The notes under the pieces are model-generated. The model did not search any database. It worked only from the letters and a program-made list of their open reading frames with translations, and had not been told where the DNA came from. Of a DNA stretch of 64,000 nucleotides, positions 1-64,000 are shown piece by piece. Origin of the DNA: Acidimicrobiales bacterium. GTDB taxonomy: Bacteria > Actinomycetota > Acidimicrobiia > Acidimicrobiales > Palsa-688. Made by a program: the position numbers and the translations under genes. Numbering within the stretch: position 1 is the first letter of the stretch; each line of letters starts with the position of its first letter. Where the stretch lies: NCBI GenBank assembly GCA_965276635.1, contig CBDIBC010000002.1, positions 102,528 through 166,527 of the forward strand, read 5' to 3'.

Positions 1-345
1 GTTGCCGATGTCGCGGGTGACCGGCGCCTCGTGACCCTCCCCCGGGCGGTGCGAGACCGTCCGCGAGGACAGCCAGTCGCACGAGAGCCGCAACACCGGA
101 TGGATCGTCCCGTCGGGCGCAGTCCCCCGCGACCGTATGCCGGCGATGCGCTCGAGGGCGTGCTGGTGCCGACCGCGCACGGGGCCGAGCTCCGGGATGC
201 CGAGCTGCGTGGGACCGAGCCGGTGCTGGGCCGCCAGATTGCAGATGAAGTCCCGGGCCACGCGCAACTGCTCGTCGGGGTTCCGGATCCGATAGAACCA
301 GGTGGCGCCCGACACCCGCTCGGACAGGACCGCTTCCCGCGCCAC
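1..345 (-). CDS. hypothetical protein, N-terminal part (gene runs off the 5' edge of the window)
   Basis: Open minus-strand frame (VAREAVLSERVSGATWFYRIRNPDEQLRVARDF...) with GC3 above 90%; candidate GTG start near 345; no recognisable family. Confidence 0.35.
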   Translation of the reverse strand, partial: MAREAVLSERVSGATWFYRIRNPDEQLRVARDFICNLAAQHRLGPTQLGIPELGPVRGRHQHALERIAGIRSRGTAPDGTIHPVLRLSCDWLSSRTVSHRPGEGHEAPVTRDIGN

Positions 346-518
346 CGGGGATGCGGTCAGCAGCGGTCACTGGGGCTCCGGCGATCTCCTCGATCCACGA
401 CAGGACGTCGCCAGGCAACTCCAGCCGCATCTCGGGCAACGCTCAGACCCCTCTCCCCGCAACACGTCCCTTTCTCCGACACTACTGCCGCGACCGAGGT
501 GCGGCCAGGAACGCCTGC

Positions 519-1190
519 CTATGGGGCGCGCAGGGCGGGCAGCGGCCTAGGTGCCTGCTGGGCGCCGGCGAACACGACCTCGGCCCGGGCCAACAGCACC
601 GGGCGCAGGCGGCGGCGGTCGCCGCGGCTCCAGCGGTACAGGGCGTCCATGGCCAGGGCGGCCATGACCCGGGCCAACTCCTCGGTGTCGGCGGTGTCGG
701 GGATCTCGCCCTGGCTGCGGGCTGCATCGAGGGCGACGCCGAACGCCTGGTGGATGTCAAGGCGTCCCGGGGCGGGCCGGGGGACGCCGTGGGCCCAGAA
801 CCCGGCCACGGATCGCATGACTGCCGCCCGGCCGACGGGCTCGACCCGCTTGGCCAACGAAACCATCAGGTGGCGGACCACGGCCAGCCCGGACCGGCGC
901 CCGTTGGTCGCCTTCACCGCCTCGTCGTACATCGCCTCCGCCGTAGCCCACCCCAGTTCCAGGAGGATGTCCTCCTTGTGGGCGAAGTGGAAGTAGAAGG
1001 TGCCCTTGGTGACTCCGGCCTCCTGGACGATCTCGTCGACTGTCGTGTCCTCGATGCCATGTTCGAAGCCGCGCTCGGTCCACAGCCGCAGGGCTGCTCG
1101 CACCAGCCGCCGTCGCGTCGCCTTCGAGCGGTCCTGGGCCAAGGCTGTACGCCGCGGTCCATTCGTCGTCAGTACCGGATCCGATTGCAC
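519..1190 (-). CDS. TetR family transcriptional regulator
   Basis: TRRRLVRAALRLWTERGFEHGIEDTTVDEIVQEAGVTKGTFYFHFAHKEDIL HTH motif; TTG/GTG start near 1190-1193. Confidence 0.8.
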   Translation of the reverse strand: MQSDPVLTTNGPRRTALAQDRSKATRRRLVRAALRLWTERGFEHGIEDTTVDEIVQEAGVTKGTFYFHFAHKEDILLELGWATAEAMYDEAVKATNGRRSGLAVVRHLMVSLAKRVEPVGRAAVMRSVAGFWAHGVPRPAPGRLDIHQAFGVALDAARSQGEIPDTADTEELARVMAALAMDALYRWSRGDRRRLRPVLLARAEVVFAGAQQAPRPLPALRAP

Positions 1191-1256
1191 CAAGGCTGGG
1201 GCTCCTTCTCGGTACCCCGGCGGGCACCATCCCGTGACGTTACTGTTGCAGCAGAC

Positions 1257-1892
1257 ATGGCAGACGACCGTCCCGCCCGCCGCCGCTCGGGCCTCTTGCA
1301 GGACCGTTCCCGCCAGACGCGCCAACGCTTGGTCCGAGCCGCCCTGGACCTCTGGAGCGGCCGGGGCTTCGAGAACGGCATCGAGCAGACCACCGTGGAT
1401 GAGATCGTGCAGGCTGCCGGAGTCACCAAGGGCACCTTCTACTTCCACTTCGCCCGCAAAGACGAGATCCTCCTGGAGATGGGCTGGGAGAGCGCGGAGG
1501 TGGTCGCCGAGGAAGTCCGTCGTTGCCTGCGGCGGGACCGCCCGTTGGCCGATTCGCTTGCCCGGGTCATCGCGGTCCTGGTCCGTCACATCCGGGCTGC
1601 GCCGCCGGCGGCGGTCGGCCGGGCCGCCGCCGAGTTCCGCCGGAACCCTATTGACTGGGGCGACGAAGTGGGGCGGCTGGACTTCGCCTCCGCCTTCGAG
1701 GCGCTGTTTGCCCGGGCTCGGGAGACCGGGGAGCTGGCCGAAGCCCTGGACCCGGCGGAGGCCGGCCAGATGCTGCAGGCACTGGTCATGGACTCGATCG
1801 TTGAGCACGCGTCGGGTCGCGCGGACCTCGGCGGCGCGCTGCGCCGGCGAGGCGCTCTTCTTGTCGCCGGGCTCGCCGGGGGGAGCCACTAG
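1257..1892 (+). CDS. TetR family transcriptional regulator (paralog of 519-1190, divergently arranged)
   Basis: MADDRPARRRSG..TRQRLVRAALDLWSGRGFENGIEQTTVDEIVQAAGVTKGTFYFHFARKDEIL; ATG at 1257. Confidence 0.85.
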   Translation: MADDRPARRRSGLLQDRSRQTRQRLVRAALDLWSGRGFENGIEQTTVDEIVQAAGVTKGTFYFHFARKDEILLEMGWESAEVVAEEVRRCLRRDRPLADSLARVIAVLVRHIRAAPPAAVGRAAAEFRRNPIDWGDEVGRLDFASAFEALFARARETGELAEALDPAEAGQMLQALVMDSIVEHASGRADLGGALRRRGALLVAGLAGGSH

Positions 1893-2014
1893 ATCGGGTG
1901 GTCGCTCACCCAGACGTCGTCGAAGCCGAGCTGCTCGGCGCGCGCTGCGGCACGCACGACGCCACCGGGTGTGATGGCTTTGCCGAGCTGGGGGAGGTAG
2001 ATCCCGAAACGCAT
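1889..2014 (-). pseudogene. N-terminal 41-aa remnant of an LLM-class F420-dependent oxidoreductase
   Basis: MRFGIYLPQLGKAITPGGVVRAAARAEQLGFDDVWVSDHPI then TAG; ATG lies 2 nt after the upstream ACAD stop; the stop overlaps the convergent TetR stop. Confidence 0.45.
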
Positions 2015-2016
2015 CA

Positions 2017-3309
2017 CTACCGGGTCGGGGCGCTCCGGGGGACGTCGCGGAAGGGGGTGTCCTTGTCGACGGTTCGCTCCCGGGGCATGCCGAGCACCCG
2101 CTCACTGATCACGTTGCGGCTCATCTCGGTGGTGCCTCCGCCGATGCAGGCGGCCTGGCGCATCAGGAAACCGACGCCGGCCTGCCCGGCGGCGTCCTCG
2201 TCCTCGTCCCACGCCACAGCCGACGAGCCGGCCAGCTCGAAGGCGATGGTCGACTGGCGGACCGAGGACGTCCCCCCGAACAGGCGGGTCACCGCCGCGG
2301 CCTGGTCGGTGGTGCGCCCGGTCCGGATGCCGTCGGCGATTCGCTCGGTCAGCGCCGGGCCCACCAGCTCGAGGGCCCGGGCCTCGCCGACCAGCTCCAG
2401 CGCGCGAGCCCGGCGGGACGGATCGGCGGTTTCGATGTGCTTGGCCAGGCCCCGAGCCCCGCCCTCGGCGCCGTGGGCCTCGCGCTGGCCAGCGGGGCGG
2501 GTCACGTACGGCGAGCCGCCGGCAACGGTGCGCTCGTGGTACATCCAACGCACCCCGACGCTCCAGCCCTGGTCGACCTCCCCGATGCGATCGGTGTCGG
2601 GGATCTGCAGGTCGGTGATGAACTCCTGGCAGAACTCCTTGGAGCCGTTGAGCATCTCGATCCGGTGAATCTCGATCGCCGGCTGGTGGATCTCCAGGAC
2701 GAAGACGCTCAGGCCTCGGTGCTTGGGAACGTCCCAGTTGGTGCGGGCCAGGCACAGGCCCCAGTCCGCCCACCACGCGCCGGTGGTCCAGATCTTCGAG
2801 CCGTTCATGACCCACTCGTCGCCGTCGCGCACGGCAGTGGTTTGGGCGCCGGCCGCATCGGAGCCGCCACTGGGCTCGGAGAGGAACTGCATCCAGAACG
2901 CCTCACCCTTGAGGATCGGCGGCACAAGCCGGCGCTTCTGCTCCTCGGTCCCGAACTCGAGGATTACCGCCATGCACGGTGTGAAGGTCGGGACCTGGGT
3001 TTCCGACGGGTAGTCGTAGCCGACGACCTCCCGGTTGAGCGCCTCCTGGTGGGCCAAGGTCAGGCCCTGGCCCCCGTACTCCGTCGGCACGCAGATGCCG
3101 GCCAGGCCACCGTCGAACAGGATCCGCTGTAACTCCCGGCACCGAGCGATGCGGGCAAGCTCCTCCTCGTCCGAACGGACGTAGTCCCCCCCGCCCCCCT
3201 CATCACTGCGGGCGGCCGGCGCCATGTTGGCGGCCAGCCACTCGCGAGCCCGCTGGGTGAAGTCCTCTACGGACTCCGTATCGGTGCTGCTCGTCGTGGT
3301 GGTGGTCAT
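2017..3309 (-). CDS. acyl-CoA dehydrogenase
   Basis: MTTTTTSST..; ACAD N, middle (WMQFLSEPSGGSDAAG, GSKIWTTGA) and C-terminal motifs; RBS GGAG upstream of ATG at 3309. Confidence 0.85.
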   Translation of the reverse strand: MTTTTTSSTDTESVEDFTQRAREWLAANMAPAARSDEGGGGDYVRSDEEELARIARCRELQRILFDGGLAGICVPTEYGGQGLTLAHQEALNREVVGYDYPSETQVPTFTPCMAVILEFGTEEQKRRLVPPILKGEAFWMQFLSEPSGGSDAAGAQTTAVRDGDEWVMNGSKIWTTGAWWADWGLCLARTNWDVPKHRGLSVFVLEIHQPAIEIHRIEMLNGSKEFCQEFITDLQIPDTDRIGEVDQGWSVGVRWMYHERTVAGGSPYVTRPAGQREAHGAEGGARGLAKHIETADPSRRARALELVGEARALELVGPALTERIADGIRTGRTTDQAAAVTRLFGGTSSVRQSTIAFELAGSSAVAWDEDEDAAGQAGVGFLMRQAACIGGGTTEMSRNVISERVLGMPRERTVDKDTPFRDVPRSAPTR

Positions 3310-3320
3310 CGGTCGGTCTC

Positions 3321-4442
3321 CTAGGAGGCGGTGGCCACCGGCGAGGTGGCGCTGGCGTGGACGAGCCCACCCAGGCGGGCGGCGTGTTCGGCCGGGGCGC
3401 CGAAGGCGGGGACGTTGGACGTGACCCGGCGCAGGAAGAGGTGGAGGTCGTGGTCGAAGGTGACGCCGATACCGCCGTGGAGCTGGACGCAGTCCTGCAG
3501 CATCTCCGCCCCATGCAGCCCGACGTAGTACTTGGCTGCGCTCACCACCTCGGAGCGGTCGGCGCTGTCGTCCTCCACGGTGTGCGCCGCCCGGGCGGAG
3601 ATCGCGTAGCTGCCTTCCAGCCACATTTTCATGTCCGCGAACCGATGCTTGATCTCCTGGTAGGACGCCAGCGGCCGGCCGAAGGAATAGCGGTGGAACG
3701 CCCAGTCGAGGGTCGTGTCCATGGCCCATTGCATGCAGCCGACGATCTCGGCGACGCCGAGGAGGGCACCCAGGTCCTCAAGCCAGGCGACCGCACCGTC
3801 GGCCGCCGCTCCCTCGGCCACGACGCCGCCGGTTGGGACCCGCACGCCATCGAAATCCAGACGGGCGAAGCGCCTGGTCATATCCAGCCCCTGCAACGGC
3901 GTGGCAGTCAGCCCGGAGGCGTCGCCGGGGACCAAGTAGAGCGCGGTACCGCCGACGGTCCGAGCCGTCACCAGTACGTCGGCCGCCTCGGTGCCTGCCT
4001 CCACCGGTCCGCTGCGGCCACGGAGCGCGATGGTCTCGCCGTCAACCCGGGCGTCGATGGATCCGCAGGCCCATGCAGCGGTACGCTCTCCCGCCAGGAG
4101 CGCGGCGAGGGGTCCGGCGTGCTGTGCCCCGGTGCCCCACCGGCCCAGGGCAGCCGCGACCAGGTTGGTGGGGCCCAGCGGGCCGGGGGCAGCCTGCAGG
4201 CCGAACTCGTAGGCCACGAGGACCAGGTCGAGCACGCCGTCACCGCTCACGCTCCCGCCACCGGCGGCCTCGGGGACGACCAGGGACGTCCAGCCCAACT
4301 CGGCACCCCGGCGCCAGAAGTCGGGCTCGAAGCCGGCCTTGGTCCCGGCCAGGGCGCGCACCTTGGTGAGCGGAGACTGCGCCGCGAGGAACTTCCTGGT
4401 GGTCTCCTCGAACAGTTGCTGGTCTTCGGTGCGGTCGAACAT
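3321..4442 (-). CDS. acyl-CoA dehydrogenase family protein (partner subunit of the adjacent ACAD)
   Basis: MFDRTEDQQLFEETTRKF..; ACAD fold; the YEG position reads AFG; stop lies 11 nt before the downstream ACAD start. Confidence 0.8.
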   Translation of the reverse strand: MFDRTEDQQLFEETTRKFLAAQSPLTKVRALAGTKAGFEPDFWRRGAELGWTSLVVPEAAGGGSVSGDGVLDLVLVAYEFGLQAAPGPLGPTNLVAAALGRWGTGAQHAGPLAALLAGERTAAWACGSIDARVDGETIALRGRSGPVEAGTEAADVLVTARTVGGTALYLVPGDASGLTATPLQGLDMTRRFARLDFDGVRVPTGGVVAEGAAADGAVAWLEDLGALLGVAEIVGCMQWAMDTTLDWAFHRYSFGRPLASYQEIKHRFADMKMWLEGSYAISARAAHTVEDDSADRSEVVSAAKYYVGLHGAEMLQDCVQLHGGIGVTFDHDLHLFLRRVTSNVPAFGAPAEHAARLGGLVHASATSPVATAS

Positions 4443-4877
4443 CCTGGCCGGCTCCTCCCCCTCGGCATGCTGCGCCCGGCGGCGCCGGGGTAATCGTATC
4501 GCTATTGCACAGCGCGCGACATCGGGCCGTCCGGGCCGGCAAGTGGCGGCCCGTCGTAGGTCTCCAGGCTCGTGAACTCCTCGACCCGGTGGGCGGCGCA
4601 GGCGGGTGATCTGCCGCTGCGGCCGGCCTAGCGGGACGGTGCAGGCCAGGACATGATCGGCCAGAAGCCCGAGTATCTCTTTCACCGCGAGTTCCTGGCG
4701 CACCAGCACCGTGGTGATGACTCCGCCGAACCCTGCGGCGCGCGCTGGGGCAGGATGTTGTGGGCAAAGGGGTACACCGAGCCCTCGGCGCTGATGCTCA
4801 GTCGCCCCAGCCCGCTGTCCATCGCCATGACCCGCGTCAGGTCCAGCGAGATGAGAAGTAACACCGGTGCCGCTCGG

Positions 4878-5426
4878 ATGGTGGCTGCCGAAGTGCCGGC
4901 CACGCTGTCGAGGATGAACCGCCGGGACTTCGAAGCTGACGATGTCGAGTGGGCAGCAAAGCTCATGGAGCGACGACGGCAGGTCTGCGCTGGCTACTCA
5001 CCGATGTTTTGGCGGCCAGCAGCTGGGGTGACCGGGCTACACGCCGGGTTCCTCAGCTGCCTTGCCGCCAACCCGGCCAACGTGTGCCTGCGAGCGGAAC
5101 ACGGCTTCGTCGTCGGTCAGCTCCGCCAGGCCGAGTGCTTCGTGGACGACTTCGCTGTCGACGAAACAGGGATCTGGGGTGACGACGGGCGGGATTTGCT
5201 TGACGAGCTGTGGGCGCGGGTCGCAAACGACACGCCCACCACCATGCGTGTCGTGACCGCAAGGGCGGACCGGGACAAGGTGGCAATGCTCACCGCCGCC
5301 GGCCTGATCCTGGCTGAGCAATGGTGGGTCAAGCCGCTCGAATCGACTGCAGCATCCGACACTGCCTCCGGCCGCGTGACAGGACCAGGGTTCTCGGGAC
5401 TGCTCGGTCCAGCTCCGCCGGTCTAG
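4878..5426 (+). CDS. putative GNAT-family acetyltransferase (start uncertain)
   Basis: HGFVVGQ..FVDDFAVDETGIWGDDGRDLLDELWARVANDT..AAGLILAEQWW resembles an acetyltransferase core; weak. Confidence 0.3.
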   Translation: MVAAEVPATLSRMNRRDFEADDVEWAAKLMERRRQVCAGYSPMFWRPAAGVTGLHAGFLSCLAANPANVCLRAEHGFVVGQLRQAECFVDDFAVDETGIWGDDGRDLLDELWARVANDTPTTMRVVTARADRDKVAMLTAAGLILAEQWWVKPLESTAASDTASGRVTGPGFSGLLGPAPPV

Positions 5427-5735
5427 GACCCGGGCGGTCCCGTCCTGCTCGTCGACCGGCTGGACCATGACGGTGACCTCGCCAGCGTCGAGAACGCGGC
5501 TGCCGCCATGGGGACCGTGCTCGCCATCGTCCCTGCCCCTATCGGAGACGACCGTAACCACGACCTTGCCGATCGGAACTGGACCGTGGCCTCCCAGTGG
5601 TACCTCGGCCAGCCCAACTCGATGCAGTAGCGATCGGCTACCGGGGGTCTGGGCGCCCGGGTCCCTCAGAACAGCTCATCGAGCAGGGCGGAGCTGAGCC
5701 TGTCGTCAGCTGTCGCGACGCGGCGAACCGACGGC

Positions 5736-6329
5736 TCACCACACACCTGGGAACAGCCGCCGGCGTCCGGCAGTGAAGCGGCGGTAGGGTTCCCCGAGGG
5801 CGTCGAATAACGTTCGCTCCTCGACATGGATGCGGACGATGAGTCCCACAGTCGGAACGACGACGAGCACGGCGAGCGAGAGCCAGTTCCCCAGCGCCAA
5901 GCCCATGCCCACGAAGGTGATGATCATCCCGCTGTAGGAGGGATGCCGCACCCATCGGTACGGTCCGCGATCCACCACCGTCTGGCCCGATTGGACCCGG
6001 ACATCGACGGTGAAGAACCGTCCGAGCAGGGTGATGGCCCACTGGCGGATGACGATGCCAGCCCACATCAAAATCAGGCCCACCACGAAGGCGGCCCATC
6101 GCCAGAGCGTGATCGCCGCGCCCGGGATACCGCTCGCAAGCAGGAAGGACCCGACGATCCCGGCGGCGACCGACGCGATCACCACCGCCAGGCTGCCGCG
6201 ATCCGAACGCAACCCCTGCCGGTTCAGCAAGCTCCGGAACCGGGTGCGTTGTTCCGGGAGCACGAACCCGCCGACCGTCAAATAGAAAGCGATCTTCGCT
6301 GCGGTGTCGGTGTACGGCAGCGGCGTCAC
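5736..6329 (-). CDS. isoprenylcysteine carboxyl methyltransferase (ICMT/PEMT) family membrane methyltransferase
   Basis: Multiple TM helices; RHPSYSG motif; EERTLFDALGEPY. Confidence 0.75.
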   Translation of the reverse strand: MTPLPYTDTAAKIAFYLTVGGFVLPEQRTRFRSLLNRQGLRSDRGSLAVVIASVAAGIVGSFLLASGIPGAAITLWRWAAFVVGLILMWAGIVIRQWAITLLGRFFTVDVRVQSGQTVVDRGPYRWVRHPSYSGMIITFVGMGLALGNWLSLAVLVVVPTVGLIVRIHVEERTLFDALGEPYRRFTAGRRRLFPGVW

Positions 6330-6374
6330 CCGCCAAGTCTGCCCTTCGCCGCCATTCGTCGCCCAACGAATCGG

Positions 6375-7100
6375 CTAGCTCACTGGTTCGTTGCGGTACA
6401 TCGCCTGGGATATCGCCCAGCAGGCCAGGCTGCTCGGCGTCGTCGTCAGCAGCGAGCGCGGCTGTCCGGGGGTGAATCCCTCGCGCTGGCCGACGCTCAT
6501 GCCGACCATTCCCTCGACGGCCACGTCTCCCATGCCTGCGTCACGCAGGGCGGCGCGCTGCTCGTCGTCGCTGATCCGCTGCGCCTCGATCGACATCCTC
6601 GCCGCGGTCGCCGCGGCGGCGTCGGTCCAGGTCAGGTCGCCGGTCCGTGCAGCGCCTGCACCTGCCGGCCCGTCCAGTCCTCGGCGAGCAGGCGCAGGGT
6701 GGCCACGGTGGCGATGTCCCCCGGGTCGACCCACGGCATCGGTCCTCCAGCCGCCGGACGGTGGTCAACCGCCCGGCCCGCAGGCCGTCGAGATCCATGA
6801 GCAGGTTCGTCATGAAGTACCCACAGCGCAGATGCAGCAGCGCGGTGCCGGTCTCATCCCGCGCTGCGTCGAGACGCTCCTCGATGCTGGCCAGCCGTCG
6901 ACGAAGCCCATGCCGTGGCGTGCCTCGGCGCCGATGCTGCTCAGGAGCACCACACGGGCGATCCGGTTCTGGCGCATCGCCTCGGCTACCCCCAACCCTC
7001 CACCCGCGCATCACCGCGAGCCCCCAGTACCTCCGCGGATCGAGAAGGTGTCGTTGACAAACCGCGCTTGGGGCCGACTCATCTCGCCGTAGCGGGTTCG
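6375..7100 (-). pseudogene. NmrA-family NAD(P)H-binding protein, disrupted by at least two frameshifts
   Basis: RIARVVLLSSIGA (one frame), LHLRCGYFMTNLLMDLDGL (second frame), QRISDDEQRAALRDAGMGDVAVEG (first frame again). Confidence 0.5.
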
Positions 7101-7375
7101 TCCACAGGGAACGTGGCCATCCTCTTGCGGCGGGCGAGGCCGCCATGTCAGCGACAGTACGCCAGTACTTCTCAAGGGCGTCGACCTCGCCTGGGTCATC
7201 CGCCGTCACCTCGACGACGTCGCCGACCAGCTCAACGACCGGCCACGGAGAACAGCAGTCTGTTGGCCGGTTGGCAGCTTTCATAAGATTGGTGCGACCA
7301 CTGCGCGGGCAGGAGATCCGTGATATCCACGAACGGTCGCGGCCGTCGGTCCTGATCCGGCGACGACGGGAGGCG

Positions 7376-8181
7376 ATGCCGGTGGAGACGCTGGACCAGC
7401 GGTTTGACGACGAAGGCGGCGAGATCCGCTGGACGAGCATCGGGGACGGCCCGCCGATCGTGCTCGTCCACGGCACCCCCTACTCATCGTTGATCTGGCG
7501 CGCGATCATCCCAGCGCTCTCAGCTCGCCGACGAGTCTTCCTCTTCGATCATCTCGGCTATGGCCGATCTGAGCAGCGTGAAGGCCAGGACCTCAGCCTT
7601 GCAGCGCAGGGCCGCCGCTTCGCCAGACTGCTGCAGCATTGGCGCCTTGACCCCCCGACCGTCGTTGCGACCGACATCGGGGGCGCCATCGCCCTGCGCG
7701 CTCTCCTGCTCGAAGGCGCCTCATTCAGCGACCTGCTGCTGTTCGACGCGGTCACCGGCGGTGATTGGGAGCGTGGACTGTTCGCGCTCATGCTCGAACA
7801 CACAGAGGTCTTTGAAGCGCTCCCCGGCTACGCCCACCGCTGGTCGCTAGCCATATGCACAACGCCACGCATCTGGGAATTCGTCCCGGCGTGCTCGACG
7901 AACTGCTCGCCCCCTGGCTCGGCGTCAACGGCCAGGCCGCGTACTACCGCCAATACAGCCAGCTGCGTCAAGCCGACACCGCCGAGTACGAGCACCTGCT
8001 CACCGAGATCGCGGTCCCCGTGCGAATCCTCTGGGGCCGGCACGACCAGATCCTTCCCAACTACTACGCCGAGTGGACCGCCTCACGGCTTCAAGACGCA
8101 CCTTTGTTGTGGGAGGACAGCGCCGGGCACCTACTCGCCGAGGACACCCCGGCTCGGCTCGTCGCCGAAATCCTCGCCTAA
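7376..8181 (+). pseudogene. alpha/beta-hydrolase fold protein with one frameshift near 7840 (or an assembly indel)
   Basis: N-terminal part IVLVHGTPYSSLIWRAIIP..FDHLGYGRS in frame 2; C-terminal part VPVRILWGRHDQILP..SAGHLLAEDTPARLVAEILA in frame 1; RBS GGGAGG before ATG 7376. Confidence 0.6.
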
Positions 8182-8231
8182 TCGGCTCGGGGGCCCCGGT
8201 ACCGACCCAACCCGGCCCGTAAGACGATCCG

Positions 8232-8984
8232 TTACCGGGATGAGGTACCTGGTCGCGGGTCGCCAAGCTGGAGGGCCTCGATTGCACGGTCGAGCCATTC
8301 GGCCATGAGCTGTCGTTCGGCGTCGCTCAGCATGTCGAGTCGCGGCGCGACCGCACGGAAGGCGACGGACGTGGCCATCGGCCCGTCGTCCGAACGTTCG
8401 GGCCCATTCGTGAGGATCTGCTGGAGAACTGCCTTGTACATGGCGTCGGCGAGACCGGGATCACGGTGCTTGGGCGGCATCGACAGCAGCGCCAGAATCG
8501 TTCCCATCCCTGCCGCCTGAACGAGGTCGACGGCGCGCTGTTCGCCGACACACAGCCGTCCGGTCAGCGCGACCCGGTGAACTCGCGATTCCAAAACGTG
8601 CTTGCCCGATCGCGCTGCGGGCGAGTGCACCACTCGGTCCGGATCGCTGAGAAGACGGAAGAGGGTCGGGTTAGCGACGCCGAAGTCGATCTGGGTCACC
8701 CATCCGGCGCGCAGATCCTCGAGCGGATCGACGTCATCTGCCGTTGCCGCCTCCACAACCGCAGCTTTGGCAGACACGTAGGTCGCCATCACATGCTCGG
8801 CCACGGCCTCGAGCAAGCCGTCCTTATCGCCAAACAGACGGTAGAGCGTTGGCGCTTGCACACCGGCTCCGTCGGCGACCCCGCGCGTGGTGACCGCCAC
8901 CGGCCCTTGCTCTCGAAGCAAACGCGCTGCGACATCGACGATTTTCGCCCGCATGTCGCTCCGGCTGGTTGTGGCATCGACCAT
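8232..8984 (-). CDS. TetR family transcriptional regulator
   Basis: MRAKIVDVAARLLREQGPVAVTTRGVADGAGVQAPTLYRLFGDKDGLL. Confidence 0.8.
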   Translation of the reverse strand: MVDATTSRSDMRAKIVDVAARLLREQGPVAVTTRGVADGAGVQAPTLYRLFGDKDGLLEAVAEHVMATYVSAKAAVVEAATADDVDPLEDLRAGWVTQIDFGVANPTLFRLLSDPDRVVHSPAARSGKHVLESRVHRVALTGRLCVGEQRAVDLVQAAGMGTILALLSMPPKHRDPGLADAMYKAVLQQILTNGPERSDDGPMATSVAFRAVAPRLDMLSDAERQLMAEWLDRAIEALQLGDPRPGTSSR

Positions 8985-9013
8985 GAACCAAAGCTAACGC
9001 ATTGTTGCTATCC

Positions 9014-9041
9014 CTGTGTTATCGTTGAAACGATCTGAATG
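9014..9041. promoter_or_regulatory. palindromic candidate TetR operator in the divergent promoter
   Basis: ATCGTT-GA-AACGAT (9021-9034), flanked by TTGCTA ... TAGCAA, in AT-rich DNA between the TetR (8232-8984, minus) and the NmrA-like gene. Confidence 0.35.
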
Positions 9042-9056
9042 ATTCCATCGTTAGCA

Positions 9057-9644
9057 ATGAGACTGGTCATGATCATCGTCACCGGAGCCACGGGCGCCCT
9101 CAACGGCGCAACCGTCAATCACCTGCTGGACCGCATACCTGTCGACGAGATCGTCGTGATCGCGCGCAACACGGCCAAGGCCCAGCGCTTGGCGGATCGC
9201 AGCGTGGCCGTACGGCACGACGACTACGCCGACCCGGATTCCCTGCCGGTCGCATTCGAGGGTGCTGATCAGCTGCTGCTGGTGTCGTCCAGCGATCCGG
9301 GTGCTGACGCCGTGAGCCTGCACCGCCTCGCGATTGACGCAGCAGTCACCGCAGGTGTCCGACGGATCCTTTACACGATCCACCAGGGCGCTGCACTCGA
9401 CACCCCGTTCGGCCCGGGCCGCGACCACGCCGCGACCGAGCAGCTGCTCGCCGAGTCCGGCGTCGCCTGGACCTCGCTGCGCAACGGCTTCTACGCCCAC
9501 AGCCTCAACTGGCTGATGGGCCCGTGGCTCGAGACCGGAGTCATCGCCGTGCCCGCCGACGGACCGGTCTCGTGGACCGCACGCGAGGACGCCGCCGAGG
9601 CATCGAGCCGGAGGCCACCCGGGACCGGCTCGGTGAAGGCCTAG
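9057..9644 (+). pseudogene. NmrA-family NAD(P)H-binding protein, C-terminally truncated and fused to an LLM fragment
   Basis: MRLVMIIVTGATGALNGATVNHLL..RRILYTIHQGAALD..LRNGFYAHSLNWLM; only about 190 aa present before the frame changes. Confidence 0.55.
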
Positions 9645-10061
9645 CCGCAATCCTCCGCCTACTGCGCGGGGAGGTGGTTACCGAGACCACCGACTGGTAT
9701 ACCCTGAATGACGGTCGCACTCATCTCCGGCCCTACACCCAGCCGCATCCGGAGGTGTGCGTGGCCAGTGCCGTGACTCCCTCTGGTGGCCGCCTCGCAG
9801 GCCGCTACGACCTGGGGATGCTCTGCGTAGCGGCCGGGGAGCCGCTGGGTCACCGCCAACCAGGAGGAGCTGGTGACCAAGCGGGTAGCAGCTGCCACCC
9901 AGATGTTCGCCAAGCACGAGGCGGAGCAGGCCTCCAAGGGTCCTCGCCCCGAACAGCTTTCAGTCACCGACGTCGCCTTCAGCGGCCAGCTGATCGGTCG
10001 ATCCCAAACCGGCGATGTGACGGCCCGGGGCGGTGCTGAGCGGCAGCCGGGTAGCCGATGA
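9605..10061 (+). pseudogene. internal fragment of an LLM-class flavin/F420-dependent oxidoreductase
   Basis: AILRLLRGEVVTETTDWYTLNDGRTHLRPYTQPHPEVCVASAVTPSGGRLAGRYDLGM; no N- or C-terminus; frame changes. Confidence 0.45.
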
Positions 10062-10081
10062 GCGGCTTGTAGGATACTTCG

Positions 10082-10732
10082 ATGGCTACTGGCGAGCAGG
10101 CTCGCGTCGCAGCGCTGCGATCACCGGGTCGACCCCGCCTCTACGAGCCGGATGCCGAGCGAGACCGAATCCTGAGCGCCGCCATCGAGGTGCTGCGACG
10201 CAACGACGGCGAGGAGGCCACCCTCGCCGACATCCTCACCGAGGCTGGGTTGTCGACGCGAGCCTTTTACCGGCACTTCCAGAGCAAAGAGGACGTGATC
10301 CGGGCCCTCTACGGGCGTGACGCTGAGTCCTTCGCCAACCATCTCCGCCGCTACGTCGACGCTGCGCCCGATCCGCTGGCTGCGCTCACTGCTTGGATCA
10401 ACGAGGTGTTGGGCTTGGCCTACGACCGTCGGCGGGCCGAGCGGCTGGCGGCCCTCAGCTCGGCGATGATCACCCGGATCGTTGCCGGGACCCCCGTGCA
10501 GGAGGTCGGCGACGCGCTGTACGTCGAGCCGCTGCGGGCTGTTCTCGAGGAGGGCCTGCGCAGCGGGGCCTTCCCGGCGGCCCGGCCCGAGCTTGACGTG
10601 CGGACAATCCGGGCCGCCACCTGGGAGGCGGTCAACTGGGCACGAAGCCGCCCCGTTCGCCTGACCAGGCGAGAGGCATTGGACCATGTCCTGCGCTTCA
10701 GCCTCCCTGCCCTCGGGGTCGCGCCGGCATAG
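10082..10732 (+). CDS. TetR family transcriptional regulator
   Basis: DRILSAAIEVLRRNDGEEATLADILTEAGLSTRAFYRHFQSKEDVI. Confidence 0.8.
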   Translation: MATGEQARVAALRSPGRPRLYEPDAERDRILSAAIEVLRRNDGEEATLADILTEAGLSTRAFYRHFQSKEDVIRALYGRDAESFANHLRRYVDAAPDPLAALTAWINEVLGLAYDRRRAERLAALSSAMITRIVAGTPVQEVGDALYVEPLRAVLEEGLRSGAFPAARPELDVRTIRAATWEAVNWARSRPVRLTRREALDHVLRFSLPALGVAPA

Positions 10733-10860
10733 TCATCGCCCCGGCCTCGGTCAGCAGCCGGAAGACGTCCTCTGGGCGAGCCCGGCATCGGGCCGGATTT
10801 CCGACCGCTGTGCACCCGGTACCATTCGCTTCGGCAGGTCTCACGGGGGTCCCGGTCGCC

Positions 10861-11769
10861 ATGCGCTTTATATTCCAGTATCCAGAGGTCCAAGGCAGCG
10901 ACGGCGATCTTCTCGACTCCGGTCCGGTGGCAGATCTGGCCAAGGGGGCGGAGGCGGCTGGATGGGACGGGTTCGCGTTCACCGAGCACCCTGCACCCGG
11001 AGCCCGGTGGCTGGCGACGGGCGGCCACCAGACGCTGGATCCGTTCGTGGCGCTCGGCCATGTCGCTGCGGTGACCACCCACCTCCGACTGCTGACCTAT
11101 CTGAGCGTTCTGCCCTACCGCAACCCGCTCCTCCTGGCCAAGGCGGCGGCCACCGTGGACAAGTTGTCGGGTGGCCGCATGATCCTGGGGGCGGGGACCG
11201 GGTACCTCAAGTCGGAGTTCTTCGCCCTCGGCGTGGACTTCGACGAGCGCAACGACCTCTTTGACGAGGCCCTGGAGGTGATGGCCCGGCACTGGAGCGG
11301 GGAGGCGTTCTCACAGCGCGGCAGGCACTTCGACGCCCGCGATATCAAGGCGAGGCCCCGACCGGTGCAGGATCCGATCCCGGTCTGGATCGGCGGCAAC
11401 TCCAAGCTGACCCTGCGCCGGGTGACGGAGCGGGCCCAGGGGTGGATGCCGCTGACCGGGCCGGCCGAGCTCGCCCACACCGCCCGCACGGCATATCTGG
11501 CGACCTTCGACGACGTCCGCGCCCGCATCGAGCTTCTCAAGGACATGGCTGGCGACCGGGCCAACGCTCTCGACATCGCCCTTGGCTACACCGACGCCTC
11601 GGTAAGCCATCCCGACAGCGATGTCGAGCGCCACCGCGACGTCCTCGGCCACCTGGGATCCATCGGCGTGGGATGGGTAGTGGTCGCCGGGCCGAGCGGT
11701 TCGCCCCAGGCGTCGCTGGACTTCATCGCCGCCTTCGCCGCCAACTACATTGGCGGCGACAGCCGGTGA
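10861..11769 (+). CDS. LLM-class F420-dependent oxidoreductase (luciferase-like)
   Basis: MRFIFQYPE..; FAFTEHP, LGAGTGYLKSEF, PIPVWIGGNS motifs. Confidence 0.8.
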   Translation: MRFIFQYPEVQGSDGDLLDSGPVADLAKGAEAAGWDGFAFTEHPAPGARWLATGGHQTLDPFVALGHVAAVTTHLRLLTYLSVLPYRNPLLLAKAAATVDKLSGGRMILGAGTGYLKSEFFALGVDFDERNDLFDEALEVMARHWSGEAFSQRGRHFDARDIKARPRPVQDPIPVWIGGNSKLTLRRVTERAQGWMPLTGPAELAHTARTAYLATFDDVRARIELLKDMAGDRANALDIALGYTDASVSHPDSDVERHRDVLGHLGSIGVGWVVVAGPSGSPQASLDFIAAFAANYIGGDSR

Positions 11770-12344
11770 GCGCCCCTGACGGCACCGGACCGGTATCGAT
11801 GGGACCGGTCCGGCTCGGTCCGCTGGCCGACGATCAGCTCTCGCCCCGACAGCGTGAGGTGGTGCAGGAGGCGGTCGTCGGCTCGACGGTCAACATCTAC
11901 CGGAGCATGGTGCGGGCCACCGAGCCGGCCGCGGCCATGTTCAACATGGGCCGGACGTTGCGCCGGGAGGGGCTGACCGACCGCCAGCGCGAGATCCTCA
12001 TCCTGCGCACGGGCTGGAAGTGCGCCTCGGGGTACGAGTTGGCCCAGCACCAGCGGGTGGCACGTGCCGCCGGCATGACCGTAGCTGACATGGAGCGCAT
12101 CCGCCGCGGACCGGATGCCGCCGGCTGGGAGCCCGGCGAAGCGGCGCTATGCCGGGCCGCAGACGAGCTGCACGACACCGGAACCCTCAACGACGCCACG
12201 TGGGCGGCGCTTGCCGAGCGCCACGACGAGGCCCAGGTCATCGGGGTCGTGATGCTCGTCGGCTACTACCACCTGGTGTCGTATTGCCTCAACGCCCTTG
12301 GCGTACCACTGGAGAAGGGCACCGAGCCGTTTGCCACAGGTTGA
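11766..12344 (+). CDS. carboxymuconolactone decarboxylase (CMD/AhpD-like) family protein
   Basis: GTGA overlap with the LLM stop; LTDRQREILILRTGWKCASGYELAQHQ CMD motif. Confidence 0.7.
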   Translation: MSAPDGTGPVSMGPVRLGPLADDQLSPRQREVVQEAVVGSTVNIYRSMVRATEPAAAMFNMGRTLRREGLTDRQREILILRTGWKCASGYELAQHQRVARAAGMTVADMERIRRGPDAAGWEPGEAALCRAADELHDTGTLNDATWAALAERHDEAQVIGVVMLVGYYHLVSYCLNALGVPLEKGTEPFATG

Positions 12345-12645
12345 CCAGGCGGGCAGCCGATCAGCTTTCACACTGTGGGACCGCCGCTCGGGTCGGCTCG
12401 TGAGCCGTCGGCGGCCCCGAGCCAGTACGGTCGGGGGGAGCCAGGATGCTGGCCGAGCGAGGGGAGGCCTAGGACGTGCGGCAGGTGCTTGATGGAATCA
12501 TCCGGGTGAAAAACCCGTGGGTGCTGCCTCCCACGACCAAGGGGTACACGGCCCGGCCGAACCTTGTCCGATCCCGGGTTCCTCGGGTCATTGTGCGGCC
12601 GGCCCGCCGAAGCCCGCTGCGACCGGCCGTGGAACTAGGACGCTA

Positions 12646-13236
12646 GTGCGACTCGGGATCATCTCCGACGTCCACTGCAACGCCACTGCCATGCAGCGCG
12701 CCGTTGACGAGCTGGCCGGCTCGGTAGACGACATTCTCCTTGCCGGTGACGCTGTGCTGCAGTACCGCTTCTCCGATGCGGTCATCGGGGCGGTGCGTGA
12801 CAACCGGATCACCTATGTCACGGGCAATCACGAACAGATCCTGTTGGGCGAGCACGGGCGGCGGGCACGGGAGGCACCGGGCATCGACGCCCGCAACCTC
12901 GAGGTGATGGCCGCGGCTCCCTTCAGTCACGAGCGTCGGGTCTCGGGCAAGCGGCTCTTGATGGTGCACGCCAGCCCGTTCGAGCCCTACAACGACTACC
13001 TGTACCAGGGAAGCCCGCAGCTGGCCCGGTGCGCAGAGCTCGATGCGGACATCCTGGTGCTCGGCCACACGCACGTGCCCATGGCGACACGCGTCGGTTC
13101 GACCCTTGTGGTCAACCCGGGGTCACTGGGCCAGGGCGGCGATCCGGCCCACCCGGGTATGTCCAGTTACGGCGTGCTCGACACCGACTCCGAGGAGTTC
13201 GCCGTGCATCGATTCGTACTGCCCGTCGACCGCTGA
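12646..13236 (+). CDS. metallophosphoesterase (YfcE-like)
   Basis: VRLGIISDVHCN..GNHE..LMVHASP..VLGHTHVP; AGGA RBS 6 nt before the GTG. Confidence 0.75.
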   Translation: MRLGIISDVHCNATAMQRAVDELAGSVDDILLAGDAVLQYRFSDAVIGAVRDNRITYVTGNHEQILLGEHGRRAREAPGIDARNLEVMAAAPFSHERRVSGKRLLMVHASPFEPYNDYLYQGSPQLARCAELDADILVLGHTHVPMATRVGSTLVVNPGSLGQGGDPAHPGMSSYGVLDTDSEEFAVHRFVLPVDR

Positions 13237-13276
13237 CCGGCGGCCGGCCTGTCGCCAGTCAAGCCCCGATCGGTGA

Positions 13277-13930
13277 CTACGCCGGACCGTTGGGGAACTT
13301 CAGCAGCGACCCGGCGTCGACCCGCAGCTGTTGGCCGGTCACGTAGCGCGACTCGTCGGAGGCCAGCCAGAGCACCGCATTCGAGATGTCGACCGGCTCT
13401 ACGTAGGGGATCGGCATGGCCTGGAAGTACGTGAACGCCGGCAGGGCGTCCTCGCGCGTCGGGTTCTCCAGGTCGGGGCGGAACGTCTTGTAGAGGCCTT
13501 CGTTGTTGAGCAGGTGCGTGTTGCAGTTTGTCGGGTGGATGGCATTGGCGCGAATGAAGCGGGGGGCGAGGTGAAGGCGATCTGCTCGGTGTAGCCGATC
13601 AACGTCTTCTTCGACCACGAATAGCCCGCACCGCAGCGCAGATCAACTTCTCACCGCCGAGCGCCGCGGGGCAGACGTTTCTCAGCACCTTGAAGCAGTA
13701 CGACACTTCCTTCACCCGCGACATCCCGGACTTCGGGTTGCTCGGGTCGGCGATCTCGGTCCAGTTGGCCGCCTACGGGCTCAGCTTGGCCGGAGCCAAT
13801 CCGACGTCGTCGATGTTCATCTCCAAGCTGCGCCAGGTGGACAGCTGGGACGACAACGGGCTGCTGTCCGACAACCCCGCCCACTTCACCGGGTTCGGCA
13901 ACGCCGCCAGCTCGGGCCGCGAGGCTGTGC
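13277..13930 (-). pseudogene. short-chain dehydrogenase (carveol-DH-like SDR) remnant, C-terminal part intact, upstream part frameshifted
   Basis: IRANAIHPTNCNTHLLN..PIPYVEPVDISNAVLWLASDESRYVTGQQLRVDAGSLLK; no Rossmann N-terminus in frame. Confidence 0.5.
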
Positions 13931-14153
13931 CTTCTACGAGCAGCTCAAGGGCGGGAAGTGGTCGCCGGCCACAGGCGGACCCATCTGCGGTAATTACATC
14001 TCCTTCCCCAAGCCCTGAGTCAACCACGCCCTGAGCCAGCCCGAGCTCGCAGGCCGAGCGGGCCTGCGAGCCGCCGATGGGCGTTCTGTGCCGGGATGGA
14101 TCTGCGGGGCTTGGCGGCGGCCGGCCGTGGCGACCACGGTATTGGGAGGCGGC

Positions 14154-15341
14154 CTACCAGGCCAGCGGGAAGTAGTCGATGCCGCGCAGGGACGAGCCGT
14201 TCCACTCCAGGTCGGCACCGGAGGCGAGGGCGTACTCGGGGATCCGCCTGTGCCACTCCTCAACCACGACCTGCAGCTCCATGCGGGCCAGATGCGAACC
14301 CAGGCAGCGATGCACTCCACCGCCGAAGGCCAAGTGCTTCTTGTCGGGGCGCTGGAAGTCCACCGTGGTGGCCTCCGGAAAGGCCGGGTCGATGTTGGCC
14401 GACGCCAGGGCGATCGTCACCAACCGGTCCTTGTGCAACGGGCAGCCGGCGATTTCGGTGTCCTCGGTGACCCGCCGGCTCACGCCCTGGACGGGCGTCT
14501 CCCACCGCAGCAGTTCCTCGATGACCTGCGCCTGCTGCTCGGGGTGCTCGATGACCAGCTGCCGGGCCTCGGGGTGGGTGACGAGGTAGTGGAAGATGCA
14601 CTGCAGGGAGATGGTGACGGTGTCCAGCCCGGCGGCCAGCAGCAGGAAACATATGCGAAGTATCTCGCTGTCGGTCAGCCGCTCGCTGTTGATCTCCGCC
14701 GAGAGGAGATAGCTGATGAGGTCGTCGGTCGGTGTGACCCGCCGCTCCTCCATCGCCGACGCGAAACGCCCGTAGACCTCCATTGCGGTGTCGATCTGCA
14801 ACTTCTTCGCCGACTCCGAGTCGGGCGCCAAGGTTTCGGCCCGGATCATGACATCCTTCCACCGCACGAGGTTGTCCAGCTCGTCGATGGGCAGGCCGAG
14901 GAGGCTGAGGAACGTCGAGCACGGCAGAGGTACGGCCAACTCGGCGGAGAGGTCGCAGGACCCGCGGTCGATGAAGCTGTCGATCAGCTGGTTGGTGTAA
15001 GCGCTGATCGCGGGCCGCAGGGCGGCCATGCGTCTGGGCGCGAAGAGCGGATCGAGCAGCCGTCGGTAGCGGATGTGCTCGGGTGGGTCGACGTTGAGGG
15101 GAATCACCGGCTCGGAGCTGCCCATGATGTCGGTGACCGTCGTCGTCACCGACGAGAACAGCGCCGGGTTTCGCAGCGCTGACTCGACGTCGTCCCGTCG
15201 CAGGATCGTCGCCGACCCGTCACCGGCACCCTCGACGTAGTCGACTGGCGTCTCCCCGATCAGCCGCCAGTAGTAGGCGCGAGGATCGCGAGCCCGGTCC
15301 TGGGCCCACTGGCGAAGCTGCTCTTCGTCGGTGACGGTCAT
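14154..15341 (-). CDS. cytochrome P450
   Basis: MTVTDEEQLRQW..; FGGGVHRCLGSHLARMEL heme-binding loop; EELLRWETPV. Confidence 0.9.
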   Translation of the reverse strand: MTVTDEEQLRQWAQDRARDPRAYYWRLIGETPVDYVEGAGDGSATILRRDDVESALRNPALFSSVTTTVTDIMGSSEPVIPLNVDPPEHIRYRRLLDPLFAPRRMAALRPAISAYTNQLIDSFIDRGSCDLSAELAVPLPCSTFLSLLGLPIDELDNLVRWKDVMIRAETLAPDSESAKKLQIDTAMEVYGRFASAMEERRVTPTDDLISYLLSAEINSERLTDSEILRICFLLLAAGLDTVTISLQCIFHYLVTHPEARQLVIEHPEQQAQVIEELLRWETPVQGVSRRVTEDTEIAGCPLHKDRLVTIALASANIDPAFPEATTVDFQRPDKKHLAFGGGVHRCLGSHLARMELQVVVEEWHRRIPEYALASGADLEWNGSSLRGIDYFPLAW

Positions 15342-15489
15342 GGCGGCTGCCCCCTGGAAGTTGCGCGATGTTTGATTCCTGCAGAGCATACACTCGAGCC
15401 AGGAACGCCGACTGCAGCCGGCCGACGTTCTTGCGCAATTGCCGCCGCCAGGGCGGCGCCCGTCAGTTCGGAAAAGGGGAGGGCATTCG

Positions 15490-16782
15490 ATGCGAGTCGA
15501 GGACATGGTCCTCATTAGCGTGGACGACCACACCGTGGAGCCACCGTCGATGAGCGAGTACTTCCGTGAGCATGTTCCGGCGAAGTACCGCGATCGGGTG
15601 CCACGGGTGATCCGGCGCGACGACGGCAGCGACGCCTGGCTGATCGAGAGCAAGGAGATCGCCACCTTCGGGCTCAACGCCGTCCAGGGCCGCCCGCGAG
15701 CGGCGTGGGGATCGGACCCGGCCAGCTTCGACCAGGTCCGGCCCGGCACATACGAGATCCACGCCCGAGTCCAGGACATGGACGCCAACGGAGTGCTGGC
15801 GTCACTGTGCTTCCCGTCGTGGCCGGGCATCGCCGGCCAGTTCTTCGTGGCGAGCGAGGACAAGGACTTTGCCGCAGCGATGGTTCGCGCCTACAACGAC
15901 TGGCACCTCGACGAATGGTGTGGCGCCTACCCGGGGCGCTTCGTGCCCCTGGCCATCTCTGGCTTCCCTCTCGGCGGGGAATGGATGGCCGGCGAGATCC
16001 GTCGGATGGCCGAGCGCGGCTGCCACGCCGTGTCGTTGCACCCCGAGACCTACCGGGCCGATCACCCCGACTACCACGGCGACGAGTGGGACGACGCCTG
16101 GAAGGCCTGCGAGGACACGGGCACGGTCATGGTGTTCCACTTTGGTGGCATGCCCACGTTCATGCCCCGCTCGCCGTTCTCTGTCATCCCCCACGCCATG
16201 CCGTTCCAGACGGCGATCTTCGCCGCCGAACTGCTGTGGTCGCCGATCATGCAGCGCTTCCCCGGCGTCCGCATGGCCTTGGCCGAGGGCGGCATCGGCT
16301 GGATTCCCTACTTCCTCGAGAAGGCCGACTTCGTCTACGACCACCACCGCCTGTGGACCGGGGCCGACTTCGGCGACAAGCTGCCATCGCAGGTGTTCCG
16401 CGAGCACGTGCAGGGCTGCTTCATCGACGACCTGACTGGCCTCCGGGCGCGCGACGTGATCGGTATCGACATGATCACCTGGGAATGCGACTACCCGCAC
16501 TCCGACTCGACGTGGCCGCAGGCCCCTGAGGTGCTCATGAAATCCCTGGAGACGGCCGAGCTCAGCGACGAGGAGATCGACAAGGTCACCTGGTCCAACG
16601 CCGCCCGTTGGTACCAGTTCGATCCCTTCGAGCACCGGACGCGCCAGGACGCCACCGTCGGGGCGCTGCGGGCGCGGGCCACCGACGTAGACACGACGGC
16701 GCGTGAGTACGGCAATCTCGACCACTCTTACGGGCTCGACATGAACGCCAACCAGTTCATGGATCGCGCCAACCGGCCCTGA
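15490..16782 (+). CDS. amidohydrolase family 2 (ACMSD/LigW-like metal-dependent hydrolase)
   Basis: MRVEDMVLISVDDHTVEP..; strong GGGGAGGG RBS. Confidence 0.8.
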   Translation: MRVEDMVLISVDDHTVEPPSMSEYFREHVPAKYRDRVPRVIRRDDGSDAWLIESKEIATFGLNAVQGRPRAAWGSDPASFDQVRPGTYEIHARVQDMDANGVLASLCFPSWPGIAGQFFVASEDKDFAAAMVRAYNDWHLDEWCGAYPGRFVPLAISGFPLGGEWMAGEIRRMAERGCHAVSLHPETYRADHPDYHGDEWDDAWKACEDTGTVMVFHFGGMPTFMPRSPFSVIPHAMPFQTAIFAAELLWSPIMQRFPGVRMALAEGGIGWIPYFLEKADFVYDHHRLWTGADFGDKLPSQVFREHVQGCFIDDLTGLRARDVIGIDMITWECDYPHSDSTWPQAPEVLMKSLETAELSDEEIDKVTWSNAARWYQFDPFEHRTRQDATVGALRARATDVDTTAREYGNLDHSYGLDMNANQFMDRANRP

Positions 16783-16907
16783 CCTGCGCTCACCCGGAGG
16801 GCATCACCCATGGTGGGGAGGGTCCGGCACCAGAGGTGCCGGAGGCCAGGTTGCCGAAACCGCCCGAGGACCGGTCGAGACGCACGTCACCTGGAGGAGG
16901 ACAACCC

Positions 16908-17096
16908 GTGAAGATTCGCATCGAGACATCGGCGTGCACCGGCCACGGCCGCTGCTACTCGTTGGCGCCAGAGGTCTTCGAGTGCGATGACGCCGGCTAC
17001 GGCAGGATCGCAGACGAGGATGTGCCCGAGGCCCTGCGGGACAAGGCGATGATCGGGGCGCAAAACTGTCCCGAGCAGGCCATCACCGTCGAGTAG
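16908..17096 (+). CDS. ferredoxin (single-cluster, P450-type)
   Basis: VKIRIETSACTGHGRCYSLAPEVFECDDAGYG..AQNCPEQAITV; GGAGGAGG RBS. Confidence 0.8.
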   Translation: MKIRIETSACTGHGRCYSLAPEVFECDDAGYGRIADEDVPEALRDKAMIGAQNCPEQAITVE

Positions 17097-17165
17097 CTGC
17101 GCCGGTTGCGCCGCGGCGGTACAACCGGCGGCCTCGGCGGTCCGTATCGCAGAAGGAGCAGAGAC

Positions 17166-17665
17166 ATGACAGGAACGCACGAGTCCAGACTGCTTATCGA
17201 CGCCCCGCTCGGCGACGCCGTCAGATGGCCGGCCGAGTACATCGACGAGTATCCCTGGGAGCGCGACCTCGGTGTCGCCGACGTTTTCGGCCAGAAGACA
17301 CGGCGCAAGGTGGTCAAGGAGGCCGCTGGCGTGGTCGGCGCGATCGTCCCGTGGAATTATCCGTTCGAGGTGGCGCTCAACAAGTTGGGTCCGGCGCTGG
17401 CAACCGGCAACACCGTGGTCCTGAAGGCTGCGCCCGACACACCGTTCAACGCCACCCGGATCGGGCGGTGTCCTCGAGCGACATCGAGCGCGCCCTGAGC
17501 GTGGCCTCCCGTATCCGGGCCGGGGTGCTCACCATCAACGGATCCAGCTGGTACGGCCCGGCATCACCCTTCGGTGGGTTCAAGCAGAGCGGTGTCGGTC
17601 GCCAGAACGAGTTCGAAGGGTTCGAGCAGTACACCGAGACCAAGACCTACGGGCTTCCGGCCTAG
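17166..17665 (+). pseudogene. aldehyde dehydrogenase remnant with about 250-aa internal deletion
   Basis: [27 protein letters not shown] joined directly to the C-terminal IRAGVLTINGSSWYGPASPFGGFKQSGVGRQ across a frame change; strong RBS before ATG 17166. Confidence 0.6.
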
Positions 17666-17794
17666 ACGACGTTTTTCGCCGAGGCGCTTCCCGAGCTTCG
17701 GCCCGGTAGGGTCGCACCAGCCCTCGCCGCCGTGGACACGCCAATGTCCACGGGAGCGTCCCGCCTCGAGGGGTGGGTTGGGTACCTTCCCCAC

Positions 17795-19000
17795 ATGGAC
17801 ACCGAAGACCGGCAGGTCGTCGACAACGCCGTCGACCACCTCCTCGAGGAGCATCCCCCGGCGTCAACCGAGCCTGTGGAGTTCCTGCGGGCACAGTTCG
17901 ACGCCGGACTGGCCTACGTCTGGTTCCCGCCGGGTTACGGGGGCTTGGGGCTACCCCTCGAGTTGCAGCAGGCCGTCGACCTGCGGCTTGCTGCGGCCGG
18001 AGCTCCGCCGAGCGGCCGTACGACCAACGCCATCGCCGCCGGACAGGGAGCGGCCAGCATCCTGGCCTACGGCAGCGAGGACCAGAAGCGCCGTTACCTC
18101 CGACCGCTCTTCACGGCCGAGCTGATGGGTTGTCAGCTCTACAGCGAGCCCGGCTCGGGTTCGGACCTTGCGTCCCTCGCCACTCGAGCCGTACGCGACG
18201 GCGATGAGTGGGTCGTCGACGGGCAGAAGGTGTGGACCTCTGGAGCCCATCGCGCCGACATCGCCATTCTCCTGGCCCGGACCGATCTCACGGTTCCCAA
18301 GCACGCCGGGCTGACCCAGTTCGTCGTCGACATGCACGACCCGGGCGTCGAAGTACGGCCGCTGCGGCAGATGTCGGGCGGCGCCGAGTTCAACGAGGTG
18401 TTCCTCGGCGGGGTGCGGGTTCCGGACTCCGAGCGACTGGGCGAGGTCAATGACGGCTGGGCGGTGTCGCAGCACACCTTGCTGGCCGAGCGCTACAACA
18501 TGCCCCAGGTGGCCAGTCGCGGGGAAGGAGCCATCTCCCTGGCCGTCGATGCGTGGCAACGACGGCAGGACAAGAGCTCACCGACGGCACGAGCCCTGCG
18601 GGCGGAGTTGCTTCGCCACTGGGTCGACAACGAGGTGCTCCGCCTGCTGTTGCGCCGGGCGGCCGAGCGGCGGGCTCTCGGGATCGCCGGTCCGGAGGGC
18701 TCGCTCGGGAAGGTGGCGGTCTCCGCCACGCTGCGACGACTGAACGAGTGGGCACCGGCACTCCTCGGCGCCGAGGGCTGCATCCTGCCAGAAGGGTACG
18801 ACTCGCTGCCGGACGACCGGGTCGGGATGCGCAGGATGGCCTCCGATCTCGCCGCAGCGTGCGTCGGCAGCCCCGGGGTTGCCATCGCCGGCGGCACCGA
18901 TCAGATCCAGCGGAACATCATCGGCGACCGGGTGCTCGGCTTGCCCCGTGAACCGGCGGTCGATCGGGGGGCGCCCTGGATCCAGACGCCGCGCAACTGA
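17795..19000 (+). CDS. acyl-CoA dehydrogenase
   Basis: YSEPGSGSDLASLATRAVRDGDEWVVDGQKVWTSGA..IAGGTDQIQRNIIGDRVLGLPRE. Confidence 0.85.
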   Translation: MDTEDRQVVDNAVDHLLEEHPPASTEPVEFLRAQFDAGLAYVWFPPGYGGLGLPLELQQAVDLRLAAAGAPPSGRTTNAIAAGQGAASILAYGSEDQKRRYLRPLFTAELMGCQLYSEPGSGSDLASLATRAVRDGDEWVVDGQKVWTSGAHRADIAILLARTDLTVPKHAGLTQFVVDMHDPGVEVRPLRQMSGGAEFNEVFLGGVRVPDSERLGEVNDGWAVSQHTLLAERYNMPQVASRGEGAISLAVDAWQRRQDKSSPTARALRAELLRHWVDNEVLRLLLRRAAERRALGIAGPEGSLGKVAVSATLRRLNEWAPALLGAEGCILPEGYDSLPDDRVGMRRMASDLAAACVGSPGVAIAGGTDQIQRNIIGDRVLGLPREPAVDRGAPWIQTPRN

Positions 19001-19048
19001 GCGGCGCCATCCAACCTCGCACTGCTTCGCCTCCCGAACGGCAGCCGC

Positions 19049-20212
19049 TCAGCTCCGGGTGAGGACCATTGCGCCGCACTGGGGGCCGTGGGCGTTGGCT
19101 ACCACGGCCACCTTGGCGTGGGGGACCTGGCGTCTACCGCACTCGCCTCGCAGCTGCAGTACCGCCTCGGTGAGAAAACCCAGACCGTGCAGGCGCCCCT
19201 CGGTCAGTTGACCTCCGTGGGTGTTGAGCGGAAGGCTGCCGCCGGGGCCGATGCGCTTGCCGTTGTCGACCCAGTCACCGAACTCCCCGATACCGCAGAA
19301 TCCGAGGGCTTCTATCCAGGAGATGGTGATGTGGGTGAAGCCGTCGTAGAGCGCGGCCACGTTGACGTCCCGGACGCTGACCGACGCGTCGCACCACAAC
19401 CGCTTCGCACACTGACGGGTGCCCCCGAAGAGGAGGTCATCGGGGAACGTCCAGTCAGGGGTGCGGCCGGTCCCGTAGGCGATGCTGTCGATGAGCACGG
19501 CCGGCTTCGCCAGGTCGGCGGCTCGTTCCGCAGTCGTCAACACTGCGGCGCAGGCCCCGCTGACTGGGTAGTCGCAGTCGAGAAGGACCAGCGGTTCGGC
19601 CACCGGACGCGAGGCCAGGTAGTCGTCCATGGTGATGGGGTCGCGCAGCACGGCCCGTTCGTTGCCGGCCGCCCATCTCCTGGCGTTGACGGCAATGTGG
19701 CCGTAGTCCTCGTTCGAGCCGCCCAGCTCGGCGATGCGGCGTTGCTTGCGCATGCCCATCGACTGGATGATCCCGCCCGCCAGGCCGTAGGGGGCGGTGA
19801 ACTGCTCGTGGCCGCCGGCCGGCTGGCGCTCGGTGAGCACCGCCCCCTGATGGCCGGCGGCACGGGTGATGGTCCGATACACCAGAACCGTGTCGCACGC
19901 GCCGGAGGCGATGGCCATCGCGGCATCCAAGGCGCCCGCCAGCCCGGAGGGGCCGCTGCCCATGATGTCGTTGAAGACGTGGAGGTTGTCGATGCCGAGC
20001 AGTTTCTGCGCGCTGATGGCCGTGGGTGAGTCCCCCCGGCCGCCGAACTGGTACTCGACGATCCCGTCCACGTCGGCAGGGGTGAGGCCGGCGTCCGTGA
20101 GCGCGCCGCGGCATGACGTCAAGGTCATGCTGCGGATGTCGGGCGCACCTGACCGAGCGATGGGAGAGTAGCCCACGCCGGCGATGGCGACGGGCCGGGA
20201 CAGGCGGCTCAT
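19049..20212 (-). CDS. thiolase-like lipid-transfer protein (Ltp2/SCP-x type)
   Basis: MSRLSRPVAIAGVGYSPIAR..; ATGA overlap with the upstream DUF35 gene. Confidence 0.8.
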   Translation of the reverse strand: MSRLSRPVAIAGVGYSPIARSGAPDIRSMTLTSCRGALTDAGLTPADVDGIVEYQFGGRGDSPTAISAQKLLGIDNLHVFNDIMGSGPSGLAGALDAAMAIASGACDTVLVYRTITRAAGHQGAVLTERQPAGGHEQFTAPYGLAGGIIQSMGMRKQRRIAELGGSNEDYGHIAVNARRWAAGNERAVLRDPITMDDYLASRPVAEPLVLLDCDYPVSGACAAVLTTAERAADLAKPAVLIDSIAYGTGRTPDWTFPDDLLFGGTRQCAKRLWCDASVSVRDVNVAALYDGFTHITISWIEALGFCGIGEFGDWVDNGKRIGPGGSLPLNTHGGQLTEGRLHGLGFLTEAVLQLRGECGRRQVPHAKVAVVANAHGPQCGAMVLTRS

Positions 20213-20616
20213 GCCGGGGTCCCGGCCAGGCGGAACTGCGGCAGGCTCCACTCGCCTCGAACCTCGAACGTCACCTCGACCGGAGCCCCGCCCTTGACGT
20301 CCTCCGGCGCACAGCCGACGACGTTGGTGAGGATCCGGGCGGAGGGGTCCTCCTCGAGCTCGACCAGTGCCAGCACGAACGGCACCTCGAAGGCGGGGTC
20401 GAAGGTCTGGCGGGCGACGGTGAAGGCGTAGATGTGGCCCCGGCCGCTCACCTCAGCCGGCGTCAACGGGTCGGCCCCACACATCTGACACACCACGGTG
20501 GGCGGGTACTGGTACCGGCGACACGCATCGCACCGCTGCACCAGCAGCTTCCCTTGGCGGGCGCCTTCCCAGTAGAACTCCGACACCGCGTCGGGTTGCG
20601 GCACGGGCTTGTCCAT
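20209..20616 (-). CDS. DUF35 OB-fold / zinc-ribbon protein (Ltp2 partner)
   Basis: MDKPVPQPD..LLVQRCDACRRYQYPPTVVCQMCG..; RBS CAGGAGAAACAC. Confidence 0.75.
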   Translation of the reverse strand: MDKPVPQPDAVSEFYWEGARQGKLLVQRCDACRRYQYPPTVVCQMCGADPLTPAEVSGRGHIYAFTVARQTFDPAFEVPFVLALVELEEDPSARILTNVVGCAPEDVKGGAPVEVTFEVRGEWSLPQFRLAGTPA

Positions 20617-20742
20617 GTGTTTCTCCTGACTGCTTCGAGCCACCGGACGGCAGCGTATCGGTCCGTCCGCAGCGGACACCTCGGTAGTCCGTTGCTACCG
20701 TCCTCGACAGGGGCCAACGAGCTCAGGAAGAGGACTGGGAAA

Positions 20743-21345
20743 ATGGGAGCGATGCTGCGGGTGGGTCTGGTGGGGGTGGGATGGGGTGCGCTCGTCCACG
20801 CTCCTGCGTTCCGCGCCGTCGCTGGATACCAACTCGTCGCCCTGTGTGCCACCCGTCCGGAGAGCGTGGCGCGGGCGTCCGAGCGACCCGGTGTCAGCGA
20901 CACTTCGACGGATTGGAAGTCCTTCGTCAGGCGCGACGACCTCGACCTGATTTCCATTTCCGCACCCGTACCGTTCCACCGGGAGATGACGCTCGCGGCG
21001 CTCGACGCCGGCAAGCATGTGCTGTGCGAGAAGCCTCTGGCGATGAACGGTGACGAGTGTCTCGACATGGTCCTCGCCGCCGAGCGCAGCGACCGGGCCA
21101 CTGCAGTTTGCTTCGAGAACCGCTGGTCCCCCGAGCGGCTGGCTATCCGGGAGCTGGCGGAGGGCGGAGCGCCGGGCCCGTGTCGTTTGTGCAGGCAACC
21201 GTCCGAGGATTGGCTCCCGGCCTTCGACGGCGCGCCGACCTCCCTGCCCTCGCTGCGAGACGGCTGGAGAGTGCAACAGATCATCGATGCAGCGCTGCGC
21301 TCCTCCGACGGCGGCGGATGGGTCGACATCGAGCAGACGAAATGA
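20743..21345 (+). CDS. Gfo/Idh/MocA-family oxidoreductase, unusually short (200 aa), possibly internally deleted
   Basis: MGAMLRVGLVGVGWGALVHAPAF..GKHVLCEKPLAMNGDEC. Confidence 0.55.
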   Translation: MGAMLRVGLVGVGWGALVHAPAFRAVAGYQLVALCATRPESVARASERPGVSDTSTDWKSFVRRDDLDLISISAPVPFHREMTLAALDAGKHVLCEKPLAMNGDECLDMVLAAERSDRATAVCFENRWSPERLAIRELAEGGAPGPCRLCRQPSEDWLPAFDGAPTSLPSLRDGWRVQQIIDAALRSSDGGGWVDIEQTK

Positions 21346-21361
21346 GGCTAGGAGTGGTGCG

Positions 21362-22560
21362 ATGACGAAGCCCTTGGCCGGCGTGAAAGTCGTCGAGCTC
21401 TCGATGTGGGCCTACGTGCCCTCGGCCGGCGCGGTGCTGGCTGACTGGGGAGCGGACGTCGTCAAGATCGAATCCCCCTCGGGCGATCCCATCCGGGGCC
21501 TGGTGAACGCCGGAGTCGGGCCTATGGCGGATATCACCTTCACCTGGGAGATCTTCAACCGCAACAAGAAGGCCATCGCTCTGGACCTCACCAGGCCCGA
21601 GGCGCAAGAGATCGTCTACATGCTGGCCGCAGACGCCGACGTGTTCCTCACCAGCCTTCTGCCACCGGCGCGCAAGAAGCTGGGCGTGGACCTGGCCAGG
21701 ATCCGGGAGGCCAACCCCGGCATCATCTACGCCTCCGGGACCGGTCAGGGAGCCCGGGGCCCCGAAGCCGATCGCGGCGGCTACGACTCCATCACCTTCT
21801 GGTCGCGCGGTTCTATAGCCGCAGCGGTCACCCCTCCAGAGCACCCACGACCGGTGGGCATGCCGGCCGGGGCGTTCGGCGACTCCATCTCTGGCATGGC
21901 CCTCGCCGGCGGGGTGGCCGCTGCGCTCGTGCAGAAGGCTCGAACAGGCGAGGCGTCGGTGGTCGACGGCTCGCTGCTCGGGACGGCCATGTGGGCCATG
22001 CAGATGGGGATCGTCGGCGCCGCCGTGGCAGCTGCCGCCCCCTCGCCAGCCAAGCTCGACGTCGCCCCGGTGGCCAACCCACTGGTTACCAGCTACCGAA
22101 CCTCCGACGACCGGTGGGTGGCCTTGTTGCATGCTGCAGCGCGATGCCTACTGGGACCGGCTGTTCGCGACCGTCGGGCGGTCCGACATCCTCTCCGATC
22201 CCCGGTTCCAGACCCGGCAGACCGCACCGCCAACGGTGATGCTGCGGTAGCCGAGCTGGAGACGACGTTCGCCGAGCACCCACTGGCTCACTGGCTAGAG
22301 GTCCTGCCTGCCAGAAGGGGCAATGGGACGTGGTCCGGCTGGTATCCGAGGTTGGGTCTGACCCGCAGGCGGTCGCCAACGGCTTCATTCAGGACGTGGG
22401 CTACGGGGAGGACCGTTCATTGCCGATTGTCGCCAATCCCGTTCAGTTCGACCGGGCTCCGCCGGAGCTGCGGCTGGCGCCGACCTTAGGGGAGCACACA
22501 GACGCCGTCCTGGCGCCTCTCGGTATGGACGACGAGGCGATCCGAGGTCAAGATCAGTGG
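21362..22560 (+). pseudogene. CaiB/BaiF family III CoA-transferase, at least three frameshifts
   Basis: MTKPLAGVKVVELSMWAYVPSAGAVLADWGADVVKIESPSGDP in one frame; DAYWDRLFATVGRSDILSDPRF in a second; DRSLPIVANPVQFDRAPPELRLAPTLGEHTDAVL in a third. Confidence 0.6.
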
Positions 22561-22696
22561 CGGAGTCGTATAGCCCCGGGCAGTCGTGTCCAGGGCCCGC
22601 ACCCTCGGGTGCCAATGACAAGGAGCTCGTTCGAGAGCGACTACCCGCACTCGGACGGCAACTGGCCCACACCCGCAAGCTGCTGGCCGAGGCCGC

Positions 22697-23674
22697 TCAT
22701 GAAGCGGAGTTGATCGATCGTCGCTCGACGGCGTCGGCGAACTGACGCCAGTCCTCGGCGTAGCGGCGCGCCTGGTCGGCCACCTCATAGATCCGGCTGA
22801 GAGGGACCGCGCCGATGTACTCGCACCATCGGGCCGCCGTGCCTGCGGCGTCGAACCAGGAGGCGAAGTCGGCGCTGTCGTCGCTCGACCGGCACGCTGT
22901 GTCCCCGGTCCACGCCGGCTCGGATCGCGTCGGCGGGCTCCACGGGGCCGACACCTCCCTCTGGTGGGAGCGGCGAGGGTCCTCGCCGCGCTCGATGCGG
23001 TTTCGCACCGATCGGACGGTTTCCGGAGCGGCCCCCACCTCCTGCGCGATCTGGCGCAGGGAGGCCCTCGGGCTGGTAGCGATGGCGTCGGCAATCCGAG
23101 CTCGCACCGCCGTCGCGTGGACCGGCCGCACCCGCCGGTCCCGGCCGACACGTACGTGGGGTTCCGGCCTGCTGTCCCCCGCCCGCACCGCAGCCCTCAG
23201 TCGACCCACGGTCTTGTGGTCCAACGCGCAGATCCGTCCGATGGCCCGATCGGATCGCTCTCGTGAGGTCGCGAGCAGGCGCCTCGCCGCTGCGCTGCGC
23301 TCGGCGATGGACAGCGGCAGTCCGTGCTGGACGTTGGCCTGTACTGCCTCGATGAAGGCCTCGTCGTCTGTGCCGTGAAAGAGGCGGGCGTTGATGGTCG
23401 TCAGCCGGAGCTGGCGCGCAGCCACCACTCGGTGCATCCCATCGATGACCTGGAGGGTGGTTCCGGACACCAGGATGGCCGGCCACCGGTCGGGCACCTC
23501 AGCCAGCGCCAATACGTGCTCCCGCTGCAAGTCGCGTGCCCGCAGCGAGGGTCTATGGCGCAGGTCCTCCACCCTGAGTGTCGTCTCGTCGCTGTGAGAG
23601 GCGAGACGCAGGGGCACCGGGACCCGGGCCGCGTCCTGATCGATGGTGTGGCCGGTAGCTGCGGCGGTGGTCAC
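22697..23674 (-). CDS. StrR-family (ParB-like N-terminal domain) pathway-type transcriptional regulator
   Basis: VEDLRHRPSLRARDLQREHVLALAEVPDRWPAILVSGTTLQVIDGMHRVVAARQLRLTTINARLFHGTDDEAFIEAVQANVQHGLPLSIAERSAAARRLL. Confidence 0.7.
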   Translation of the reverse strand: MTTAAATGHTIDQDAARVPVPLRLASHSDETTLRVEDLRHRPSLRARDLQREHVLALAEVPDRWPAILVSGTTLQVIDGMHRVVAARQLRLTTINARLFHGTDDEAFIEAVQANVQHGLPLSIAERSAAARRLLATSRERSDRAIGRICALDHKTVGRLRAAVRAGDSRPEPHVRVGRDRRVRPVHATAVRARIADAIATSPRASLRQIAQEVGAAPETVRSVRNRIERGEDPRRSHQREVSAPWSPPTRSEPAWTGDTACRSSDDSADFASWFDAAGTAARWCEYIGAVPLSRIYEVADQARRYAEDWRQFADAVERRSINSAS

Positions 23675-24068
23675 GTGGAAGGTCCCCCCAAATCACGCCA
23701 GTGTCGCTGTAGTTGTACTTCGCGCGAGCAACCACATGCTACGGTAAAGTCAGTCGACGTCTAAACTTTCCCTGGTGCGCGCCGTCGACCGTGCAGCTAT
23801 CGTGTCGGTACCACTTGTTGTATATGTGCGCTCCGGGGGGGTCATGCTGTGCGACGGAGCATGCAAGCGCCTGGCCGCGCCCTGCGTCGTGGAGCCAGCC
23901 GGGCACAAGTTGTTCCCGGTCCGCCTACCTGGATGGACGAACGACACGAGGGAGACAGAGACATGGCAGGTCACTTGGAGGGCAAGGTCGCCTTCGTCAT
24001 CGGTCAGCAGACTCGCCGTCGACGCCGGATCGCCACTCGAGCTCCCCGGCCGGCCGGTATAGATCCGA

Positions 24069-25275
24069 GATGAGCGCCATCGAGGAGCAGCCCGTCACCA
24101 CGGCGGGGACGACCTGCCCGTTCGTTCGCTACGAGGAGGTCAACGTAGGCAAGGCCGACGCCCTGTGGCACTTCGCCAACTTCGACCGCAAGCGGGAGCA
24201 GGCTCGAATCCACTTCGGCGATGCCGACGGGCACGAGTTCTGGATGCTGACGACGATCGAGGATATTCGGACGGCTCTCCAGCAGCCCGCCACCTTTTCC
24301 AGCCGCTCGGTGCAGCCCAACGATCCTGATCCCCCCTACCAGTGGATCCCTGAGATGCTCGACCCGCCGCTGCACACCCAGTGGCGCCAGCTGCTCGGGC
24401 CGACCTTCACCCCAGCGGCGATCGCCAAGCTCGAGCCCAAGGTCCGCCAGCGGTTCAGTGAGATCCTCGACGAGGTGGCAGCCAGGGGCCGCTGTGATTA
24501 CGTCGCCGACGTCGCGCTGTGCTTCCCCAACACGATCTTCATGGAGATCATGGGCCTACCGGTGTCGGACGCCGCCCAGTTCCAGGCGTGGGAGACTGCA
24601 ATCCTGCACGGGAGCGTCGGCAAGGAGGCGTCGTACAACGCCATGATGGAGGTTGTCGGCTACTTCGGCCAACTGGTCGCCGAGCGGCGCAAGACCCCTC
24701 GCGACGACCTGGTGAGCGCCGCGCTGTCCTACCGCATCGACGGCGAGTTGGTCTCCGACGAAGACCTCCTCAGCCTGTGCCTGCTCCTCTTCATGGCCGG
24801 CCTCGACACGGTTGCCATGCAGCTGTCGTACTCGATGCTGCACTTGGCCACCCACGCCGACGACCGCCGCCGGCTGATGGCGGAGCCAATCCTCTGGCCT
24901 ACCGCCATCGAGGAGTTCCTTCGCTACTACTCCTTTGTCACCCCAGGCCGAAAGATCGTGCAGGACGGTGAGTTCCAGGGCTGTCCGATCAGGGCCGGCC
25001 AGATGGTCTACCTCCCGCTGGTCTCGGCCAACCGCGATCCGCAGGAATTCTCTGACGCCGGCAAGGTCCTGATCGACCGGGAGGTCAACCGGCACATAGC
25101 CTTCGGTGTTGGACCCCACCGGTGCCTCGGCACCCACCTGGCTCGCCAGGAGCTGCGCATCGGTCTGGTCGAGTGGCATGCCCGCATCCCGGACTACCGT
25201 CTCGCCGAGGGGTCCGCGATCGTCGAGCATGGTGGGCAGGTCGGCCTCGACAACCTGGACTTGGTCTGGAACTGA
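24069..25275 (+). CDS. cytochrome P450
   Basis: MSAIEEQPV..; FGVGPHRCLGTHLARQEL; EEFLRYYSFV. Confidence 0.9.
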
Positions 25276-25305
25276 CCCGGTCCGCTGCCGTCTCGGCGGT
25301 GGTGT

Positions 25306-26091
25306 TCACGGAGGGGGCGGCAGGGCGCTGGGGTCCGGGTGGCCGGGCCCGAAGCTGCGCACGTGGACGACGTCGATCATCTGCCCGGCCGGGCGGGTCA
25401 GGATGAACACCAGGGCTTCGGCCATCCACGCCGGGTCCTGGCCGGGACCGGCGACCCGGGTCAGGTAGCCACTGGCATCCCACGCCGGGAAGGCGGCCTC
25501 GACCTCCTCGGGCGCGAAGTTGGACCCGAAATCGCTGGTGACGGTACCGCTCACATAGTTGGACACCCGGATGCGGTCCTCCTTCAGCTCGTGCACCATC
25601 ATTCGCGAGAAGTGGTCCAGGCCGCCCTTGGACGCCCCGTACAGGACCATGGAAGGGAGGTAGTCGCTCGTGATCTCTGAGGTCACATTGACGATGTCGC
25701 CCCCGCCGGCCTTGCGGAGCAACGGGATGGCCGCACGCGTGGTGTAGATCGGCCCGAGCAGGTTGACTCCCATGACGTAGGCGATGTCCTCGTCGGTTGC
25801 GTCCTCGATCCGGCGGACCCGGGCCACGCCGGCCACGTTGAGCAGCGCGTCGACCCGGCTGAAAGCCTCGTCGATTCGGCCGAAGGCGTTTCGAACGCTG
25901 GCTGGGTCGGCAACATCGCAGATGACCGGGGTCGCCCTGAGTGCATTCGCCTCCTTCTCCAGGCGGTCTCGGCCTCTCGCCAGCATCACGACGTCAGCTC
26001 CCTCGCTCGCGCAGAGCGTGGCGGCGGCCAGCCCGATGCCCGATGATGCTCCGACGACCACAACCACCCGCCCGTCCAGACGCTGCCCCAT
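25306..26091 (-). CDS. SDR-family oxidoreductase
   Basis: GRVVVVVGASSGIGLAAA..; YGASKGG. Confidence 0.85.
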   Translation of the reverse strand: MGQRLDGRVVVVVGASSGIGLAAATLCASEGADVVMLARGRDRLEKEANALRATPVICDVADPASVRNAFGRIDEAFSRVDALLNVAGVARVRRIEDATDEDIAYVMGVNLLGPIYTTRAAIPLLRKAGGGDIVNVTSEITSDYLPSMVLYGASKGGLDHFSRMMVHELKEDRIRVSNYVSGTVTSDFGSNFAPEEVEAAFPAWDASGYLTRVAGPGQDPAWMAEALVFILTRPAGQMIDVVHVRSFGPGHPDPSALPPPP

Positions 26092-26260
26092 CTGCGATCC
26101 CCCTGCCCCTCGAGAGCACCGAGATTAGCGAAGATCCCGCCGACTTCGCAGGGCCCCGATCATCAACGGTATCCTCCGCTTACGCAGGCCGGTGGTCACA
26201 ACGGGTACAGCCGGGCGTGTGCATCGACAGTGACGGACCGGGTTGGTCACTTCGGCACGG

Positions 26261-28366
26261 TTATTCAGAGGGCCCCGGGTTGGGACCATCGAGTGGCAGC
26301 TCGTTCGGTCGGGGCGGCGCCGATTGGCTGTCGGGAGGGTCATCTTCCCGGGCAAGGGCCAGGAGGTTGACCCGGTCGCCGGGTGCGAGCGTGATCCCCG
26401 GGTCGGGTCGGCGCAGCTTGCGGTTGTGGATGACTGAGACGGGAATGTAGTTGGGCGGCCAGGTGATGTCTCGCAGCATCTCGCCTGCCGCAGGCGAGTC
26501 GTTGGCGAGTGAGATCTCGACGACGCGGTAGCTATGTAGCGGGGTACGGGGCTGGTGGAGGGCCGAGGTCGCGTCTGGCACCGCCGAGTCTGCGGCCAGC
26601 TGCCCCTGGATGGTCTCTGCTTGGACGGAGCTGAGCCGCCGGGCCAGCCCCTCGACCACGTCCTGGTTGGTGATCCACCCCTGGACGTCTCGGCCGTCGG
26701 TGGACAGGACCGGTAGGCCGTCGCGTCCGTAGAGCACCAGCTGGCGCAGCGCCTGGGCGAGGGACTCATTGACGAACAGTGCTTGCGGCTCTCCCACATG
26801 GGTGACTGGTCCGATCAGCGCCGGCCAGTCCGGTGCGGAGAATCCGTTGGCCGATGCGTCCGGGTTCTGAGCCGCGGGGAGCGGGGCGCGGAAGGCGTTC
26901 ATGGCGTCGGCGACGGTCAGATCCTGCAGGCCCCGCAAAGGAGTGGCCCGGTCGATATCGGTGCCCCGGCGGAGCAGCTTGGTGGTGTAGATCGTGCCGT
27001 AGCTCAGCGCCCGGGAAACCGTCGAGGCGACCGCCACGGCCAGCATCACGGGCAGAGTCAGAGTGAAATCGCCCGTTAGCTCCACCACGCTCGCCAGCGA
27101 CGTCAACGGCGCGCGGGCCGCAGCGGTGAACACTGCACCCATGGCCACCACGGCGTAGAGCGCGGGCTGGCCGGCGCCCGACCCGAACACCTGGTCCACC
27201 ATCACGCCGAAGGCCATACCGGATGTGGCCCCGATGAACAACGACGGTGCGAACACCCCGCCCGAGCCGCCGATGCCGATAGTCAGGCTGCAGGCGAGTA
27301 TCTTGGCGAACGACAGCAGGATCAAGAACCACACCCCGTAGCCGCCCCCGACGACCTTGTACATGACCGGGTACCCGACGCCGTACATCTGCGGCACGGC
27401 CAGCAGCAGCAACCCGAGCAGCACCCCGCCGACCGCCGGCCGAGCCCACTCCGGGCGGCCCTTCCAAAGGCGATCACATAGGTCCTCCACCTTGTACAGC
27501 ACCGCCTTGAACGCCAGTCCCATCAGGGCGGCGATAGCCGCCAGCAGGACGATGAGCAGGTAGTTGTGAAGGTGGTGCAAGGCGATGCCCGACGGAAAGC
27601 GGCTGAAGAACGCGCCGCTGCCCAAGAAGGCCTGGCTGATGACGTCGGCGACCATCGACGACAGCATCACGGTGAAGATCGCCTCGATGGCGAACTCGCG
27701 CAAAATGAGCTCGACGCCGAAGAACACGCCGGTGATCGGCGCGTTAAATGTGGCGGCAATGCCCCCGCCGGCTCCGCACGCCACCAGGATCCGCATGCGG
27801 TTCTCGGGCATCCGTACCCACTGCCCCAAGGTGGAGGCGAGCGCCGAGCCGATCTGGACGATCGGTCCCTCCCGACCGACGGAGCCACCGACGCCGATGC
27901 ACACGGCGGAAGCGACGGCCTTGATCCCGCTGACCTGCGGGCGGATCCGGCCGCCGTTCTCGGCCACAGCGATCATCACCTCGGGCACGCCGTGGCCACG
28001 TGCCTCGCGGGCGTAGCGGTAGATCAGGGGGCCGTATACCAAACCCCCGAGGACCGGGATCACGACGAAGAACCCCAGGCCCAGCCACGGCAGGTGGTCG
28101 CTGCCCGTGTAACCGGCCTGGCCGAACTGCTCGTGTCCCGTCGCCAACCACGTCGCCCCGTAGATGAGGTAGCGGAAGGCGATGGCGCCGAAGCCGGCGC
28201 CCACACCGACGACCAAGGCGACAAAGAACAGGCCGAACCGGGAACCGCGCAGCCACCCGCCCGCCCCGCTTACCCAGCCCGGAGGGCCGGCCGACGCCGG
28301 CCGGCTGCTTGCGGCACCTCCCGTCGCCCCGGTGGTGTCCAAGACCATCTCAGCGTCGTCGGTCAC
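26261..28366 (-). CDS. ClC-family chloride/proton transporter with C-terminal CBS pair and TrkA-C domain
   Basis: GREGP, GIGGSGGVFAPSLFIGA, and CBS-like motifs followed by PGDRVNLLALARED. Confidence 0.85.
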   Translation of the reverse strand: MTDDAEMVLDTTGATGGAASSRPASAGPPGWVSGAGGWLRGSRFGLFFVALVVGVGAGFGAIAFRYLIYGATWLATGHEQFGQAGYTGSDHLPWLGLGFFVVIPVLGGLVYGPLIYRYAREARGHGVPEVMIAVAENGGRIRPQVSGIKAVASAVCIGVGGSVGREGPIVQIGSALASTLGQWVRMPENRMRILVACGAGGGIAATFNAPITGVFFGVELILREFAIEAIFTVMLSSMVADVISQAFLGSGAFFSRFPSGIALHHLHNYLLIVLLAAIAALMGLAFKAVLYKVEDLCDRLWKGRPEWARPAVGGVLLGLLLLAVPQMYGVGYPVMYKVVGGGYGVWFLILLSFAKILACSLTIGIGGSGGVFAPSLFIGATSGMAFGVMVDQVFGSGAGQPALYAVVAMGAVFTAAARAPLTSLASVVELTGDFTLTLPVMLAVAVASTVSRALSYGTIYTTKLLRRGTDIDRATPLRGLQDLTVADAMNAFRAPLPAAQNPDASANGFSAPDWPALIGPVTHVGEPQALFVNESLAQALRQLVLYGRDGLPVLSTDGRDVQGWITNQDVVEGLARRLSSVQAETIQGQLAADSAVPDATSALHQPRTPLHSYRVVEISLANDSPAAGEMLRDITWPPNYIPVSVIHNRKLRRPDPGITLAPGDRVNLLALAREDDPPDSQSAPPRPNELPLDGPNPGPSE

Positions 28367-28382
28367 CGAGGCGTTCCATGCG

Positions 28383-28907
28383 TCATCGGATCGCTCCGGG
28401 CGGGTTCAACGCGGGCAGGTCGGCGGTTTCTGCGGGCCATTCGCTGTCGGGGACCTCGCCGGCGGATGCCGCAAACACCCGCATGGCATCGGCCACCGCT
28501 GCCTGCTCCTCGGTGGTCAGGGAGCGCAGGATGTCGGTGATGAACACCCGACGACGATCGGTTGCGTCGTCGACCACCTGCCTTCCCTCCCGGGTCAGAG
28601 ACACCAGCACGGTCCGGCGGTCCTTGCGGGCCCGGTGACGGCGGATCAGCCGCTTGCGAACCAGGCGGTCACACATCCGGCCGGCCGTAGACGGGGCCAC
28701 GCCGAGCGCACCAGCTAGGTCGACGAGACGGTGCGGACCACGCGAGGCCAGCACGACCAGGGTCCTGTACTGGGCGATGGTGGTCTCCTCGGCGGTCGCG
28801 CCGAGCGACCGGGTGGCCACAGCTATCAGCGTGCGGCTGGCGGTCAGCACCGCGCCGACGACACGCTCGTCCACCTCGTGCTCTCCGGCCGGTCTCTCGT
28901 CCGCCAT
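28383..28907 (-). CDS. MarR family transcriptional regulator
   Basis: MADERPAGEH..; MarR HTH; RBS GGAAGGGTGGAGGG; 17-nt gap to the ClC start. Confidence 0.8.
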   Translation of the reverse strand: MADERPAGEHEVDERVVGAVLTASRTLIAVATRSLGATAEETTIAQYRTLVVLASRGPHRLVDLAGALGVAPSTAGRMCDRLVRKRLIRRHRARKDRRTVLVSLTREGRQVVDDATDRRRVFITDILRSLTTEEQAAVADAMRVFAASAGEVPDSEWPAETADLPALNPPGAIR

Positions 28908-29188
28908 CCCTCCACCCTTCCTTCCGAGCGATGCTTGCTGCCTCATTTTATAGCAGACTGCAAGGAATTAGCTCCGGCAATCGTCTACGGGGCGCCATGG
29001 GACCGGTGGCGTCCCGCAACCAGTGAAGAGGAGCTCGACGACCGCCGCTGTCGGGCATCGCGACCTCGGCACGATCGTGCTCAGGTCGGGTCGTGATCAG
29101 CCGATTAATACCAGGAAGCCTTGTGGCTGAGCCACGAAGCGCACGTGCACGTGCCCGTGCGACGGGCGGGGGGGACGGAGACGAGTCC

Positions 29189-30574
29189 ATGATGGCCGAA
29201 GCAGACTGGGAAGAAGAGCAGACCCGGGCGCAGCGGCTCCGCGCTTCGGTTCTCGGGATGCTCGCCCTCGGGGGTCTCAGCATCCCGGCGATGGTCCTAG
29301 GATCGGTAATCGCGTCTGGCGCCACGAAGTACGTGATCTCGGCCGCCTTCATTCTGCTGGTGATAGCGCCGGTCGTCATCGCCCTGGTGCGTATAACCGA
29401 GCACAAGCAGCAGCTCACCAATGCCAAGGTCCGCCTGCTGGCCCGCGAGCTCTCGGAGGCGCTACGGGCTGCTGAGCGGGAGGCAGAGGAACGGGACATG
29501 CAGTCACGGCGTCAGCACTTCGAGAGTCGTTTGGCGAACGCCTTGGACATGGCCGGTGGCGAGCCGGAGGTGTTGGATGTGATCGAGCGATCGTTCACGT
29601 CGGTGCTGCCAGGCTCCTCGGTGGAGCTCCTGCTGGCTGACAGCAGCCAGGCCCATCTGACCAGGATGGCAAACGTCGCTCCGGCCGGCGAGCCAGCTCG
29701 AGGAGTGACCGGCGGTTGCGGTGTCGATTCACCTGACCAGTGTCCGGCTGCGCGTCGCGCCCAAACCCAGCACTTCTCCGACAGCACTGACCTCGACGCG
29801 TGCCCAAAGCTCCGGCAGCGACAGGACGGTCCCCTCTCCGCGCTCTGTGTGCCGGTGTCGATCATGGGCCGTACGGTCGGCGTCATCCACGCCACCGGGG
29901 CCCCGGGTGCCATCGTGGAGGGCAACCAGGTGCATGATCTGACGACCCTCGCCAAATTGGGCGGCGCCCGGCTCGGGCTGCTCAGGGTGATGGCCGAGAC
30001 CCAGCTCCAAGCCTCGACGGACAGCCTTACGGGACTGTTGAATCGACGCTCTTTCGAAGAGAAGAGCACTGCGCTCCGGCGGCGTCATCCCGTGTTGACA
30101 GTCGTCATGGCTGATCTCGATCATTTCAAGGCGCTCAACGACACGTATGGCCACAACACGGGTGATCGCGCCTTGCGCCTCTTCGCCCAGGTCCTGCAGG
30201 AATCCATGCGCGCTGACGATGTGATCTGCCGCCATGGAGGCGAGGAATTCGCCATCGCTCTTCCCGCCTGTCCGCCTGAGACTGCCCGCAGCATCTTGAA
30301 TTCGATGCGTGTCCGACTTGACGCCGCGATCACTGTTGCCGGGGCGCCCAAGTACACCGTGAGCTTCGGTGTGACCGAGGCGCACACGCACGAAGAGCTT
30401 TCAACTGCGCTGGAACGGGCCGACCGTGCGTTGTTCGATGCCAAGCTCGCCGGACGCGACCGCGTCGTCGTTCACGACAACGCCGGCCAGGTCGTCCACG
30501 GCGACGACATGACGGACGACGGAGAGGCGGAGATGCGCAGGGTTCTACCGGACACGTACCGACCACATCGGTGA
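29189..30574 (+). CDS. membrane-anchored GGDEF diguanylate cyclase with a sensor region
   Basis: TM segments; LTGLLNRRSFEE..RHGGEEFAIAL. Confidence 0.8.
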   Translation: MMAEADWEEEQTRAQRLRASVLGMLALGGLSIPAMVLGSVIASGATKYVISAAFILLVIAPVVIALVRITEHKQQLTNAKVRLLARELSEALRAAEREAEERDMQSRRQHFESRLANALDMAGGEPEVLDVIERSFTSVLPGSSVELLLADSSQAHLTRMANVAPAGEPARGVTGGCGVDSPDQCPAARRAQTQHFSDSTDLDACPKLRQRQDGPLSALCVPVSIMGRTVGVIHATGAPGAIVEGNQVHDLTTLAKLGGARLGLLRVMAETQLQASTDSLTGLLNRRSFEEKSTALRRRHPVLTVVMADLDHFKALNDTYGHNTGDRALRLFAQVLQESMRADDVICRHGGEEFAIALPACPPETARSILNSMRVRLDAAITVAGAPKYTVSFGVTEAHTHEELSTALERADRALFDAKLAGRDRVVVHDNAGQVVHGDDMTDDGEAEMRRVLPDTYRPHR

Positions 30575-30677
30575 CTGGCGCTGGCAAAGGGATACCCCAT
30601 AGCGGGAGCCCAGGCGCAACACCTTGGCCGGGGCTAGAACGGTCGTTTGTGAGATCGTCGAGCCAAGTGTCGGTGAC

Positions 30678-31358
30678 CTAGGGCGTCGGGGTGTCTCGAA
30701 TGGGGAGAAATCCACAGGGGTCCTCGGCGACGCGCACGAGTCCACCGTCGATCTTGTCGAAAACGACGACCGAGCCGGCACCGCTGTAATTAACCAGCGG
30801 CACCACCAACCGACCTCCGCCAGCGAGTTGGTCCCTCCATGACCAGGCGACTCTTGTCGCTCCGGTCGTGACGATCACCCGATCGTATGGCGCTCGTCGC
30901 AAGCAGCCTTCCCGGCCGTCACCGATGACCACCTCGATGCGGTGCTGTCCGAGTCCAGCGAGGCTCCGCAGGGCTGCATCGGCCAGGTCCCGCTCGAGCT
31001 CAACGCTGACTACGTAGCCGTCGTCTCCTGCAAGTGCCGCCAGGAGTGCAGCGTTGTAACCGGTTCCGGTGCCGACCTCCAAGACGCGATGCCCCGAAGC
31101 TACCTGCAACCGCTCCAACATGATTGCGACCATCGTCGGCTGGGAAGCCGAACTGATCGGTGAACCGTCATCGGCGTGCTTTACCATCACGGCTTCGTCG
31201 AGGTAGGCACCGTGGGCGTCGACCTGCGGGACGAAGAGGTGGCGAGGCACGTGCTGCAACGCTTCTGCCACCGAGGCGGTGACGACCACTCCCGCGTCTA
31301 TCAGTCGCGCAACCATCTGCGCTCGGAGCACTGTCGCCGCTTGTTCCATCGTAGGCAC
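30678..31358 (-). CDS. pcm: protein-L-isoaspartate O-methyltransferase family (PIMT)
   Basis: VLEVGTGTGYNAALLAALAG..; PCMT fold motifs. Confidence 0.75.
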   Translation of the reverse strand: MPTMEQAATVLRAQMVARLIDAGVVVTASVAEALQHVPRHLFVPQVDAHGAYLDEAVMVKHADDGSPISSASQPTMVAIMLERLQVASGHRVLEVGTGTGYNAALLAALAGDDGYVVSVELERDLADAALRSLAGLGQHRIEVVIGDGREGCLRRAPYDRVIVTTGATRVAWSWRDQLAGGGRLVVPLVNYSGAGSVVVFDKIDGGLVRVAEDPCGFLPIRDTPTP

Positions 31359-31384
31359 GGGCCTGCCGGATGTAGCGGTTCAAT

Positions 31385-32617
31385 TCAGACGTCGTCGGCC
31401 CCGAGGCGACGATTTCCTTGCGGTGCGGTGTCCCGACTCGCAGCACCGCTTGGTAGATCAACCGGGGGGAGCCAACCCTTTCGATCCGTGGCAGCCGGAC
31501 TGTCGGCGCCGTTGCTGGTGGTGCGGCCGACGCCACCGCGGCCGATCCCGGCACGGAGGGACTCCAGGACGGCGATCGACTGGCCAACGAGTCCGGCGAC
31601 CGTCTCGTTGTACCCATCGGCGCCGTTGAGGACCGTGATGTTGGCGTTCGTCAATCCGCTGCCAATTCCTCTGACAACATCCGGCAGCATCGCGATCAGC
31701 TGTTGGTCGAGGGCGACGCGGTCGTTGGCTGCGGCGGCATCGGCGCGGACTCGCGTCGCCTCGGCTTCGGCAGTGGCAAGCGCCTTGATCCTCTCCGCCT
31801 CCGCCTCCGCGGGACGGACTACCTCGGCGATGAGCTGCTGCTGACGAAGCTCGGCGTTACGCTCGGCCACCTTCGCCTGCTCGCCAAGAACGTCCTGCTG
31901 GGCCTGAGCGGCGGCTAGCGGACCGGCCTGCGCCGCCTTGGCCTGCGCGGCCTCGACCTCGGCATCGTACTGAGCCCTGGCAATGGAGGTCTGACGGGCA
32001 TACTCGGCCTGGTTGCGGTCCGACTCTTGGCGCGCTTGGGCAGCCGCCTGATCCGCCGCGGACTGAGCGATAGCGGCCGTCTGGTTGACGGCCGCCACAT
32101 GTGGCTGGCTGAGCGCCTTGATATACCCGGACCCTTGATCGTCGATTGACTCGATTTGCAGCGAATCGACCACCAGACCAAGCTTGGCCATCTCGGGTTT
32201 TGACTGATCGAGGACTTCTTCTGCGAGCTTCTGCCGTTCGCGGATGAGGTCCTCGACTGTCATGGATCCGACAATCGATCGGAGATGACCGGCAAAGATG
32301 CGCCCAGTGAGGCGCGTCATCTGGTCCTCGTCAGCAAGAAATCGGGTCGCGGCGTTGGTGATCGACTCTGAATCGTTACCCACTTTGAATGCGATGACCG
32401 CCTTGACGGCCAGCGTGATCCCTTGCTGGGTCACACACGGTTCAAGAACCTCCGCCTCCTGCATCGATAACGTCAGAAAGGACACCTTGGAACGGAGCGG
32501 GAGAACGAAGGCTCCGTGGCCAGTCACGATCTTGAAAGGCGTGGCACCTTCCCCGCGGCCCTTCGATCCGCTAATCAGCATCGCTTCGTCAGGTGAGGGT
32601 ATGCGCCAACCAAACAT
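31385..32617 (-). CDS. SPFH/band-7 (flotillin-like) protein
   Basis: MFGWRIPSPDEAMLISG..; long Ala/Gln/Glu-rich coiled coil; RBS GAAGGAG. Confidence 0.8.
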   Translation of the reverse strand: MFGWRIPSPDEAMLISGSKGRGEGATPFKIVTGHGAFVLPLRSKVSFLTLSMQEAEVLEPCVTQQGITLAVKAVIAFKVGNDSESITNAATRFLADEDQMTRLTGRIFAGHLRSIVGSMTVEDLIRERQKLAEEVLDQSKPEMAKLGLVVDSLQIESIDDQGSGYIKALSQPHVAAVNQTAAIAQSAADQAAAQARQESDRNQAEYARQTSIARAQYDAEVEAAQAKAAQAGPLAAAQAQQDVLGEQAKVAERNAELRQQQLIAEVVRPAEAEAERIKALATAEAEATRVRADAAAANDRVALDQQLIAMLPDVVRGIGSGLTNANITVLNGADGYNETVAGLVGQSIAVLESLRAGIGRGGVGRTTSNGADSPAATDRKGWLPPVDLPSGAASRDTAPQGNRRLGADDV

Positions 32618-32669
32618 AGAGAACTCCTTCGTGATAGTTGCCAGTCGGGCGGAATGTCTCAGGGCGCAC

Positions 32670-32975
32670 CTAGTCGCTGAACCAGGTGACATCGACACTA
32701 CGTGCGCCACGTGTGTCGATCACGACTACCGAGACGCCCACTTGGATCTCTTTGTCAGCGTAGGCGAGGAACGTCTCGGTGCCGCCCCGGATCTGGACTG
32801 TGATCTCGCCAGCCCGATCGGTCCCGGGAATTCGGGTGATCACCCGGCCCAGCTTCCCGACAACGGTCTCGGCACTGCCGTCAGCCACCCCCTCGCTCCT
32901 TTCCCGCCCCACGGAAGATCCGCGGTGACCTACAGGACACAGTCTGTCACGGCGGCCCACCTTCAGCCCCAACAT
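32670..32975 (-). CDS. NfeD-like OB-fold protein (SPFH partner); start may be the GTG at 32888
   Basis: GKLGRVITRIPGTDRAGEITVQIRGGTETFLAYADKEIQVGVSVVVIDTRGARSVDV. Confidence 0.55.
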   Translation of the reverse strand: MLGLKVGRRDRLCPVGHRGSSVGRERSEGVADGSAETVVGKLGRVITRIPGTDRAGEITVQIRGGTETFLAYADKEIQVGVSVVVIDTRGARSVDVTWFSD

Positions 32976-33071
32976 GATCGGCTTCTGCTGAAGATCGCAA
33001 TGTGCCCGCAGCTGCGTCGCGCAGATCCCCGGAGGGAAGGGGCTTCTGGTGGTTGCTCCTCACCCGGCGGC

Positions 33072-33632
33072 CTAGCCGCCCGTGTAGGCGATGACCACGC
33101 GACGGTTCTGCTGCCGGCCGCCAGGATTGTCCGAGCCGTCGGGGTTGGTGTTGGGCGCCACGGGGTCGGCCTTGCCCAAGCCCTGAGCCTGGTAGGCGAG
33201 GGCACCGTTGCCGACGTTGGCCTGCAAGAAGGCCTGCACCGACGCGGCGCGGTTCTGGGAGAGGGTTTGGTTGTAGCTGTCGGTGCCGACGGAGTCGGTG
33301 TAGCCGTTGATCGTCACCGTGCCGGCCCCAGAGGACTTGAGCGTGCTGACGACATCGCCGAGCACGGCCTGGGAATCAGGCGAGAGGGTGGCCACGTTGA
33401 AGGCGAAGAGGATGTCGCTGCCCACGTTGAAGGTGTCGGGAGCGGGCTGGGTGGGGGCGATGCTGGTGATCCGAGGCTGCAGGCTCACGATCCGGGGCTG
33501 CAGGGTGACAACTCGCGGCGTGCCCGGTGTCGGCACCGAGCTTGCCCCCGCCGGGGAGGCCGCCGCCAGTGCGGCGCCGATGGCTGCGGCGCGCCGCGGC
33601 CGGGATCGCCACCGTCGAGGTCGGTCGGTCAT
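33072..33632 (-). CDS. OmpA-family protein with signal peptide
   Basis: MTDRPRRWRSRPRRAAAIGAALAAASPAGASS signal; TINGYTDSVGTDSYNQTLSQNRAASVQAFL...RRVVIAYTGG. Separate from the kinase only if the 8-C run at 33699-33706 is really 7 C. Confidence 0.6.
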   Translation of the reverse strand: MTDRPRRWRSRPRRAAAIGAALAAASPAGASSVPTPGTPRVVTLQPRIVSLQPRITSIAPTQPAPDTFNVGSDILFAFNVATLSPDSQAVLGDVVSTLKSSGAGTVTINGYTDSVGTDSYNQTLSQNRAASVQAFLQANVGNGALAYQAQGLGKADPVAPNTNPDGSDNPGGRQQNRRVVIAYTGG

Positions 33633-35338
33633 CGGCCCAGCGCAACGTTGGCGAAGGACCCCATGCCGCTGACGAACGACACCGTGGTGACATCCGCAGG
33701 GGGGGGCGGCCACCAGCGCGGCTTCGTAGTTGGTCACCGTCTGCTGCTCGCTGTCGAAGTTCTGGCCGCCGAGGACGCTGCAAAGACACGTGGTGTCCTT
33801 GGCCGGATCCGCCATGAACGTCTCGTACTCCTTGAGTCCGGCCGGGTCGAGCAGGGCGACACCGCTGACGGTGTGGCCAAACGCGCCAGCAGTGGCGAGG
33901 TTGAAGCTCAGTCCCTCCTCCACGTTGGTCTCCGTGCCGATGCTCGCGGCCGACGGATCGACCTTCAGGGCGGATACGACCAGCACCGCGCCCGGCTGGG
34001 CCCGCTGCACGACATAGAGCTGCAAGGTGATCCCGGCGATGGAGGACGCCATGCTGGCGATGGGCTGGTCGGGCACCTTGGTGACGACGGGGACGGAGGT
34101 GCCGGCGAGCTGGAACGTCATCGTCCGGCCCGATCCGGTGGTGGCGGGCTGGGCGCCGACGATAGGTGCGGACCCCCCGGTGCGGCGGGTCTTGCCGTTC
34201 CCCTGAGTGGCGAAGAGGCCGATGGCCACCAGCGCGATGACCGCAGCCACGGCCCCGGCCGAGACTGCGAAGCGGCGGCGAAGGTGACGCACGGATGTTC
34301 GGTCAGGCGCTGGCGGACACACCGGCTCCGCCGTCGCGACAGGTTCGGGCCGCAAGGTGGAGGGCGGGGCGGGCTGGGGTACGGCGGTTCCCTCCATGTC
34401 CAGGGCCGGTGGCGCGGCGGCGAGCGCGTCGGTGGCCGCAGCGACGAACGCGCCCGCGGTGGCGTACCGCTGGCCCCGCTCCTTTGCCGTCGCCTTCGCC
34501 AGCACCTCGTCGAGGGTGGGAGGCAGGTTCGATCCGCCGCCGCTCAGCGTCGGCACCGGTTCGTTGACCGTGGCCCACAGCCGGGCGGCGGTGTCGGCGC
34601 GGTGGAACGGGACCCGGCCGCTGAGGGCGGTGTAGAGCACGGCACCGAGGGCGTAGATGTCGGCTTCCCTGCCAACCTCCTCACCGCGGACCTGCTCGGG
34701 TGCCACATAGTCGACCGTGCCGATCCAGCCCTGGCTGCCCGTCAGGCCCGGGTCGAACCGGCCCGCTTGACCAGTCCGAAGTCACCCAGGTAGGCGTGCT
34801 CGCCACCCTCGCGCCACTCAACCAGGATGTTGGCCGGCTTGACGTCGCGGTGGAGCAGCCCGGCGGCGTGTGAGGCATCGAGGGCCGACGCGACCTGCGC
34901 CACAAGACCGAGCGCCCGGCGCGGCTCGAGCGCCCCCTCATCGTCGATGATGGACCGCAGATCGGCGCCTTCGATCCACCGCATAGTCACGTACAGCAGC
35001 CCGCCCTCCTCGCCCGCGTCGATGATGGGAACGACGTGGGGATGCTCGAGCGAAGCCGCCAGTCGGCATTCCTGGGCGAAGCGCTGACGAAAGCGAGGAT
35101 CCTCGGCGAACCCAGGGGCGATCACCTTCAACGCCACCGTGCGGGCCAGGGCCAGATGGGTGGCTCGGCAGACCACCCCCATCCCGCCTCGGCCGGCGAT
35201 CTCCTCGATTCGGTAGCCGCCGAAGGTCATCCCGGGGCGCAGCTCCGCTGCAGGCCGCTCCGACCCGTCAGGCCATCCCCGCGCATCGTCTGTCATAGCT
35301 GAGAGTATGACAACTGCCCCGATCCGGAGGGAACCCAC
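33633..35338 (-). CDS. transmembrane Ser/Thr protein kinase (frame change near 34745; C-terminus depends on the 33699-33706 C-run)
   Basis: GGMGVVCRA, HRDVKPANILV, DFGLVKR, then TVDYVAPEQ in another frame after gacccgggcctg; TM helix FAVSAGAVAAVIALVAIGLFA. Confidence 0.65.
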
Positions 35339-35377
35339 CCTCAGGGTGGAAAAGCACTACCTCCAGACTGTTGTCCC

Positions 35378-36124
35378 ATGCCAGATGACCACGCACGTGA
35401 GGCCAAGCCCCCGATGACCCCGACACGGCAGGACGATCGGGACAGCCTCCGGTCCCGTTCGCCCGAGGAGATGAGGGCACGATCGGAGGCCCGCCGTCGC
35501 GGACTGCCGATCCTCGTGCTCCGTGAGCCGGACGGCTTCCAGCGCATCGTCTGTCTCGACTCGCCCGCGGGAAAACTGACCATCGGGCGTCGCGAGGACA
35601 ACGACATCGCGGTCCCCTGGGACCCCAACACCTCGCGCCTCCACGCCGAGCTGCAGCTGCTGGGTGGGGAGTGGGTCATCATCGACGATGGCTTGTCGCG
35701 GAACGGATCGTTCGTCAACGGCAGGCGACTGACCAGACGCCGTCGACTGCGCGACGGCGACCTCATCTCGGTTGGCCTGACCGCGCTCCTGTATCGCGCG
35801 CCGCTCGAGGCGATCGCATCAACGGCGGCGAGCGACCAGCTCCCGGCCGTCCCTCGGCTCACCGACGTCCAACGAGGTGTCCTGACCGCCCTGTGCCGTC
35901 CCTGCCGAGACCTGGAGGAACGACGACCTCCAGCCACCAACCTGCAGATCGCCGGCGAGCTGAGCCTCAGCGTCGACGCGGTCAAGACCCACCTTCGGGT
36001 CCTGTTCGCCAAGTTCCACGTGGAGCAGCTCCCGCGCAACGAGAAGCGAGTACAGCTGGCGATCGAGGCCATGCGCCGAGGCGCGGTCGTACCCGACAAC
36101 CTCGAAGTGCCCGAGAGCGGCTAA
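35378..36124 (+). CDS. FHA-domain protein with C-terminal LuxR-type HTH
   Basis: GKLTIGRREDNDIAVPWDPNTSRLHAELQLLGGEWVIIDDGLSRNGSFVNGRRL; LTDVQRGVLTAL...VKTHLRVLFAKF. Confidence 0.75.
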   Translation: MPDDHAREAKPPMTPTRQDDRDSLRSRSPEEMRARSEARRRGLPILVLREPDGFQRIVCLDSPAGKLTIGRREDNDIAVPWDPNTSRLHAELQLLGGEWVIIDDGLSRNGSFVNGRRLTRRRRLRDGDLISVGLTALLYRAPLEAIASTAASDQLPAVPRLTDVQRGVLTALCRPCRDLEERRPPATNLQIAGELSLSVDAVKTHLRVLFAKFHVEQLPRNEKRVQLAIEAMRRGAVVPDNLEVPESG

Positions 36125-36203
36125 CGGGCCCAGCGCCCGGGATTATCTGGTCGTCAACGTCGCCGCCGCAGGTAGCCCTGGTGCGACGGAGACGCTGCTG
36201 TTC

Positions 36204-36607
36204 ATGAACGCAGCGGGGAAGTGGCATCCAGCAGACCGGTGCGACGCCCACGCCATGTGGCTCGTGGAGCTCGTCGAGGAGCCTGGCGTCACACCTACGG
36301 CCGCACCCTGGCAAAGGCCCGGGCGAACATCCGGGACGCCGCGACGCTGTGGTTCGAGACCGACCCCGACGCCCTGCCGCTCGTCGACGACGTCCGCCTG
36401 CCGGCCAAGGTGCGCACCAGCGCCGCCAAGGCCCATCAGGCCCGCCTGCGGGCAGCCGTCGCCCAGGAGGCGGCGGCCACGGCGACCAAGGCCGCAGCGG
36501 TCGCCCTGGTGCGAGACGGGCAGCTGTCGGTCCGGGACGCCGCCGAGATCCGCGGGCTGTCGCACCAGCGCGTCCAGCAGGTGGTGATCCATGCCGGCGA
36601 CGACTAG
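36204..36607 (+). pseudogene. hicB: hicB antitoxin, degraded second copy (single-nucleotide frameshift, divergent N-terminus, no hicA)
   Basis: About 435 bp at roughly 90% identity to 54768-55203; a missing c in gtccacacc shifts the frame. Confidence 0.6.
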
Positions 36608-36789
36608 GCCGCCGAGTAGGTCACCAACCGCTTCACCACGTATATCCACCCACCGGGTGGCCCCGGCGGTGTTGGCGCACCCCAGCTCGCCGAGGCCGGC
36701 CTGCGCGCCCGCAGCGCCCAGCTCTACGCCCGCATCGCCCGACGAACCGCCCTTGCAGCCGCCGCGGGCGCCCAACTGCACCGTCGGTC

Positions 36790-37220
36790 ACTTCCTTACC
36801 ATGGGTTCGGCGGGGAGCGAGCTTGCTGTGTGCTCCGACCTGGACGCTCCTTCGCCCCCCTCGGGGAGCGAATGCCTCGGGAACGATGAGATCGACTGGG
36901 AACCAGATCTCTTCGCGGCCTGCCCGGCGGCTCGTCACCCACGTCCCCGGCTCGTCGTGGCCGTCTCGCTGCATGAGACTGAACCCGGCGTCGGACATGA
37001 CCTGCTCGAGGAGGGGATCGTCGTCGAGCAGCGTCGGGTCGAGCGCCAGGTCGCCGTCGAAGGTGTAGGCGGCGACGGCGAGGTCTCCGCTGCCGGTGCG
37101 GAGGTAGACGGCCTGAGCGCCTACGACGACCAGGGCCGGGCGATGTGCGCGGCGGGCTTGCAGCGCGTCGAGCAACACTCGACGGGCGACCACAGTGCGG
37201 ATGTCGTCGGCGATGGTCAT
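36790..37220 (-). CDS. putative nucleotidyltransferase-fold (AbiEii/MNT-like) protein, probably C-terminally degraded
   Basis: MTIADDIRTVVARRVLLDALQARRAHRPALVVVGAQAVYLRTGSGDLAVAAYTFDGDLALDP; high GC3; ATGA overlap with an upstream small ORF. Confidence 0.3.
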
Positions 37221-38131
37221 GCCTTGCCGGCAGGGGGCGGCAGCCGATCGATCGGGGTCCGCCACTCCGCTTCATGGTCGGTCATCCACTCCAAGAGGGC
37301 TTCGCCTTCGGCGGGCATGCGCCCGTTGCCGGAGAGGGAATCGAACGATCTGACTGAGCCCGGCCCAGACGATGCCGTCGGCGGCCCGCGCGCGGTCGAA
37401 CGGACCGTAGTTCGACGGTCGCACCAGCACGACGTCGGCGCCTTCGTCGGCCTCGAGGCCGACGGCGGTGAGGTGCGCTGCGGGCAGCCGAGGCGATCGT
37501 TGTCCGGGGGGCGTACCGTCGGAGTCCGGACCCGGAGCGGCCACGAGATCACGGCCCGCCGCGCTGTCCTGGCCGACGTCGTCGCCCCCCCACCTGTCTC
37601 GCGACCTGCTCGCGGCCGAGCCCCTTGCCGAGGCTCTCGACGCCGACCAGGGCCGGTTCCAGTGGGACGCCAGCACGGTCAAGGTCGATTGGGCGCTGTC
37701 CGCTCCCGTGCTGTGGTTCGCGGAGGACGCTCGCGGAGCTGCAACGGTGCACGTCGCCGACAGCCTCAACGACCTCCCCCGGTCGTCCGCCGCCCTGGCT
37801 GTGGGCGACGTCTCGGCCTGGCCGTTCCTACCGCTGGGTCAGCGGGGCATGACCGACCCGATTCGCATGCCGCCCGGGCGGAGACCGTGGGGCCTACACC
37901 CACGTGTCTTGCGCCATCACCGGCGACGACAGCGGCGAGATCAGCGGGCGGTGGGACGCAGACGACGAGGCGGCGATGGCCCGGCGCTGCGTCGCGGCAC
38001 CAGCCGCCGCGTACCGCTCCGGGCCGAGCGGCGGGCGAGCGTTCTATGCAGCAACGCGTTGTGCTTCCGACGCGCTTCTGCACGAGACGACAGTGCCCCG
38101 AGCACCGTGCATGAAGCGCTGCTCCACCCTC

Positions 38132-38752
38132 TCAGCCCTGCAGCACGGCCGGGTCCCGTAGCACCGCCTGGTCGTGGGGCACTGGGTCGGTCATCTCGGC
38201 GACTCGCCGGTCGAACGCCGCGCAGAGTAGGTGGACGGCGACCTGGTGTACCTCTTGGACGGTGGGCGTGCCGGCGGCGACGATCGCGACGGTGTCGTCG
38301 CTGGCGGCGGCCAGCGGATTGGGGGCCGGCCCGGTGAAAGACCACACCACCATCCCAGCTGCCCGAGCGGCGTCCGCTGCGGCGACGACGTTCGGCGAAC
38401 GGCCGGAGGTGGAGAACGCGATCAGCACGTCGTCGGGACGTCCGTGGGCGCGCACCTGGCGGGCGAACATCTCCTGCGGGCCGTAGTCGTTGGTTAGGGC
38501 GGTGAGCGCGGAGCCGTCGACGTGGAGTGCGAGAGCGCTGAACGGGGGCCGCTCCTCGAGGTACCGGCCGACCATTTCTGACGCCAGGTGCTCGGCGTGG
38601 GCCGCGCTGCCGCCGTTGCCGACCGTGAGCAGCCGGCCGCCGTCGACCAGGCGGTCGGCCAGGCGCTTGCCCCAGGCCTGTACCTGTGTCAGCGCTGTCC
38701 GCTCGAAGTGATCGAGGGCGTCGCGCAGGGCGTCGAGGTGGGTGCCGGTCAT
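38132..38752 (-). CDS. gmhA: D-sedoheptulose-7-phosphate isomerase
   Basis: SIS domain; LTVGNGGSAAHAEHLASE..IAFSTSGRSPNVV. Confidence 0.85.
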   Translation of the reverse strand: MTGTHLDALRDALDHFERTALTQVQAWGKRLADRLVDGGRLLTVGNGGSAAHAEHLASEMVGRYLEERPPFSALALHVDGSALTALTNDYGPQEMFARQVRAHGRPDDVLIAFSTSGRSPNVVAAADAARAAGMVVWSFTGPAPNPLAAASDDTVAIVAAGTPTVQEVHQVAVHLLCAAFDRRVAEMTDPVPHDQAVLRDPAVLQG

Positions 38753-39819
38753 CGGTGTGTTCCTTCGCTGGTGGTGGCCGCCTTCACCGGCCGATCGGCG
38801 ACGTCGGCCAAGTAGGCGATATCAGCGGGGGCGGTGACCTGAGCGAGCGCGGCGACGACGTCGTCGACGCCGATGGCGGCCAGGCCGGGGTCCATTAGGG
38901 TGGCGTGGGGGTCGCCGCGCCGGCCGGCCCAGAGCGCCACGTGCTGGGGGCGCCCGGGTGGGGGGCCCCACTCGTCGGGCGGCACTGGGCCGTAGAGGGT
39001 CACCGACGGGGTGCCCGAAGCGAACGCCAGGTGGGCGACGCCAGTGTCCCCGCTCACCACCCGCCCCGCAGCCTGCACGGCGGCGATGAGCCCGTCGAGG
39101 TCCGTCGAACCGGCCAGCACCGGCGCCGGGACCGCGGCACGGCGGGCTACGTCGAGGGCCAGGTCCCGCTCAGCGACGGACCCGGTGAGCACCACCCGGC
39201 GCCCGGCGCGCGCCTCGGCGTCGAGGACGGCGGCGAAGCGCTCCGAGGGCCAGCGCCGGCTTGGCGCTCCGGCACCGGGATGGATGATCGTGGCGCCTAC
39301 GGCCGTCGGCGGCGCCGCGACCGGCGACCGGCCAAGCGCCAGGTCGGCCCGATCGGCGGGGATGCCGTTGGCGTCGAGCAGCCGGCACCAGCGGGCGACC
39401 TCGTGCTCACCCGGCCGCCAGTCCGGGAAGCCCCGGGTCTCGGGAATCGCCGGGTGGGCGAAGGCGATGAGCCGCTCTGGGCGGAGCGCCAGGAGGAGGG
39501 GCTGGCTGCCCGGGCCCCGCCCGTGCAGGTCGACGGCGACGTCCGGGAAGGCAAGCGCCGGGTCGAGGGACGTCAGCTCGTGCCTGTCGCTCAGGGCGTC
39601 CGCCAGGCCCTCGCGACGGACGAGCGGCCAGAAGGCAGCCGGGGCGACCAGGGTGAGGTGGTAGTCGGCGAAGTGGCGGCGGAGGGCCCGGAGCGCAGGG
39701 ATGCCGGTCAGCAGGTCGCCGAGGTTGAGCGCCCGCAGCACTACGACTCGGGGGCGCCCCGTCAAAGCCGGCGCCCCGTCGACGTCCGGCACCGGCGTCG
39801 ACGTCCGGCACCCGGTCAC
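38749..39819 (-). CDS. glycosyltransferase family 9 (heptosyltransferase)
   Basis: VVVLRALNLGDLLTGIPALRAL..TGSVAERD..VVSGDTGVAHLA; GTGA overlap with the hldE stop. Confidence 0.75.
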   Translation of the reverse strand: MTGCRTSTPVPDVDGAPALTGRPRVVVLRALNLGDLLTGIPALRALRRHFADYHLTLVAPAAFWPLVRREGLADALSDRHELTSLDPALAFPDVAVDLHGRGPGSQPLLLALRPERLIAFAHPAIPETRGFPDWRPGEHEVARWCRLLDANGIPADRADLALGRSPVAAPPTAVGATIIHPGAGAPSRRWPSERFAAVLDAEARAGRRVVLTGSVAERDLALDVARRAAVPAPVLAGSTDLDGLIAAVQAAGRVVSGDTGVAHLAFASGTPSVTLYGPVPPDEWGPPPGRPQHVALWAGRRGDPHATLMDPGLAAIGVDDVVAALAQVTAPADIAYLADVADRPVKAATTSEGTHR

Positions 39820-41237
39820 GTCCGGCCCCCGGCGACCTCGAGTAGGCCGGTGGTCGACCGACCGGAGAGGTAGGGGAGGACGACGACCTGGCCGCCCCAT
39901 TCGGCGAGCACCGTCTCCTCGGGCAGCTGCCGGGCGGAGTAGTCGCCGCCCTTGGCGAACACGTGGGGCCGGAGGCGACGCAGCGCCGTCACCGGCGAGT
40001 CCTCCCCGAAGACGATGACGTCGTCGACGCACCCCAGCGCCCGCAGCATGGCGACGCGGTCGGCTTCGGACACGACTGGCCGTCCTGCCCCCTTGAGGCG
40101 GCGAACCGACTCGTCACTGTTGACCGCCACGATCAGGCAGTCGCCGAGCCGGCGCGCGCCGGCGAGCAGCGAGATGTGGCCGGCGTGGAGCAGGTCGAAG
40201 CACCCACCGGCGACGACCACTCGGCCGCCAGCCGCCCGGATGCCGGCGGACAGCCCGTCGGCACCACCTTCGCAAGTCGGGCCGGCATTGGCCGGGGGAA
40301 CGGGTCGCGGTCCGGAGGCGACGGGGCTCGACATCGTCGCTGCGCCGCCGGCAGCGACGAACCGACCGGCACCCTCGACCGCCGCGGTCACGGCCTCGGT
40401 CAGCATCGCACCGCCGAGGATGGCGCTGGCCACGGCGGCGGCGAAGGCGTCGCCCGCACCGCAGGTGTCCCCGTCGACAGGGGTGACCGGGGCGACGAGA
40501 GGGGCCCCGGTGCCGGCGACGAGCAGGGCGCCGTCGGCGCCGAGGGTGGCCGCCACCGCACCCACCGACCAGTGGCCGAGTGCAGTCCGGGCGAGGGCGG
40601 TCAGCTCCCGCAGATCGTCGCCGGGCCAGGCGGGGCCGGTCCCGACGGTAGGCATTATCCCGGCGACCGCGGCCCTCAACTCCGCCCGGTTGGGGGTGAC
40701 GACGGTCACGCCCGGGACGGGGACCGGCCCGCGAGGGTGGGGATCCCAGACCGTGGGCATGCGGCGGTCGGCGACGGCAGCGCGCACGCCCGGGTGGGCG
40801 GCCATCCCCCGGCCGTAATCGGAGACCAGCACACTGCCGGCCCGCGCGAGGAGGTCGCTGAGGCGATCGGACAGCGGGGCAGTCGGAGCCTCGAGGCCGC
40901 CCCGATCGAGGCGGAGCAGCGGGTGGCTGCCGGCGCGGAAGCGGACCTTCTCCGGGGTGGCGCCGCCAGCGGGCAGGGCCACCACCTCGACCCCGAGGTC
41001 CCCGAGGAGCCGGCGGACCTCGGCGCCGGCCTCGTCGTCGGCCAGGGCGGTGAGGAAAACGACGTCGTGGCGGCCGGCGGCGAGCGATGCGGCCAACGCC
41101 GCGCCTCCGGCCCGGACCACCGCGCCATGCTCGTCGAGCACCGGGACGGGGGCGTCGGGGGCCACCCGTTCGATCGACCCGTGGACGTCGCGGTCGAGGA
41201 GGGCGTCACCGACGACGACCAGGGTCGGGCCGGTCAC
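39816..41237 (-). CDS. hldE: bifunctional D-beta-D-heptose 7-phosphate kinase / heptose 1-phosphate adenylyltransferase
   Basis: N-terminal ribokinase-like part (GAGDAF); C-terminal GGCFDLLHAGHISLLAGARRLGDCLIVAVNSDESV. Confidence 0.85.
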   Translation of the reverse strand: MTGPTLVVVGDALLDRDVHGSIERVAPDAPVPVLDEHGAVVRAGGAALAASLAAGRHDVVFLTALADDEAGAEVRRLLGDLGVEVVALPAGGATPEKVRFRAGSHPLLRLDRGGLEAPTAPLSDRLSDLLARAGSVLVSDYGRGMAAHPGVRAAVADRRMPTVWDPHPRGPVPVPGVTVVTPNRAELRAAVAGIMPTVGTGPAWPGDDLRELTALARTALGHWSVGAVAATLGADGALLVAGTGAPLVAPVTPVDGDTCGAGDAFAAAVASAILGGAMLTEAVTAAVEGAGRFVAAGGAATMSSPVASGPRPVPPANAGPTCEGGADGLSAGIRAAGGRVVVAGGCFDLLHAGHISLLAGARRLGDCLIVAVNSDESVRRLKGAGRPVVSEADRVAMLRALGCVDDVIVFGEDSPVTALRRLRPHVFAKGGDYSARQLPEETVLAEWGGQVVVLPYLSGRSTTGLLEVAGGRT

Positions 41238-42439
41238 CGGGCCACCGACGGGAGGACGGCGCCGACCATCTCGTCGTAGACCGAGGCGGTGGCAGCGGCG
41301 ACCCGGGGCCAGCCGTAGCGGTTCCGGGCGCGGGCCATCCCGGCCGCACCGAGCCGGCTGCGCGCCGCCGGGTCGGCGAGCAGGGCGGCAAGCACCGCCG
41401 CCAGCCGGTCGGGATCACCGGGTGGAACGTGGACACCGGTGACGCCATCGACGACCGACTCCTTCAGGCCACCGACCGCCGCGGCCACGACCGGCACCCC
41501 GCACGCCATGGCCTCGAGTGGCACGATGCCGAAGGGCTCGTAGGTCGGCACGCAGACCACCGTGTCGGCGGAGCGCAGCAGCGAGGGGAGTGCCCCGCGT
41601 GTCACCTGCCCGAGGAACCGCACCCGGTCGGCGACGCCGTGGGCCTGGGCGGCGTCGCCGAGGCGCACCACGTCGGGGTCGGTCTCGAGATCGTGCCGTG
41701 GGCCGCCGCCGGCGATCAGCAGCTCGGTGCCGGGCAGCGTTGCCAGCGCGGCGATGACATCGCCGACACCCTTGCGCTCGACGAGGCGACCGACCACAAC
41801 CAGGCGGTGCAGAGCGGAGCGGGCGGCCACCGGCCCGCCGGGTCGGAAGCACTTCAGGTCGACGCCGCAGGGCACGACCCGCAGCCGTTCGGCGGGCGCC
41901 CCGAGGCGCCGGAGCTCACCGACCTCGTCGTGGCAGGTGGCGATGACCCGGTCGGCCTCGGCCATGATCCACTCCTCGGTCCGCAGGCGGTCCGGGGGGC
42001 TCGTGTCCTCTGCCCCCTGGTGGCGGCGCTTGACGGCGCCGAGGGCGTGAAAGGTCTGCACGACCGGCACCCCGACCGGCCGAGCGGCGGCCAGCGCGGC
42101 GAGCCCGGACATCCAGAAGTGGGCGTGGACCGCGTCCGGGGGCCGCTTTTGCCACGTCTCGGCCAGTCCGTCGGCGAAGGCCTCCATGTAGGGGCGCAGG
42201 TTGTCCTTGGCGACGGCCTGGGGCGGCCCGGCATCGACGTGGTGGACCCGCACCCCGCCCTCCGCGGTCACCCAGCGGGGCAGGCCGGGGTCGTCGCGGC
42301 GGGTGTGGACGGTCACCTTGTGGCCGAGGTCGGCGAGGGCCCGGGCGAGCGAGCCGACGTGGACGTTCTGACCGCCGGCGTCCGCTCCGCCGAGCGCGGC
42401 AAGGGGGCTGGCGTGCTCAGACACCATCGAGATCAGCAT
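41234..42439 (-). CDS. glycosyltransferase family 4
   Basis: MLISMVSEHASPLAALGGADAGGQNVHV..EPFGIVPLEAMACGVPVV; strong GGAGGTGA RBS. Confidence 0.8.
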   Translation of the reverse strand: MLISMVSEHASPLAALGGADAGGQNVHVGSLARALADLGHKVTVHTRRDDPGLPRWVTAEGGVRVHHVDAGPPQAVAKDNLRPYMEAFADGLAETWQKRPPDAVHAHFWMSGLAALAAARPVGVPVVQTFHALGAVKRRHQGAEDTSPPDRLRTEEWIMAEADRVIATCHDEVGELRRLGAPAERLRVVPCGVDLKCFRPGGPVAARSALHRLVVVGRLVERKGVGDVIAALATLPGTELLIAGGGPRHDLETDPDVVRLGDAAQAHGVADRVRFLGQVTRGALPSLLRSADTVVCVPTYEPFGIVPLEAMACGVPVVAAAVGGLKESVVDGVTGVHVPPGDPDRLAAVLAALLADPAARSRLGAAGMARARNRYGWPRVAAATASVYDEMVGAVLPSVAR

Positions 42440-43365
42440 GTGGTCACCTCCAGGAGCTGGCGGTCCCAGTCGGCGAGGAACCGTCCGAGCCCGAAGCGTT
42501 CGACGGCGTAGTCCCGGGCGGCGCGTCCGGCGGCGGCGGCCTCCGCGGGCTCGTGCACGAACCGGCGCACTCCTTCGACCACCGTGTCGAGCCGGTTGGA
42601 CACCACGCCGGCCGAGCGTGGGACGACCTCGGCGGCCTCGGTGGTGGCCAGGGCCACGACCGGGAGGCCCAGCTGCATGGCCTCGATAAGGCTCAGCCCG
42701 AGCGAGGTCCACCGGTTGGGGTGGAAGTAGACCCGGCGTCGGGCCATCTCGGCGTGTAGCTCGGCCTGGGGCACGTCGCGCCCGCCGAAGGGCTCGGACC
42801 GCATCCCGAACAGGTCGACGGCGCTCGCGGCGCGCACCGGTGCGAGGAGGTCGGTCCCGGTCACCCGGCCCCGCCGGCCGGGATCATTGATGACGGCGAC
42901 GGCGGCGGCCAGTTCGCCGGTGTACCGGTGCCCTGGGTCGACGATGCCGTGCTCGATCACCGACGTCGGGGCTTTGCCGCTGTCCCAGAACAGCTGGTTG
43001 AACCACGTCACGTGCACGACGGGGATGTCCGTCCGGTCGGCCAGGGGGTGCACCATCGACGCTACGGGTCCATCCGGCGCGTTGTGCTCGAGGTACACGG
43101 CCGGCAGGTCGCGCCCGGCGCGCCGGCCGAGCCACTGCTGGACGAGGTCGAACTCCTCCCGGCGCTGCAGGACCACGACGTCGACGTCGGTGGCGTGCAG
43201 CTGGTCGGGGGTCAGCTCCTCGGCCGACGCCGGCCAGTTCCATGTCCGGGCCCGGCCGAGGCCGCCGGGACCCCGGCCCGGCAGGACGGGGAGCAGGTAG
43301 CAGTGAGAGCCCTGCACGAACGCCGTCGTCCACGATCCGTGCACGTGCCAGAGCAGGATCCTCAC
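42433..43365 (-). CDS. glycosyltransferase (GT4-like/GT1 fold)
   Basis: VRILLWHVHGSWTTAF..EPFGGRDVPQAELHAEMARRRVYFHPNRWTSLGLSLIEAMQLGLPVV; GTGA overlap with the upstream stop. Confidence 0.7.
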   Translation of the reverse strand: MRILLWHVHGSWTTAFVQGSHCYLLPVLPGRGPGGLGRARTWNWPASAEELTPDQLHATDVDVVVLQRREEFDLVQQWLGRRAGRDLPAVYLEHNAPDGPVASMVHPLADRTDIPVVHVTWFNQLFWDSGKAPTSVIEHGIVDPGHRYTGELAAAVAVINDPGRRGRVTGTDLLAPVRAASAVDLFGMRSEPFGGRDVPQAELHAEMARRRVYFHPNRWTSLGLSLIEAMQLGLPVVALATTEAAEVVPRSAGVVSNRLDTVVEGVRRFVHEPAEAAAAGRAARDYAVERFGLGRFLADWDRQLLEVTTC

Positions 43366-44405
43366 GAGCCGCCACCACCACTGCGGGCCGGGGTGCGCCG
43401 GGCGGCGAGCTTCTCGACGGCGTCGGTCACCTCGCCGACGGGTACCTCGTCGATGCACGGGTGACCGGGGACCGGGCACGTCCTGGCCCTGCACCCGCCG
43501 CAGCCGATGTCCTGCCGGCCGAGCAGCACGTGGTCGACCCGCCAGGGCCGCCACCGCACGGCCGGTACGGTCGGCGCGTACAGGCTGACGACCGGCGTGC
43601 CGACCGCCGCGGCCAGGTGGGCGGGCCCGGTGTTACCAACGACGACGGCCCCGGCGCCGGCAAGGACGCCGGCGAGGCCGGCGAGGTTGACGCAACCGCC
43701 CAGGTCGAGGGCGCCCGGTGCGGCGACCGAGGCGGTCAGGGCTGTCTCGTCCCGGCCGCCGGTCACGACCACGTCACGGCCGGCGCGGAGCAGGCGCTCG
43801 ACGAGCTCGCGGTCGCGCACCGGGCTCCACGCCCGGGCCGTGACCGAGGCGCCCGGATGCACCACGACGTAGCCGGCGGCCGGGAGTCCGGCCGGGGGTG
43901 CCCCGAGCAGCTCGGGGCGCACCATCAGGCTTCCGTCGTCCCGGCTCTGGAGGTGAAAGCCCATTGCGGCGCCGAGCGACAGTGACCGCTCCACCTCGTG
44001 GATGTCGTCGTCGACGTGGTGGCGCACGTCGAGCAACGACCCGGGGTAGTCGACGCTGATGGCCCCGATAGTCCTGACGCCGGCGAGGCGCAGCAGCAGT
44101 GCGAGCGGCAGCGGGCTCTGGTGGAACGACGTGGCGACGACGGCAGTATGGACCTCCGCCGCCCGCACCGCGTCGACCAGGTCCTCGACCGCCCCCCGCT
44201 CGACGGGGGAGGACACGCCCTCGATCCACGGCGCCCGTCCGACGATGACCGCGTCGACGCCAGGGAGAAGCCCGGCCGCCGCGGCCCCCGCCGGGCTGCA
44301 CAGATAGGTGACCGGACCCTCGGCGGCGCACGCCCGGGTGAGCGGTCCGGTCAGGAGGACGTCGCCGACGCTGTCCATGCGGGCGACGAGGATCCCGCTC
44401 AACAC
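43362..44405 (-). CDS. glycosyltransferase family 9 (heptosyltransferase)
   Basis: VLSGILVARMDSVGDVLLTGP..VVVGNTGPAHLAAAVGTPVVSLYAPT. Confidence 0.75.
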   Translation of the reverse strand: MLSGILVARMDSVGDVLLTGPLTRACAAEGPVTYLCSPAGAAAAGLLPGVDAVIVGRAPWIEGVSSPVERGAVEDLVDAVRAAEVHTAVVATSFHQSPLPLALLLRLAGVRTIGAISVDYPGSLLDVRHHVDDDIHEVERSLSLGAAMGFHLQSRDDGSLMVRPELLGAPPAGLPAAGYVVVHPGASVTARAWSPVRDRELVERLLRAGRDVVVTGGRDETALTASVAAPGALDLGGCVNLAGLAGVLAGAGAVVVGNTGPAHLAAAVGTPVVSLYAPTVPAVRWRPWRVDHVLLGRQDIGCGGCRARTCPVPGHPCIDEVPVGEVTDAVEKLAARRTPARSGGGGS

Positions 44406-46009
44406 ATCCCCGCGAGGACCACGTCGACCGCCTGCAGGAGGTCGACGGCGACCACCGGTGCCGCCGCCACCTCGGCGGGGCGCGTCACCCGGGTCGGCAC
44501 CAGCACGCCTCGCGCGCCGGCGGCGCGTGCCGCGGCGAGGTCCGAGCCGATGTCTCCGATCACCGCGCTCGACGCCGCCGCCACCCGCACCACGGCCGCG
44601 GCCGCCTGCACCAGCCCGGGGGCCGGCTTCCGGCACGCGCAGCCGTCGGCAGGGGCGTGCGGGCAGACCTGCCAGGTGTCGAAGGGGCCGAGCAGCTCGT
44701 CCACCCGCCGGTTGATCGCCAACACCTCGTCGAGGGTGGTGTGGCCCCGACCGACCGCCGCCTGGTTGGTGACCACTCCGGTCCGCATCCCGGCGGCCCG
44801 GGCCCGCGCAACCGCCCGGCGGGCACCGGGCATCAGGGCGACCCGGTCGGGGTCACGGTTGCCGGGCACGTCGACGATCAGGGTCCCGTCGCGGTCGAAC
44901 AGGATCAGCTCAGGTCGCCACGAGGTGTCAACCCGTCGGGAGCGGGGGCGGAGCCGGTAGGGCCGGAGGGCGGCCGAGGGCCGCAGCGCCAGCGGCGAGC
45001 GGCCCAGGCCGAGGGGCGAGCCCTCCTCAGCCCGGAGCGCACCCGGGACCGCGGCCCACCCGCGTGCGGCGTGGAACACGGCGGCGGGAGGGATGAGCGC
45101 CGAGGTGACGAGCATGGTCGCCACCTCGGAGCGGGTGCGGGGGCCTGGGGCGATGCGCTCCGCTGCGAACGCTGCCGTCGTCGCGGCCCAAGTCGCGCCG
45201 AGCGCCCCGGCGAGCGCCCGGCGGCCGGTCAGCGCAGCGGCAACGGCTCCTGCGGCGGCGGCGGTCGACACGGAATAGCGGCCGTTGCGCGCCGGTCCGG
45301 CGCCCACTGCGTCGCGCCAGCCGGTGCCGTGGAGGGCCCGCATCATGGCGTCGTCGGCGTTGCCGGCCTGGGTCCGGACGCTCACCCAGCGGCCCGACGG
45401 CCGGACAGGGTGCTCGACAGTGCGGGCACCCTTGACGATGACGTACCCGGCGTTGGCGACCCTAAGGCCGAGGTCGGCGTCCTCGCGGTAGGCGCGCGGG
45501 AAGCGCTCGTCGAATCCGCCCACCTCGGCGAGCACCTCCCGCCGGTAGGCCATGTCGGCGGTGATCCACCGGGCTGCCTCCAGGCCGGCGACGCTGCGCT
45601 CCCAGTCGGTCGGCCGCCGGTCGGCCGCCAGCGGCACGCGCACCACGCCCTGCGAGGCGGCGACCTCGACCGGGAGGCCAGTCAGGTCGTCGAGGAGCTG
45701 GAGCGCCCAGCCGGGTTCCGGCGCGACGTCGTCGTCGAGGAACACCACCCACGGGCTGACCGTCGAGCGCCAACCGGCGTTGCGGGCAGCGGCCGGGCCG
45801 CGCCCACCGGAGCGGAGCACTCGCACGTCGGGGCTGACGTCGAGGGGGCTGGCGGACGCCGGGGGCCGGTCGTCGACCACCACTACGGCATCGGGCCGGG
45901 GGCCTTCGCTGTCGGCTAGCGCGGTGAGGAGGGTGCGCAGCGATGGCCGAGCGACGGTCGGCACGACCACGCTGTACCCGATCGGGTCCGGGCCGGTGAT
46001 GCCGCTCAC
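44399..46009 (-). CDS. gmhB: fusion protein: GT2 glycosyltransferase domain + D,D-heptose 1,7-bisphosphate phosphatase (HAD) domain
   Basis: N-terminal YSVVVPTVARPSLRTLL..VVVVDD..FLDDD; C-terminal ELILFDRDGTLIVDVPGNRDPDRVALMPGARRAV..GVVTNQAAVGRGHTT..CACRKPAPG..GDIGSDLAAARAAGARGVLV; GTGA overlap with the upstream stop. Confidence 0.75.
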   Translation of the reverse strand: MSGITGPDPIGYSVVVPTVARPSLRTLLTALADSEGPRPDAVVVVDDRPPASASPLDVSPDVRVLRSGGRGPAAARNAGWRSTVSPWVVFLDDDVAPEPGWALQLLDDLTGLPVEVAASQGVVRVPLAADRRPTDWERSVAGLEAARWITADMAYRREVLAEVGGFDERFPRAYREDADLGLRVANAGYVIVKGARTVEHPVRPSGRWVSVRTQAGNADDAMMRALHGTGWRDAVGAGPARNGRYSVSTAAAAGAVAAALTGRRALAGALGATWAATTAAFAAERIAPGPRTRSEVATMLVTSALIPPAAVFHAARGWAAVPGALRAEEGSPLGLGRSPLALRPSAALRPYRLRPRSRRVDTSWRPELILFDRDGTLIVDVPGNRDPDRVALMPGARRAVARARAAGMRTGVVTNQAAVGRGHTTLDEVLAINRRVDELLGPFDTWQVCPHAPADGCACRKPAPGLVQAAAAVVRVAAASSAVIGDIGSDLAAARAAGARGVLVPTRVTRPAEVAAAPVVAVDLLQAVDVVLAGMC

Positions 46010-47688
46010 GCCGGCACCGCGCGTCGCTGCCGGAGCACCCCCGGTCCCCGCCGGGGTCGGCGGACGACGAACGGCCCGAGGACCAGCAGGTCGACGGGGG
46101 CCGAGCCGAAGCATTCCATTGCGTCCCGGGGGTCGTCGACCATCGGCCTCCCGGCGGTGTTGAGGCTGGTGTTGACCAGCACCGGGACGCCGGTCCGCTG
46201 CTCGAAGGCCACGAGCAATTCGTGAACGAGGGGTTCGGTCGCCCGGTCTACGGACTGCACTCGCGCCGAGCCGTCGACGTGGATCGCCGCACCGAGGCGC
46301 GCCTCCCACGCGGGGCGCACTCGGTGGGTGAAGAGCATGTACGGGCTGGGAAACGGGCCGTCGAAGATCTCGCTCGCCCGCTCAAGGGTCACCATCGGCG
46401 CCACCGGCCGGAACTGCTCGCGACCCTTGACCGTGTTGAGCCGGATCAGCGTCTCGGCCCGGCGGGGGTCGGCCAGGAGACTGCGGTGCCCGAGCGCCCG
46501 GGGGCCGTACTCGCTGCGGCCCTGGAACCACGCCACGATCCCGTCGGCGGCGAGCACCTCGGTGGTCGTCGCCGTCAGGTCGTCCGGTCGCTCGTAGGGG
46601 AGGTCGGCTTCGAGCAGCCACCCCTCCAGCTCGTCGTCGGACCAGCTCCGCCCGAGGGCGGCGGTGCGCAACGGCTCAACCGGGTCGCCGAGGTGGTGAG
46701 CCTGGTAGAGAGCACCGCCGAGGGCCGTGCCGGCGTCGCCTGAGGCTGGCTGGACCCACACCTGCTCAAAGGGCCCGTGGCGCAGCAGGTGGGAGTTGGC
46801 GACGCAGTTGAGCGCCACGCCGCCGGCCATCGTCAGGCACCGGTCTCTCGTACGGCCGTGGAGCCAGCCGGCGAGGTCGAGGAGGACCTCCTGCAGGCGG
46901 TGCTGGACGCTGCTCGCCAGGTCGGCGTGGCGGTGGTCCCAGGCGCCCTCACCGTCGCGGGCCGGTGCCAGCTGGGCCCAGGGGATCGTCCCCACGCGGA
47001 AGCCGCCCTCGCCGTCGGCGAAGATCAGCTCCCGGAGGACCGGCAGGTGCCGCGGCTCGCCGTAGGAGGCCATGGCCATCACCTTGTACTCGTCGGAGGA
47101 GCGCTTGAAGCCGAGGTGCACGGTCAGCTCCTCGTACATGAGGCCGAGCGAGTGCGGCAGCTCCTGGGTCCGGTACACCTCGAGGTCGCCGGCAACGGAC
47201 CGGCCAGCGAGGTGGGTCGTAGTCTCACCCCGCCCGTCGAGGACCAGCACGCTCGAGTCTCGAAACGGTGCGGCGAGGTAAGCGGAGGCGGCGTGGGCGA
47301 CGTGGTGGCGCACGTAACGGAGCCGGCCGCCGTCGATGCCCGGAATCGCCGACTCCAGGAACGAAGGGGCCCTATGGGCGTAGAACGTCCGCATCGGCTC
47401 CCACTCGTCCGCAGCCAGGTCGGCGCCCGAGGTACCAGGCGCCCCCAGCAGCGACGGGTCGTAGGAGTAGGTGACAGCATCGACATCACCAGGTGAAACC
47501 CCGGCCTTACGGAGGCACCACCGGGCAGCATTCACGGGCAACTCCCATGTCGAGAACGGCACCGCCTCCTTGCCGTGCTTGATTCGCGTGAAGCGCTCCT
47601 CCTCGGCCGCAGCCACGATCCGACCGTCGATGACCAGCGCTGCGGCCGGGTCGTGGAACACTGCGTTGATACCGAAAACGACCGCCAA
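46006..47688 (-). CDS. carbamoyltransferase (NodU/CmcH/TobZ family)
   Basis: MAVVFGINAVFHDPAAALVIDGRIVAAAEEERFTRIKHGKEAVP..RYVRHHVAHAASAY..GGVALNCVANS. Confidence 0.85.
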   Translation of the reverse strand: MAVVFGINAVFHDPAAALVIDGRIVAAAEEERFTRIKHGKEAVPFSTWELPVNAARWCLRKAGVSPGDVDAVTYSYDPSLLGAPGTSGADLAADEWEPMRTFYAHRAPSFLESAIPGIDGGRLRYVRHHVAHAASAYLAAPFRDSSVLVLDGRGETTTHLAGRSVAGDLEVYRTQELPHSLGLMYEELTVHLGFKRSSDEYKVMAMASYGEPRHLPVLRELIFADGEGGFRVGTIPWAQLAPARDGEGAWDHRHADLASSVQHRLQEVLLDLAGWLHGRTRDRCLTMAGGVALNCVANSHLLRHGPFEQVWVQPASGDAGTALGGALYQAHHLGDPVEPLRTAALGRSWSDDELEGWLLEADLPYERPDDLTATTTEVLAADGIVAWFQGRSEYGPRALGHRSLLADPRRAETLIRLNTVKGREQFRPVAPMVTLERASEIFDGPFPSPYMLFTHRVRPAWEARLGAAIHVDGSARVQSVDRATEPLVHELLVAFEQRTGVPVLVNTSLNTAGRPMVDDPRDAMECFGSAPVDLLVLGPFVVRRPRRGPGVLRQRRAVPA

Positions 47689-47747
47689 TTTTTGGCCTCC
47701 TGCCTCGCGATGACCCAGCGACAGTGATACCCGGCGCCAACCAAGTG

Positions 47748-47779
47748 AATCCTCTGCAGATAATCACCTGCAGAGGATT
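47748..47779. promoter_or_regulatory. perfect 12-bp inverted repeat (candidate operator) in the divergent promoter
   Basis: AATCCTCTGCAG-ATAATCAC-CTGCAGAGGATT between the carbamoyltransferase (minus) and GT2 (plus) starts. Confidence 0.5.
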
Positions 47780-47789
47780 TACTAGGCCA

Positions 47790-48659
47790 ATGGGCACATC
47801 GCAGCGGGACCGACCGCTAACCCTCGTCGTGGCGACCATGAACCGCCGGTCCGAGGTGCTGGCGACGCTGGGCCGGGCCCTCGACCGCCCCTTCCCGCCG
47901 CCGGTGGTCGTCATCGACAACGCCTCGGCCGACGGGACGGCGGCCGCCGTCCGAGCGACCTTCCCCGATGTGGCGCTGCTGGCGCTGCCGGCCAACCTCG
48001 GTGCCGCCGCCCGCACCGTCGGCGCCCGCTTGGCGACCACCCCGCTGGTCGCCTTCGCCGACGACGACTCGTGGTGGGAGGCGGGGGCCCTCGAGCGGGC
48101 CACCGCCTGCTTCACCGAGGACCCGGCGCTCGGGCTGCTCACCGGACGGGTCCTCGTCGGCACGGAGGCGACGCTTGATCCCACGTCTGCGGCGATGGCA
48201 GCTGGCCCGCTTGACGAGTGGCTGCGCCCGTCGGCCTCCGGCCGTCGAGGCGTGACCGGCTTCCTGGCCTGCGCCGCGGTCGTGCGACGCGAGCCGTTCC
48301 TCGCCTCCGGCGGGTTCGAGCCCCACCTGGTGATCGGCGGAGAGGAGGAGCTCGTCGCCCTGCGGCTCGCCACGGCCGGATGGAAGCTCGTCTACGACCC
48401 CGAGGTGGTCGTCCGTCACCACCCCTCACCCTCCCGTGACGCCCACCGCCGCCGACGACTCCTGGCCCGCAACGCCGTGCTGACGGCCTGGCTGGCCTAC
48501 CCGCCGCCGCAAGCGCTGCGGCGGAGCGTCGCAGCTTTGACCGGCCCCGAAGGTGTCGTCGGCGCGGCGAGCGCCCTGCGCTCGGCAGGGTGGGCGGCCG
48601 GCCGGCGCCACCCGGTCCCCCAAGCAGTCGGGGCGGCGTTCGAGGCCCTCGCCGGCTGA
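47790..48659 (+). CDS. glycosyltransferase family 2
   Basis: LTLVVATMNRRSEVLATLGRAL..VVVIDNASADGT..AFADDD. Confidence 0.8.
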   Translation: MGTSQRDRPLTLVVATMNRRSEVLATLGRALDRPFPPPVVVIDNASADGTAAAVRATFPDVALLALPANLGAAARTVGARLATTPLVAFADDDSWWEAGALERATACFTEDPALGLLTGRVLVGTEATLDPTSAAMAAGPLDEWLRPSASGRRGVTGFLACAAVVRREPFLASGGFEPHLVIGGEEELVALRLATAGWKLVYDPEVVVRHHPSPSRDAHRRRRLLARNAVLTAWLAYPPPQALRRSVAALTGPEGVVGAASALRSAGWAAGRRHPVPQAVGAAFEALAG

Positions 48660-48670
48660 GCGCCGGCGGT

Positions 48671-49585
48671 TCACGAGACGTACTGGCGGGCCTTCGAACG
48701 GTCGTGGTCGGCGTCGAGGAGGCGCAGGCCGACCTCCACGTCGGCACCGACGTTCCGGCGAGCAGCGACCACCCACCACCCTCCCCTGAGTGCCTCGACC
48801 ACCGCCCGAAGGCTGTGGCCGTCGGCCGGCGCGCTGCGCAGCAGCGCCGCACTCCGGAGCGCTGCCGAGGACACCGGTCGGCGAAGCCACGTGAACCAGA
48901 GGGTGTTGCGGATCCCTTGCCGGCGACGTAGGTGCGGGTCGCGCAGCACCGATGCCTGGTGGTGGATCTCGAGTTCCGGCACGTAGGCCATCTCCCAGCC
49001 GGCGTCGGCCAGGTCGGTTCCGGTGAGCTCCTCCTCGCCTCCGATGAGGAGCCGCCCCGAGAAGCCGCCCACGGCCCGGAACGCCTCCGCTCGTACCGTC
49101 GATGCCCCGGCCAGGAAGCTGAGCAGCGGTGCGCCGGGGCCGCCCGCCGGGCGGGGGAGGGGGCTGCGGTCCATCTCCTCGGACATGGCGTCGGTGGTCC
49201 CGCCCGGCTCGACGACGATGCGAGCGGTGACCACCGCCAGGTTTGGTCGCGCCTGTAGCAGGCCTACGGCCCGGCGGAGCGACCCTGGCGACCACCACGT
49301 GTCGTCGTCGCAGAACGCCACGAACCGGGTGCCTGCCAGCATGACCCCCACGTTGCGGCCGGCGCCGCCCATGTTGCAGCCGAGCGGCACCACGGTCACC
49401 CCGGGGAAGTCCCGCCGCACCGTCGCCACCGTGGCGTCGGCGGAGCCGTTGTCGACGACCACGATGCCGGGGTCCTCCTCGAGGGTCTCGAGGAGGTGGA
49501 GGGTGCGAGTCAGCTCGTCGCACCGGTCCCGTGTGATGATGACGACGGTGAGGTCTTCGCGTAGCGACGTCGGGCTCGCGGCCAT
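48671..49585 (-). CDS. glycosyltransferase family 2 (paralog of 47790-48659)
   Basis: LTVVIITRDRCDELTRTLHLL..VVVDNGSADAT..AFCDDD. Confidence 0.8.
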   Translation of the reverse strand: MAASPTSLREDLTVVIITRDRCDELTRTLHLLETLEEDPGIVVVDNGSADATVATVRRDFPGVTVVPLGCNMGGAGRNVGVMLAGTRFVAFCDDDTWWSPGSLRRAVGLLQARPNLAVVTARIVVEPGGTTDAMSEEMDRSPLPRPAGGPGAPLLSFLAGASTVRAEAFRAVGGFSGRLLIGGEEELTGTDLADAGWEMAYVPELEIHHQASVLRDPHLRRRQGIRNTLWFTWLRRPVSSAALRSAALLRSAPADGHSLRAVVEALRGGWWVVAARRNVGADVEVGLRLLDADHDRSKARQYVS

Positions 49586-49586
49586 G

Positions 49587-50558
49587 TCAGCCGACCGGTC
49601 GCAGCAGCTCGACCAGACGGTCCCGGTCGGTGAGGAGGGCGGCCCGGCCGTCCTCGGTGCAGGCCGCCACCCGGTCCCGTCCCTCGGCGGAACGGCACCA
49701 GCCGACCGCCTCGTCGAACGCGTCGTGACTGACGGCTTCGGCGCTGATCACCGCCGGCCACCCGAGTGCCCTGGCCTGTGCGCCGACCTTGCCCCCGCCT
49801 GCGACGGGGTCGACGGCCACCACCGGCACCCCCGCGGCCAGCCCGAGGACCAGTCCGTGCAAGCGGGTCGTCACCACCACGTCGACGCGCGCTACTGCGG
49901 CCGCGAACTGCTCCGGGGTGGACAGCTGGCGGGCGTCGCCCGGGTGCAGGCGGGTGTCGAGTTCGACGACGGCGAGGTCGGTGCCGGTCAGCCACCCGTC
50001 GAGGCAGCGGTGGACGCCGTCGTGGCGCTGCCGGTTCCCGTACTCGGGCTGGGAGTGGCTCCGGATGACCGCCGCCACCGCCACGTCGGCCACCGGGCGG
50101 TGGGCCGTCCCGAGGGCCAGGTCGACCGCGGCCCGGCCCGGCTCGTCGCGTGCCAGGACCGTGACGGGGGCGAGGGCCGGCGTGCGGTCCACGACCGATA
50201 CCCCGACGGCCACCCGCTGCGAGCCGGTGAACCGGGCGAAGAGCTCCTCCACCAGCTCGCCGCCGGCGGGCCCGCAGACGAACACCAGGTGACCGACCGT
50301 CGCCGGCGGGACGTCGTGCCACGCCAGCTGGCCGCGGCGTCGGAAGGTGGCGGCCATGGCCACGTCGTGGTCGATGCCGGCGTCGTCGAGCCACCGGCTG
50401 ACGGTGCGTTGTGCGAGGAGGTCGCCAGCGGTGACCTCGGCGGTGTCGAAGCTGAACCACCCGGTCACGAGGACACCCCTGGCGCCGACGGGTGCGTACG
50501 GGTTAGGACATGCCAGGGCACTCCTGGCGGTCGACGTCGGGGTGGACTGGCTGAGCAT
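49587..50558 (-). CDS. polysaccharide pyruvyl transferase family protein
   Basis: VVTTRLHGLVLGLAAGVPVVAV; start uncertain (ATG 50558 or downstream). Confidence 0.6.
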   Translation of the reverse strand: MLSQSTPTSTARSALACPNPYAPVGARGVLVTGWFSFDTAEVTAGDLLAQRTVSRWLDDAGIDHDVAMAATFRRRGQLAWHDVPPATVGHLVFVCGPAGGELVEELFARFTGSQRVAVGVSVVDRTPALAPVTVLARDEPGRAAVDLALGTAHRPVADVAVAAVIRSHSQPEYGNRQRHDGVHRCLDGWLTGTDLAVVELDTRLHPGDARQLSTPEQFAAAVARVDVVVTTRLHGLVLGLAAGVPVVAVDPVAGGGKVGAQARALGWPAVISAEAVSHDAFDEAVGWCRSAEGRDRVAACTEDGRAALLTDRDRLVELLRPVG

Positions 50559-51811
50559 CGCTCTCCGATCTGTGGCGGGCGTTCGCTGACTTGGACCTAC
50601 CCGGATCTGCCGGTCACATCGACGACGACTCGAGTGGTGACGCAGCTTGTCGAGGAGACTGTGCAGGCGGCGCGACACCTGCATCTGGCTTACCCCGAAC
50701 TCCTCGCCGACGCGATGCCGAGCGCATCGGGGCCGCCACCCTCGCCGAAGGATCAAGACCGACCCCCATCACCGTCAAGCACTGGCCCTTGGTGCACCCT
50801 CGCGCAAGGCTGGCATTCCCTCCGACTAGGACCGCTCGCCAACTACTCGCCGCCATCCTACCGATCAGGCTGCTGCCCGCGCCGGCTGCGGCCGCCGGAA
50901 GCCCCTTCGAGCAGCTCGACCCCCGCCATGACCTTGGGGTCACGACGCGCTCAGGCAACCCGGTAGCGGTCAGCGAAGACCGACCCGTCGAAATCAAGCC
51001 TGCCGACTGGGGCGCCCTGGCGCCGCTCCGCGGCCTGAACAGTGAGAGCCGCCCACCCTTCGCTTCGACCGAGGTGCTCACCGATCTCACGGAAAGACAT
51101 ACCCCGTTGGGGTGCCGGGCTGTCATGCCGGCCGGCCGAGGCCGCGTCGGCTGACGCCGGAGTCGAAGGGCCTCGTGCTCGATGGCCAGTACGTCCGGCC
51201 GTTTGCTCTCGATGCCGAGGTAGCCCTTGAGAACCGCGACGTGCTTGGTCAGGTAGTCCGACGGCATAGCCGTAGCGCAGTCGGGCGCGAGGCTGAACAG
51301 GAACGAGTCCGTGCAGAGCTCGCGGCCACTCTCGGATGCCCGTTCATCAAGGCGATCGCAGTGGCGGCGCAGCATTGCCATCGTCTCGCCATCGACGTGA
51401 AAGGTGCGGCCACGTCGCGTCTTGGTCGTCTTAACCCTTCCGGACTCGCCGATGGCGCTGTCTACTGAGATCTGGCCCTTGGACCACCCGATGCCGGATC
51501 GACGGACGCCGACGAGCTCGCCGCGACGCATGCCGGTGACGGCCCCGAGGAGAAGGATGGCAGCGAACATCGGGAACGACGTCCGCTGCGGTCGACAACA
51601 ACAAGTGGAGCTCGTCGACTTCGGGCGGCGTCCGCTCCTTCGAGGAGTGAGTATTTGTGGGCAGCTCGAAGTCGGCCATCGGGTTGCGACTGGACATCCC
51701 GCGTCGCTTTGCCTACCGGAAGAACGGGGCGTGGAGACTTTTGGCTTGCCTAAGCCGGGAGTTGCTCTGAGCATCCCCCCGTTGGACGGACACTTCGTAT
51801 AGGAGGAGTCC

Positions 51812-52128
51812 ATGTCCATGAAGAGGAAGTCGAGGGGCGGTCGCCCGTCGAGGTTCAGTGCGGAGTTCCGCAGAGATGCGGTCTCGTTGGTCCTCGATGA
51901 GCACCGCCAGATCGCCGATGTGGCCCGGTCGGTCGGCGCGAATGAGGGCACCTTGGGGAACTGGGTCCGCCTGGAGCGCATCGAACGCGGTGAGCGCCAG
52001 GGCATGACCGTCGACGATCGGGCGGAGCTGGCCGAGCTGCGAGCCGAGAACTCTCAGCTGCGCATGGAGCGTGATCTCTCAAACGATCGATGGCCTTCTG
52101 GGTGAAGGAGTCGACGTCGTGAGCCGCT
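51812..52128 (+). CDS. IS3-family transposase OrfA (HTH), with one indel near 52078
   Basis: MSMKRKSRGGRPSRFSAEFRRDAVSLVL..LRAENSQLRMERDL then shifted LKRSMAFWVKESTS. Confidence 0.65.
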
Positions 52129-53002
52129 TCCGCTGCGTCGATGACCAGAAGGCTGCCGGGTTCCCGGTCCCCACTGCGTGTGAGGCGACGGGGGTGTCCA
52201 AAGTCGGGCTATTACGACTGGGGCGCCCGGGAGGCGGCCGGGCCGACCGAGCGTCAGATCGCCGATGACCCCCTGATCGAGTTGATGCGAGAGGTCCACG
52301 CCGCCTCTGACGGCAACTACGGGGTGCCGCGCATGTACAAGGAGCTGCGCCGGGCCGGGATGGTCATCAACGACAAGAAGGTCCGCCGGCTGATGCACCG
52401 GGCCGGGCTGATCGGACGTCACCATCGCCGCCGGTGCCGCACCACCTTCCCCGGGCCCGGCTATGAGACGGTCCCTGACCTCGCCGGGCGGCGCTTCGAC
52501 CCCGGCGCCCCCGACGTGGCCTGGTGTCAGGACATCACCTACATCGCCACGGGGGAAGGCTGGCTGTTCGTGGCGTCGACCCTCGATCTGGGGTCGCGTC
52601 GATTGTTGGGCTACTCGATGGCCGACCACATGAGAACCGAGCTGGTCACCGACGCCCTGTCCATGGCCCTCACCGCCCCGGGGCGGTGCCGCCGCCGGGG
52701 TGATCGCCCACGCGGATCGGGGCACCCAGTATCTCTCCAACGACTACCTCGAGTTCTGCCACACCCATCAGCTGCGACCATCGGTCGGAAGAACCGGAAT
52801 CTGTTGGGACAACGCCGTGGCTGAGAGCTTCTGGCAGTCCCTGAAACGGGAATGCATCCAAGGACAGGTCTTCGCCACCCGCGCCGAAGCCCGCCGAGCG
52901 ATCTTCCGGTGGGTCAACTGGTACAACGCCAGCCGGCTTCACACCAGCCTCGACGGGGTCCCCCCGATCGAGTGGGAACAGCAATACCGTCAAGCTTCAT
53001 AA
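52102..53002 (+). pseudogene. IS3-family transposase OrfB (DDE integrase core), two further indels
   Basis: SGYYDWGAR..YGVPRMYKELRRAG..; DDE region HADRGTQYLS..ICWDNAVAESFWQSLKRE; indels at an aaa run (about 52190) and a gggg run (about 52690). Confidence 0.65.
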
Positions 53003-53299
53003 CCACCCGTCCGGCCAACGGGGAGAGTCTCACTCAGCCCGGCTTGACGCATGGCGCCGAACAGCTGATCCATGACGGCTGTGTCCACGCGCTTCACCGG
53101 GTAGGACCCGACGGTGGGGGAGAACCAACGGTGGTGGAGCTTGCGGTAGTCACCGACAGTCTTCTCCGCTCGCCCCTTCTCCTCGCCGAGGTACTCGACG
53201 AGAAACCGCTCCACCGCCTCGTCGACCTGTGGGGGGCCGCCTGGTGCTTCCACACCGAAGCCGACCCCGCCGCTGACGCCTGGGTGCGAGACAAAGCGA

Positions 53300-53694
53300 T
53301 CGTTGTCCTCGAAGGAAAAGCACGCGACGTCGCCGCCGGCATCCGCCGGCGAGCGACCGCCCTCGGCCTGCCCGCCACCAAACGGACCAAGGCCGACGCT
53401 GCCGCCACCTACCTGACCAACAAGGCCCCCTACTTCGACTACCCCACCGCCCTAGCCGCCGGCTGGCCCATCGCCACCGGCGTCATCGAAGGAGCCTGCC
53501 GCCACCTCGTCGCCGACCGCATGGACATCACCGGCGCCCGCTGGAGCGCCACCGGAGCCGAAGCCGTCCTCAAACTACGAGCCGTCAACACCAACGGCGA
53601 CTACGACGACTACATCCGCTACCACCTCGAGCAAGAACACCGCCGGAACCACCACACCCGCTACCAACACGTCCGACTACCCACAGCCGCCTGA
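53300..53694 (+). pseudogene. C-terminal fragment of an ISKra4-like transposase
   Basis: AAGWPIATGVIEGACRHLVADRMDITGARWSATGAEAVLKLRAVNTNGDYDDYIRYH. Confidence 0.45.
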
Positions 53695-54008
53695 ACCGGT
53701 CCCTCCAAAGAGAGCCGCACCCAAATGCTGTTCAGTACTTTCGGCACTTAGGGCGCGACATCGGCGCCACCGGCCGGCTCTCTGACCTGCGACGATGCCA
53801 GATCCGGGGACTTCTCGCGCTTTCCATGCTTCGAGTTGTCCCTTCACCCGGCGGGCAGTGCGTTCATCTCCACGACGTGCCCGATCGGGCACAGAAGCAA
53901 AGCGGTGTCCGGTCTTCGCTATATCGCACCCACGACGGGGGGATGTCGCCGCTGCGACACCCGGGTGTCGGCCCACCGACAGTGACTAGCGGGGGATCAG
54001 ACCGGCAA

Positions 54009-54290
54009 ATGGTCGCACCACTGACGCCGGAGGGGACCGTGCCTGTCACAGCAGCGAGCGATCAGGAGACGGCCGACGTCGACACTGCGACGTGGACCAT
54101 CCCCGCCCTCAGGGCCCGCTCGGCCCACCTCCGCCACCTCGAGCGGGCCAGCCAGGACTCCTACGAGATCGGCAAACGGGACCGGGCCATCCGGGAGGCC
54201 TACGACGGCGGGGCCAAGGTCCCCGAGCTCGCCCGGTTCCTCAAGCTGAAGCGGGGCCGCCATCTACGGGATCGTCGGCACTGCCCCCTG
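54009..54290 (+). CDS. hypothetical small protein with possible HTH
   Basis: TWTIPALRARSAHLRHLERASQDSYEIGKRDRAIREAYDGGAKVPELARFLKL; start uncertain. Confidence 0.25.
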
Positions 54291-54490
54291 ACGTCGCCAC
54301 AACCCGCCGGCGTGGGTCGTGGGTACGGCTACAGGGGCCTCGTCCGCGGCCCTATGTGGGGTATCCAGTGCGGCTCAGGCGGGGGCCCGGAGCCTCGCTG
54401 CGTCGACCGCACTCATCGCGCCGGAGCCTGGTTCAGGTCGACGACTCTTTGACCCGAAAATCCAAAGCGGGTCCCCTTCAAGATTCTGTC

Positions 54491-54523
54491 TACCGTAGTA
54501 GACAGTTACCGTCTACTACGGTA
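54491..54523. promoter_or_regulatory. 13-bp perfect inverted repeat, candidate hicAB operator
   Basis: TACCGTAGTAGAC-agttacc-GTCTACTACGGTA, 10 nt upstream of the hicA GTG; nested TTACCGT/ACGGTAA. Confidence 0.5.
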
Positions 54524-54533
54524 AAGTGCGGGT

Positions 54534-54731
54534 GTGACCTCCCGGGATCTCCGCCGCCGGCTCCGTCGGCTCGGCTGCGAAGAACTCCGCCAGAGCGGCT
54601 CGCACCTGGTGGTCCAATGCGGCACGTGCCGGACCGTCGTCCCAATCCACGGGGGCGACATCCCGACCGGGACGCTGCGGAGCATCGAACGAGATCTGGA
54701 GCCCTGCCTCGGAAAGGGACGGCTGCGATGA
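54534..54731 (+). CDS. hicA: HicA-family mRNA interferase toxin
   Basis: LRQSGSHLVV..TVVPIHGGDIPTGTLRSIERDL. Confidence 0.75.
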   Translation: MTSRDLRRRLRRLGCEELRQSGSHLVVQCGTCRTVVPIHGGDIPTGTLRSIERDLEPCLGKGRLR

Positions 54732-55174
54732 CCACGACCACGACCGGCACCTACACCGCCGTCTACCAGCGCGACGCCCACGGCATGTGGCTCGTGGAAC
54801 TCCTCGAGGAGCCCCGCGTCCACACCTACGGCCGCACCCTGGCCAAGGCCCGCGAGAACATCCGAGACGCCACGGCGCTGTGGTTCGAGACCGAACCCGA
54901 CTCGCTGACCCTCGTCGACGACGTCCGCCTGCCCCCCAAGGCCCGCACCAGCGCCGCCAGGGCCCACCAGGCCCGCCTGCGAGCGACCGCAGCGCAGGAG
55001 GCGGCCGCGACGGCAACCAAGGCCGCCGCTGTCGCCCTGGTGCGAGACGGCCAGCTGTCAGTCCGAGACGCCGCCGAGATCCTCGGGCTGTCGCACCAGC
55101 GGGTGCAGCAGCTGATGGAACCCGCCGCCGCCGACCAGGCCGCCGAGAAGGTCACCAAGAGCCCCACGACGTAG
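54730..55174 (+). CDS. hicB: HicB-family antitoxin
   Basis: YTAVYQRDAHGMWLVELLEEPRVHTYGRTLAKARENIRDATALWFE plus C-terminal DNA-binding LSVRDAAEILGLSHQRVQQL; ATGA overlap with hicA. Confidence 0.75.
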
Positions 55175-55251
55175 ATCCACCACCAGGTGGCCCCGGCGGT
55201 GTTGGAGCACCACCGGGGCCCGAGCCACCCCTACACAGGAGGGATGTCCCA

Positions 55252-55866
55252 ATGTCCGACCGTAGCCCTCGGCTGCTCCCCCCAGCCGACCTCGCCCACC
55301 CGTCGCTGAGCCCCCGAACGGCGAGGCTGTACTCGAGTGCCGGGAACCATCTCGAGCGCCTGCTCGCCCAGGCCGGAACGGGTCTGACGACGTGCAACGA
55401 GGAGCAGCTGGCCGCCGTGGCCGCTGAGTGGATGGCTTCCTCCGCGTCGGCCCGCAACCAGATCCTCTGCGCGCTCCCCCACATCTGGCGGGCTCTTGGC
55501 CGCACCGATCCGCCGGACAAGGTAGCGGCCATCGGGCGGCGCATCTCCCCGCCGAAACTGACCACCTACGCACCGCTCGTTCCCGGGGAGGCGGAAGCGC
55601 TCGAGGCGGCGGCAGTAGCGGTCGGCGGCCAAGTCGGCCTCATGGTCCTCGTCGCCCTCCACGGCAGTTTCTGGTCCTCGGAGATGTGCCGGCTGCGCTG
55701 GGAGGACCTCGACGAGACGCAGCGGGTCTGGTGGGTGCGGTCCGACGACGGGCGCTGTCAGGTCAAGATCGCCGAGCGGCTGTGCCAGCTGCTACCCGCG
55801 GCGAGGCCCGCTACCGGCTGGGTGTTCGTCGGGCGCTGGACGCTTTCGGCAGTCGGGCCTCGCTAA
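55252..55866 (+). CDS. tyrosine-recombinase-like protein, truncated (204 aa, lacks the catalytic C-terminal half)
   Basis: SAM-like N-domain, then RWEDLDETQRVWWVRSDDGRCQVKI; RBS AGGAGGG. Confidence 0.4.
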   Translation: MSDRSPRLLPPADLAHPSLSPRTARLYSSAGNHLERLLAQAGTGLTTCNEEQLAAVAAEWMASSASARNQILCALPHIWRALGRTDPPDKVAAIGRRISPPKLTTYAPLVPGEAEALEAAAVAVGGQVGLMVLVALHGSFWSSEMCRLRWEDLDETQRVWWVRSDDGRCQVKIAERLCQLLPAARPATGWVFVGRWTLSAVGPR

Positions 55867-55904
55867 CCTCTCCCTCGATTTCAGAGGCGCGTGAGGGAGC
55901 GACC

Positions 55905-56270
55905 CTGGTGGTGAAACCGATTGAGAGAGCAGCATCTTGGACGACGACTGCCACGGGCCCGCAAGTGATAGCTGCTGCGGAGGCTCTTGCAGCGCGTACC
56001 GGCGGTCGTCTCCAGCGAGTCGACAACTCCGCTGCCACGATTTCGTACGGGTCACGGCGGCGCTTCAGAGTTTGGGGTGCCTACCTGTCACGCGGCAGGG
56101 ATGCGGTTCCGTACAAGGTCTCGGTCAAGACCGTTGAAACAAAGGAGGGAACGATGGTGTCGGTCACCGGCACGAGCGACGAGGGCTGGTACCTGGCTCG
56201 AGTACCCGCGGGGACTCGCCTCCTCGAGAACAGGATCATGACGGCGCTTGACGCCTTGCGGCAGGGGTAA
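55905..56270 (+). CDS. hypothetical protein (lower-GC cargo)
   Basis: Open frame VVKPIERAASW..MVSVTGTSDEGWYLARVPAGTRLLENRIMTALDALRQG; no recognisable family. Confidence 0.3.
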   Translation: MVVKPIERAASWTTTATGPQVIAAAEALAARTGGRLQRVDNSAATISYGSRRRFRVWGAYLSRGRDAVPYKVSVKTVETKEGTMVSVTGTSDEGWYLARVPAGTRLLENRIMTALDALRQG

Positions 56271-56422
56271 TGGGCTCGCAACCCCACGTTCACTCCTACT
56301 GACCGCTGGCCAGGCCGGAACCAGCGCTGAGCGCATAGAAGAATCGCACCTGGGAATCAGCGTCGACGCTTCGTAAGCCCGCTTAGGCGCTCGGGCGCAA
56401 GTTCCGTCTCTTCCACGCCGGT

Positions 56423-56857
56423 TCAGCAGGGGCGCCACTGTCCGCTGGCCACCATGGTGTCGAGAGCCGTGATGCCGTCGCGCTCGACAAGCTCGCCGAT
56501 CGCCGCGAGTGCTTCGGTGGCAGCAGCCCGAGAGGCGACAACGACGCACCGTCGGTCGGATGTCCGGAATCCTCGGTCGTCAAGCTTGGTCACGATGACC
56601 TGCCAGGACTTGGCGAACTTCCATCTGTGGCGGCTATACCGGATCACCTCCAAGGCCACCCCGAGGGCATAAGGCAACCAGGCAGCACCCGCGAAGTAGC
56701 CGTCGCCCGATGGGTAGCCCCTCGGTCCAGCTTCGAGATGGAAGGGTGTCCCGGTGTGGCTTCGGACATCTCGGGGGTGCGGAGACTGGCGGCGCCGCTG
56801 CTCGGCGCGGTCTGCTCGGTGCTGGTTGCTGCCATCCCACCGGTAGATCAGCTTCAT
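56423..56857 (-). CDS. hypothetical protein, possibly DUF559/Vsr-like endonuclease fold
   Basis: MKLIYRWDG..GDGYFAGAAWLPYALGVALEVIRYSRH..DDRGFRTSDRRCVVV; weak similarity only. Confidence 0.25.
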   Translation of the reverse strand: MKLIYRWDGSNQHRADRAEQRRRQSPHPRDVRSHTGTPFHLEAGPRGYPSGDGYFAGAAWLPYALGVALEVIRYSRHRWKFAKSWQVIVTKLDDRGFRTSDRRCVVVASRAAATEALAAIGELVERDGITALDTMVASGQWRPC

Positions 56858-57080
56858 CAATTGCGACGGCACGGTCCCTCGATGCAACGGGTGGAAGACC
56901 AGAACACTACCGAGATGCCCGGAGCGACATGACGACGCTGGCCGGTCATGCAGCACGGATCGCCGATCACGACTCACAGACGTCGAGGCCTGGGTGGATT
57001 CAGGATCGACACCTCGGATCGTTACTCCTCAGGCCCCATTCCACGAACGGCTAGCGGGATAGAGAATCACCCGCCTAGAT

Positions 57081-57464
57081 TTGGTTTTCGTGGCGGCCGC
57101 AGGGGTAATCAAGGTCCACAGGATCAAGACTGGCTGGCGAGATCGGGTGCGAGCGTACGAGGTCCTCGTCGACGGCCGAACAGCGGGGCGGCCGAAGAAC
57201 GGCGAGACGCTTGAGGCTGTTGCAGGCGTCGGTGATCATTCAGTGCAAGTGAAGATAGGACGGTGGTGGAGCAGTCCGAAGGTCGGAGTGTCTGTGACCT
57301 GTGGTGGTGCTGCAGTTCTGTACGTCAAGGCTCGGCCGATGGGGGAGCCCCTGACCGTGTTGTGGCAGGCGATCCGTCACCCGGACAGTTACATCCTCCT
57401 CTGGGCGGAGGGTTCGAGGCCACCAGACGAGCCCTGGAGGCCGCTGGACTGGGAAGGGCGCTGA
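57081..57464 (+). CDS. hypothetical protein
   Basis: ORF in lower-GC DNA; no recognisable family. Confidence 0.25.
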   Translation: MVFVAAAGVIKVHRIKTGWRDRVRAYEVLVDGRTAGRPKNGETLEAVAGVGDHSVQVKIGRWWSSPKVGVSVTCGGAAVLYVKARPMGEPLTVLWQAIRHPDSYILLWAEGSRPPDEPWRPLDWEGR

Positions 57465-57502
57465 GATAGGCGGATCTGGGGTGCTTCCTTGGACCGGATC
57501 TA

Positions 57503-57567
57503 GGGACAAAGTGGAACATGTCCCCAGGGGGGAGTGCCCTCACCTAGTGTGACCTGACGTAGGTCAC
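57503..57567. terminator. two hairpins between convergent genes (candidate bidirectional terminators)
   Basis: GGGACA-n10-TGTCCC (57503-57524) and GTGACCT-gacgt-AGGTCAC (57549-57567). Confidence 0.3.
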
Positions 57568-57594
57568 GTCGCCCGGACAAGCACCGATTGCCGA

Positions 57595-58239
57595 CTATGC
57601 TCCAGTCGCTACTGCCGTGCTGCGTTGGACGTGCTCATCGCCGGTGGTGCTCGAGATCGGTGGTCCTTCGGGTCCCGCCAGGGTAAGGCGTTCCGTTCGG
57701 AAATCAATCCGCACGGCCCGGAATCGGCTGAGGATGTCGGAACCGAGCGTTCCCATGAGTCCCGGGGCGTGTCGCGACTGTAGAGCGCCTACGCCGAGGA
57801 TCTCATTTCGAAGCGGCAGGCCGTCGACTGAGAGGTCTCCGGGTGCCGTGAGGGAAATGGTGTGGGCGCAGCCGAAGCTGGTGGCATGGCGGGTGTCGAA
57901 GGTGTCGAGGTGCAGCCGTGCGGCCAGGCCAGAGTCGATGATGCTTGCGGCGGAGCCGGTGTCAACGTCGAAGGTGAATGGGCCCCGGCCGTCGACGCAG
58001 ACGCCGGCAACCACGACCGCAAACCCCGGCACGGGTCGGACAACTCGAACGGGAACCACGATGTCGGTGGCTGACCCCGACAGGTGCGTCTCGCAGTTCC
58101 GAAACGCCGGAAAAGCGATCGGACTGCCCGCCCCAGTCGACGGTGGGCGGCTGGAGCAGCTGACCAACGATATGCCGAGGAGCACCGCACCTAGCAACGC
58201 GAGGCAGGCAGCTTGGCCCCGGCCTGCCTGCCTCGTCAT
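57595..58239 (-). CDS. retropepsin-like (clan AA) aspartyl protease lipoprotein
   Basis: Lipoprotein signal LLGAVLLGISLVSC; FTFDVDTGSAASIIDSGLAARLHL (DTGS active site). Confidence 0.5.
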   Translation of the reverse strand: MTRQAGRGQAACLALLGAVLLGISLVSCSSRPPSTGAGSPIAFPAFRNCETHLSGSATDIVVPVRVVRPVPGFAVVVAGVCVDGRGPFTFDVDTGSAASIIDSGLAARLHLDTFDTRHATSFGCAHTISLTAPGDLSVDGLPLRNEILGVGALQSRHAPGLMGTLGSDILSRFRAVRIDFRTERLTLAGPEGPPISSTTGDEHVQRSTAVATGA

Positions 58240-58659
58240 TCGCCGCCGCCGGTGCTGGGTCTGCACCGGCGGTGATCGGCTATCAGAGCACAACGTCCAG
58301 GGGCCGATTCGTTCACGGGTGCAGTGTGCCTGTTCGCTCAAGACGATGCCGATCGAGTTGCTGCGCCCAGACCAGGAGCGGCTTGAGAATTTCGGGCGGC
58401 ACCTGGCCGACCAACCTGTGAGCGATCAGGGCGCCGCCGGGATCTGGCCGCGTGGTTAGCGACGCCACGAGTGGCGGACGGAGTCCCGCGGCAACATCAT
58501 CAGGGTCCCTGGCCGCCCGTCGCCACCCTTAGGCAGGTGGAGACGACCCGCGCTGGGTGTCCGGTGCCCGCCTGGCTGGTCGGCCCCAGCCCGAGGTTCA
58601 CCATCCGGGAAGCCCCCCAGAATCGATGACCGCATACATACCCGGGCCGTTGACAGAAT

Positions 58660-59348
58660 GTGCGGATGCAGCCGCTCGTCCTGGTCCATAGCCCGCTGGT
58701 CGGGCCCAGCACTTGGAGATGGGTCGCCGAAGCGCTGGTGGCGGGCGGTCATCGAGTCACGGTTCCGTCCGTCCCCGAAACGGTGGCGTCGTCTGGTTAG
58801 GAGTCATTCGCCGATTCGGTGGCGGCCCAGGTCGGCGACGGCGACACTGTCTTGGTCAGCCATAGCGGCGCGGGTCTTCTCCTGCCGCAGATCCAGGCAC
58901 GAAGCGTCGGCGATGCCGGCCATCCGGTCTTCGTTGACGCAGGCGTCCCACCGCAGACCGGCGACGCCCGCTTGATCCCCAGCCAGTTCCGGGCGCAGCT
59001 CGAGAACATCGCCGTCGAGGGGCTGCTACCGAAATGGTCAGACTGATTCGATCCGGGCATGATGGAGATGCTGATCCCCGACGAAGAACGACGAGCTGCC
59101 GTCTGCGCCGAGTTGCCTCGGCTGCCTCTGTCGTACTTCGACGCCGTGGTGCCCGTCCCCACGGGTTGGACTGGCGGCAAGTCCGGGGTACCTTCGACTC
59201 AGCGAGCCCTACGCCGCCGATGAGGCAGAAGCCGCCCGCCGCGGATGGCCGGTCCTCGCGCTGCCGGGAGCGCACCCCGACCCGGTTACGCGACCTGAGC
59301 CGGTTACTGAGGCGATCCTTGCCCTCGTGAACAATCTGGTCGAATGAC
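58660..59348 (+). pseudogene. alpha/beta-hydrolase-like protein with an in-frame TAG, a second stop and a frameshift at a GGGG run
   Basis: MQPLVLVHSPLVGPSTWRWVAEALVAGGHRVTVPSVPE..(TAG)..DGDTVLVSHSGAGLLLPQI..; C-terminal EAEAARRGWPVLALPGAHPDPVTRPEPVTEAILALVNNLVE. Confidence 0.5.
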
Positions 59349-59380
59349 TCGCAGTCGCCGCCGTTCCGCATCAGGACGAC

Positions 59381-59800
59381 CTACCGGTGCTCGATATGCC
59401 ACTCAAGGCGAGCGAGGTGGTACACGTGAAGGTCGTCGCCCCCACGGTCCTGATTTGCGCCTCCGTGCCGGGATTGATTGAACGCGGCAAGAGCAGGATC
59501 GTCAACGTGGACGGGATGATCGCATTCAGCGGCCCGCACCGCACGCCCAGGGCCGCGCCGTCTATGCAGGGAGGCTGGCCCACCTCGTCGCCATGACCCA
59601 GGTGCTCCACGAGGAGCTCGGGATGGACTCGTCGCAGCGCTTGGAGCGTAGGACTTCTCGTCCGCGGAGACTACGAACTCGTCGTCGCCGAGCCGCTCAC
59701 CTCGTCGAGCAACTTGCCCTGGGGTCTCCCCACCTGCCGTTGCCGATGACGAGCGCGTCCCGGCGACGCACGCCCGATGCAGCCTCTCGGCCGCCATGAG
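59381..59800 (+). pseudogene. SDR C-terminal fragment (no Rossmann N-terminus; frameshifted)
   Basis: GKSRIVNVDGMIAFSGP..; MTQVLHEELG. Confidence 0.35.
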
Positions 59801-59910
59801 CCGGGAGCCGTGGAGCAGGGAACCGACCCGATTCGCCAGCCGATCCTGCTACCGCACGGTGGATTCGCTGGCGCGAATCGTGCGGTTCGTATCAATCGAT
59901 GGCGAGCAGG

Positions 59911-62900
59911 TTACGGATTGTTCCCGAAGGCGTGGGCGTCGCCTTGGGCTCCTATGAGGCGGTAACCGCTGTCGCTGTTGGCGACGATCCCGACGACAGG
60001 AGTGGTGCCGGGGGCTCCGAGCGACCCGTAGAACTTGGCGTCACCCAAGGTGAACACGCCACCATCGGCAGCGACCAGCCAGTACCCGTAACCATCAGGG
60101 GTGGCAGCCATGCCGACGATGGGCTGGTTGAGATGCCTGTCGCCCTCAGACCCGTAGAACTTGGCGTCACCGAAGGTGAACACGCCACCATCGGCGGCGA
60201 CCAGCCAGTACCCGTAACCATCAGGGGTGGCAGCCATGCCGACGATGGGCTGGTTGAGATGCCTGTCGCCCTCAGACCCGTAGAACTTGGCGTCACCGAA
60301 GGTGAACACCCCACCATCGGCGGCGACCAGCCAGTACCCGTAACCATCAGGGGTGGCAGCCATGCCGACGATGGGCTGGTTGAGATGCCTGTCGCCCTCA
60401 GACCCGTAGAACTTGGCGTCACCGAAGGAGAACACCCCACCATCGGCGGCGACCAGCCAGTACCCGTGACCGTCAGCGGTGGCGGAGACACCGATGATCG
60501 GGGCGTTGAGGCGGGCGCCGTTCTCCGAGCCCAGGTCGGCGGCGTTGCCGTGCGTGGAGAGCGTCCCGTTCCCGTCCAGCGCCCAGTACCCGGCCCCGCC
60601 CGGGGTGGCGGCGACCGCACCACCGGTCGGTTCCCGGACCGCCGCCGGTCCGCTCGGCGGCGTGGTCACCGGCGGCGTGGTCACCGTGACCGTGACCGAA
60701 GGCGTGGTCGCTGTCCCGGCGCTGTTGGTGGCGGTGACGGTGAAGGTCCCCGACGCGGTCGGGGTCCCGGAGAGCACCCCGGTAGTGGGGTCGAGGGCCA
60801 GTCCGGCTGGCAGGGCGCCCGAACCGACGGCAAACGTCGGTGTCGGGATACCCGACGCCACGAACGTGTAAGAGTAGGGCGAACCGGCAGCAGCCGAAGA
60901 TGGGCTGTCAGCGCTGAACACCGGGGTAGCGGAAGAGACCGGGGGTGCCGGCGGGCCGGCGGGGGCGACGGTGGTCGAGGCCGGCGAGGGGCTCGAGATG
61001 CCGACCGTGTTGGCGGCGGTCACGGTGAAGGTGTAGCTGTCACCGTTGGTGAGGCCGTTCACGGTGATCGGGCTGGACGTGGCGGTGGCGGTCTGGCCGC
61101 CATGCGCCGGGGTCGTGGTGTCGGTCGCGGTCACCGTGTAAGAGGTGATGGCCGAACCGCCGTCTGACGCCGGGGCGCTGAACGCCACGCTGGCCTGCGC
61201 GTTCCCGGGGGTGGCGCTGACGCCGGTCGGGGCGCCAGGAGCGGTGGCGGCGGGGGCGACGGTGGTCGAGGCCGGCGAGGGGCTCGAGATGCCGACCGTG
61301 TTGGCGGCGGTCACGGTGAAGGTGTAGCTGTCACCGTTGGTGAGGCCGTTCACGGTGATCGGGCTGGACGTGGCGGTGGCGGTCTGGCCGCCATGCGCCG
61401 GGGTCGTGGTGTCGGTCGCGGTCACCGTGTAAGAGGTGATGGCCGAACCGCCGTCTGACGCCGGGGCGCTGAACGCCACGCTGGCCTGCGCGTTCCCGGG
61501 GGTAGCGCTGACGCCGGTCGGGGCGCCAGGTCGCTGCTCGACGGTGTAGGAGTCGGTGGCGACGGCGGTGCTGGCGTCATCCGATGAGGCCGTGGCCGTG
61601 TCGGTAGCCGGCCCCGAAGCGGCGGCCGTGGACACCAGGACCGGCACGGCGATCGCTGGAAGGACTGTGCCTGCGGTCAGTGGGCTCGCCGAAGAGGCAG
61701 GATAGGCGCAGGTGACGGTCTGGTTGCTTGGGGCTCCGCACGTCCAACCCGTCCCGCTGGGCTGCCCGGGAAGAAGGCCAGCTGGGAAGGTGTCGGTGAC
61801 CGACACCGGATCGGTCTCGTCGCCGGCGGTGGGGCTGACGGTCGGCTGGATGGTGAAAGCGGAAGATGTGCCACCGGTCAACACCCCGCTGGTGCTGTCG
61901 GTGTTGGTGGCGGTCAATACCGGCAGTGGGCCGGTCAGGGTGCTGGCCGAGAAGTTGGCAACCTCGTGGGTCTCATAGGCGTTGGCCGTCGACGCTGTCC
62001 AACCGAACGTCAACTGCCACGGGGCCCCGGTCGCCGGGTTGATCCAGGACGAGGGGAAGGAGGCGTTGGCAGTGAGGCTCTGGAGGCTACCGGTGAGCGT
62101 CTGGGGCGCCGTCGCTCCGACAGGGGTGTAGGAGACGACGAAGCGCTGGGCACCCACGGTCAGCCCTGACGCAGTAGTCGCAGAGCTCGCCGTCGGGTTC
62201 ATGGCCAGTTCGACTGGCACCCCAGTCGATCGGGTGGTGGACCCAGGCGTGTCGAGGGTGTCGCCTCCCAGGTTGTTGGTGCCGCTGGGCGTGGTTCCGG
62301 CGGACGAAGCCAACACGCAGTAGCCGGCGGTGCCATTCCCGGCCCCTCGCGCGGTCACCGCCTGCGGGGAGGTGGGGTCGGAAGTGTCGTTGGTGCAGCC
62401 GCTGCCCTGGGACGCACTGTTGAGGTAGTTGCCGTACACGTCGAAGCCGACGCCCAGATATCCGTGAGGGAGTCCTGACTCACCGTTGGCGGCGTTGGCC
62501 GCGTAGCCGAGCGACCCGCCGAGGGGACCGGTGGAAGTCGGGGGGACAGGGTGAGCAGGGTCGGTGGCGGCCAGGTCGAACGATAGACCGTCACCCGCCG
62601 GCCCACCGGTACCCGAAGGAGCTCCGAACTGGTACAGATCGAACTTGACATCCAAGCCCTGACTGGTCGGAAGCCCCGCGGTGTTGAACACCGACCCAAC
62701 CCTGTCGTGAGCCGACGAGTTCAACTGCAAGGCGCCGCCGGGGGCGGCATCGGTCGCCGGCGAACAACGAGGTATCGACGTCGCACCAGACCCGGCAGCG
62801 GTCAGGCAGGCCTGGTTCGTCCCGAAAAACGCCGCCGGCAGGACCCACTGCCCCACCGGCGTGGACGCGCCGGTGAATGTCTCGCTGCCTAGGGGCGTCA

Positions 62901-63045
62901 AGGTCGTCGCGGTCGCGGCCATCGCGGGAAGCGTCGTGGCCGACAGCAAACCTACAGTGGCCGCCGCCCCCACACCGGCGAGGAATCGCCAGCGCAGATT
63001 GTCCCGACCAGCGGCAAGTACAAGTAGTAGGCGCATGCGCTCCAT
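59911..63045 (-). CDS. large secreted multidomain protein: signal peptide, L-type lectin-like domain, 2 x FN3, Ig-like domain, 4-5 x 42-aa WLVAADGGVF-type repeats
   Basis: MERMRLLLVLAAG..TLPAMAA signal; lectin signature GDGLSFDLAA...HGYLGVGFDVYGNY; exact 97-aa FN3 duplication; PYSYTFVASGIPTPTFAV..LPAGLALDPTTGVLSGTP; GYWLVAADGGVFTFGDAKFYGSEGDRHLNQPIVGMAATPDGY x4. Confidence 0.8.
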   Translation of the reverse strand: MERMRLLLVLAAGRDNLRWRFLAGVGAAATVGLLSATTLPAMAATATTLTPLGSETFTGASTPVGQWVLPAAFFGTNQACLTAAGSGATSIPRCSPATDAAPGGALQLNSSAHDRVGSVFNTAGLPTSQGLDVKFDLYQFGAPSGTGGPAGDGLSFDLAATDPAHPVPPTSTGPLGGSLGYAANAANGESGLPHGYLGVGFDVYGNYLNSASQGSGCTNDTSDPTSPQAVTARGAGNGTAGYCVLASSAGTTPSGTNNLGGDTLDTPGSTTRSTGVPVELAMNPTASSATTASGLTVGAQRFVVSYTPVGATAPQTLTGSLQSLTANASFPSSWINPATGAPWQLTFGWTASTANAYETHEVANFSASTLTGPLPVLTATNTDSTSGVLTGGTSSAFTIQPTVSPTAGDETDPVSVTDTFPAGLLPGQPSGTGWTCGAPSNQTVTCAYPASSASPLTAGTVLPAIAVPVLVSTAAASGPATDTATASSDDASTAVATDSYTVEQRPGAPTGVSATPGNAQASVAFSAPASDGGSAITSYTVTATDTTTPAHGGQTATATSSPITVNGLTNGDSYTFTVTAANTVGISSPSPASTTVAPAATAPGAPTGVSATPGNAQASVAFSAPASDGGSAITSYTVTATDTTTPAHGGQTATATSSPITVNGLTNGDSYTFTVTAANTVGISSPSPASTTVAPAGPPAPPVSSATPVFSADSPSSAAAGSPYSYTFVASGIPTPTFAVGSGALPAGLALDPTTGVLSGTPTASGTFTVTATNSAGTATTPSVTVTVTTPPVTTPPSGPAAVREPTGGAVAATPGGAGYWALDGNGTLSTHGNAADLGSENGARLNAPIIGVSATADGHGYWLVAADGGVFSFGDAKFYGSEGDRHLNQPIVGMAATPDGYGYWLVAADGGVFTFGDAKFYGSEGDRHLNQPIVGMAATPDGYGYWLVAADGGVFTFGDAKFYGSEGDRHLNQPIVGMAATPDGYGYWLVAADGGVFTLGDAKFYGSLGAPGTTPVVGIVANSDSGYRLIGAQGDAHAFGNNP
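60031..60534. repeat. tandem 126-bp repeats (about 4 copies) inside the large protein gene
   Basis: Near-identical units begin at 60031, 60157, 60283 and 60409. Confidence 0.8.
60964..61545. repeat. 2 x 291-bp near-perfect tandem duplication (one mismatch) encoding duplicated FN3 domains
   Basis: 60964-61254 matches 61255-61545 with a single g/a difference. Confidence 0.85.
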
Positions 63046-63263
63046 CTCCGATCCTCGAACCGAGGCGCTCAGCACCTCCCACAGGGTTATCGGCAGCGAG
63101 AGTCGTCACCTGAACAGGCACCGCCGACGGTCGAGAGAGAAACGGTCACGCCGACCATGGCACTACGACATGACCGTCTACGAGACCACGGTGCGGCCGT
63201 TCAGTTCGGGTGTTTTCGTGCCGATAGAGGCGTCATGGTCGGTGGCTGCGGAATCGTCGGACT

Positions 63264-64000
63264 GTGACGTCTCTGTCTCCTGGGGAACGGCGAGGGCGCC
63301 GGAATAGACCGGCGGATCATCTGCCAGTCGACCGGCTGGTACCCGACACTGCCAGAGCACAGTCCGCCGCTGGCGCCGGTCCGACCTCGCTGACAGCAGA
63401 CCTGGATCTGAGCGAAGCGCTCCGAGGGGCCGGCTCGCGTGGAGAGTGGACGCTGGTGTACCAGCCGAAGGTGCTGGCCCAGACCCGGCGGATCGAGTCG
63501 GTCGAAGCCCTGCTGCGCTGGGAGCACCCCGTCTTGGGGGTCGTGGCCCCTGACCGGTTCATCGTGGTGGCCGAAACCGCCGGGATGATGGGCGAACTAA
63601 CGCGCTGGGTGCTCGCGGAGGCCCTCGACGCCCAGACCCGCTGGCAGGCCGCCGGGGTCGACGTGGCCGTGGCGGTCAACCTGTCCGCCCAGTCAGTCGG
63701 GGACTTCGGGCTGCTCGGATGGATCGACGAGCAACTCCGATCTCGCGGTCTGCGCCCGTCATGTCTGACCGTGGAGATCACCGAGACCGCGGTCATGGCC
63801 GACCCTGAAGTCGCCACCCGGTTCCTGGCCGCTCTGCGGGTACTGGGGGTACGGGTCTCGGTCGATGACTTCGGGACCGGGTTCACTTCACTCAGCGTGC
63901 TGGCTCGTCTCCCCCTCGACGAGTTAAAGATAGACCGGTCCTTCATCCGCCGCTCCGCCACCTCCACCGCGGACGAAGCCGTGATCCGCTCGGTACGAGA
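63264..64000 (+). CDS. EAL-domain c-di-GMP phosphodiesterase (3' end beyond the window; start uncertain)
   Basis: LVYQPKVLAQTRRIESVEALLRWEHP..VNLSAQS..EITETAVM..VSVDDFGTGFTSLSVLARLPLDELKIDRSF. Confidence 0.6.
   Translation, partial: MTSLSPGERRGRRNRPADHLPVDRLVPDTARAQSAAGAGPTSLTADLDLSEALRGAGSRGEWTLVYQPKVLAQTRRIESVEALLRWEHPVLGVVAPDRFIVVAETAGMMGELTRWVLAEALDAQTRWQAAGVDVAVAVNLSAQSVGDFGLLGWIDEQLRSRGLRPSCLTVEITETAVMADPEVATRFLAALRVLGVRVSVDDFGTGFTSLSVLARLPLDELKIDRSFIRRSATSTADEAVIRSVR

Follow-up and report, generated by a model that had tools for sequence, protein, structure and literature searches.

The locus described here occupies the first 5 kb of a 64,000-nucleotide stretch of DNA from a bacterium of the Acidimicrobiales (the whole stretch is called the window below). 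Two TetR-family regulators stand head to head there, next to a pair of ACAD genes and to three genes that survive only as fragments. The features are the following, by window coordinate and strand:

1-441, minus strand: APH-like phosphotransferase pseudogene, 5' part, running off the left edge; delimited by alignment to the 462-aa orthologue of relative L001
519-1190, minus strand: TetR-A, intact TetR-family regulator of 223 aa; GTG start at 1190 (alternative TTG at 1193), stop at 519-521; PF00440, E=7.9e-15
1191-1256, no strand: putative shared divergent promoter region of TetR-A and TetR-B; in relatives, where LLM2 and TetR-A are separated by 190-220 nt, it aligns with the ~55 nt nearest TetR-A
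1211-1228, no strand: inverted repeat GGTACCC-CGGC-GGGCACC, candidate TetR operator (7-4-7 palindrome with one mismatch)
1237-1244, minus strand: conserved AGTAACGT, with a -10-like TAACGT for TetR-A; overlaps GTGACGTTAC at 1234-1243
1257-1892, plus strand: TetR-B, intact TetR-family regulator of 211 aa; PF00440 (TetR_N), E=3.7e-13
1889-1896, no strand: putative deletion junction as read from the sequence, 4 unassignable nt (1893-1896) plus the palindrome CTAG (1889-1892), which gives TAG on both strands
1889-2014, minus strand: remnant of LLM1, a TIGR03619-type F420-dependent LLM oxidoreductase; its 40 codons with homology are followed by 2 from the junction and a stop
2017-3309, minus strand: ACAD1, intact, 430 aa, alpha-subunit-like; Pfam ACAD N, M and C domains
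3321-4442, minus strand: ACAD2, intact, 373 aa, beta-subunit-like, by Pfam
4532-4927, minus strand: nitroreductase remnant, C-terminal half, upstream of ACAD2; in tblastn the 242-aa nitroreductase of relative L146 matches with aa 111-242 only

The two regulators are paralogues, as the original prediction had recognised from their similar HTH segments, and they diverge from a spacer of 66 nt if TetR-A begins at its GTG codon or 63 nt if it begins at the TTG. BLASTP aligns them with 45% identity over 184 aa (E=2e-46), and this identity is unevenly spread, being 49/64 (77%) in the N-terminal DNA-binding part against 38/138 (28%) in the remainder. The HTH-coding segments form an inverted repeat in the DNA (922-1136 and 1299-1513, 76% complementary), which is the sole internal repeat of the region. 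As read from these identities, the pair combines similar DNA-reading heads with different ligand-binding bodies. Both PF00440 matches exceed the gathering score, and both proteins align end to end with orthologues over the full-length two-domain architecture (~200 aa with a C-terminal ligand-binding domain). Full-length orthologues of TetR-A are found at 62-70% identity in L001, L002, L065, L148 and L149, and orthologues of TetR-B at 66-70% in L001, L002, L022, L065, L149 and L151; the C-terminal tail of TetR-B past ...AGL (AGGSH) is unlike that of every orthologue. A metagenome scan with TetR-B returned nothing closer than 68% amino acid identity. Among solved TetR structures, 6srn, 1ui5 and 3ang align over ~160-175 residues, and the best relatives of the pair are 3ang/3anp, presumably the acyl-CoA-responsive FadR of Thermus thermophilus, and CprB (1ui5), of the gamma-butyrolactone-receptor type. 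The nearest NCBIfam model is that of the ScbR family (NF041196), whose cut-off of 150 bits the two proteins miss with scores of 75-81. The window proteins are like the FadR and CprB types in their N-terminal HTH, their overall length, their acyl-CoA catabolic neighbours and the inverted repeat in their own promoter region, but the matches are weak (E ~1e-11), and in the window two paralogues stand head to head that resemble each other in the DNA-binding head but not in the ligand domain.

In a joint tree of the TetR proteins, TetR-A and TetR-B form clades that each hold the window protein together with those of the relatives, TetR-A being monophyletic in 199 of 200 bootstraps. Because each clade contains both the window and the relatives, the duplication is, on the tree, ancient and older than all of the lineages compared, which contradicts the suggestion that the pair arose by recent duplication. 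All relatives are at about the same distance from the window TetRs, which take the same outgroup position in both clades. Compared with TetR-A of L148, that of the window is ~5.5 identity points less similar to L001, L002 and L149, the corresponding figure for the ACADs being 1.4-2.2 points; this hints at faster evolution of TetR-A relative to the ACADs, a hint too weak to indicate relaxed selection.

The 41-codon ORF at 1889-2014 begins with an ATG at 2014-2012, 2 nt past the stop codon of ACAD1 (TAG, 2019-2017), reads MRFGIYLPQLGKAITPGGVVRAAARAEQLGFDDVWVSDHPI, and ends in a TAG (1891-1889) that overlaps the TAG of TetR-B (1890-1892) within the CTAG palindrome. The truncated LLM gene is thus present exactly as had been predicted. 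Its translation matches the Pfam profile Bac_luciferase (PF00296) at positions 1-46 of 314 (E=3.2e-5) with 23.9 bits, under the gathering score of 27.9 because the N-terminus alone exists, and the complete TIM barrel of ~275-315 aa is lacking. When intact orthologous LLMs were compared with the window by tblastn, 39 aa of the stub were aligned at 67-77% identity, with E-values of 1e-17 to 2e-19, which is far beyond chance. The orthologues in question, LLM1 of L022, L146 and L148, stand at the same genomic position and are 275-276 aa long, and that of L022 scores 211.6 bits with the TIGR03619 model, whose cut-off is 166.9. Within this TIGR03619/PF00296 family the stub covers the first ~40 residues. 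It is the leftover start of LLM1, amounting to ~15% of a TIM-barrel enzyme of which ~85% is gone, and cannot be a working member. In the whole 64-kb window only residues 1-40 of LLM1 are found, with no further piece in 442-518 or 1191-1256, and the sole other LLM similarity is to a 31% paralogue.

The two ACAD genes are adjacent, 11 nt apart, and encode a dissimilar pair that matches the two subunits of known complexes. The best solved relatives of ACAD1, which is 100% identical to database protein P0001 encoded on an NCBI/ENA contig of 386 kb, are 6wy8_B and 4x28_A (E=1e-33), and the only solved relatives of ACAD2 at E<1e-15 are 6wy8_A and 4x28_D (E=1e-22), the partner chains of the ACAD1 matches. 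These chains belong to heteromeric alpha2beta2 ACADs of steroid or ring degradation, namely ChsE4-ChsE5 (4x28) and Tcur3483/Tcur3481 of Thermomonospora curvata (6wy8), with which the window pair shares the two-chain pattern of matches; the relationship is distant and the resemblance is one of sequence alone. Neither ACAD reaches the NCBIfam cut-offs for PimC/PimD or IpdE2. In mycobacteria, KstR and KstR2 are two TetR repressors of steroid-catabolic ACAD genes, so that the association of two TetR-family regulators with heteromeric ACAD genes at the window may be seen as analogous; unlike the window TetRs, KstR and KstR2 are not known to form an adjacent divergent paralogous pair.

Comparison with related Acidimicrobiaceae and other Acidimicrobiia identifies the window locus as an eroded copy of a cluster that they carry. 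The fullest order among the relatives is nitroreductase, ACAD2, ACAD1 and LLM1 on one strand, TetR-B and then LLM2 on the opposite strand, convergent to them, and beyond these TetR-A, an aldo-keto reductase and an APH-like kinase on the first strand again. LLM1 is intact 8-17 nt past ACAD1 in L022, L146 and L148 (in L145 and L147 it begins at contig ends), so that the ACAD-ACAD-LLM operon with a broken third gene, which the original prediction had proposed and for which it had asked for a synteny comparison, is borne out. TetR-B is convergent to ACAD1, with TetR-A beyond, in L001, L002, L022, L149 and L151 (~62-70% amino acid identity), and probably also on a JGI contig carrying P0005, whose arrangement was judged from gene calls alone. 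L022 holds both TetRs together with a full-length LLM1, and therefore the regulators and the enzyme gene can coexist. More compact arrangements occur without LLM1 in L001 and L149 and without either LLM on the P0005 contig, and in L148 LLM1 is followed 12 nt on by TetR-A, with no TetR-B. Loss of LLM1 at this junction is recurrent, because the gene is gone without trace in L001 and L002 yet kept in L022, the sister of L001. In L065 all that is left of LLM2 is a 12-codon scar made of its start and its end, which shows that genes around these TetRs can be deleted almost completely. The ACAD tree is almost a star, in which the window pairs with L148 in 63% of bootstraps.

LLM2 and the aldo-keto reductase are absent from the window locus, and synteny with the neighbours in the ACAD tree suggests that they were lost; in the TetR trees, however, the lineages that carry LLM2 do not include the window, and an adjacent TetR pair is also seen in L104.

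The arrangement of the relatives bears directly on how LLM1 was broken. It had been proposed that the TetR pair entered as a cassette and so destroyed the LLM gene, but orthologues of the pair stand at the same site and in the same orientation in the five relatives named and, by gene calls, on the P0005 contig. No flanking direct or inverted terminal repeats and no mobility gene were found around the pair, every ORF of the region being accounted for. An insertion would moreover leave the rest of LLM1 beyond the pair; since no such piece was found at 442-518 or elsewhere in the window, insertion is not supported, and there is no ground for treating the pair as a mobile cassette.

DNA homology with L022 runs colinearly through ACAD2, ACAD1 and LLM1 (window 1899-4461 against L022 11414-8833, 75.9% identity) and ends within LLM1, at window position 1899 by blastn and, when L146, L148 and L022 are compared by eye, at 1897. 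Homology to TetR-B picks up again at ~1849-1880, so that the flanks on both sides of the gap, ACAD2-ACAD1-LLM1 on one and TetR-B/TetR-A on the other, are colinear with L022. The 37 nt beyond the last homologous base (1860-1896) were aligned to the sequence downstream of LLM1 in the relatives and to their TetR-B 3' tails, and no origin could be assigned to them. For LLM1 and for four of the five TetR-B tails the scores were no better than shuffling yields, being equalled in ~13% to 76% of shuffles, and the one low value (3%, the L065 tail) came from a 10-nt match within the coding part of TetR-B. The idea that the new tail of TetR-B is antisense LLM1 sequence was dropped, its alignment scores being at shuffle level. 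Apart from P0001, the closest relative of ACAD1 in the protein search is 81% identical, and no nearer sequence was found on which to place the breakpoints.

We consider it likely that a deletion of ~0.8 kb truncated LLM1, with the loss of ~235 codons, in an eroding cluster beside long-resident paralogous TetRs, that is, by ordinary gene decay. The ancestral cluster would have read ACAD2, ACAD1, LLM1, convergent with a pre-existing TetR-B. The deletion would then have taken LLM1 from codon 41 on together with the convergent spacer, its right end coinciding with the end of TetR-B or reaching a few codons inside it, and would have left the 41-codon stub with its reading frame closed by the CTAG that also terminates TetR-B. 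That a single deletion was responsible, and where exactly its right-hand end lies, are matters that we infer from the alignments.

Two neighbours have decayed as well. The APH-like remnant follows its L001 orthologue over aa 1-31 in one frame and over ~aa 87-184 in another, then jumps to ~aa 290-305; it is without the catalytic core, and no Pfam domain is detected in its joined translation. The nitroreductase remnant, whose equivalent is intact in the relatives at the same position, changes frame twice in a three-frame translation. Together these two remnants contain three frameshifts and several large deletions in ~0.84 kb, against none in the 3.7 kb of the ACAD and TetR genes, and by our own calculation the conditional probability that all three frameshifts land in the remnants by chance is ~0.006. 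This distribution, with lesions in the decayed genes and none in the ACAD and TetR genes, points to real local decay rather than to random assembly error. The pseudogene load of the window could not be estimated from a crude GC3-based map of coding density covering all of it, which was too noisy.

The same distribution weighs against an assembly artefact, in which the contig would have been collapsed or mis-joined and the real genome would carry an intact LLM1. The databases contain the contig, derived from a metagenome, only once, and several relatives from similar projects (L022, L032 and L151) contain obvious frameshift errors; but in the window the lesions are limited to three non-essential neighbouring genes, compact arrangements lacking LLM1 or both LLMs exist naturally in L001, L149 and the P0005 contig, and no repeat able to drive a collapse was found at the junction, so that we regard an artefact as very improbable. 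It is unlikely, too, that illegitimate recombination brought the TetR-B segment and the promoter part nearest TetR-A into an L148-like ancestor and in one step replaced the 3' 85% of LLM1. The direct succession of LLM1 and TetR-A in L148 and the grouping of that locus with the window in the ACAD tree, weak as its bootstrap value is, are what such a replacement would lead one to expect. In L022, however, LLM1 is intact and is separated from TetR-A by TetR-B, LLM2 and the promoter region, and TetR-B occupies the same site in five sequenced loci besides the contig known from gene calls; TetR-A and TetR-B show equal divergence and the same outgroup position, as co-inheritance predicts, and the locus has no repeats, target duplication or mobility gene.

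If deletion was the cause, the stub might still have been kept as a functional small ORF, through translational coupling to ACAD1 or antisense read-through into TetR-B. Its start 2 nt past the ACAD1 stop would suit the former, and the latter would be favoured by the deletion having taken any terminator between the convergent units: the single terminator-like site of the region lies within TetR-B, on the TetR-B strand and at chance level. Against this, no other lineage retains such a stub, no recognisable ribosome-binding site precedes it and its sequence is simply that of the enzyme's N-terminus, and we find a retained function extremely improbable. The orthologous loci, moreover, have either a full LLM1 or none, so that the naturally short LLM-like leader that the original prediction had named as its refuting case is not seen among them. 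The stub is dead: it is not a leader peptide, nor is it a scar left by an insertion, but a remnant of the enzyme gene.

A wider but unlikely reading is that the TetR paralogues form a conserved two-sensor switch whose flanking enzymes (two F420-dependent LLMs, the aldo-keto reductase and the APH-like kinase) have been lost repeatedly and independently in various lineages of the Acidimicrobiia, whereas the regulators persist. The window TetRs would then be orphaned, and the ACAD operon, fused by the deletion tail to tail with TetR-B without a terminator, would exert antisense control over TetR-B by read-through.

The region between the regulators contains two possible control elements. The 10-nt GTGACGTTAC at 1234-1243, which the original prediction had offered as a shared operator, occurs once, is not enriched (2.3 copies per window are expected by chance at one mismatch), has palindromic ends that are not conserved, and overlaps the conserved -10-like AGTA(A/T)CGT. 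The core GTA(A/T)CGT of that element, preceded by A or G, recurs in L001, L002, L065 and L149, and L022 has CTATCGT. The inverted repeat at 1211-1228 is a better operator candidate: an imperfect counterpart, GGTRYC-N6-GRYACC, precedes TetR-A at the corresponding position in L001, L002 and L065 (L022 weak, L149 unscored), and within the window the repeat is unique at 0 mismatches, with two weak distant matches (at 17922 and 50197) at up to 3 mismatches and, in the same search, none upstream of ACAD2. A GC-rich palindrome upstream of ACAD2 that has 10 nt in common with the repeat was not counted, its spacing being different. Both TetRs probably repress their own shared divergent promoter through this site, and the neighbouring catabolic genes may also be under their repression. 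A promoter consensus scan and Rfam and tRNA scans of the region returned nothing. What stands of the original prediction is therefore the paralogous pair, the truncated LLM gene and the operon to which it belonged, and what finds no support is the cassette as cause of the damage and GTGACGTTAC as shared operator.

Deletion-biased decay of bacterial pseudogenes is treated in 'Deletional Bias across the Three Domains of Life' (PMC2817411), and pseudogene loss in 'The Extinction Dynamics of Bacterial Pseudogenes' (PMC2916853). The locus is like the remnants of such decay in its in-frame N-terminal stub, in neighbours with frameshifts and internal deletions and in having intact orthologues in relatives, but the organism is an uncultured high-GC (69%) actinobacterium of free-living type, not a host-restricted one.

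For annotation, the 41-codon ORF should be labelled a pseudogene remnant rather than a small protein, and the repeat at 1211-1228 gives the uncharacterised TetR pair beside the heteromeric ACADs a candidate operator that can be tested. Nothing in the locus would surprise a specialist. It offers a small picture of the piecemeal dismantling of a catabolic cluster, in which LLM1 is intact, clipped or gone among sister lineages of uncultured soil actinobacteria.

Reading of positions 1-4950 of the window, which has a G+C content of 69%, bore out every element that the original prediction had observed, namely the TetR pair, the short luciferase-like oxidoreductase (LLM) ORF, their positions and the overlapping stop codons. 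The features of this region are:

1-441, minus strand: fragment of an APH-like kinase gene, continuing past the window edge
519 (stop) to GTG 1190 or TTG 1193 (start), minus strand: TetR-A, PF00440
Between the divergent starts, 63-66 nt: TetR-A/TetR-B spacer
1211-1228: imperfect inverted repeat GGTACCC-CGGC-GGGCACC, candidate operator
1237-1244, minus strand: -10-like element resembling a TANNNT -10 hexamer, predicted for TetR-A
1257-1892, plus strand: TetR-B, PF00440
1889-2014, minus strand: 41-codon ORF (the LLM1 stub), Bac_luciferase profile positions 1-46 of 314
2017-3309, minus strand: acyl-CoA dehydrogenase ACAD1, usual ACAD domains
3321-4442, minus strand: ACAD2, usual ACAD domains

The stub ATG begins 2 nt past the ACAD1 TAG, and its own TAG (1891-1889) overlaps that of TetR-B (1890-1892) because the local DNA is the palindrome CTAG. 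ACAD1 (6wy8_B, 4x28_A) and ACAD2 (6wy8_A, 4x28_D) each match a different chain of these heteromeric ACAD complexes, which makes an alpha/beta enzyme probable; the NCBIfam cut-offs for PimC/PimD and IpdE2 were not reached by either. Compared with solved structures the two regulators are ordinary TetR family members (best matches 3ang, 1ui5 and 6srn, weak, E = 1e-10 to 1e-11), and the nearest NCBIfam model, that of the ScbR family, scored well under its cut-off.

Loci of relatives (L handles) were collected by an ACAD1 scan of one genome per species (64 loci, mainly from Acidimicrobiaceae/Acidimicrobiia MAGs), a TetR-B scan of metagenome contigs (80 loci), and an ACAD1 protein search with context look-ups, which added seven DNA loci (L145-L151) and one contig available as gene calls only, that of protein P0005. 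All loci were annotated by tblastn.

Arrangements following ACAD1, in ACAD orientation (arrows, gene direction; AKR, aldo-keto reductase)
L022: LLM1 (276 aa) >, < TetR-B < LLM2, > TetR-A > AKR > APH
L146: LLM1 (275 aa) >, then end of contig
L145, L147: LLM1 truncated at the contig end
L148: LLM1 (275 aa) > TetR-A >, 12 nt between them; no TetR-B
L001, L002, L149, L151: no LLM1; < TetR-B < LLM2, > TetR-A and further genes
P0005 contig: < TetR (212 aa), 89 nt, > TetR (220 aa); neither LLM
L150: neither TetRs nor LLMs
Window: LLM1 stub >, < TetR-B, > TetR-A, > APH remnant

In L022 the two LLM genes score above the cut-offs of TIGR03619 (LLM1) and TIGR03564 (LLM2), both families of F420-dependent LLM oxidoreductases. 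The P0005 contig (JGI sample 3300067032) has 17 nt between ACAD1 and the 212-aa TetR, and its adjacent divergent pair without either LLM is the arrangement nearest to that of the window. In L148 (9051-10559), which also lacks LLM2, LLM1 and TetR-A lie operon-like on one strand, with a WYL-domain regulator gene convergent to them.

The stub corresponds to the start of LLM1, sharing 67-77% identity over 39 residues (E down to 2e-19) with the intact genes of L022, L146 and L148, and DNA colinearity with L022 (11414-8833, 75.9% identity) covers window 1899-4461. By inspection against the three intact genes, LLM1 homology extends through ...AGCGACCACC and stops at window 1897, where codon 41 of LLM1 begins. 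Homology to TetR-B is clear leftward from about 1880; its tail past AGL reads AGGSH in the window and R or K plus 5-6 residues in all orthologues, and the right-hand breakpoint falls within 1868-1892. With L022 as ruler, about 0.8 kb is missing, beginning at LLM1 codon 41 and ending at the stop of TetR-B. The remaining parts of LLM1 were not found across the 64-kb window, and sensitive searches of the gaps 442-518 and 1191-1256 detected no LLM1 sequence. An LLM-class gene at 10861-11445 (plus strand), about 9 kb off, was rejected as the missing part, being only a paralogue 31% identical to L022 LLM1.

The TetR pair had been read as an inserted or duplicated cassette that destroyed the third gene of an ACAD-ACAD-LLM operon. 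Against an insertion, five sequenced relatives, and in all probability the P0005 contig too, carry orthologues of both TetRs (62-70% amino acid identity) at the same site and in the same orientation; L022 carries both TetRs together with an intact LLM1; and the window showed no flanking repeats, mobility gene or second half of LLM1. Nor does a recent duplication agree with the joint TetR tree. TetR-A and TetR-B share 45% identity overall (E = 2e-46), with 77% in the DNA-binding part and 28% in the remainder, the DNA coding for their HTHs forming a 215-nt inverted repeat (76%), and they fall in two clades, the TetR-A clade being monophyletic in 199 of 200 bootstraps. Since the window, L001, L002, L065, L104 and L149 are present in both clades, the duplication predates all of them. 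The sequence comparisons hence point to a deletion beside resident TetRs, and not to an insertion, as the origin of the stub; the original prediction, accurate in what it observed, is wrong as to the cause. Because TetR-A directly follows LLM1 in L148, a single recombination event could have introduced TetR-B and clipped LLM1 in one step; this scenario is less parsimonious and we regard it as unlikely. The ACAD tree is almost star-like and pairs the window with L148 in 63% of bootstraps only. In the TetR trees the window branches off outside every lineage that carries LLM2, and an adjacent TetR pair also occurs in L104, which is distant.

Loss of LLM1 is also recurrent: this gene has gone without trace in L001 and L002 yet is kept in L022, which the ACAD tree places as sister to L001. 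In L065, where 208 nt separate the two TetRs, a 12-codon mini-ORF (MRIDVAEVATRG plus stop; 676-885) lies upstream of and overlaps the TetR-B start and consists of the first 3-4 and last ~8 codons of LLM2, a clear, near-complete in-frame deletion scar parallel to the window stub. In L002, repeats 130 and 91 nt long (11471-11747), composed of GTGCCCAC...GTGGGCAC palindromes, occupy the place of LLM1. Upstream of ACAD2 and TetR-A, the promoter regions of this locus hold short tandem repeats (8671-8715 and 13599-13649; 9 nt x5 and 11 nt x4.6). In L022 a 9-nt tandem repeat, GTCAGGCGG (12180-12234, 6.1 copies), adjoins the TetR-B stop codon and extends over it; read on the TetR-B strand, it repeats the final codons together with the stop. 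Such a repeat could make the LLM1/TetR-B junction prone to slippage.

The 66-nt spacer matches the ~55 nt nearest TetR-A in the LLM2/TetR-A intergenic region of relatives, which is 190-220 nt long. The -10-like core GTA(A/T)CGT, with A or G in front of it, occurs in the window, L001, L002, L065 and L149 (CTATCGT in L022). This element is overlapped by GTGACGTTAC (1234-1243), a near-palindrome proposed as a shared operator, a role not favoured by its single, non-enriched copy and unconserved palindromic ends. The better operator candidate, with a putative regulatory role, is the repeat at 1211-1228, whose equivalent in relatives reads roughly GGTRYC-N6-GRYACC (convincing in L001, L002 and L065, weak in L022); no copy was found upstream of ACAD2. 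A possible TetR-B -10, TACTGT (1241-1246, by eye only), would yield an almost leaderless mRNA.

Other genes of the cluster also show decay. The APH-like gene aligns with its 462-aa L001 orthologue over residues 1-31 in one frame and ~87-184 in another, and then skips to ~290-305, so that the kinase core is missing; it is a pseudogene. Two deletions affect it, one internal and out of frame (~55 codons), the other of ~100 codons and removing that core. The nitroreductase, intact (236-242 aa) upstream of ACAD2 in relatives, persists at 4532-4927 (minus strand) as residues 111-242 only, with two frameshifts. Its N-terminal half is replaced by an unrelated ORF, GNAT-like and on the opposite strand (~4911-5426), and synteny with relatives stops at this remnant; the DUF7064 gene and second aldo-keto reductase gene found further upstream in relatives are absent from the window. 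ACAD1, ACAD2, TetR-A and TetR-B (3.7 kb) align end to end with their orthologues with zero lesions. The branches of both window TetRs are longer than those of their orthologues, and their excess divergence relative to L148 (~5.5 identity points, against 1.4-2.2 for the ACADs) could hint at relaxed constraint. By our own calculation, the chance of three frameshifts all falling within 0.84 of 4.54 kb is ~0.006, a concentration that argues for real pseudogenes over random assembly errors, although the source is a singleton contig.

The stub is what deletion-biased pseudogene decay ordinarily yields (PMC2817411, PMC2916853). It is the remnant of a gene in a catabolic cluster that is highly plastic and eroding, and a fresh instance of the well-known process of gene decay.

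What the first reader, a model, noticed from the sequence alone, without database searches (positions are those of the whole stretch)
14154..22560. P450 / ferredoxin / amidohydrolase / ACAD / Ltp2-DUF35 / CaiB cluster resembling steroid or branched-lipid side-chain catabolism, with decayed members
A P450 lies divergent from an amidohydrolase-2, a dedicated ferredoxin and an ACAD. Beyond them sit a convergent DUF35-Ltp2 pair (overlapping ATGA), a short Gfo/Idh/MocA oxidoreductase and a family III CoA-transferase. Ltp2+DUF35, paired ACADs and CYP+Fdx are the recurring kit of actinobacterial sterol side-chain and lipid degradation. An aldehyde dehydrogenase retains its RBS and both termini but lost about 250 internal residues. 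CaiB carries several frameshifts. This suggests a pathway in the process of being trimmed or rewired.
Basis: partly seen in the sequence, partly recalled or inferred. Interest (0 to 1): 0.5.

Follow-up and report, generated by a model that had tools for sequence, protein, structure and literature searches.

The report
Partly decayed two-oxygenase CoA-ester catabolic island
This is an ordinary actinobacterial gene neighbourhood for oxidising and shortening a greasy carboxylic acid; it joins two conserved gene modules, about five of its genes are dead remnants, and its "amidohydrolase" is really a diiron hydroxylase, so nothing ties it specifically to steroids.

Summary
The gene calls are correct. 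Present at 14154-22560 are a P450, an Amidohydro_2 protein, a small ferredoxin, an ALDH wreck, an ACAD, a DUF35/Ltp2-like pair with an ATGA overlap, a Gfo/Idh/MocA gene and a family III CoA-transferase.

Corrections:
- The "amidohydrolase" is a DitZ-family diiron hydroxylase (an amidohydrolase-related oxygenase, ARO). It matches DitZ over its full length at about 40% identity and has both metal motifs.
- The ALDH lost about 324 of 493 residues in two deletions, plus a frameshift.
- The "short" Gfo gene is an internal-deletion pseudogene.
- CaiB has three 1-nt frameshifts, and its 3' end runs into a roughly 40-aa remnant of a second ARO.
- A truncated SDR lies just upstream.

The DNA is Acidimicrobiia-like, not mycobacterial. 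The cluster joins two modules that are conserved separately elsewhere. One is ALDH-P450-Fdx (Jatrophihabitans and metagenome contigs). The other is ARO/CaiB/ARO/DUF35/Ltp2-like/Gfo (intact in locus L088).

The steroid reading is only a family-level resemblance:
- Both P450s are under 40% identical to CYP125 and CYP143.
- The Ltp2-like enzyme has YDGF and Arg in place of Ltp2's YDHF and Tyr344.
- There is no MaoC hydratase, no adjacent ACAD partner, no KstR box and no ring-degradation gene.

Verdict: a known kind of cluster, genuinely eroded, of modest interest.

The parts
13277..13633 (-). SDR pseudogene fragment. It keeps only about residues 170-290 of a 290-aa homologue and has a frameshift near 13570.
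   Evidence: Pfam adh_short_C2 profile positions 159-234 only. 75% identity to residues 189-289 of the L048 SDR, plus residues 170-193 in another frame; no N-terminal part found.
14154..15341 (-). Cytochrome P450 'a', intact, 395 aa.
   Evidence: Pfam p450. Heme, ExxR and I-helix motifs present. Best solved structures are CYP143 (208 bits, 37% identity) and CYP125MRCA (33%). Homologues at 62-63% identity sit in ALDH-P450-Fdx operons.
15342..15489 (.). 148-bp divergent intergenic region between the P450 and the ARO gene.
   Evidence: Sequence. It holds only a short palindrome, GCCGACTGCAGCCGGC. No sigma-70-like promoter or KstR box was found.
15490..16782 (+). DitZ-family amidohydrolase-related diiron oxygenase (ARO), intact, 430 aa.
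   Evidence: Matches Rhodococcus DitZ (PDB 8uyr) at E = 7e-102 over its full length, about 40% identity, and PtmU3 at 6e-33. Has the D-x-H motif (VDDH; x = Asp, as in DitZ) and the D-x-P-H-x-D motif (DYPHSD) (PMC13154177).
16908..17096 (+). Small single-cluster ferredoxin, 62 aa, with a CxxHxxC...CP motif.
   Evidence: Pfam Fer4_15 and Fer4_13. Sequence and ribosome-binding site. 44-51% identical to the ferredoxins that directly follow the P450 homologues in L084, L085 and L086.
17166..17665 (+). Aldehyde dehydrogenase pseudogene with two internal deletions and a frameshift. The catalytic Cys and Glu regions are gone.
   Evidence: Pfam Aldedh profile positions 96-175 and 399-460, in two frames. 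Aligned to the L084 ALDH it keeps residues 10-18, 113-203 and 434-486 of 493. It is 64% and 60% identical to the ALDH upstream of the P450 homologues.
17732..19000 (+). Acyl-CoA dehydrogenase, intact. The exact start codon is uncertain (17732-17795).
   Evidence: Three ACAD Pfam domains. Best solved structures are Tcur3483 and ChsE4/FadE26. A Glu aligns with ChsE4 Glu247. Best NCBIfam model is PimC large subunit, below its cut-off. Orthologues at 63-74% identity lie in other contexts in Acidimicrobiia MAGs.
19049..20212 (-). Ltp2-like thiolase-fold protein, 387 aa, without an aligned thiolase nucleophile Cys. It belongs to a YDGF/Arg variant group.
   Evidence: Pfam Thiolase_C_1. Best solved structure is T. 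curvata Ltp2, 6ok1_A, 170 bits. The motif variant is shared with L088 (two copies) and L084. 68% identical to the L088 orthologue.
20209..20616 (-). Free-standing DUF35 protein (Zn-ribbon plus OB fold), translationally coupled to the Ltp2-like gene through an ATGA overlap.
   Evidence: Pfam zf-ChsH2 and OB_ChsH2_C. Best solved structure is ChsH2(DUF35), 6ok1_B. CxxC...CxxC motif and the overlap are seen in the sequence.
20743..21345 (+). Gfo/Idh/MocA oxidoreductase pseudogene. The N-terminal Rossmann domain and the last roughly 45 residues remain; about 180 internal residues are deleted.
   Evidence: Pfam finds the N-terminal domain only. Aligned to the 362-aa L088 homologue at 62% identity.
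21362..22584 (+). Family III CoA-transferase pseudogene with three 1-nt frameshifts (near 22127, 22212 and 22315). Its own 3' end and stop codon are lost.
   Evidence: Pfam CoA_transf_3 profile positions 1-302 of 366 in one frame. Three-frame reading. The corrected protein is 56% identical to the intact L088 CaiB over its full length. Best solved structure is Rv3272; the racemases score lower.
22585..22713 (+). Remnant (about 40 aa) of a second ARO/Amidohydro_2 gene, read through from the CaiB pseudogene.
   Evidence: FESDYPHSDGNWP matches the D-x-P-H-x-D region of AROs. It best resembles the ARO gene directly downstream of CaiB in L088 (FEGDYPHSDSNWP). The match is short, so this is suggestive only.
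22697..23674 (-). Putative regulator with a ParB-like DGMHR motif and an HTH, divergent from the second P450.
   Evidence: Weak Pfam HTH_23 hit. Sequence. A 43%-identical homologue lies near a P450 in L002. The function is inferred.
24070..25275 (+). Cytochrome P450 'b', intact, 401 aa.
   Evidence: Pfam p450. 37% identical to P450a, 38% to CYP125MRCA and 37% to CYP143. Homologues at 40-42% identity lie in the L084 and L017 clusters.
25306..26091 (-). Intact short-chain dehydrogenase.
   Evidence: Pfam adh_short over the full length.

Best explanation
The region is a catabolic gene island of an Acidimicrobiia-like actinobacterium. It would oxidise a hydrophobic, probably alicyclic, terpenoid-like or branched carboxylic acid and shorten it as a CoA thioester. 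The substrate is unknown.

It joins two modules that are conserved separately in other genomes.

Module A (ALDH-P450-Fdx). The P450, fed electrons by the small ferredoxin, would hydroxylate a C-H bond. The ALDH would carry the oxidised carbon on to a carboxylate.

Module B (ARO, CaiB, further AROs, DUF35 plus Ltp2-like, Gfo).
- The family III CoA-transferase would make the CoA thioester.
- The DitZ/PtmU3-type diiron ARO would hydroxylate an unactivated carbon.
- The ACAD would desaturate the acyl chain.
- The DUF35-bound, Cys-less, thiolase-fold enzyme would cleave a C-C bond by a retro-aldol-type reaction.

In this genome the island is eroded. The ALDH, the CoA-transferase, a second ARO, the Gfo oxidoreductase and an SDR are dead. 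The P450 has been separated from its ferredoxin by the ARO gene. The pathway as encoded here is therefore incomplete. The intact genes (P450a, ARO, Fdx, ACAD, Ltp2-like/DUF35, P450b, SDR2) either work with paralogues elsewhere in the genome or are the next to decay.

Shown: the gene identities, catalytic motifs, lesions and synteny with intact relatives. Inferred: the reaction order, the substrate class and whether the surviving genes are still used.
For: - Gene families.
- ARO identity: full-length match to DitZ (8uyr) and a match to PtmU3, with both metal-binding motifs and a hydrophilic x in D-x-H (motif definitions in PMC13154177 and PMC10811679).
- Module A: the P450's closest homologues with context (62-63% identity) sit in ALDH-P450-Fdx or P450-Fdx operons in L084, L085 and L086. 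The window's ALDH remnant is 64% and 60% identical to that upstream ALDH.
- Module B: L088 carries ARO (74%), GntR, CaiB (56%), two ARO-like genes, DUF35 (48%), Ltp2-like (68%) and a full-length Gfo (62%).
- Related sets also occur in L084 and L017.
- Catalytic competence of the survivors: P450 motifs; ACAD Glu aligned to ChsE4 Glu247; the conserved Tyr of the YDxF motif and four Zn-ribbon Cys in DUF35.
- Lesions.
- The lesions look real. Five are deletions of 0.3-1 kb that keep both gene ends. The three CaiB frameshifts cluster within about 190 bp, while roughly 5 kb of neighbouring ORFs are unbroken. CaiB also lost its 3' end.
- Acidimicrobiia affinity.
Against: - No close relative (over 90% identity) was available, so the order and age of the rearrangements and deletions are not established.
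- No hydratase (MaoC or ECH) or CoA ligase lies in the island. Even the ancestral pathway is therefore incompletely described.
- The ACAD orthologues (63-74% identity) lie in unrelated contexts. The ACAD's membership in either module is not shown.
- The closest ARO homologues (80-82% identity) are orphans, or sit in a Rieske-oxygenase cluster. The ARO's link to the other genes rests mainly on L088.
- The single-base frameshifts could be assembly errors. A Ser/Thr kinase elsewhere in the window is also split by one. A related MAG (L006) has its ACAD orthologue in three frames.
- The substrate is unknown.
Confidence: 0.6

Rival explanations
1. It is a true steroid (cholesterol or bile-acid type) side-chain degradation cluster. 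The P450 would be a C26/C27 oxidase, the ACAD would be FadE26/28-like, and Ltp2/DUF35 would be the C17 side-chain aldolase.
For: The best solved-structure matches are steroid enzymes: CYP143/125/142 for the P450, Tcur3483 and ChsE4 for the ACAD, and T. curvata Ltp2 with ChsH2(DUF35) for the pair. A separate ACAD pair with a TetR regulator lies at 522-4440.
Against: - Both P450s are under 40% identical to CYP125MRCA and CYP143, and P450cam scores almost as well as CYP142.
- The Ltp2 catalytic signature is not met: YDGF replaces YDHF and Arg replaces Tyr344 (PMC12329534).
- DUF35 is not fused to, or next to, a MaoC hydratase.
- There is no adjacent ACAD partner subunit.
- There are no KstR or KstR2 boxes.
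- No KshA, KstD, Hsa or Ipd-type genes appear among the ORFs scanned.
- Solved structures in these families are heavily biased towards steroid enzymes, so a best hit carries little weight.
Confidence: 0.08
2. It is a diterpenoid (resin-acid, dit-like) catabolic cluster. The ARO would be a DitZ orthologue hydroxylating dehydroabietic-type acids, the P450 would play a DitQ-like role, and the thiolase-like protein a DitF-like role.
For: The ARO's only strong characterised relative is DitZ, a diterpenoid hydroxylase (PMC13154177). The dit cluster also combines a P450 (DitQ) with a 'sterol carrier-like' protein (DitF) (PMC13063091).
Against: - Identity to DitZ is only about 40%, and the ARO superfamily has about 17,000 members of mostly unknown function (PMC13154177).
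- No ring-hydroxylating dioxygenase (DitA) or extradiol dioxygenase (DitC) was found among the window ORFs scanned.
- The closest ARO homologues lie in unrelated contexts.
Confidence: 0.12
3. The 'decay' is an artefact. The frameshifts, and perhaps the deletions, come from sequencing or assembly errors (for example a long-read metagenome assembly), and the real organism has an intact, working cluster.
For: - All four clean frameshifts are single-base indels, and two of the three in CaiB lie at short G or C runs.
- A conserved kinase elsewhere in the window is split in the same way.
- The related MAG L006 shows its ACAD orthologue in three frames.
- The remnants still show strong third-position GC bias.
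Against: - Five lesions are deletions of hundreds of bases that keep both gene ends (ALDH twice, Gfo, the CaiB/ARO2 junction and the SDR 5' loss). Indel error models do not explain these.
- The three CaiB frameshifts cluster in about 190 bp, while four neighbouring ORFs of about 1.2 kb each are unbroken.
- One CaiB frameshift, in TTGTTGC, is not in a homopolymer.
Confidence: 0.12

Closest known systems
DitZ / PtmU3-type amidohydrolase-related diiron oxygenases (high-potential AROs; PDB 8uyr, 6omp)
   Same: PF04909 TIM-barrel family. Full-length alignment to DitZ. N-terminal D-x-H with x = Asp as in DitZ. C-terminal D-x-P-H-x-D (DYPHSD), and the conserved C-terminal tail (PMC13154177).
   Different: Only about 40% identical to DitZ. 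It is not in a dit cluster. The substrate is unknown. It is followed by a small 3Fe/4Fe-type ferredoxin. The paper reports that Rieske ferredoxins are largely absent from the neighbourhoods of this ARO class, and I found no redox partner described for it in the passages read.
Ltp2-ChsH2(DUF35) steroid side-chain aldolase of Thermomonospora curvata and M. tuberculosis (PDB 6ok1)
   Same: A thiolase-fold protein with no Cys aligned at the thiolase nucleophile loop, paired with a Zn-ribbon/OB-fold DUF35 protein. The Tyr of the YDxF motif is conserved. These are the best solved-structure matches for both proteins.
   Different: YDGF replaces YDHF, and Arg replaces the catalytic acid Tyr344. The variant is conserved in L088 and L084 homologues. 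DUF35 is free-standing rather than the C-terminal domain of a MaoC hydratase. No ChsH1/ChsH2 is nearby.
CYP143-ferredoxin (Rv1785c-Rv1786) and the CYP125/CYP142 steroid C26-monooxygenases of mycobacteria
   Same: These are the closest solved P450 structures. Relatives of the window P450 are directly followed by a small CxxHxxC-type ferredoxin, as cyp143 is.
   Different: 33-38% identity, below the 40% family threshold. In relatives the P450 is preceded by an ALDH. In the window, the ARO gene separates the P450 from the ferredoxin, and the two lie on opposite strands.
Heteromeric steroid-type and PimC/PimD-type acyl-CoA dehydrogenases (ChsE4-ChsE5 = FadE26-FadE27, PDB 4x28; Tcur3481-3483)
   Same: Best structural and NCBIfam matches. 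A Glu aligns with ChsE4 Glu247.
   Different: Low similarity (116-144 bits) and below the NCBIfam cut-off. There is no adjacent second ACAD gene. Orthologues in other Acidimicrobiia also stand alone.
L088 locus (GCA_024641655.1) and L084 locus (Jatrophihabitans sp. DSM 45814): uncharacterised but intact versions of the two modules
   Same: L088 has ARO, CaiB, ARO-like genes, DUF35, Ltp2-like and Gfo at 48-74% identity. L084 has ALDH-P450-Fdx at 62-64% identity, plus DUF35/Ltp2-like, CaiB and a P450b-like gene.
   Different: In those loci all the genes are intact and the two modules are not joined. The gene order and strands differ from the window.

Membership tests
ARO superfamily (amidohydrolase-related dinuclear oxygenases), diiron DitZ/PtmU3 class | PF04909 (Amidohydro_2) TIM-barrel family | tested here: met
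   Pfam PF04909 at 3e-27.
ARO superfamily (amidohydrolase-related dinuclear oxygenases), diiron DitZ/PtmU3 class | N-terminal D-x-H metal-site-1 motif on the first beta strand | tested here: met
   ISVDDHTVEPP aligns to DitZ ISIDDHVVEPA. Motif definition from PMC13154177.
ARO superfamily (amidohydrolase-related dinuclear oxygenases), diiron DitZ/PtmU3 class | C-terminal D-x-P-H-x-D/E metal-site-2 motif | tested here: met
   WECDYPHSDSTWP is identical in the query and DitZ.
ARO superfamily (amidohydrolase-related dinuclear oxygenases), diiron DitZ/PtmU3 class | Hydrophilic x (gamma-1) in D-x-H, which predicts diiron dependence. The gamma-2 and gamma-4 criteria also apply. | tested here: inconclusive
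   Gamma-1 is Asp, as in DitZ (PMC13154177, Table 1). Gamma-2 and gamma-4 could not be mapped without the paper's alignment numbering.
ARO superfamily (amidohydrolase-related dinuclear oxygenases), diiron DitZ/PtmU3 class | O2-dependent C-H hydroxylation activity (DitZ acts on dehydroabietic acid) | not testable with these tools
   Needs enzymology.
Ltp2-type steroid side-chain aldolase | Thiolase fold without the thiolase nucleophile Cys | tested here: met
   Thiolase_C_1. The window has GSGPSG in the aligned loop, with no Cys. The position of the loop rests on my knowledge of thiolases.
Ltp2-type steroid side-chain aldolase | YDHF motif (Tyr294 base, His296 oxyanion hole) | tested here: not met
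   The window has YDGF. Tyr is kept and His is replaced by Gly (PMC12329534).
Ltp2-type steroid side-chain aldolase | Tyr344 catalytic acid | tested here: not met
   Arg at the aligned position (TEGRLHG against GEAYIHG).
Ltp2-type steroid side-chain aldolase | Partner DUF35 supplied by the C-terminus of a MaoC hydratase (ChsH2 or Shy) | tested here: not met
   DUF35 is a free-standing 135-aa protein. No MaoC domain appeared among the ORFs scanned.
CYP125 / CYP142 / CYP143 families | At least 40% amino-acid identity to a family member (CYP nomenclature rule, from my own knowledge) | tested here: not met
   P450a is 37% identical to CYP143 and 33% to CYP125MRCA. P450b is 37% and 38%. CYP142 was compared by score only (175 bits).
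CYP125 / CYP142 / CYP143 families | Functional P450 core (heme Cys loop, ExxR, I-helix) | tested here: met
   FGGGVHRCLG, ELLRWE and AAGLDTVT.
Heteromeric (alpha2beta2) steroid-type ACAD | Catalytic Glu at the ChsE4 Glu247 position in the alpha subunit | tested here: met
   LLAERYN aligns to LNHERVA. That Glu247 is the catalytic base comes from my own knowledge.
Heteromeric (alpha2beta2) steroid-type ACAD | Adjacent gene for a second (beta) ACAD subunit | tested here: not met
   The flanking genes are the ALDH remnant and the Ltp2-like gene. The only ACAD pair is 13 kb away at 2026-4440.
Family III CoA-transferase (CaiB/BaiF) | CoA_transf_3 domain in an intact reading frame | tested here: not met
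   The domain is present, but three frameshifts disrupt it and the native 3' end is lost. It is closer to the transferase Rv3272 than to the alpha-methylacyl-CoA racemases.
KstR / KstR2 steroid regulon | Operator TnnAACnnGTTnnA or AnCAAGnnCTTGnT near the promoters (mycobacterial motifs, recalled from memory) | tested here: not met
   0 matches in 64 kb. The motifs may not apply outside the Mycobacteriales.
dit (abietane diterpenoid) catabolic cluster | Ring-hydroxylating dioxygenase DitA and extradiol dioxygenase DitC alongside the P450 or DitZ | tested here: not met
   No Rieske, Ring_hydroxyl_A or Glyoxalase-type hits among the window ORFs scanned.

The most novel reading that the evidence does not exclude
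The rearrangement is adaptive rewiring rather than decay. On this reading, the small [3Fe-4S]-type ferredoxin captured from the ALDH-P450-Fdx operon now sits directly behind the DitZ-class diiron ARO and serves as its electron donor. The paper on this enzyme class reports that Rieske ferredoxins are largely absent from its gene neighbourhoods. The surviving ARO, Fdx, ACAD and YDGF/Arg-type Ltp2-like/DUF35 genes would then form a slimmed-down working pathway that uses an uncharacterised C-C-cleaving variant of the steroid aldolase fold.
Probability: 0.1. Interest if true: 0.5.

Novelty: new member of a known kind. Interest (0 to 1): 0.25.

Why it matters
The main value is as a correction. A gene that reads as a hydrolase is an oxygenase of a recently defined superfamily. 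A cluster that looks steroid-like from its best hits does not meet the defining residues of the steroid enzymes.

It also shows gene decay by deletion in a catabolic island of a lineage known here only through metagenome-derived relatives. It points to a conserved, uncharacterised YDGF/Arg subgroup of DUF35-partnered thiolase-fold enzymes, and to an ARO-ferredoxin adjacency, both of which could be tested biochemically. None of this would surprise a specialist.

Tried and rejected
- I first suspected a mycobacterium, from the 68% GC, a 75% GC stretch (possible PE_PGRS) and the pseudogenes. This was rejected: the ACAD's relatives are Acidimicrobiia MAGs, and the 75% GC stretch is a polysaccharide-synthesis cluster.
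- An exact-sequence look-up of the P450 found nothing on record. The first homologue search timed out.
- The genome-collection scan with the ACAD gave 80 loci. None had the cluster conserved around the ACAD orthologue. The informative loci came instead from homologues of the ARO and the P450.
- NCBIfam gave no hit above any curated cut-off.
- KstR and KstR2 operator searches found nothing.
- The promoter/terminator scan found no more than shuffled sequence does.
- Rfam and tRNA scans of the window found nothing.
- A six-frame comparison against the fetched loci, meant to count pseudogenes across the window, was swamped by shadow-frame hits typical of high-GC DNA. It was not used quantitatively.
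- I considered that CaiB might be an alpha-methylacyl-CoA racemase, which would fit branched-lipid or steroid side chains. This was rejected: the transferases score much higher (133 against 80 bits).
- I did not run structure prediction, the representative-protein search or the metagenome scan. The questions they could answer were settled by sequence motifs and synteny.

Full report
**What is there**

The window is about 68% GC, so I called genes from third-codon-position GC and then checked them with Pfam.

- P450a lies at 14154..15341(-). It is 395 aa and has an intact heme loop (FGGGVHRCLG), ExxR motif and I-helix.
- An Amidohydro_2 gene lies at 15490..16782(+), 148 bp away and divergent from the P450.
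- A 62-aa single-cluster ferredoxin lies at 16908..17096(+). It has a strong ribosome-binding site and a CxxHxxC...CP motif.
- An aldehyde dehydrogenase wreck lies at 17166..17665(+).
- An ACAD lies at 17732..19000(+).
- An Ltp2-like thiolase-fold gene lies at 19049..20212(-), convergent with the ACAD across 48 bp.
- A DUF35 gene lies at 20209..20616(-). Its TGA stop overlaps the Ltp2-like ATG as ATGA.
- A Gfo/Idh/MocA gene lies at 20743..21345(+).
- A family III CoA-transferase lies at 21362..22584(+).
- Just outside the given coordinates are an SDR fragment (13277..13633, -), a ParB-like/HTH regulator (22697..23674, -), a second P450 (24070..25275, +) and an intact SDR (25306..26091, -).

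**Where it comes from**

The ACAD's nearest relatives in a species-level genome collection are Acidimicrobiaceae and Acidimicrobiia MAGs at 63-74% identity. They are not mycobacteria. The exact P450 protein is not on record.

**The "amidohydrolase" is an oxygenase**

The 430-aa protein matches Rhodococcus DitZ (PDB 8uyr) over its whole length (E = 7e-102, about 40% identity). It matches PtmU3 at 6e-33. Hydrolases and decarboxylases of the same Pfam family score far lower.

It carries the two motifs that define amidohydrolase-related dinuclear oxygenases (AROs). One is the N-terminal D-x-H (VDDH). The other is the C-terminal D-x-P-H-x-D (DYPHSD). The variable x is Asp, as in DitZ, and that residue type marks the diiron class (PMC13154177; PMC10811679).

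DitZ hydroxylates the diterpenoid dehydroabietic acid. By my recollection, PtmU3 hydroxylates diterpenoid intermediates in platensimycin biosynthesis. The divergent pair is therefore two oxygenases, not an oxygenase and a hydrolase.

Close ARO homologues (up to 85% identity) are abundant in Acidimicrobiia and other Actinomycetota. Their contexts vary. Some are orphans next to toxin-antitoxin genes (L082, L083). One sits in a Rieske-oxygenase/CoA-ligase cluster (L081). One is an orphan in Jatrophihabitans (L087).

**Two modules, joined**

*Module A.* The P450's nearest homologues with usable context are 62-63% identical. They sit in ALDH-P450-Fdx operons (Jatrophihabitans L084, metagenome L086) or a P450-Fdx pair (L085). 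In each, the ferredoxin gene overlaps the end of the P450 gene. The window's ALDH remnant is 64% (N-terminal piece) and 60% (C-terminal piece) identical to that upstream ALDH. This is about as similar as the P450s are to each other, so it is most likely the same gene. In the window the P450 is on the opposite strand, and the ARO gene lies between it and the ferredoxin and ALDH remnant.

*Module B.* Locus L088 (GCA_024641655.1) carries these genes in order:
- ARO (74% identical to the window's)
- GntR regulator
- CaiB (56% to the frame-corrected window protein)
- two further ARO-like genes, both with the ARO motifs
- DUF35 (48%)
- Ltp2-like (68%)
- a full-length 362-aa Gfo/Idh/MocA (62%)

After its CaiB, the window has a remnant of about 40 aa (FESDYPHSDGNWP). 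This matches the ARO gene that follows CaiB in L088 (FEGDYPHSDSNWP). The match is short, so it is only suggestive.

L084 also holds DUF35/Ltp2-like (40%), a ferredoxin reductase, a P450b-like gene, a DUF35-thiolase fusion and CaiB (42%). L017 has ACAD, CaiB, Ltp2-like, DUF35, Fdx and P450. The families therefore recur together, but the window's particular arrangement was not seen elsewhere. The ACAD orthologues lie in other contexts.

**The decay**

- ALDH. Against the 493-aa L084 protein, only residues 10-18, 113-203 and 434-486 remain. The last block is in another frame. About 324 residues are lost, including the regions that hold the catalytic Glu and Cys.
- Gfo. Residues 1 to about 137 and about 318 to 362 of the L088 protein remain. 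About 180 residues are lost.
- CaiB. There are three single-base indels: near 22127 (an extra T in TTGTTGC, where L088 reads ALCMLQ), near 22212 (in a CCC run) and near 22315 (in a GGGG run). The native C-terminus and stop codon are also lost, giving read-through into the ARO remnant.
- SDR. Only about residues 170-290 of 290 remain, with a frameshift.

Five of these lesions are deletions of hundreds of bases that keep both gene ends. Indel-type sequencing error does not explain that. The three CaiB frameshifts fall within about 190 bp, while the four neighbouring genes of about 1.2 kb each are unbroken. As a rough argument, random errors would rarely cluster like this.

The remnants still show strong third-position GC bias. 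They are no more diverged from relatives than the intact genes beside them, so the inactivation looks recent.

A caveat applies to the single-base frameshifts. A conserved Ser/Thr kinase at 33075-35356 is also split by one indel. A related MAG has its ACAD orthologue in three frames. Without reads, assembly error cannot be excluded for these. Other fragments in the window show that erosion is not confined to this island: an alpha/beta-hydrolase C-terminal piece at 7816-8178, and an IS3 transposase remnant at 52141-52824.

**Is it steroid catabolism?**

The best solved-structure matches are indeed steroid enzymes. The defining features mostly fail.

- P450a is 37% identical to CYP143 and 33% to CYP125MRCA. 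P450b is 37% and 38%. The two window P450s are 37% identical to each other. P450cam scores 162 bits against 175 for CYP142.
- In T. curvata Ltp2 the catalytic residues are Tyr294 and His296 of YDHF, plus Tyr344 (PMC12329534). The window protein has YDGF, and Arg at the Tyr344 position. The same variant is conserved in the L088 and L084 homologues. It therefore marks a distinct, functional subgroup rather than decay.
- DUF35 is free-standing, and no MaoC hydratase was found.
- The ACAD has a Glu at the ChsE4 Glu247 position but has no adjacent partner subunit. The only ACAD pair is at 2026-4440.
- No KstR or KstR2 box occurs in the window. Those motifs are mycobacterial and were recalled from memory.
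- No steroid ring-degradation or dit ring-cleavage genes were among the ORFs scanned.
- CaiB resembles the transferase Rv3272 rather than the alpha-methylacyl-CoA racemases.

**Most likely working**

The following scheme is inferred from what is known of these families. A hydrophobic substrate is hydroxylated by the P450, and in the intact ancestor was carried on to the acid by the ALDH. The CoA-transferase makes the thioester. The diiron ARO adds a hydroxyl at an unactivated carbon. The ACAD desaturates the chain. The DUF35-bound, Cys-less thiolase-fold enzyme cleaves a C-C bond by a retro-aldol-type reaction.

In this genome the acid-forming and CoA-activating steps, one ARO, the Gfo and one SDR are dead. 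The island cannot run the whole route by itself. The survivors must rely on paralogues elsewhere in the genome or are themselves dispensable. The substrate class (terpenoid-like, alicyclic or branched) is a guess.

**Verdict**

The steroid interpretation is only partly supported. This is a new member of a known kind of catabolic cluster, with real but unremarkable gene decay. Interest is modest, at 0.25.

Noticed in passing
window 33075-35356 (-): A Ser/Thr protein kinase with a C-terminal OmpA-like domain is split into two overlapping ORFs. A single-base frameshift lies between the DFG and APE motifs, near 34745-34781. Both halves look well conserved, so this is either a very recent lesion or an assembly error.
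   Followed up: partly
window 38100-50800: A stretch of 74-76% GC, well above the 65-70% of most of the rest of the window. It encodes a polysaccharide-synthesis cluster: SIS domain, PfkB kinase plus cytidylyltransferase, GT1, carbamoyltransferase, two GT2 enzymes and a pyruvyl transferase.
   Followed up: partly
window 51000-59000: Weak coding signal and few Pfam hits. An IS3-type transposase remnant lies at 52141-52824 (rve profile positions 4-65 of 102 only). An ISL3-like HTH hit lies at 54092-55174. The region looks like decayed mobile-element DNA.
   Followed up: partly
window 59911-63075 (-): A 1054-aa ORF with fibronectin type III and He_PIG Ig-like domains, presumably a surface protein.
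   Followed up: no
window 522-4440 (-): Two adjacent ACAD genes (about 2026-3174 and about 3324-4440; the second has no middle-domain hit) next to a TetR regulator. This is the only 'paired ACAD' arrangement in the window. The first is 68% identical to an ACAD in L002, which also holds the orthologue of the cluster ACAD.
   Followed up: partly
window 7816-8178 (+): A 121-aa ORF that matches only the C-terminal part (profile positions 126-216 of 217) of an alpha/beta hydrolase. It is probably another gene fragment.
   Followed up: no
window 13634-14153: About 230 bp (13651-13880) have very strong third-position GC bias (0.90-0.96). There is no Pfam match and the strand is unclear. It lies between the SDR remnant and the P450 stop, and may be another unrecognised remnant.
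   Followed up: partly
window 22697-23674 (-): A 325-aa protein with a ParB-like DGMHR motif and a weak HTH hit, divergent from the second P450. A 43%-identical homologue lies near a P450 in L002. It may be a StrR-like regulator.
   Followed up: partly
L088 10001-16117: Three ARO paralogues, all with D-x-H and DYPHSD motifs, lie within 6 kb alongside CaiB and DUF35/Ltp2-like genes. This multi-ARO catabolic locus is not described in the papers I read.
   Followed up: partly
L006 10001-11212: The ACAD orthologue in this related Acidimicrobiaceae MAG is readable only in three frames. Indel errors or pseudogenes therefore also occur in public assemblies of this lineage.
   Followed up: no
window 19049-20212; L088 16808-17965 and 1132-2268; L084 1734-2894: A conserved variant of the Ltp2-like active site (YDGF plus GR[L/R]HG, no aligned Cys nucleophile). 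It defines an uncharacterised subgroup of DUF35-partnered thiolase-fold enzymes.
   Followed up: partly

Follow-up and report, generated by a model that had tools for sequence, protein, structure and literature searches.

An intact StrR-family regulator gene among gene relics in a catabolic-type neighbourhood of an Acidimicrobiales bacterium

The explanation that best accounts for the observations, and which is considered probable, is that an intact StrR-family transcription factor gene sits on rearrangement scars in a catabolic neighbourhood, and that its pairing with the divergent cytochrome P450 gene is secondary. The window (the whole stretch of 64,000 nucleotides analyzed) belongs to a metagenome-assembled contig, so that single-base frameshifts in it could be sequencing errors. 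Its features of interest are summarized in Table 1.

Table 1. Features of the regulator locus and of the regulator protein (positions are nucleotides of the window unless marked aa)
Feature	Position	Strand	Details or basis
Second SDR 3′ fragment	13280–13629		
Aldehyde dehydrogenase relic	17196–17644		
Family III CoA-transferase gene, frameshifted near 22315–22336	21374–22548	+	Pfam, tblastn
Amidohydrolase_2 relic, ~45 nt (F-E-S-DYPHSD-GN-WP)	22627–22668	+	tblastn, direct repeat
StrR-family regulator gene, intact, GTG start, 325 aa	22697–23674	minus	translation
Regulator, ParB/Srx-like N-domain	~aa 30–116		AlphaFold2 model
Regulator, ParB-type HTH	aa 142–166		AlphaFold2 model
Regulator, beta-hairpin	aa 174–184 (E174–176, E182–184)		AlphaFold2 model
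Regulator, tri-helical HTH	aa 187–229 (H187–200, H206–213, H217–229)		AlphaFold2 model
Regulator, two long C-terminal helices	aa 265–324 (H265–289, H292–324)		AlphaFold2 model
Non-coding stretch	23675–23941	.	upstream alignment with five relatives, sequence reading
G6 ribosome-site-like run	23689–23684	minus	
TACAAC (-10-like)	23718–23713	minus	
TTGCTC (-35-like)	23731–23726	minus	
GTCGAC pair	23753–23758 and 23784–23789	.	sequence
Inverted repeat CATGCT-N9-AGCATG	23843–23848 and 23858–23863	.	6-bp perfect arms
Carveol-dehydrogenase-type SDR pseudogene	23942–24062	+	DNA alignment with L064
SDR relic, 5′ leader with ribosome site	23942–23962	+	
SDR relic, codons 1–14, peptide MAGHLEGKVAFVIG	23963–24004	+	
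36-codon ORF left by SDR relic	23963–24073	+	TGA overlaps P450 ATG (ATGA, 24070–24073)
SDR relic, original stop TAG	24060–24062	+	directly after last ~19–20 codons
Cytochrome P450 gene, class I, intact, 401 aa	24070–25275	+	PF00067, E 6e-28
SDR gene, 261 aa	25306–26091	minus	orthologue of L064 SDR261 (84% identical); convergent

Concerning the identity of the regulator, the StrR-signature motifs reported in the initial annotation were found exactly in the minus-strand ORF, and the protein aligned end to end with StrR-like proteins (35–40% identity, E ~1e-42, 82–98% of the query covered). Such matches come from Streptomyces, Micromonospora and Amycolatopsis (37–40% identity), and one of them, P0105, is annotated as ‘streptomycin biosynthesis protein’. 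In a full-length alignment of 113 family members 14 residues are invariant, all of which (14/14) are kept by the regulator. The architecture published for StrR comprises a ParB-like N-domain, two short beta-strands, a tri-helical HTH and a helical C-terminal region (PMC10886168), and in the AlphaFold2 model of the regulator (pLDDT 85.9) two short antiparallel strands are likewise predicted to precede a tri-helical HTH and a helical C-terminus. Structural matches of the model in Foldseek included ParB, Noc, KorB, PadC and sulfiredoxin (E 5e-6 to 1e-2). The ParB/sulfiredoxin-fold N-domain expected of the family was found in the model, by Foldseek and by profile comparison with the PDB, the last with a marginal match to the ParB N-domain (E 0.04–0.05). 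Searches of Pfam and NCBIfam gave weak HTH matches only (HTH_23 at aa 189–233 in Pfam), Pfam ParBc matched neither the regulator nor P0105 and is thus uninformative here, and a search of the PDB with the regulator as single sequence gave zero matches. Judging from the end-to-end alignment and the architecture, the ORF is a StrR-family homologue, as had been annotated. Its codon bias resembles that of its neighbours (GC3 0.84), and the choice of start codon is backed by a GGGGGG-N8-10-start motif conserved in relatives.

The identity of the regulator as a partition ParB was also considered and was ruled out by motif, architecture and context. The initial annotation had proposed grouping with partition proteins of the ParB/Spo0J type as a test against the StrR call; since the regulator resembles true ParB only in fold, this test fails to refute the assignment. 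The fold of the N-domain and HTH of ParB, Noc and KorB is common to the N-terminal ~200 residues of the regulator, whereas the latter has an extra beta-hairpin, a second HTH and a different, StrR-like C-terminus, and no parA was seen among the genes neighbouring it. The ParB motif GERR corresponds to G-M-H-R in the regulator (motif DGMHR), with the catalytic Glu replaced. Among the family-invariant residues, R45 aligns with the R of ParB QPR, G79 and R82 with the G and the second R of GERR, and N114 with the N of ENLQR. ParB/Spo0J, Noc and KorB are CTP-dependent DNA-binding proteins, and as these four residues line up with the CTP pocket of ParB, nucleotide-gated switching is conceivable for StrR-type regulators.

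The characterised members of the StrR family are activators situated in biosynthetic clusters of specialised metabolites, and frequently bind both their own and divergent promoters (PMC7852140, PMC10886168). The homology of the regulator to StrR of Streptomyces griseus, Bbr, Dbv4, Tei15*, AoStrR1 and NovG is full-length, with the same domain layout, but the identity is only 35–40%. Other differences are the host, an uncultured Acidimicrobiia-type lineage instead of a streptomycete or rare actinomycete; the surroundings, made of catabolic-type genes and relics instead of a biosynthetic cluster; and the lack of either a StrR-type or a Bbr-type site near the gene. By analogy with StrR, the regulator is probably a promoter-acting DNA-binding transcription factor. 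Its recognition helix reads PETVRSVRNRI versus PETVRDVRARL in relatives. As the specificity of the StrR family may differ between clades, the missing known sites do not exclude DNA binding by the regulator.

The closest relatives of the regulator (47–56% identity) all derive from Acidimicrobiaceae/Acidimicrobiales MAGs and metagenomes. Neighbour-joining of 113 proteins places it within a 26-member clade (P0001–P0026), with P0008 as its sister, and this clade appears to be known so far solely from uncultured Acidimicrobiia-type actinobacteria. The gene neighbours of the relatives encode amidohydrolase, ACAD, thiolase/ChsH2, CoA-transferase, tannase, SnoaL and aromatic-cleavage proteins, an association to be read knowing that these gene families also turn up at P450-chosen loci of comparable genomes. 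Seven clade members (L001–L004, L007, L070 and L071; 50–56% identity to the regulator) are paired with a LysR gene, which lies directly downstream in the same direction in all of them except L003, where it is ~3 kb off. These pairs resemble the window in the G6 ribosome-site-like run and start region, and in the presence of thiolase-like/ChsH2, amidohydrolase and CoA-transferase neighbours. They are preceded by ATCGTTkCC-N5-GGmAACGAyCGTTGGC and TTGTTC-N17-TAcAAC, while the window has neither: a weight matrix built from the upstream operator of the seven relatives reached at best 2.9 bits in the intergenic region and 14.1 bits in the whole window, compared to 21–27 for the true sites and 9.5–17 for shuffled maxima. 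No LysR homologue was found by tblastn anywhere in the window. The downstream LysR gene is also absent for the sister P0008, so the missing LysR may be normal for this sub-branch. An inversion, which would make the CoA-transferase adjacent to P0008 orthologous to that of the window, was rejected because the two are only 30–43% identical.

The gap between the regulator and the P450 spans 395 nt (23675–24069) and is AT-richer, as had been annotated (GC 0.63 versus 0.69 for the window, with 0.57 in its left part). The alignment with relatives suggests that ~23675–23830 represents the regulator’s own, diverged promoter region, in which the spacing of the -35/-10-like hexamers is 8 or 14 nt, versus 17 nt in relatives. 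The right part of the gap had been described as a stranded SDR start that dissolves into junk. The start is real, with a GGGAG Shine-Dalgarno sequence upstream, but the sequence that follows it belongs to the 3′ end of that very SDR gene. Thus, window positions 23942–24010 align to 7640–7704 of the related locus L064 (SDR leader and start), and 23997–24069 align to L064 8458–8528, which holds the last ~20 SDR codons, the stop and 6 nt beyond. The intact L064 protein (SDR287) begins MAGRLEGKVAFITG, and the relic matches 12 of the 14 first residues in addition to the leader DNA. Compared to this orthologue, the relic has a 765-bp in-frame internal deletion between 8-nt ATCACCGG repeats, and an additional 1-nt insertion near 24012–24016 that shifts the frame; deleting one base restores an ending in GQQTRVDAGSPLELPGRPV followed by the stop. 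At the DNA level, the 3′ part shows ~75% identity with the orthologue, and 73% with the window’s second copy. While the intact orthologue matches carveol dehydrogenase (PDB 3pxx, E 1e-89), codons ~15–266 of the relic are gone and the rest is frameshifted, leaving no complete Rossmann fold or catalytic residues. Going by the DNA alignment, the stranded fragment is a collapsed pseudogene, down to ~100 nt of a gene that is intact in L064–L067. As a pseudogene makes up part of the gap, the regulator and the P450 came to lie side by side by deletion. From its position, the 36-codon ORF left by the relic may be translationally coupled to the P450.

The P450 and the convergent SDR are best understood by comparison with L064–L067, where the gene order is TetR, aldehyde dehydrogenase, SDR (carveol-dehydrogenase type), ferredoxin, P450, P450 and ACAD, and no StrR-like gene is present. 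The closest P450 homologue (402 aa) is 86% identical to that of the window, which is also the identity found with L064–L067, and many other Acidimicrobiia homologues show 70–86%, compared with 56% for the best homologue of the regulator. The enzyme is part of an orthologue group with good conservation, and its nearest solved structures are CYP125 ancestor, CYP143, CYP101 and P450cin. In L064 the aldehyde dehydrogenase gene lies between TetR (5440–6072) and the SDR, whereas in the window the StrR-like gene is immediately upstream of the SDR relic, and the aldehyde dehydrogenase, intact in L064–L067, persists only as fragments 6 kb away. The ferredoxin, the first P450 and the ACAD of that operon, the last of which intervenes between P450 and convergent SDR in the relative, are absent in the window. 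The direction of events is clear for the SDR only, as the other three genes could be gains in the relative. No StrR-like gene was found near the P450 orthologues (72–86% identity) in the seven loci examined, which amount to four distinct contexts, one of them represented by four copies. Because no StrR-like gene accompanies the intact, TetR-linked operon of the relative, the window’s P450 and its downstream SDR can be taken as survivors of a terpenoid/sterol-type catabolic operon, and the pairing of the regulator with the P450 as secondary.

Other scars lie on the opposite side of the regulator. The amidohydrolase relic, between the 3′ ends of the CoA-transferase and regulator genes, matches aa 331–344 of the L064 amidohydrolase (tblastn, E 0.02) and shares a 31-nt direct repeat (81% identity) with positions 16487–16517, in the intact amidohydrolase gene of the window. 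The CoA-transferase gene covers Pfam profile positions 1–302 and 311–366 in two frames, and tblastn also gives two pieces. The neighbours in the window are ACAD, thiolase-like/ChsH2, GFO/IDH, CoA-transferase, amidohydrolase, P450, SDR, ClC, MarR and GGDEF genes, with no biosynthetic core gene (PKS, NRPS, sugar-aminotransferase or similar). It follows that the regulator does not look like the pathway-specific activator of a specialised-metabolite cluster for which it had been taken. Around the regulator, a search for long repeats (direct or inverted) gave no mobile-element ends and only the two relic pairs, and composition, which is even across the junctions, revealed no clear foreign segment.

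The candidate binding sites proposed for the intergenic region were compared with chance expectation and with known sites. The GTCGAC pair exists, but with starts at 23753 and 23784 its spacing is 31 nt and not 30; a third copy starts at 24018. The window contains 90 copies, 7.6% of 288-nt windows hold at least two, and Markov simulations gave P = 0.01–0.08 for the pair. The inverted repeat also exists, although it reads TCATGCT-N9-AGCATGC, with only 6-bp perfect arms, and not GCATGCT...AGCATGC; about two perfect 6-bp inverted repeats with 3–12 nt loops were estimated for a region of such size and composition. The StrR consensus site is reportedly GTTCGACTG-N11-CAGTCGAAC, and its best intergenic match has 8/18 mismatches. 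For the Bbr-type site, GTCCA-N17/18-TGGAC (PMC7852140), a scan with GTCCA-N16-19-TGGAC found at best 2/10 mismatches; this match, at 23912, does not coincide with the GTCGAC sites, whose 31-nt spacing fits neither type. So, as binding sites, the pair and the inverted repeat are at chance level, the pair matches no known StrR-family site, and we infer that both are chance features. On the other hand, the first GTCGAC overlaps the palindrome AGACGTCT and is aligned by MAFFT opposite the CGATCG box of relatives, where it may mark a diverged operator. RNA folding of the region was no better than shuffled (z = 0.65), an Rfam scan gave a single chance match, far below threshold and inside the regulator gene, and scans of 22400–24300 for sigma-70 promoters and intrinsic terminators gave none.

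It is worth weighing the alternatives against these data. That the regulator is an orphan without function, itself decaying into a pseudogene after the rearrangements that destroyed its neighbours cut it from its operator and partners, is unlikely. The relics on both flanks, the lack in all 64 kb of the operator that seven clade relatives share upstream of the gene, the lack of the LysR gene that directly follows in 6/7 long-contig relatives and the altered hexamer spacing agree with it, but the ORF runs its full length without frameshift or early stop, all the family-invariant residues are kept, the codon bias is neighbour-like, the structure model is of high confidence, and the sister P0008 does equally without a downstream LysR. 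It is quite improbable that, as proposed in the initial annotation, the P450, SDR and ClC genes are what is left of a small specialised-metabolite module controlled by a StrR-type activator that binds the GTCGAC pair. The absence of biosynthetic genes, the chance level and unfitting spacing of the GTCGAC pair, the origin of the juxtaposition by deletion through a pseudogene, the settings of the P450 orthologues (a catabolic operon linked to TetR, or unrelated contexts, with no StrR-like neighbour), and the absence of ClC from the relative’s operon all speak against it, even if the regulator is a genuine StrR-family homologue, characterised members often bind divergent promoters, the first GTCGAC lies roughly at the conserved palindrome of clade relatives, and 12 of 63 related loci have a P450 gene no more than 8 kb from the StrR-like gene.

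Very improbable is that the patchwork is an artefact, with chimeric joins or sequencing errors as the source of the apparent relics and frameshifts. The proteins of the window occur once in the database, on one 386-kb contig (NCBI, ENA), the exact regulator gene and protein are absent from the contig index, when the junction of the SDR deletion was looked for in JGI metagenomes, the only three matches were unrelated and due to chance, and two of the defects are single-base frameshifts, one of them beside a G4 run. However, chimeras do not yield a precise in-frame deletion between short repeats, nor 45-nt gene relics or relic sequence as diverged as that of the SDR, and the composition is even across the junctions.

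According to the preferred explanation, an intact StrR-family factor amid rearrangement scars, the regulator gene abuts the amidohydrolase relic and the frameshifted CoA-transferase gene at its 3′ end and the SDR pseudogene at its 5′ region, within a neighbourhood that by comparison appears catabolic, of lipid/terpenoid/sterol type, and patchwork in nature. The P450 and the convergent SDR survive from an Aldedh-SDR-Fdx-P450-P450-ACAD operon that is intact in the TetR-bearing relative. As the SDR start is a collapsed pseudogene, the locus is seen as an ordinary rearrangement scar and not as an antibiotic-pathway switch. By analogy with its homologues, the regulator would most likely act as a dimeric activator of transcription that binds an inverted repeat close to promoters. 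It may nonetheless have been co-opted at the P450 promoter region. Should expression of the P450 persist, its transcription would have to begin within ~290 nt upstream, and translation would probably use the relic’s ribosome site and the 36-codon ORF.

A wider reading is rather unlikely, but deserves mention: the Acidimicrobiia clade would be the first of the StrR family devoted to catabolic clusters, mostly in tandem with LysR and with a distinct operator; in the window, a LysR-less copy would have been rewired by deletions onto a terpenoid/sterol-type P450 through a diverged GTCGAC site; and StrR-type regulators would perhaps be nucleotide-gated. Two leads emerge, neither of them specific to the window. 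One is a sizeable, unstudied StrR-like clade of uncultured soil Acidimicrobiia, outside any antibiotic cluster, where a partner LysR gene and an upstream element with sharp conservation accompany most of the long-contig members. The other is the apparent correspondence of the invariant residues of the StrR family to the nucleotide pocket of ParB. Concerning the window itself, the regulator–P450 pairing would be a by-product of deletions in a catabolic operon, and this advises caution in annotation, as a StrR-like gene beside a P450 does not by itself mark a biosynthetic cluster.

The minus-strand ORF divergent from the P450 starts with GTG, encodes 325 residues and carries the motifs from which the initial annotation had recognized a StrR-family regulator. 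Pfam and NCBIfam gave only weak HTH matches, which are uninformative because bona fide StrR-like proteins give the same result. In a large protein search the exact sequence was found once, on a 386-kb contig held by NCBI and ENA; the next-best matches, from metagenomes and Acidimicrobiales MAGs, were 50–56% identical, and StrR-like proteins of Streptomyces, Micromonospora, Amycolatopsis and others, one annotated 'streptomycin biosynthesis protein', were 35–40% identical (E about 1e-42). Fourteen residues are invariant among 113 sequences: R45, D78, G79, R82, N114, L121, R126, S141, D142, R143, R160, R175, T219 and P291. The AlphaFold2 model (pLDDT 85.9) has the same architecture as that published for StrR (PMC10886168).

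The alternative considered was a partition ParB. Foldseek with the first ~200 residues retrieved ParB, Noc, KorB, PadC and Spo0J and, more weakly, sulfiredoxin and serine kinase. The family profile matched the ParB N-domain with an E of only 0.04, and the alignment to the StrR-like family runs end to end; a partition ParB is thus ruled out, the protein grouping with StrR-like regulators, and the window contains an intact StrR-family gene. In the profile alignment, GERR of ParB falls on DG(M/V)HR of the regulator family, its G and second R on the invariant G79 and R82, the R of QPR on R45 and the N of ENLQR on N114, whereas the catalytic Glu of GERR is replaced by Met or Val. Judged from the aligned residues, this pattern suggests nucleotide binding without hydrolysis. 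Among the papers searched, none connected StrR-family proteins with catabolism or CTPase activity, and none took up such nucleotide binding.

The identity of the P450 reaches 86% with its closest homologue, 70–79% with dozens of Acidimicrobiia proteins and 60–66% with homologues from Mycobacteriales, Pseudonocardia and Thermomonospora. Its nearest solved structures (a reconstructed CYP125 ancestor, CYP143, CYP101 and P450cin) are catabolic class-I enzymes. The closest relative's loci (L064–L067, four copies with one gene arrangement) display the order TetR, Aldedh(491), SDR(287), ferredoxin(70), P450(412), P450(402, the orthologue), ACAD(404), convergent SDR(261), CoA-transferase. The ferredoxin and first P450 genes (about 1.47 kb) and the ACAD gene are present there but absent from the window, and either locus may be the changed one. 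A StrR-like gene occurred in 0 of the 7 loci examined with P450 orthologues, which represent four distinct contexts. The P450 and the convergent SDR are thus parts of a conserved catabolic unit, without a StrR-like gene in those other loci, and the proposal that they could be remnants of a StrR-controlled module is not supported. We infer that the adjacency of regulator and P450 is secondary.

The SDR N-terminus described as stranded between the two genes is real: MAGHLEGKVAFVIG is encoded at 23963-24004 with a GGGAG ribosome site upstream, and leader and codons match SDR(287) of L064, a carveol-dehydrogenase-type enzyme (PDB 3pxx, E 1e-89) that begins MAGRLEGKVAFITGAGRGQGR. What follows, earlier taken for junk, is the tail of the same gene, as indicated by the DNA alignments and by the removal of one base near 24012-24016, which restores a C-terminus ending in GQQTRVDAGSPLELPGRPV plus stop, where the relative has GQQIRVDAGSLLKFPNGPA plus stop. 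In the relative, the two points that are joined here have the same sequence, ATCACCGG (L064 7692 and 8457), and lie 765 bp, or 255 codons, apart, so the deletion is in frame. This SDR is a pseudogene of reconstructable origin. Because of the frameshift, a 36-codon relic ORF ends at a TGA overlapping the P450 ATG. Since the P450 lacks its own ribosome site, translational coupling to the relic ORF is plausible, and P450 translation may ride on it.

Features of the window, with domains of the modelled regulator (aa, residues of the regulator)
Feature	Position	Strand	Remarks
Second SDR relic	13280-13629	-	Carveol-dehydrogenase type; C-terminal ~117 codons, 86% identical to L064 SDR287; frameshift at aa 188-190; N-terminal part missing
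Another P450, upstream of second SDR relic	14157-15380	-	
Aldehyde dehydrogenase pseudogene	17196-17644	+	Fragments aa 110-200 and 426-484 of L064 orthologue, 59-63% identical
Thiolase-like (Thiolase_C_1) and overlapping ChsH2-type zinc-ribbon/OB genes	19049-20679	-	
Family III CoA-transferase gene	21374-22548	+	Frameshift near 22315-22336, beside a G4 run
Amidohydrolase relic	between CoA-transferase gene and regulator 3' end		~45 nt, FESDYPHSDGNWP
Regulator	22697-23674	-	
N-terminal alpha/beta domain	aa 31-116		AlphaFold2 model
First HTH	aa 142-166		AlphaFold2 model
Beta-hairpin	aa 174-184		AlphaFold2 model
Tri-helical HTH	aa 187-229		AlphaFold2 model
Two long helices	C-terminal		AlphaFold2 model
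SDR leader and codons 1-15	23942-24010		DNA alignment with L064
Last ~20 SDR codons, stop and 6 nt beyond	23997-24069		DNA alignment with L064
End of first P450 and start of second P450	24064-24130		DNA alignment with L064
P450	24070-25275	+	ATG at 24070
Convergent SDR	25306-26091		84% identical to L064 counterpart
OmpA-domain ORF	33072-34706	-	OmpA domain C-terminal; the N-terminal 49 residues resemble only the final portion of a protein kinase domain, so the ORF may be a Ser/Thr kinase gene that is frameshifted or truncated at its 5' end
Cell-envelope glycan cluster	38749-50756	mostly -	Two GT9 heptosyltransferases, HldE-like kinase/cytidylyltransferase, GT4 enzymes, carbamoyltransferase, two GT2 enzymes, pyruvyl-transferase-like protein; overlaps among several listed ORFs may be due to miscalled start codons or frameshifts
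Truncated IS3-type transposase	52141-52824	+	HTH_21 and first ~60% of rve integrase core

Decay is not limited to this SDR. The two aldehyde dehydrogenase fragments directly abut, with about 225 codons missing between them. The frameshift of the CoA-transferase gene may be genuine or a sequencing error in a homopolymer. The source is a MAG contig, so that single-base frameshifts in general may be errors. The piece of roughly 1.25 kb with the regulator and its promoter thus has a truncated gene at either end. Base composition does not change across the region, and no mobile-element-type repeats were found flanking the regulator; apart from the truncated IS3-type transposase, no trace of a mobile element was seen in the window.

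The gap between regulator and P450 is 395 nt long, with a GC content of 0.63 (0.57 in the regulator-side half) versus 0.69 for the window. The reported pair of GTCGAC sites is present, with starts at 23753 and 23784 and hence a spacing of 31 nt instead of 30, and a third copy starts at 24018. With 90 occurrences in the window, the hexamer is present at about four times the mononucleotide expectation. Of all 288-nt windows, 7.6% contain at least two copies, and P from Markov simulations was 0.01-0.08. The inverted repeat, given initially as GCATGCT...AGCATGC, also exists, in the form CATGCT-N9-AGCATG with 6-bp arms, and by our estimate chance alone would give about two repeats of this kind in a stretch this long. 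Comparison of the GTCGAC sites with the StrR consensus, as had been suggested, yielded no known StrR-type site, and the clade-type operator is likewise missing from the gap. Predicted folding of the intergenic region does not exceed that of shuffled sequence (z = 0.65), the Rfam scan of the region gave no meaningful match, and the scan for promoter and terminator consensus sequences found none.

As to the relatives of the regulator, a scan of one genome per species, in a set not including the window's own genome, gave 63 loci, the nearest (47-55% identity) all being Acidimicrobiaceae, Acidimicrobiales or 'Actinomycetes' soil MAGs. A neighbour-joining tree placed the regulator inside a clade of 26 proteins (P0001-P0026), with P0008 as its sister. 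Judged from the gene neighbourhoods of relatives, the clade may be associated with catabolic-type genes; those observed around the relatives include amidohydrolase_2, ACAD, thiolase-like plus ChsH2/DUF35, CoA-transferase III, SDR, P450, tannase, SnoaL, aromatic hydroxylase, HpcH aldolase, FAA hydrolase and homogentisate dioxygenase. The thiolase-like/ChsH2 pair of the window has counterparts beside StrR-like/LysR genes in relatives (40-47% identity), its relative orientation being opposite here.

A LysR gene lies directly downstream, in the same direction, in 6/7 long-contig clade members. Seven Acidimicrobiia loci (L001-L004, L007, L070 and L071), six of them with such a LysR gene, share a sharply conserved layout at about 60-180 nt before the StrR-like gene: ATCGTTkCC-N5-GGmAACGAyCGTTGGC, then TTGTTC-N17-TAcAAC, then GGGGGG-N8-10-start. 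The density of the core AACGATCGTT upstream of these StrR-like genes is 13 times that elsewhere in the loci. The window retains G6-N10-GTG, which supports the GTG start of the regulator, and the hexamers TACAAC and TTGCTC, though at a spacing of 8 or 14 nt. No copy of the conserved element was found anywhere in the window (best score 14.1 bits versus 21-27 for true sites; shuffles reach 17), nor was a LysR gene; downstream of P0008, too, LysR is missing. Either protein could bind the element, and its owner could be the LysR partner and not the StrR-like protein, which would explain its absence here. We infer that the regulator either binds an inverted repeat and activates targets or is an orphan. 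These clade-level leads are modestly interesting and not specific to the window. The regulator adds a divergent new member to a known family of regulators, and its context is decayed and unremarkable.
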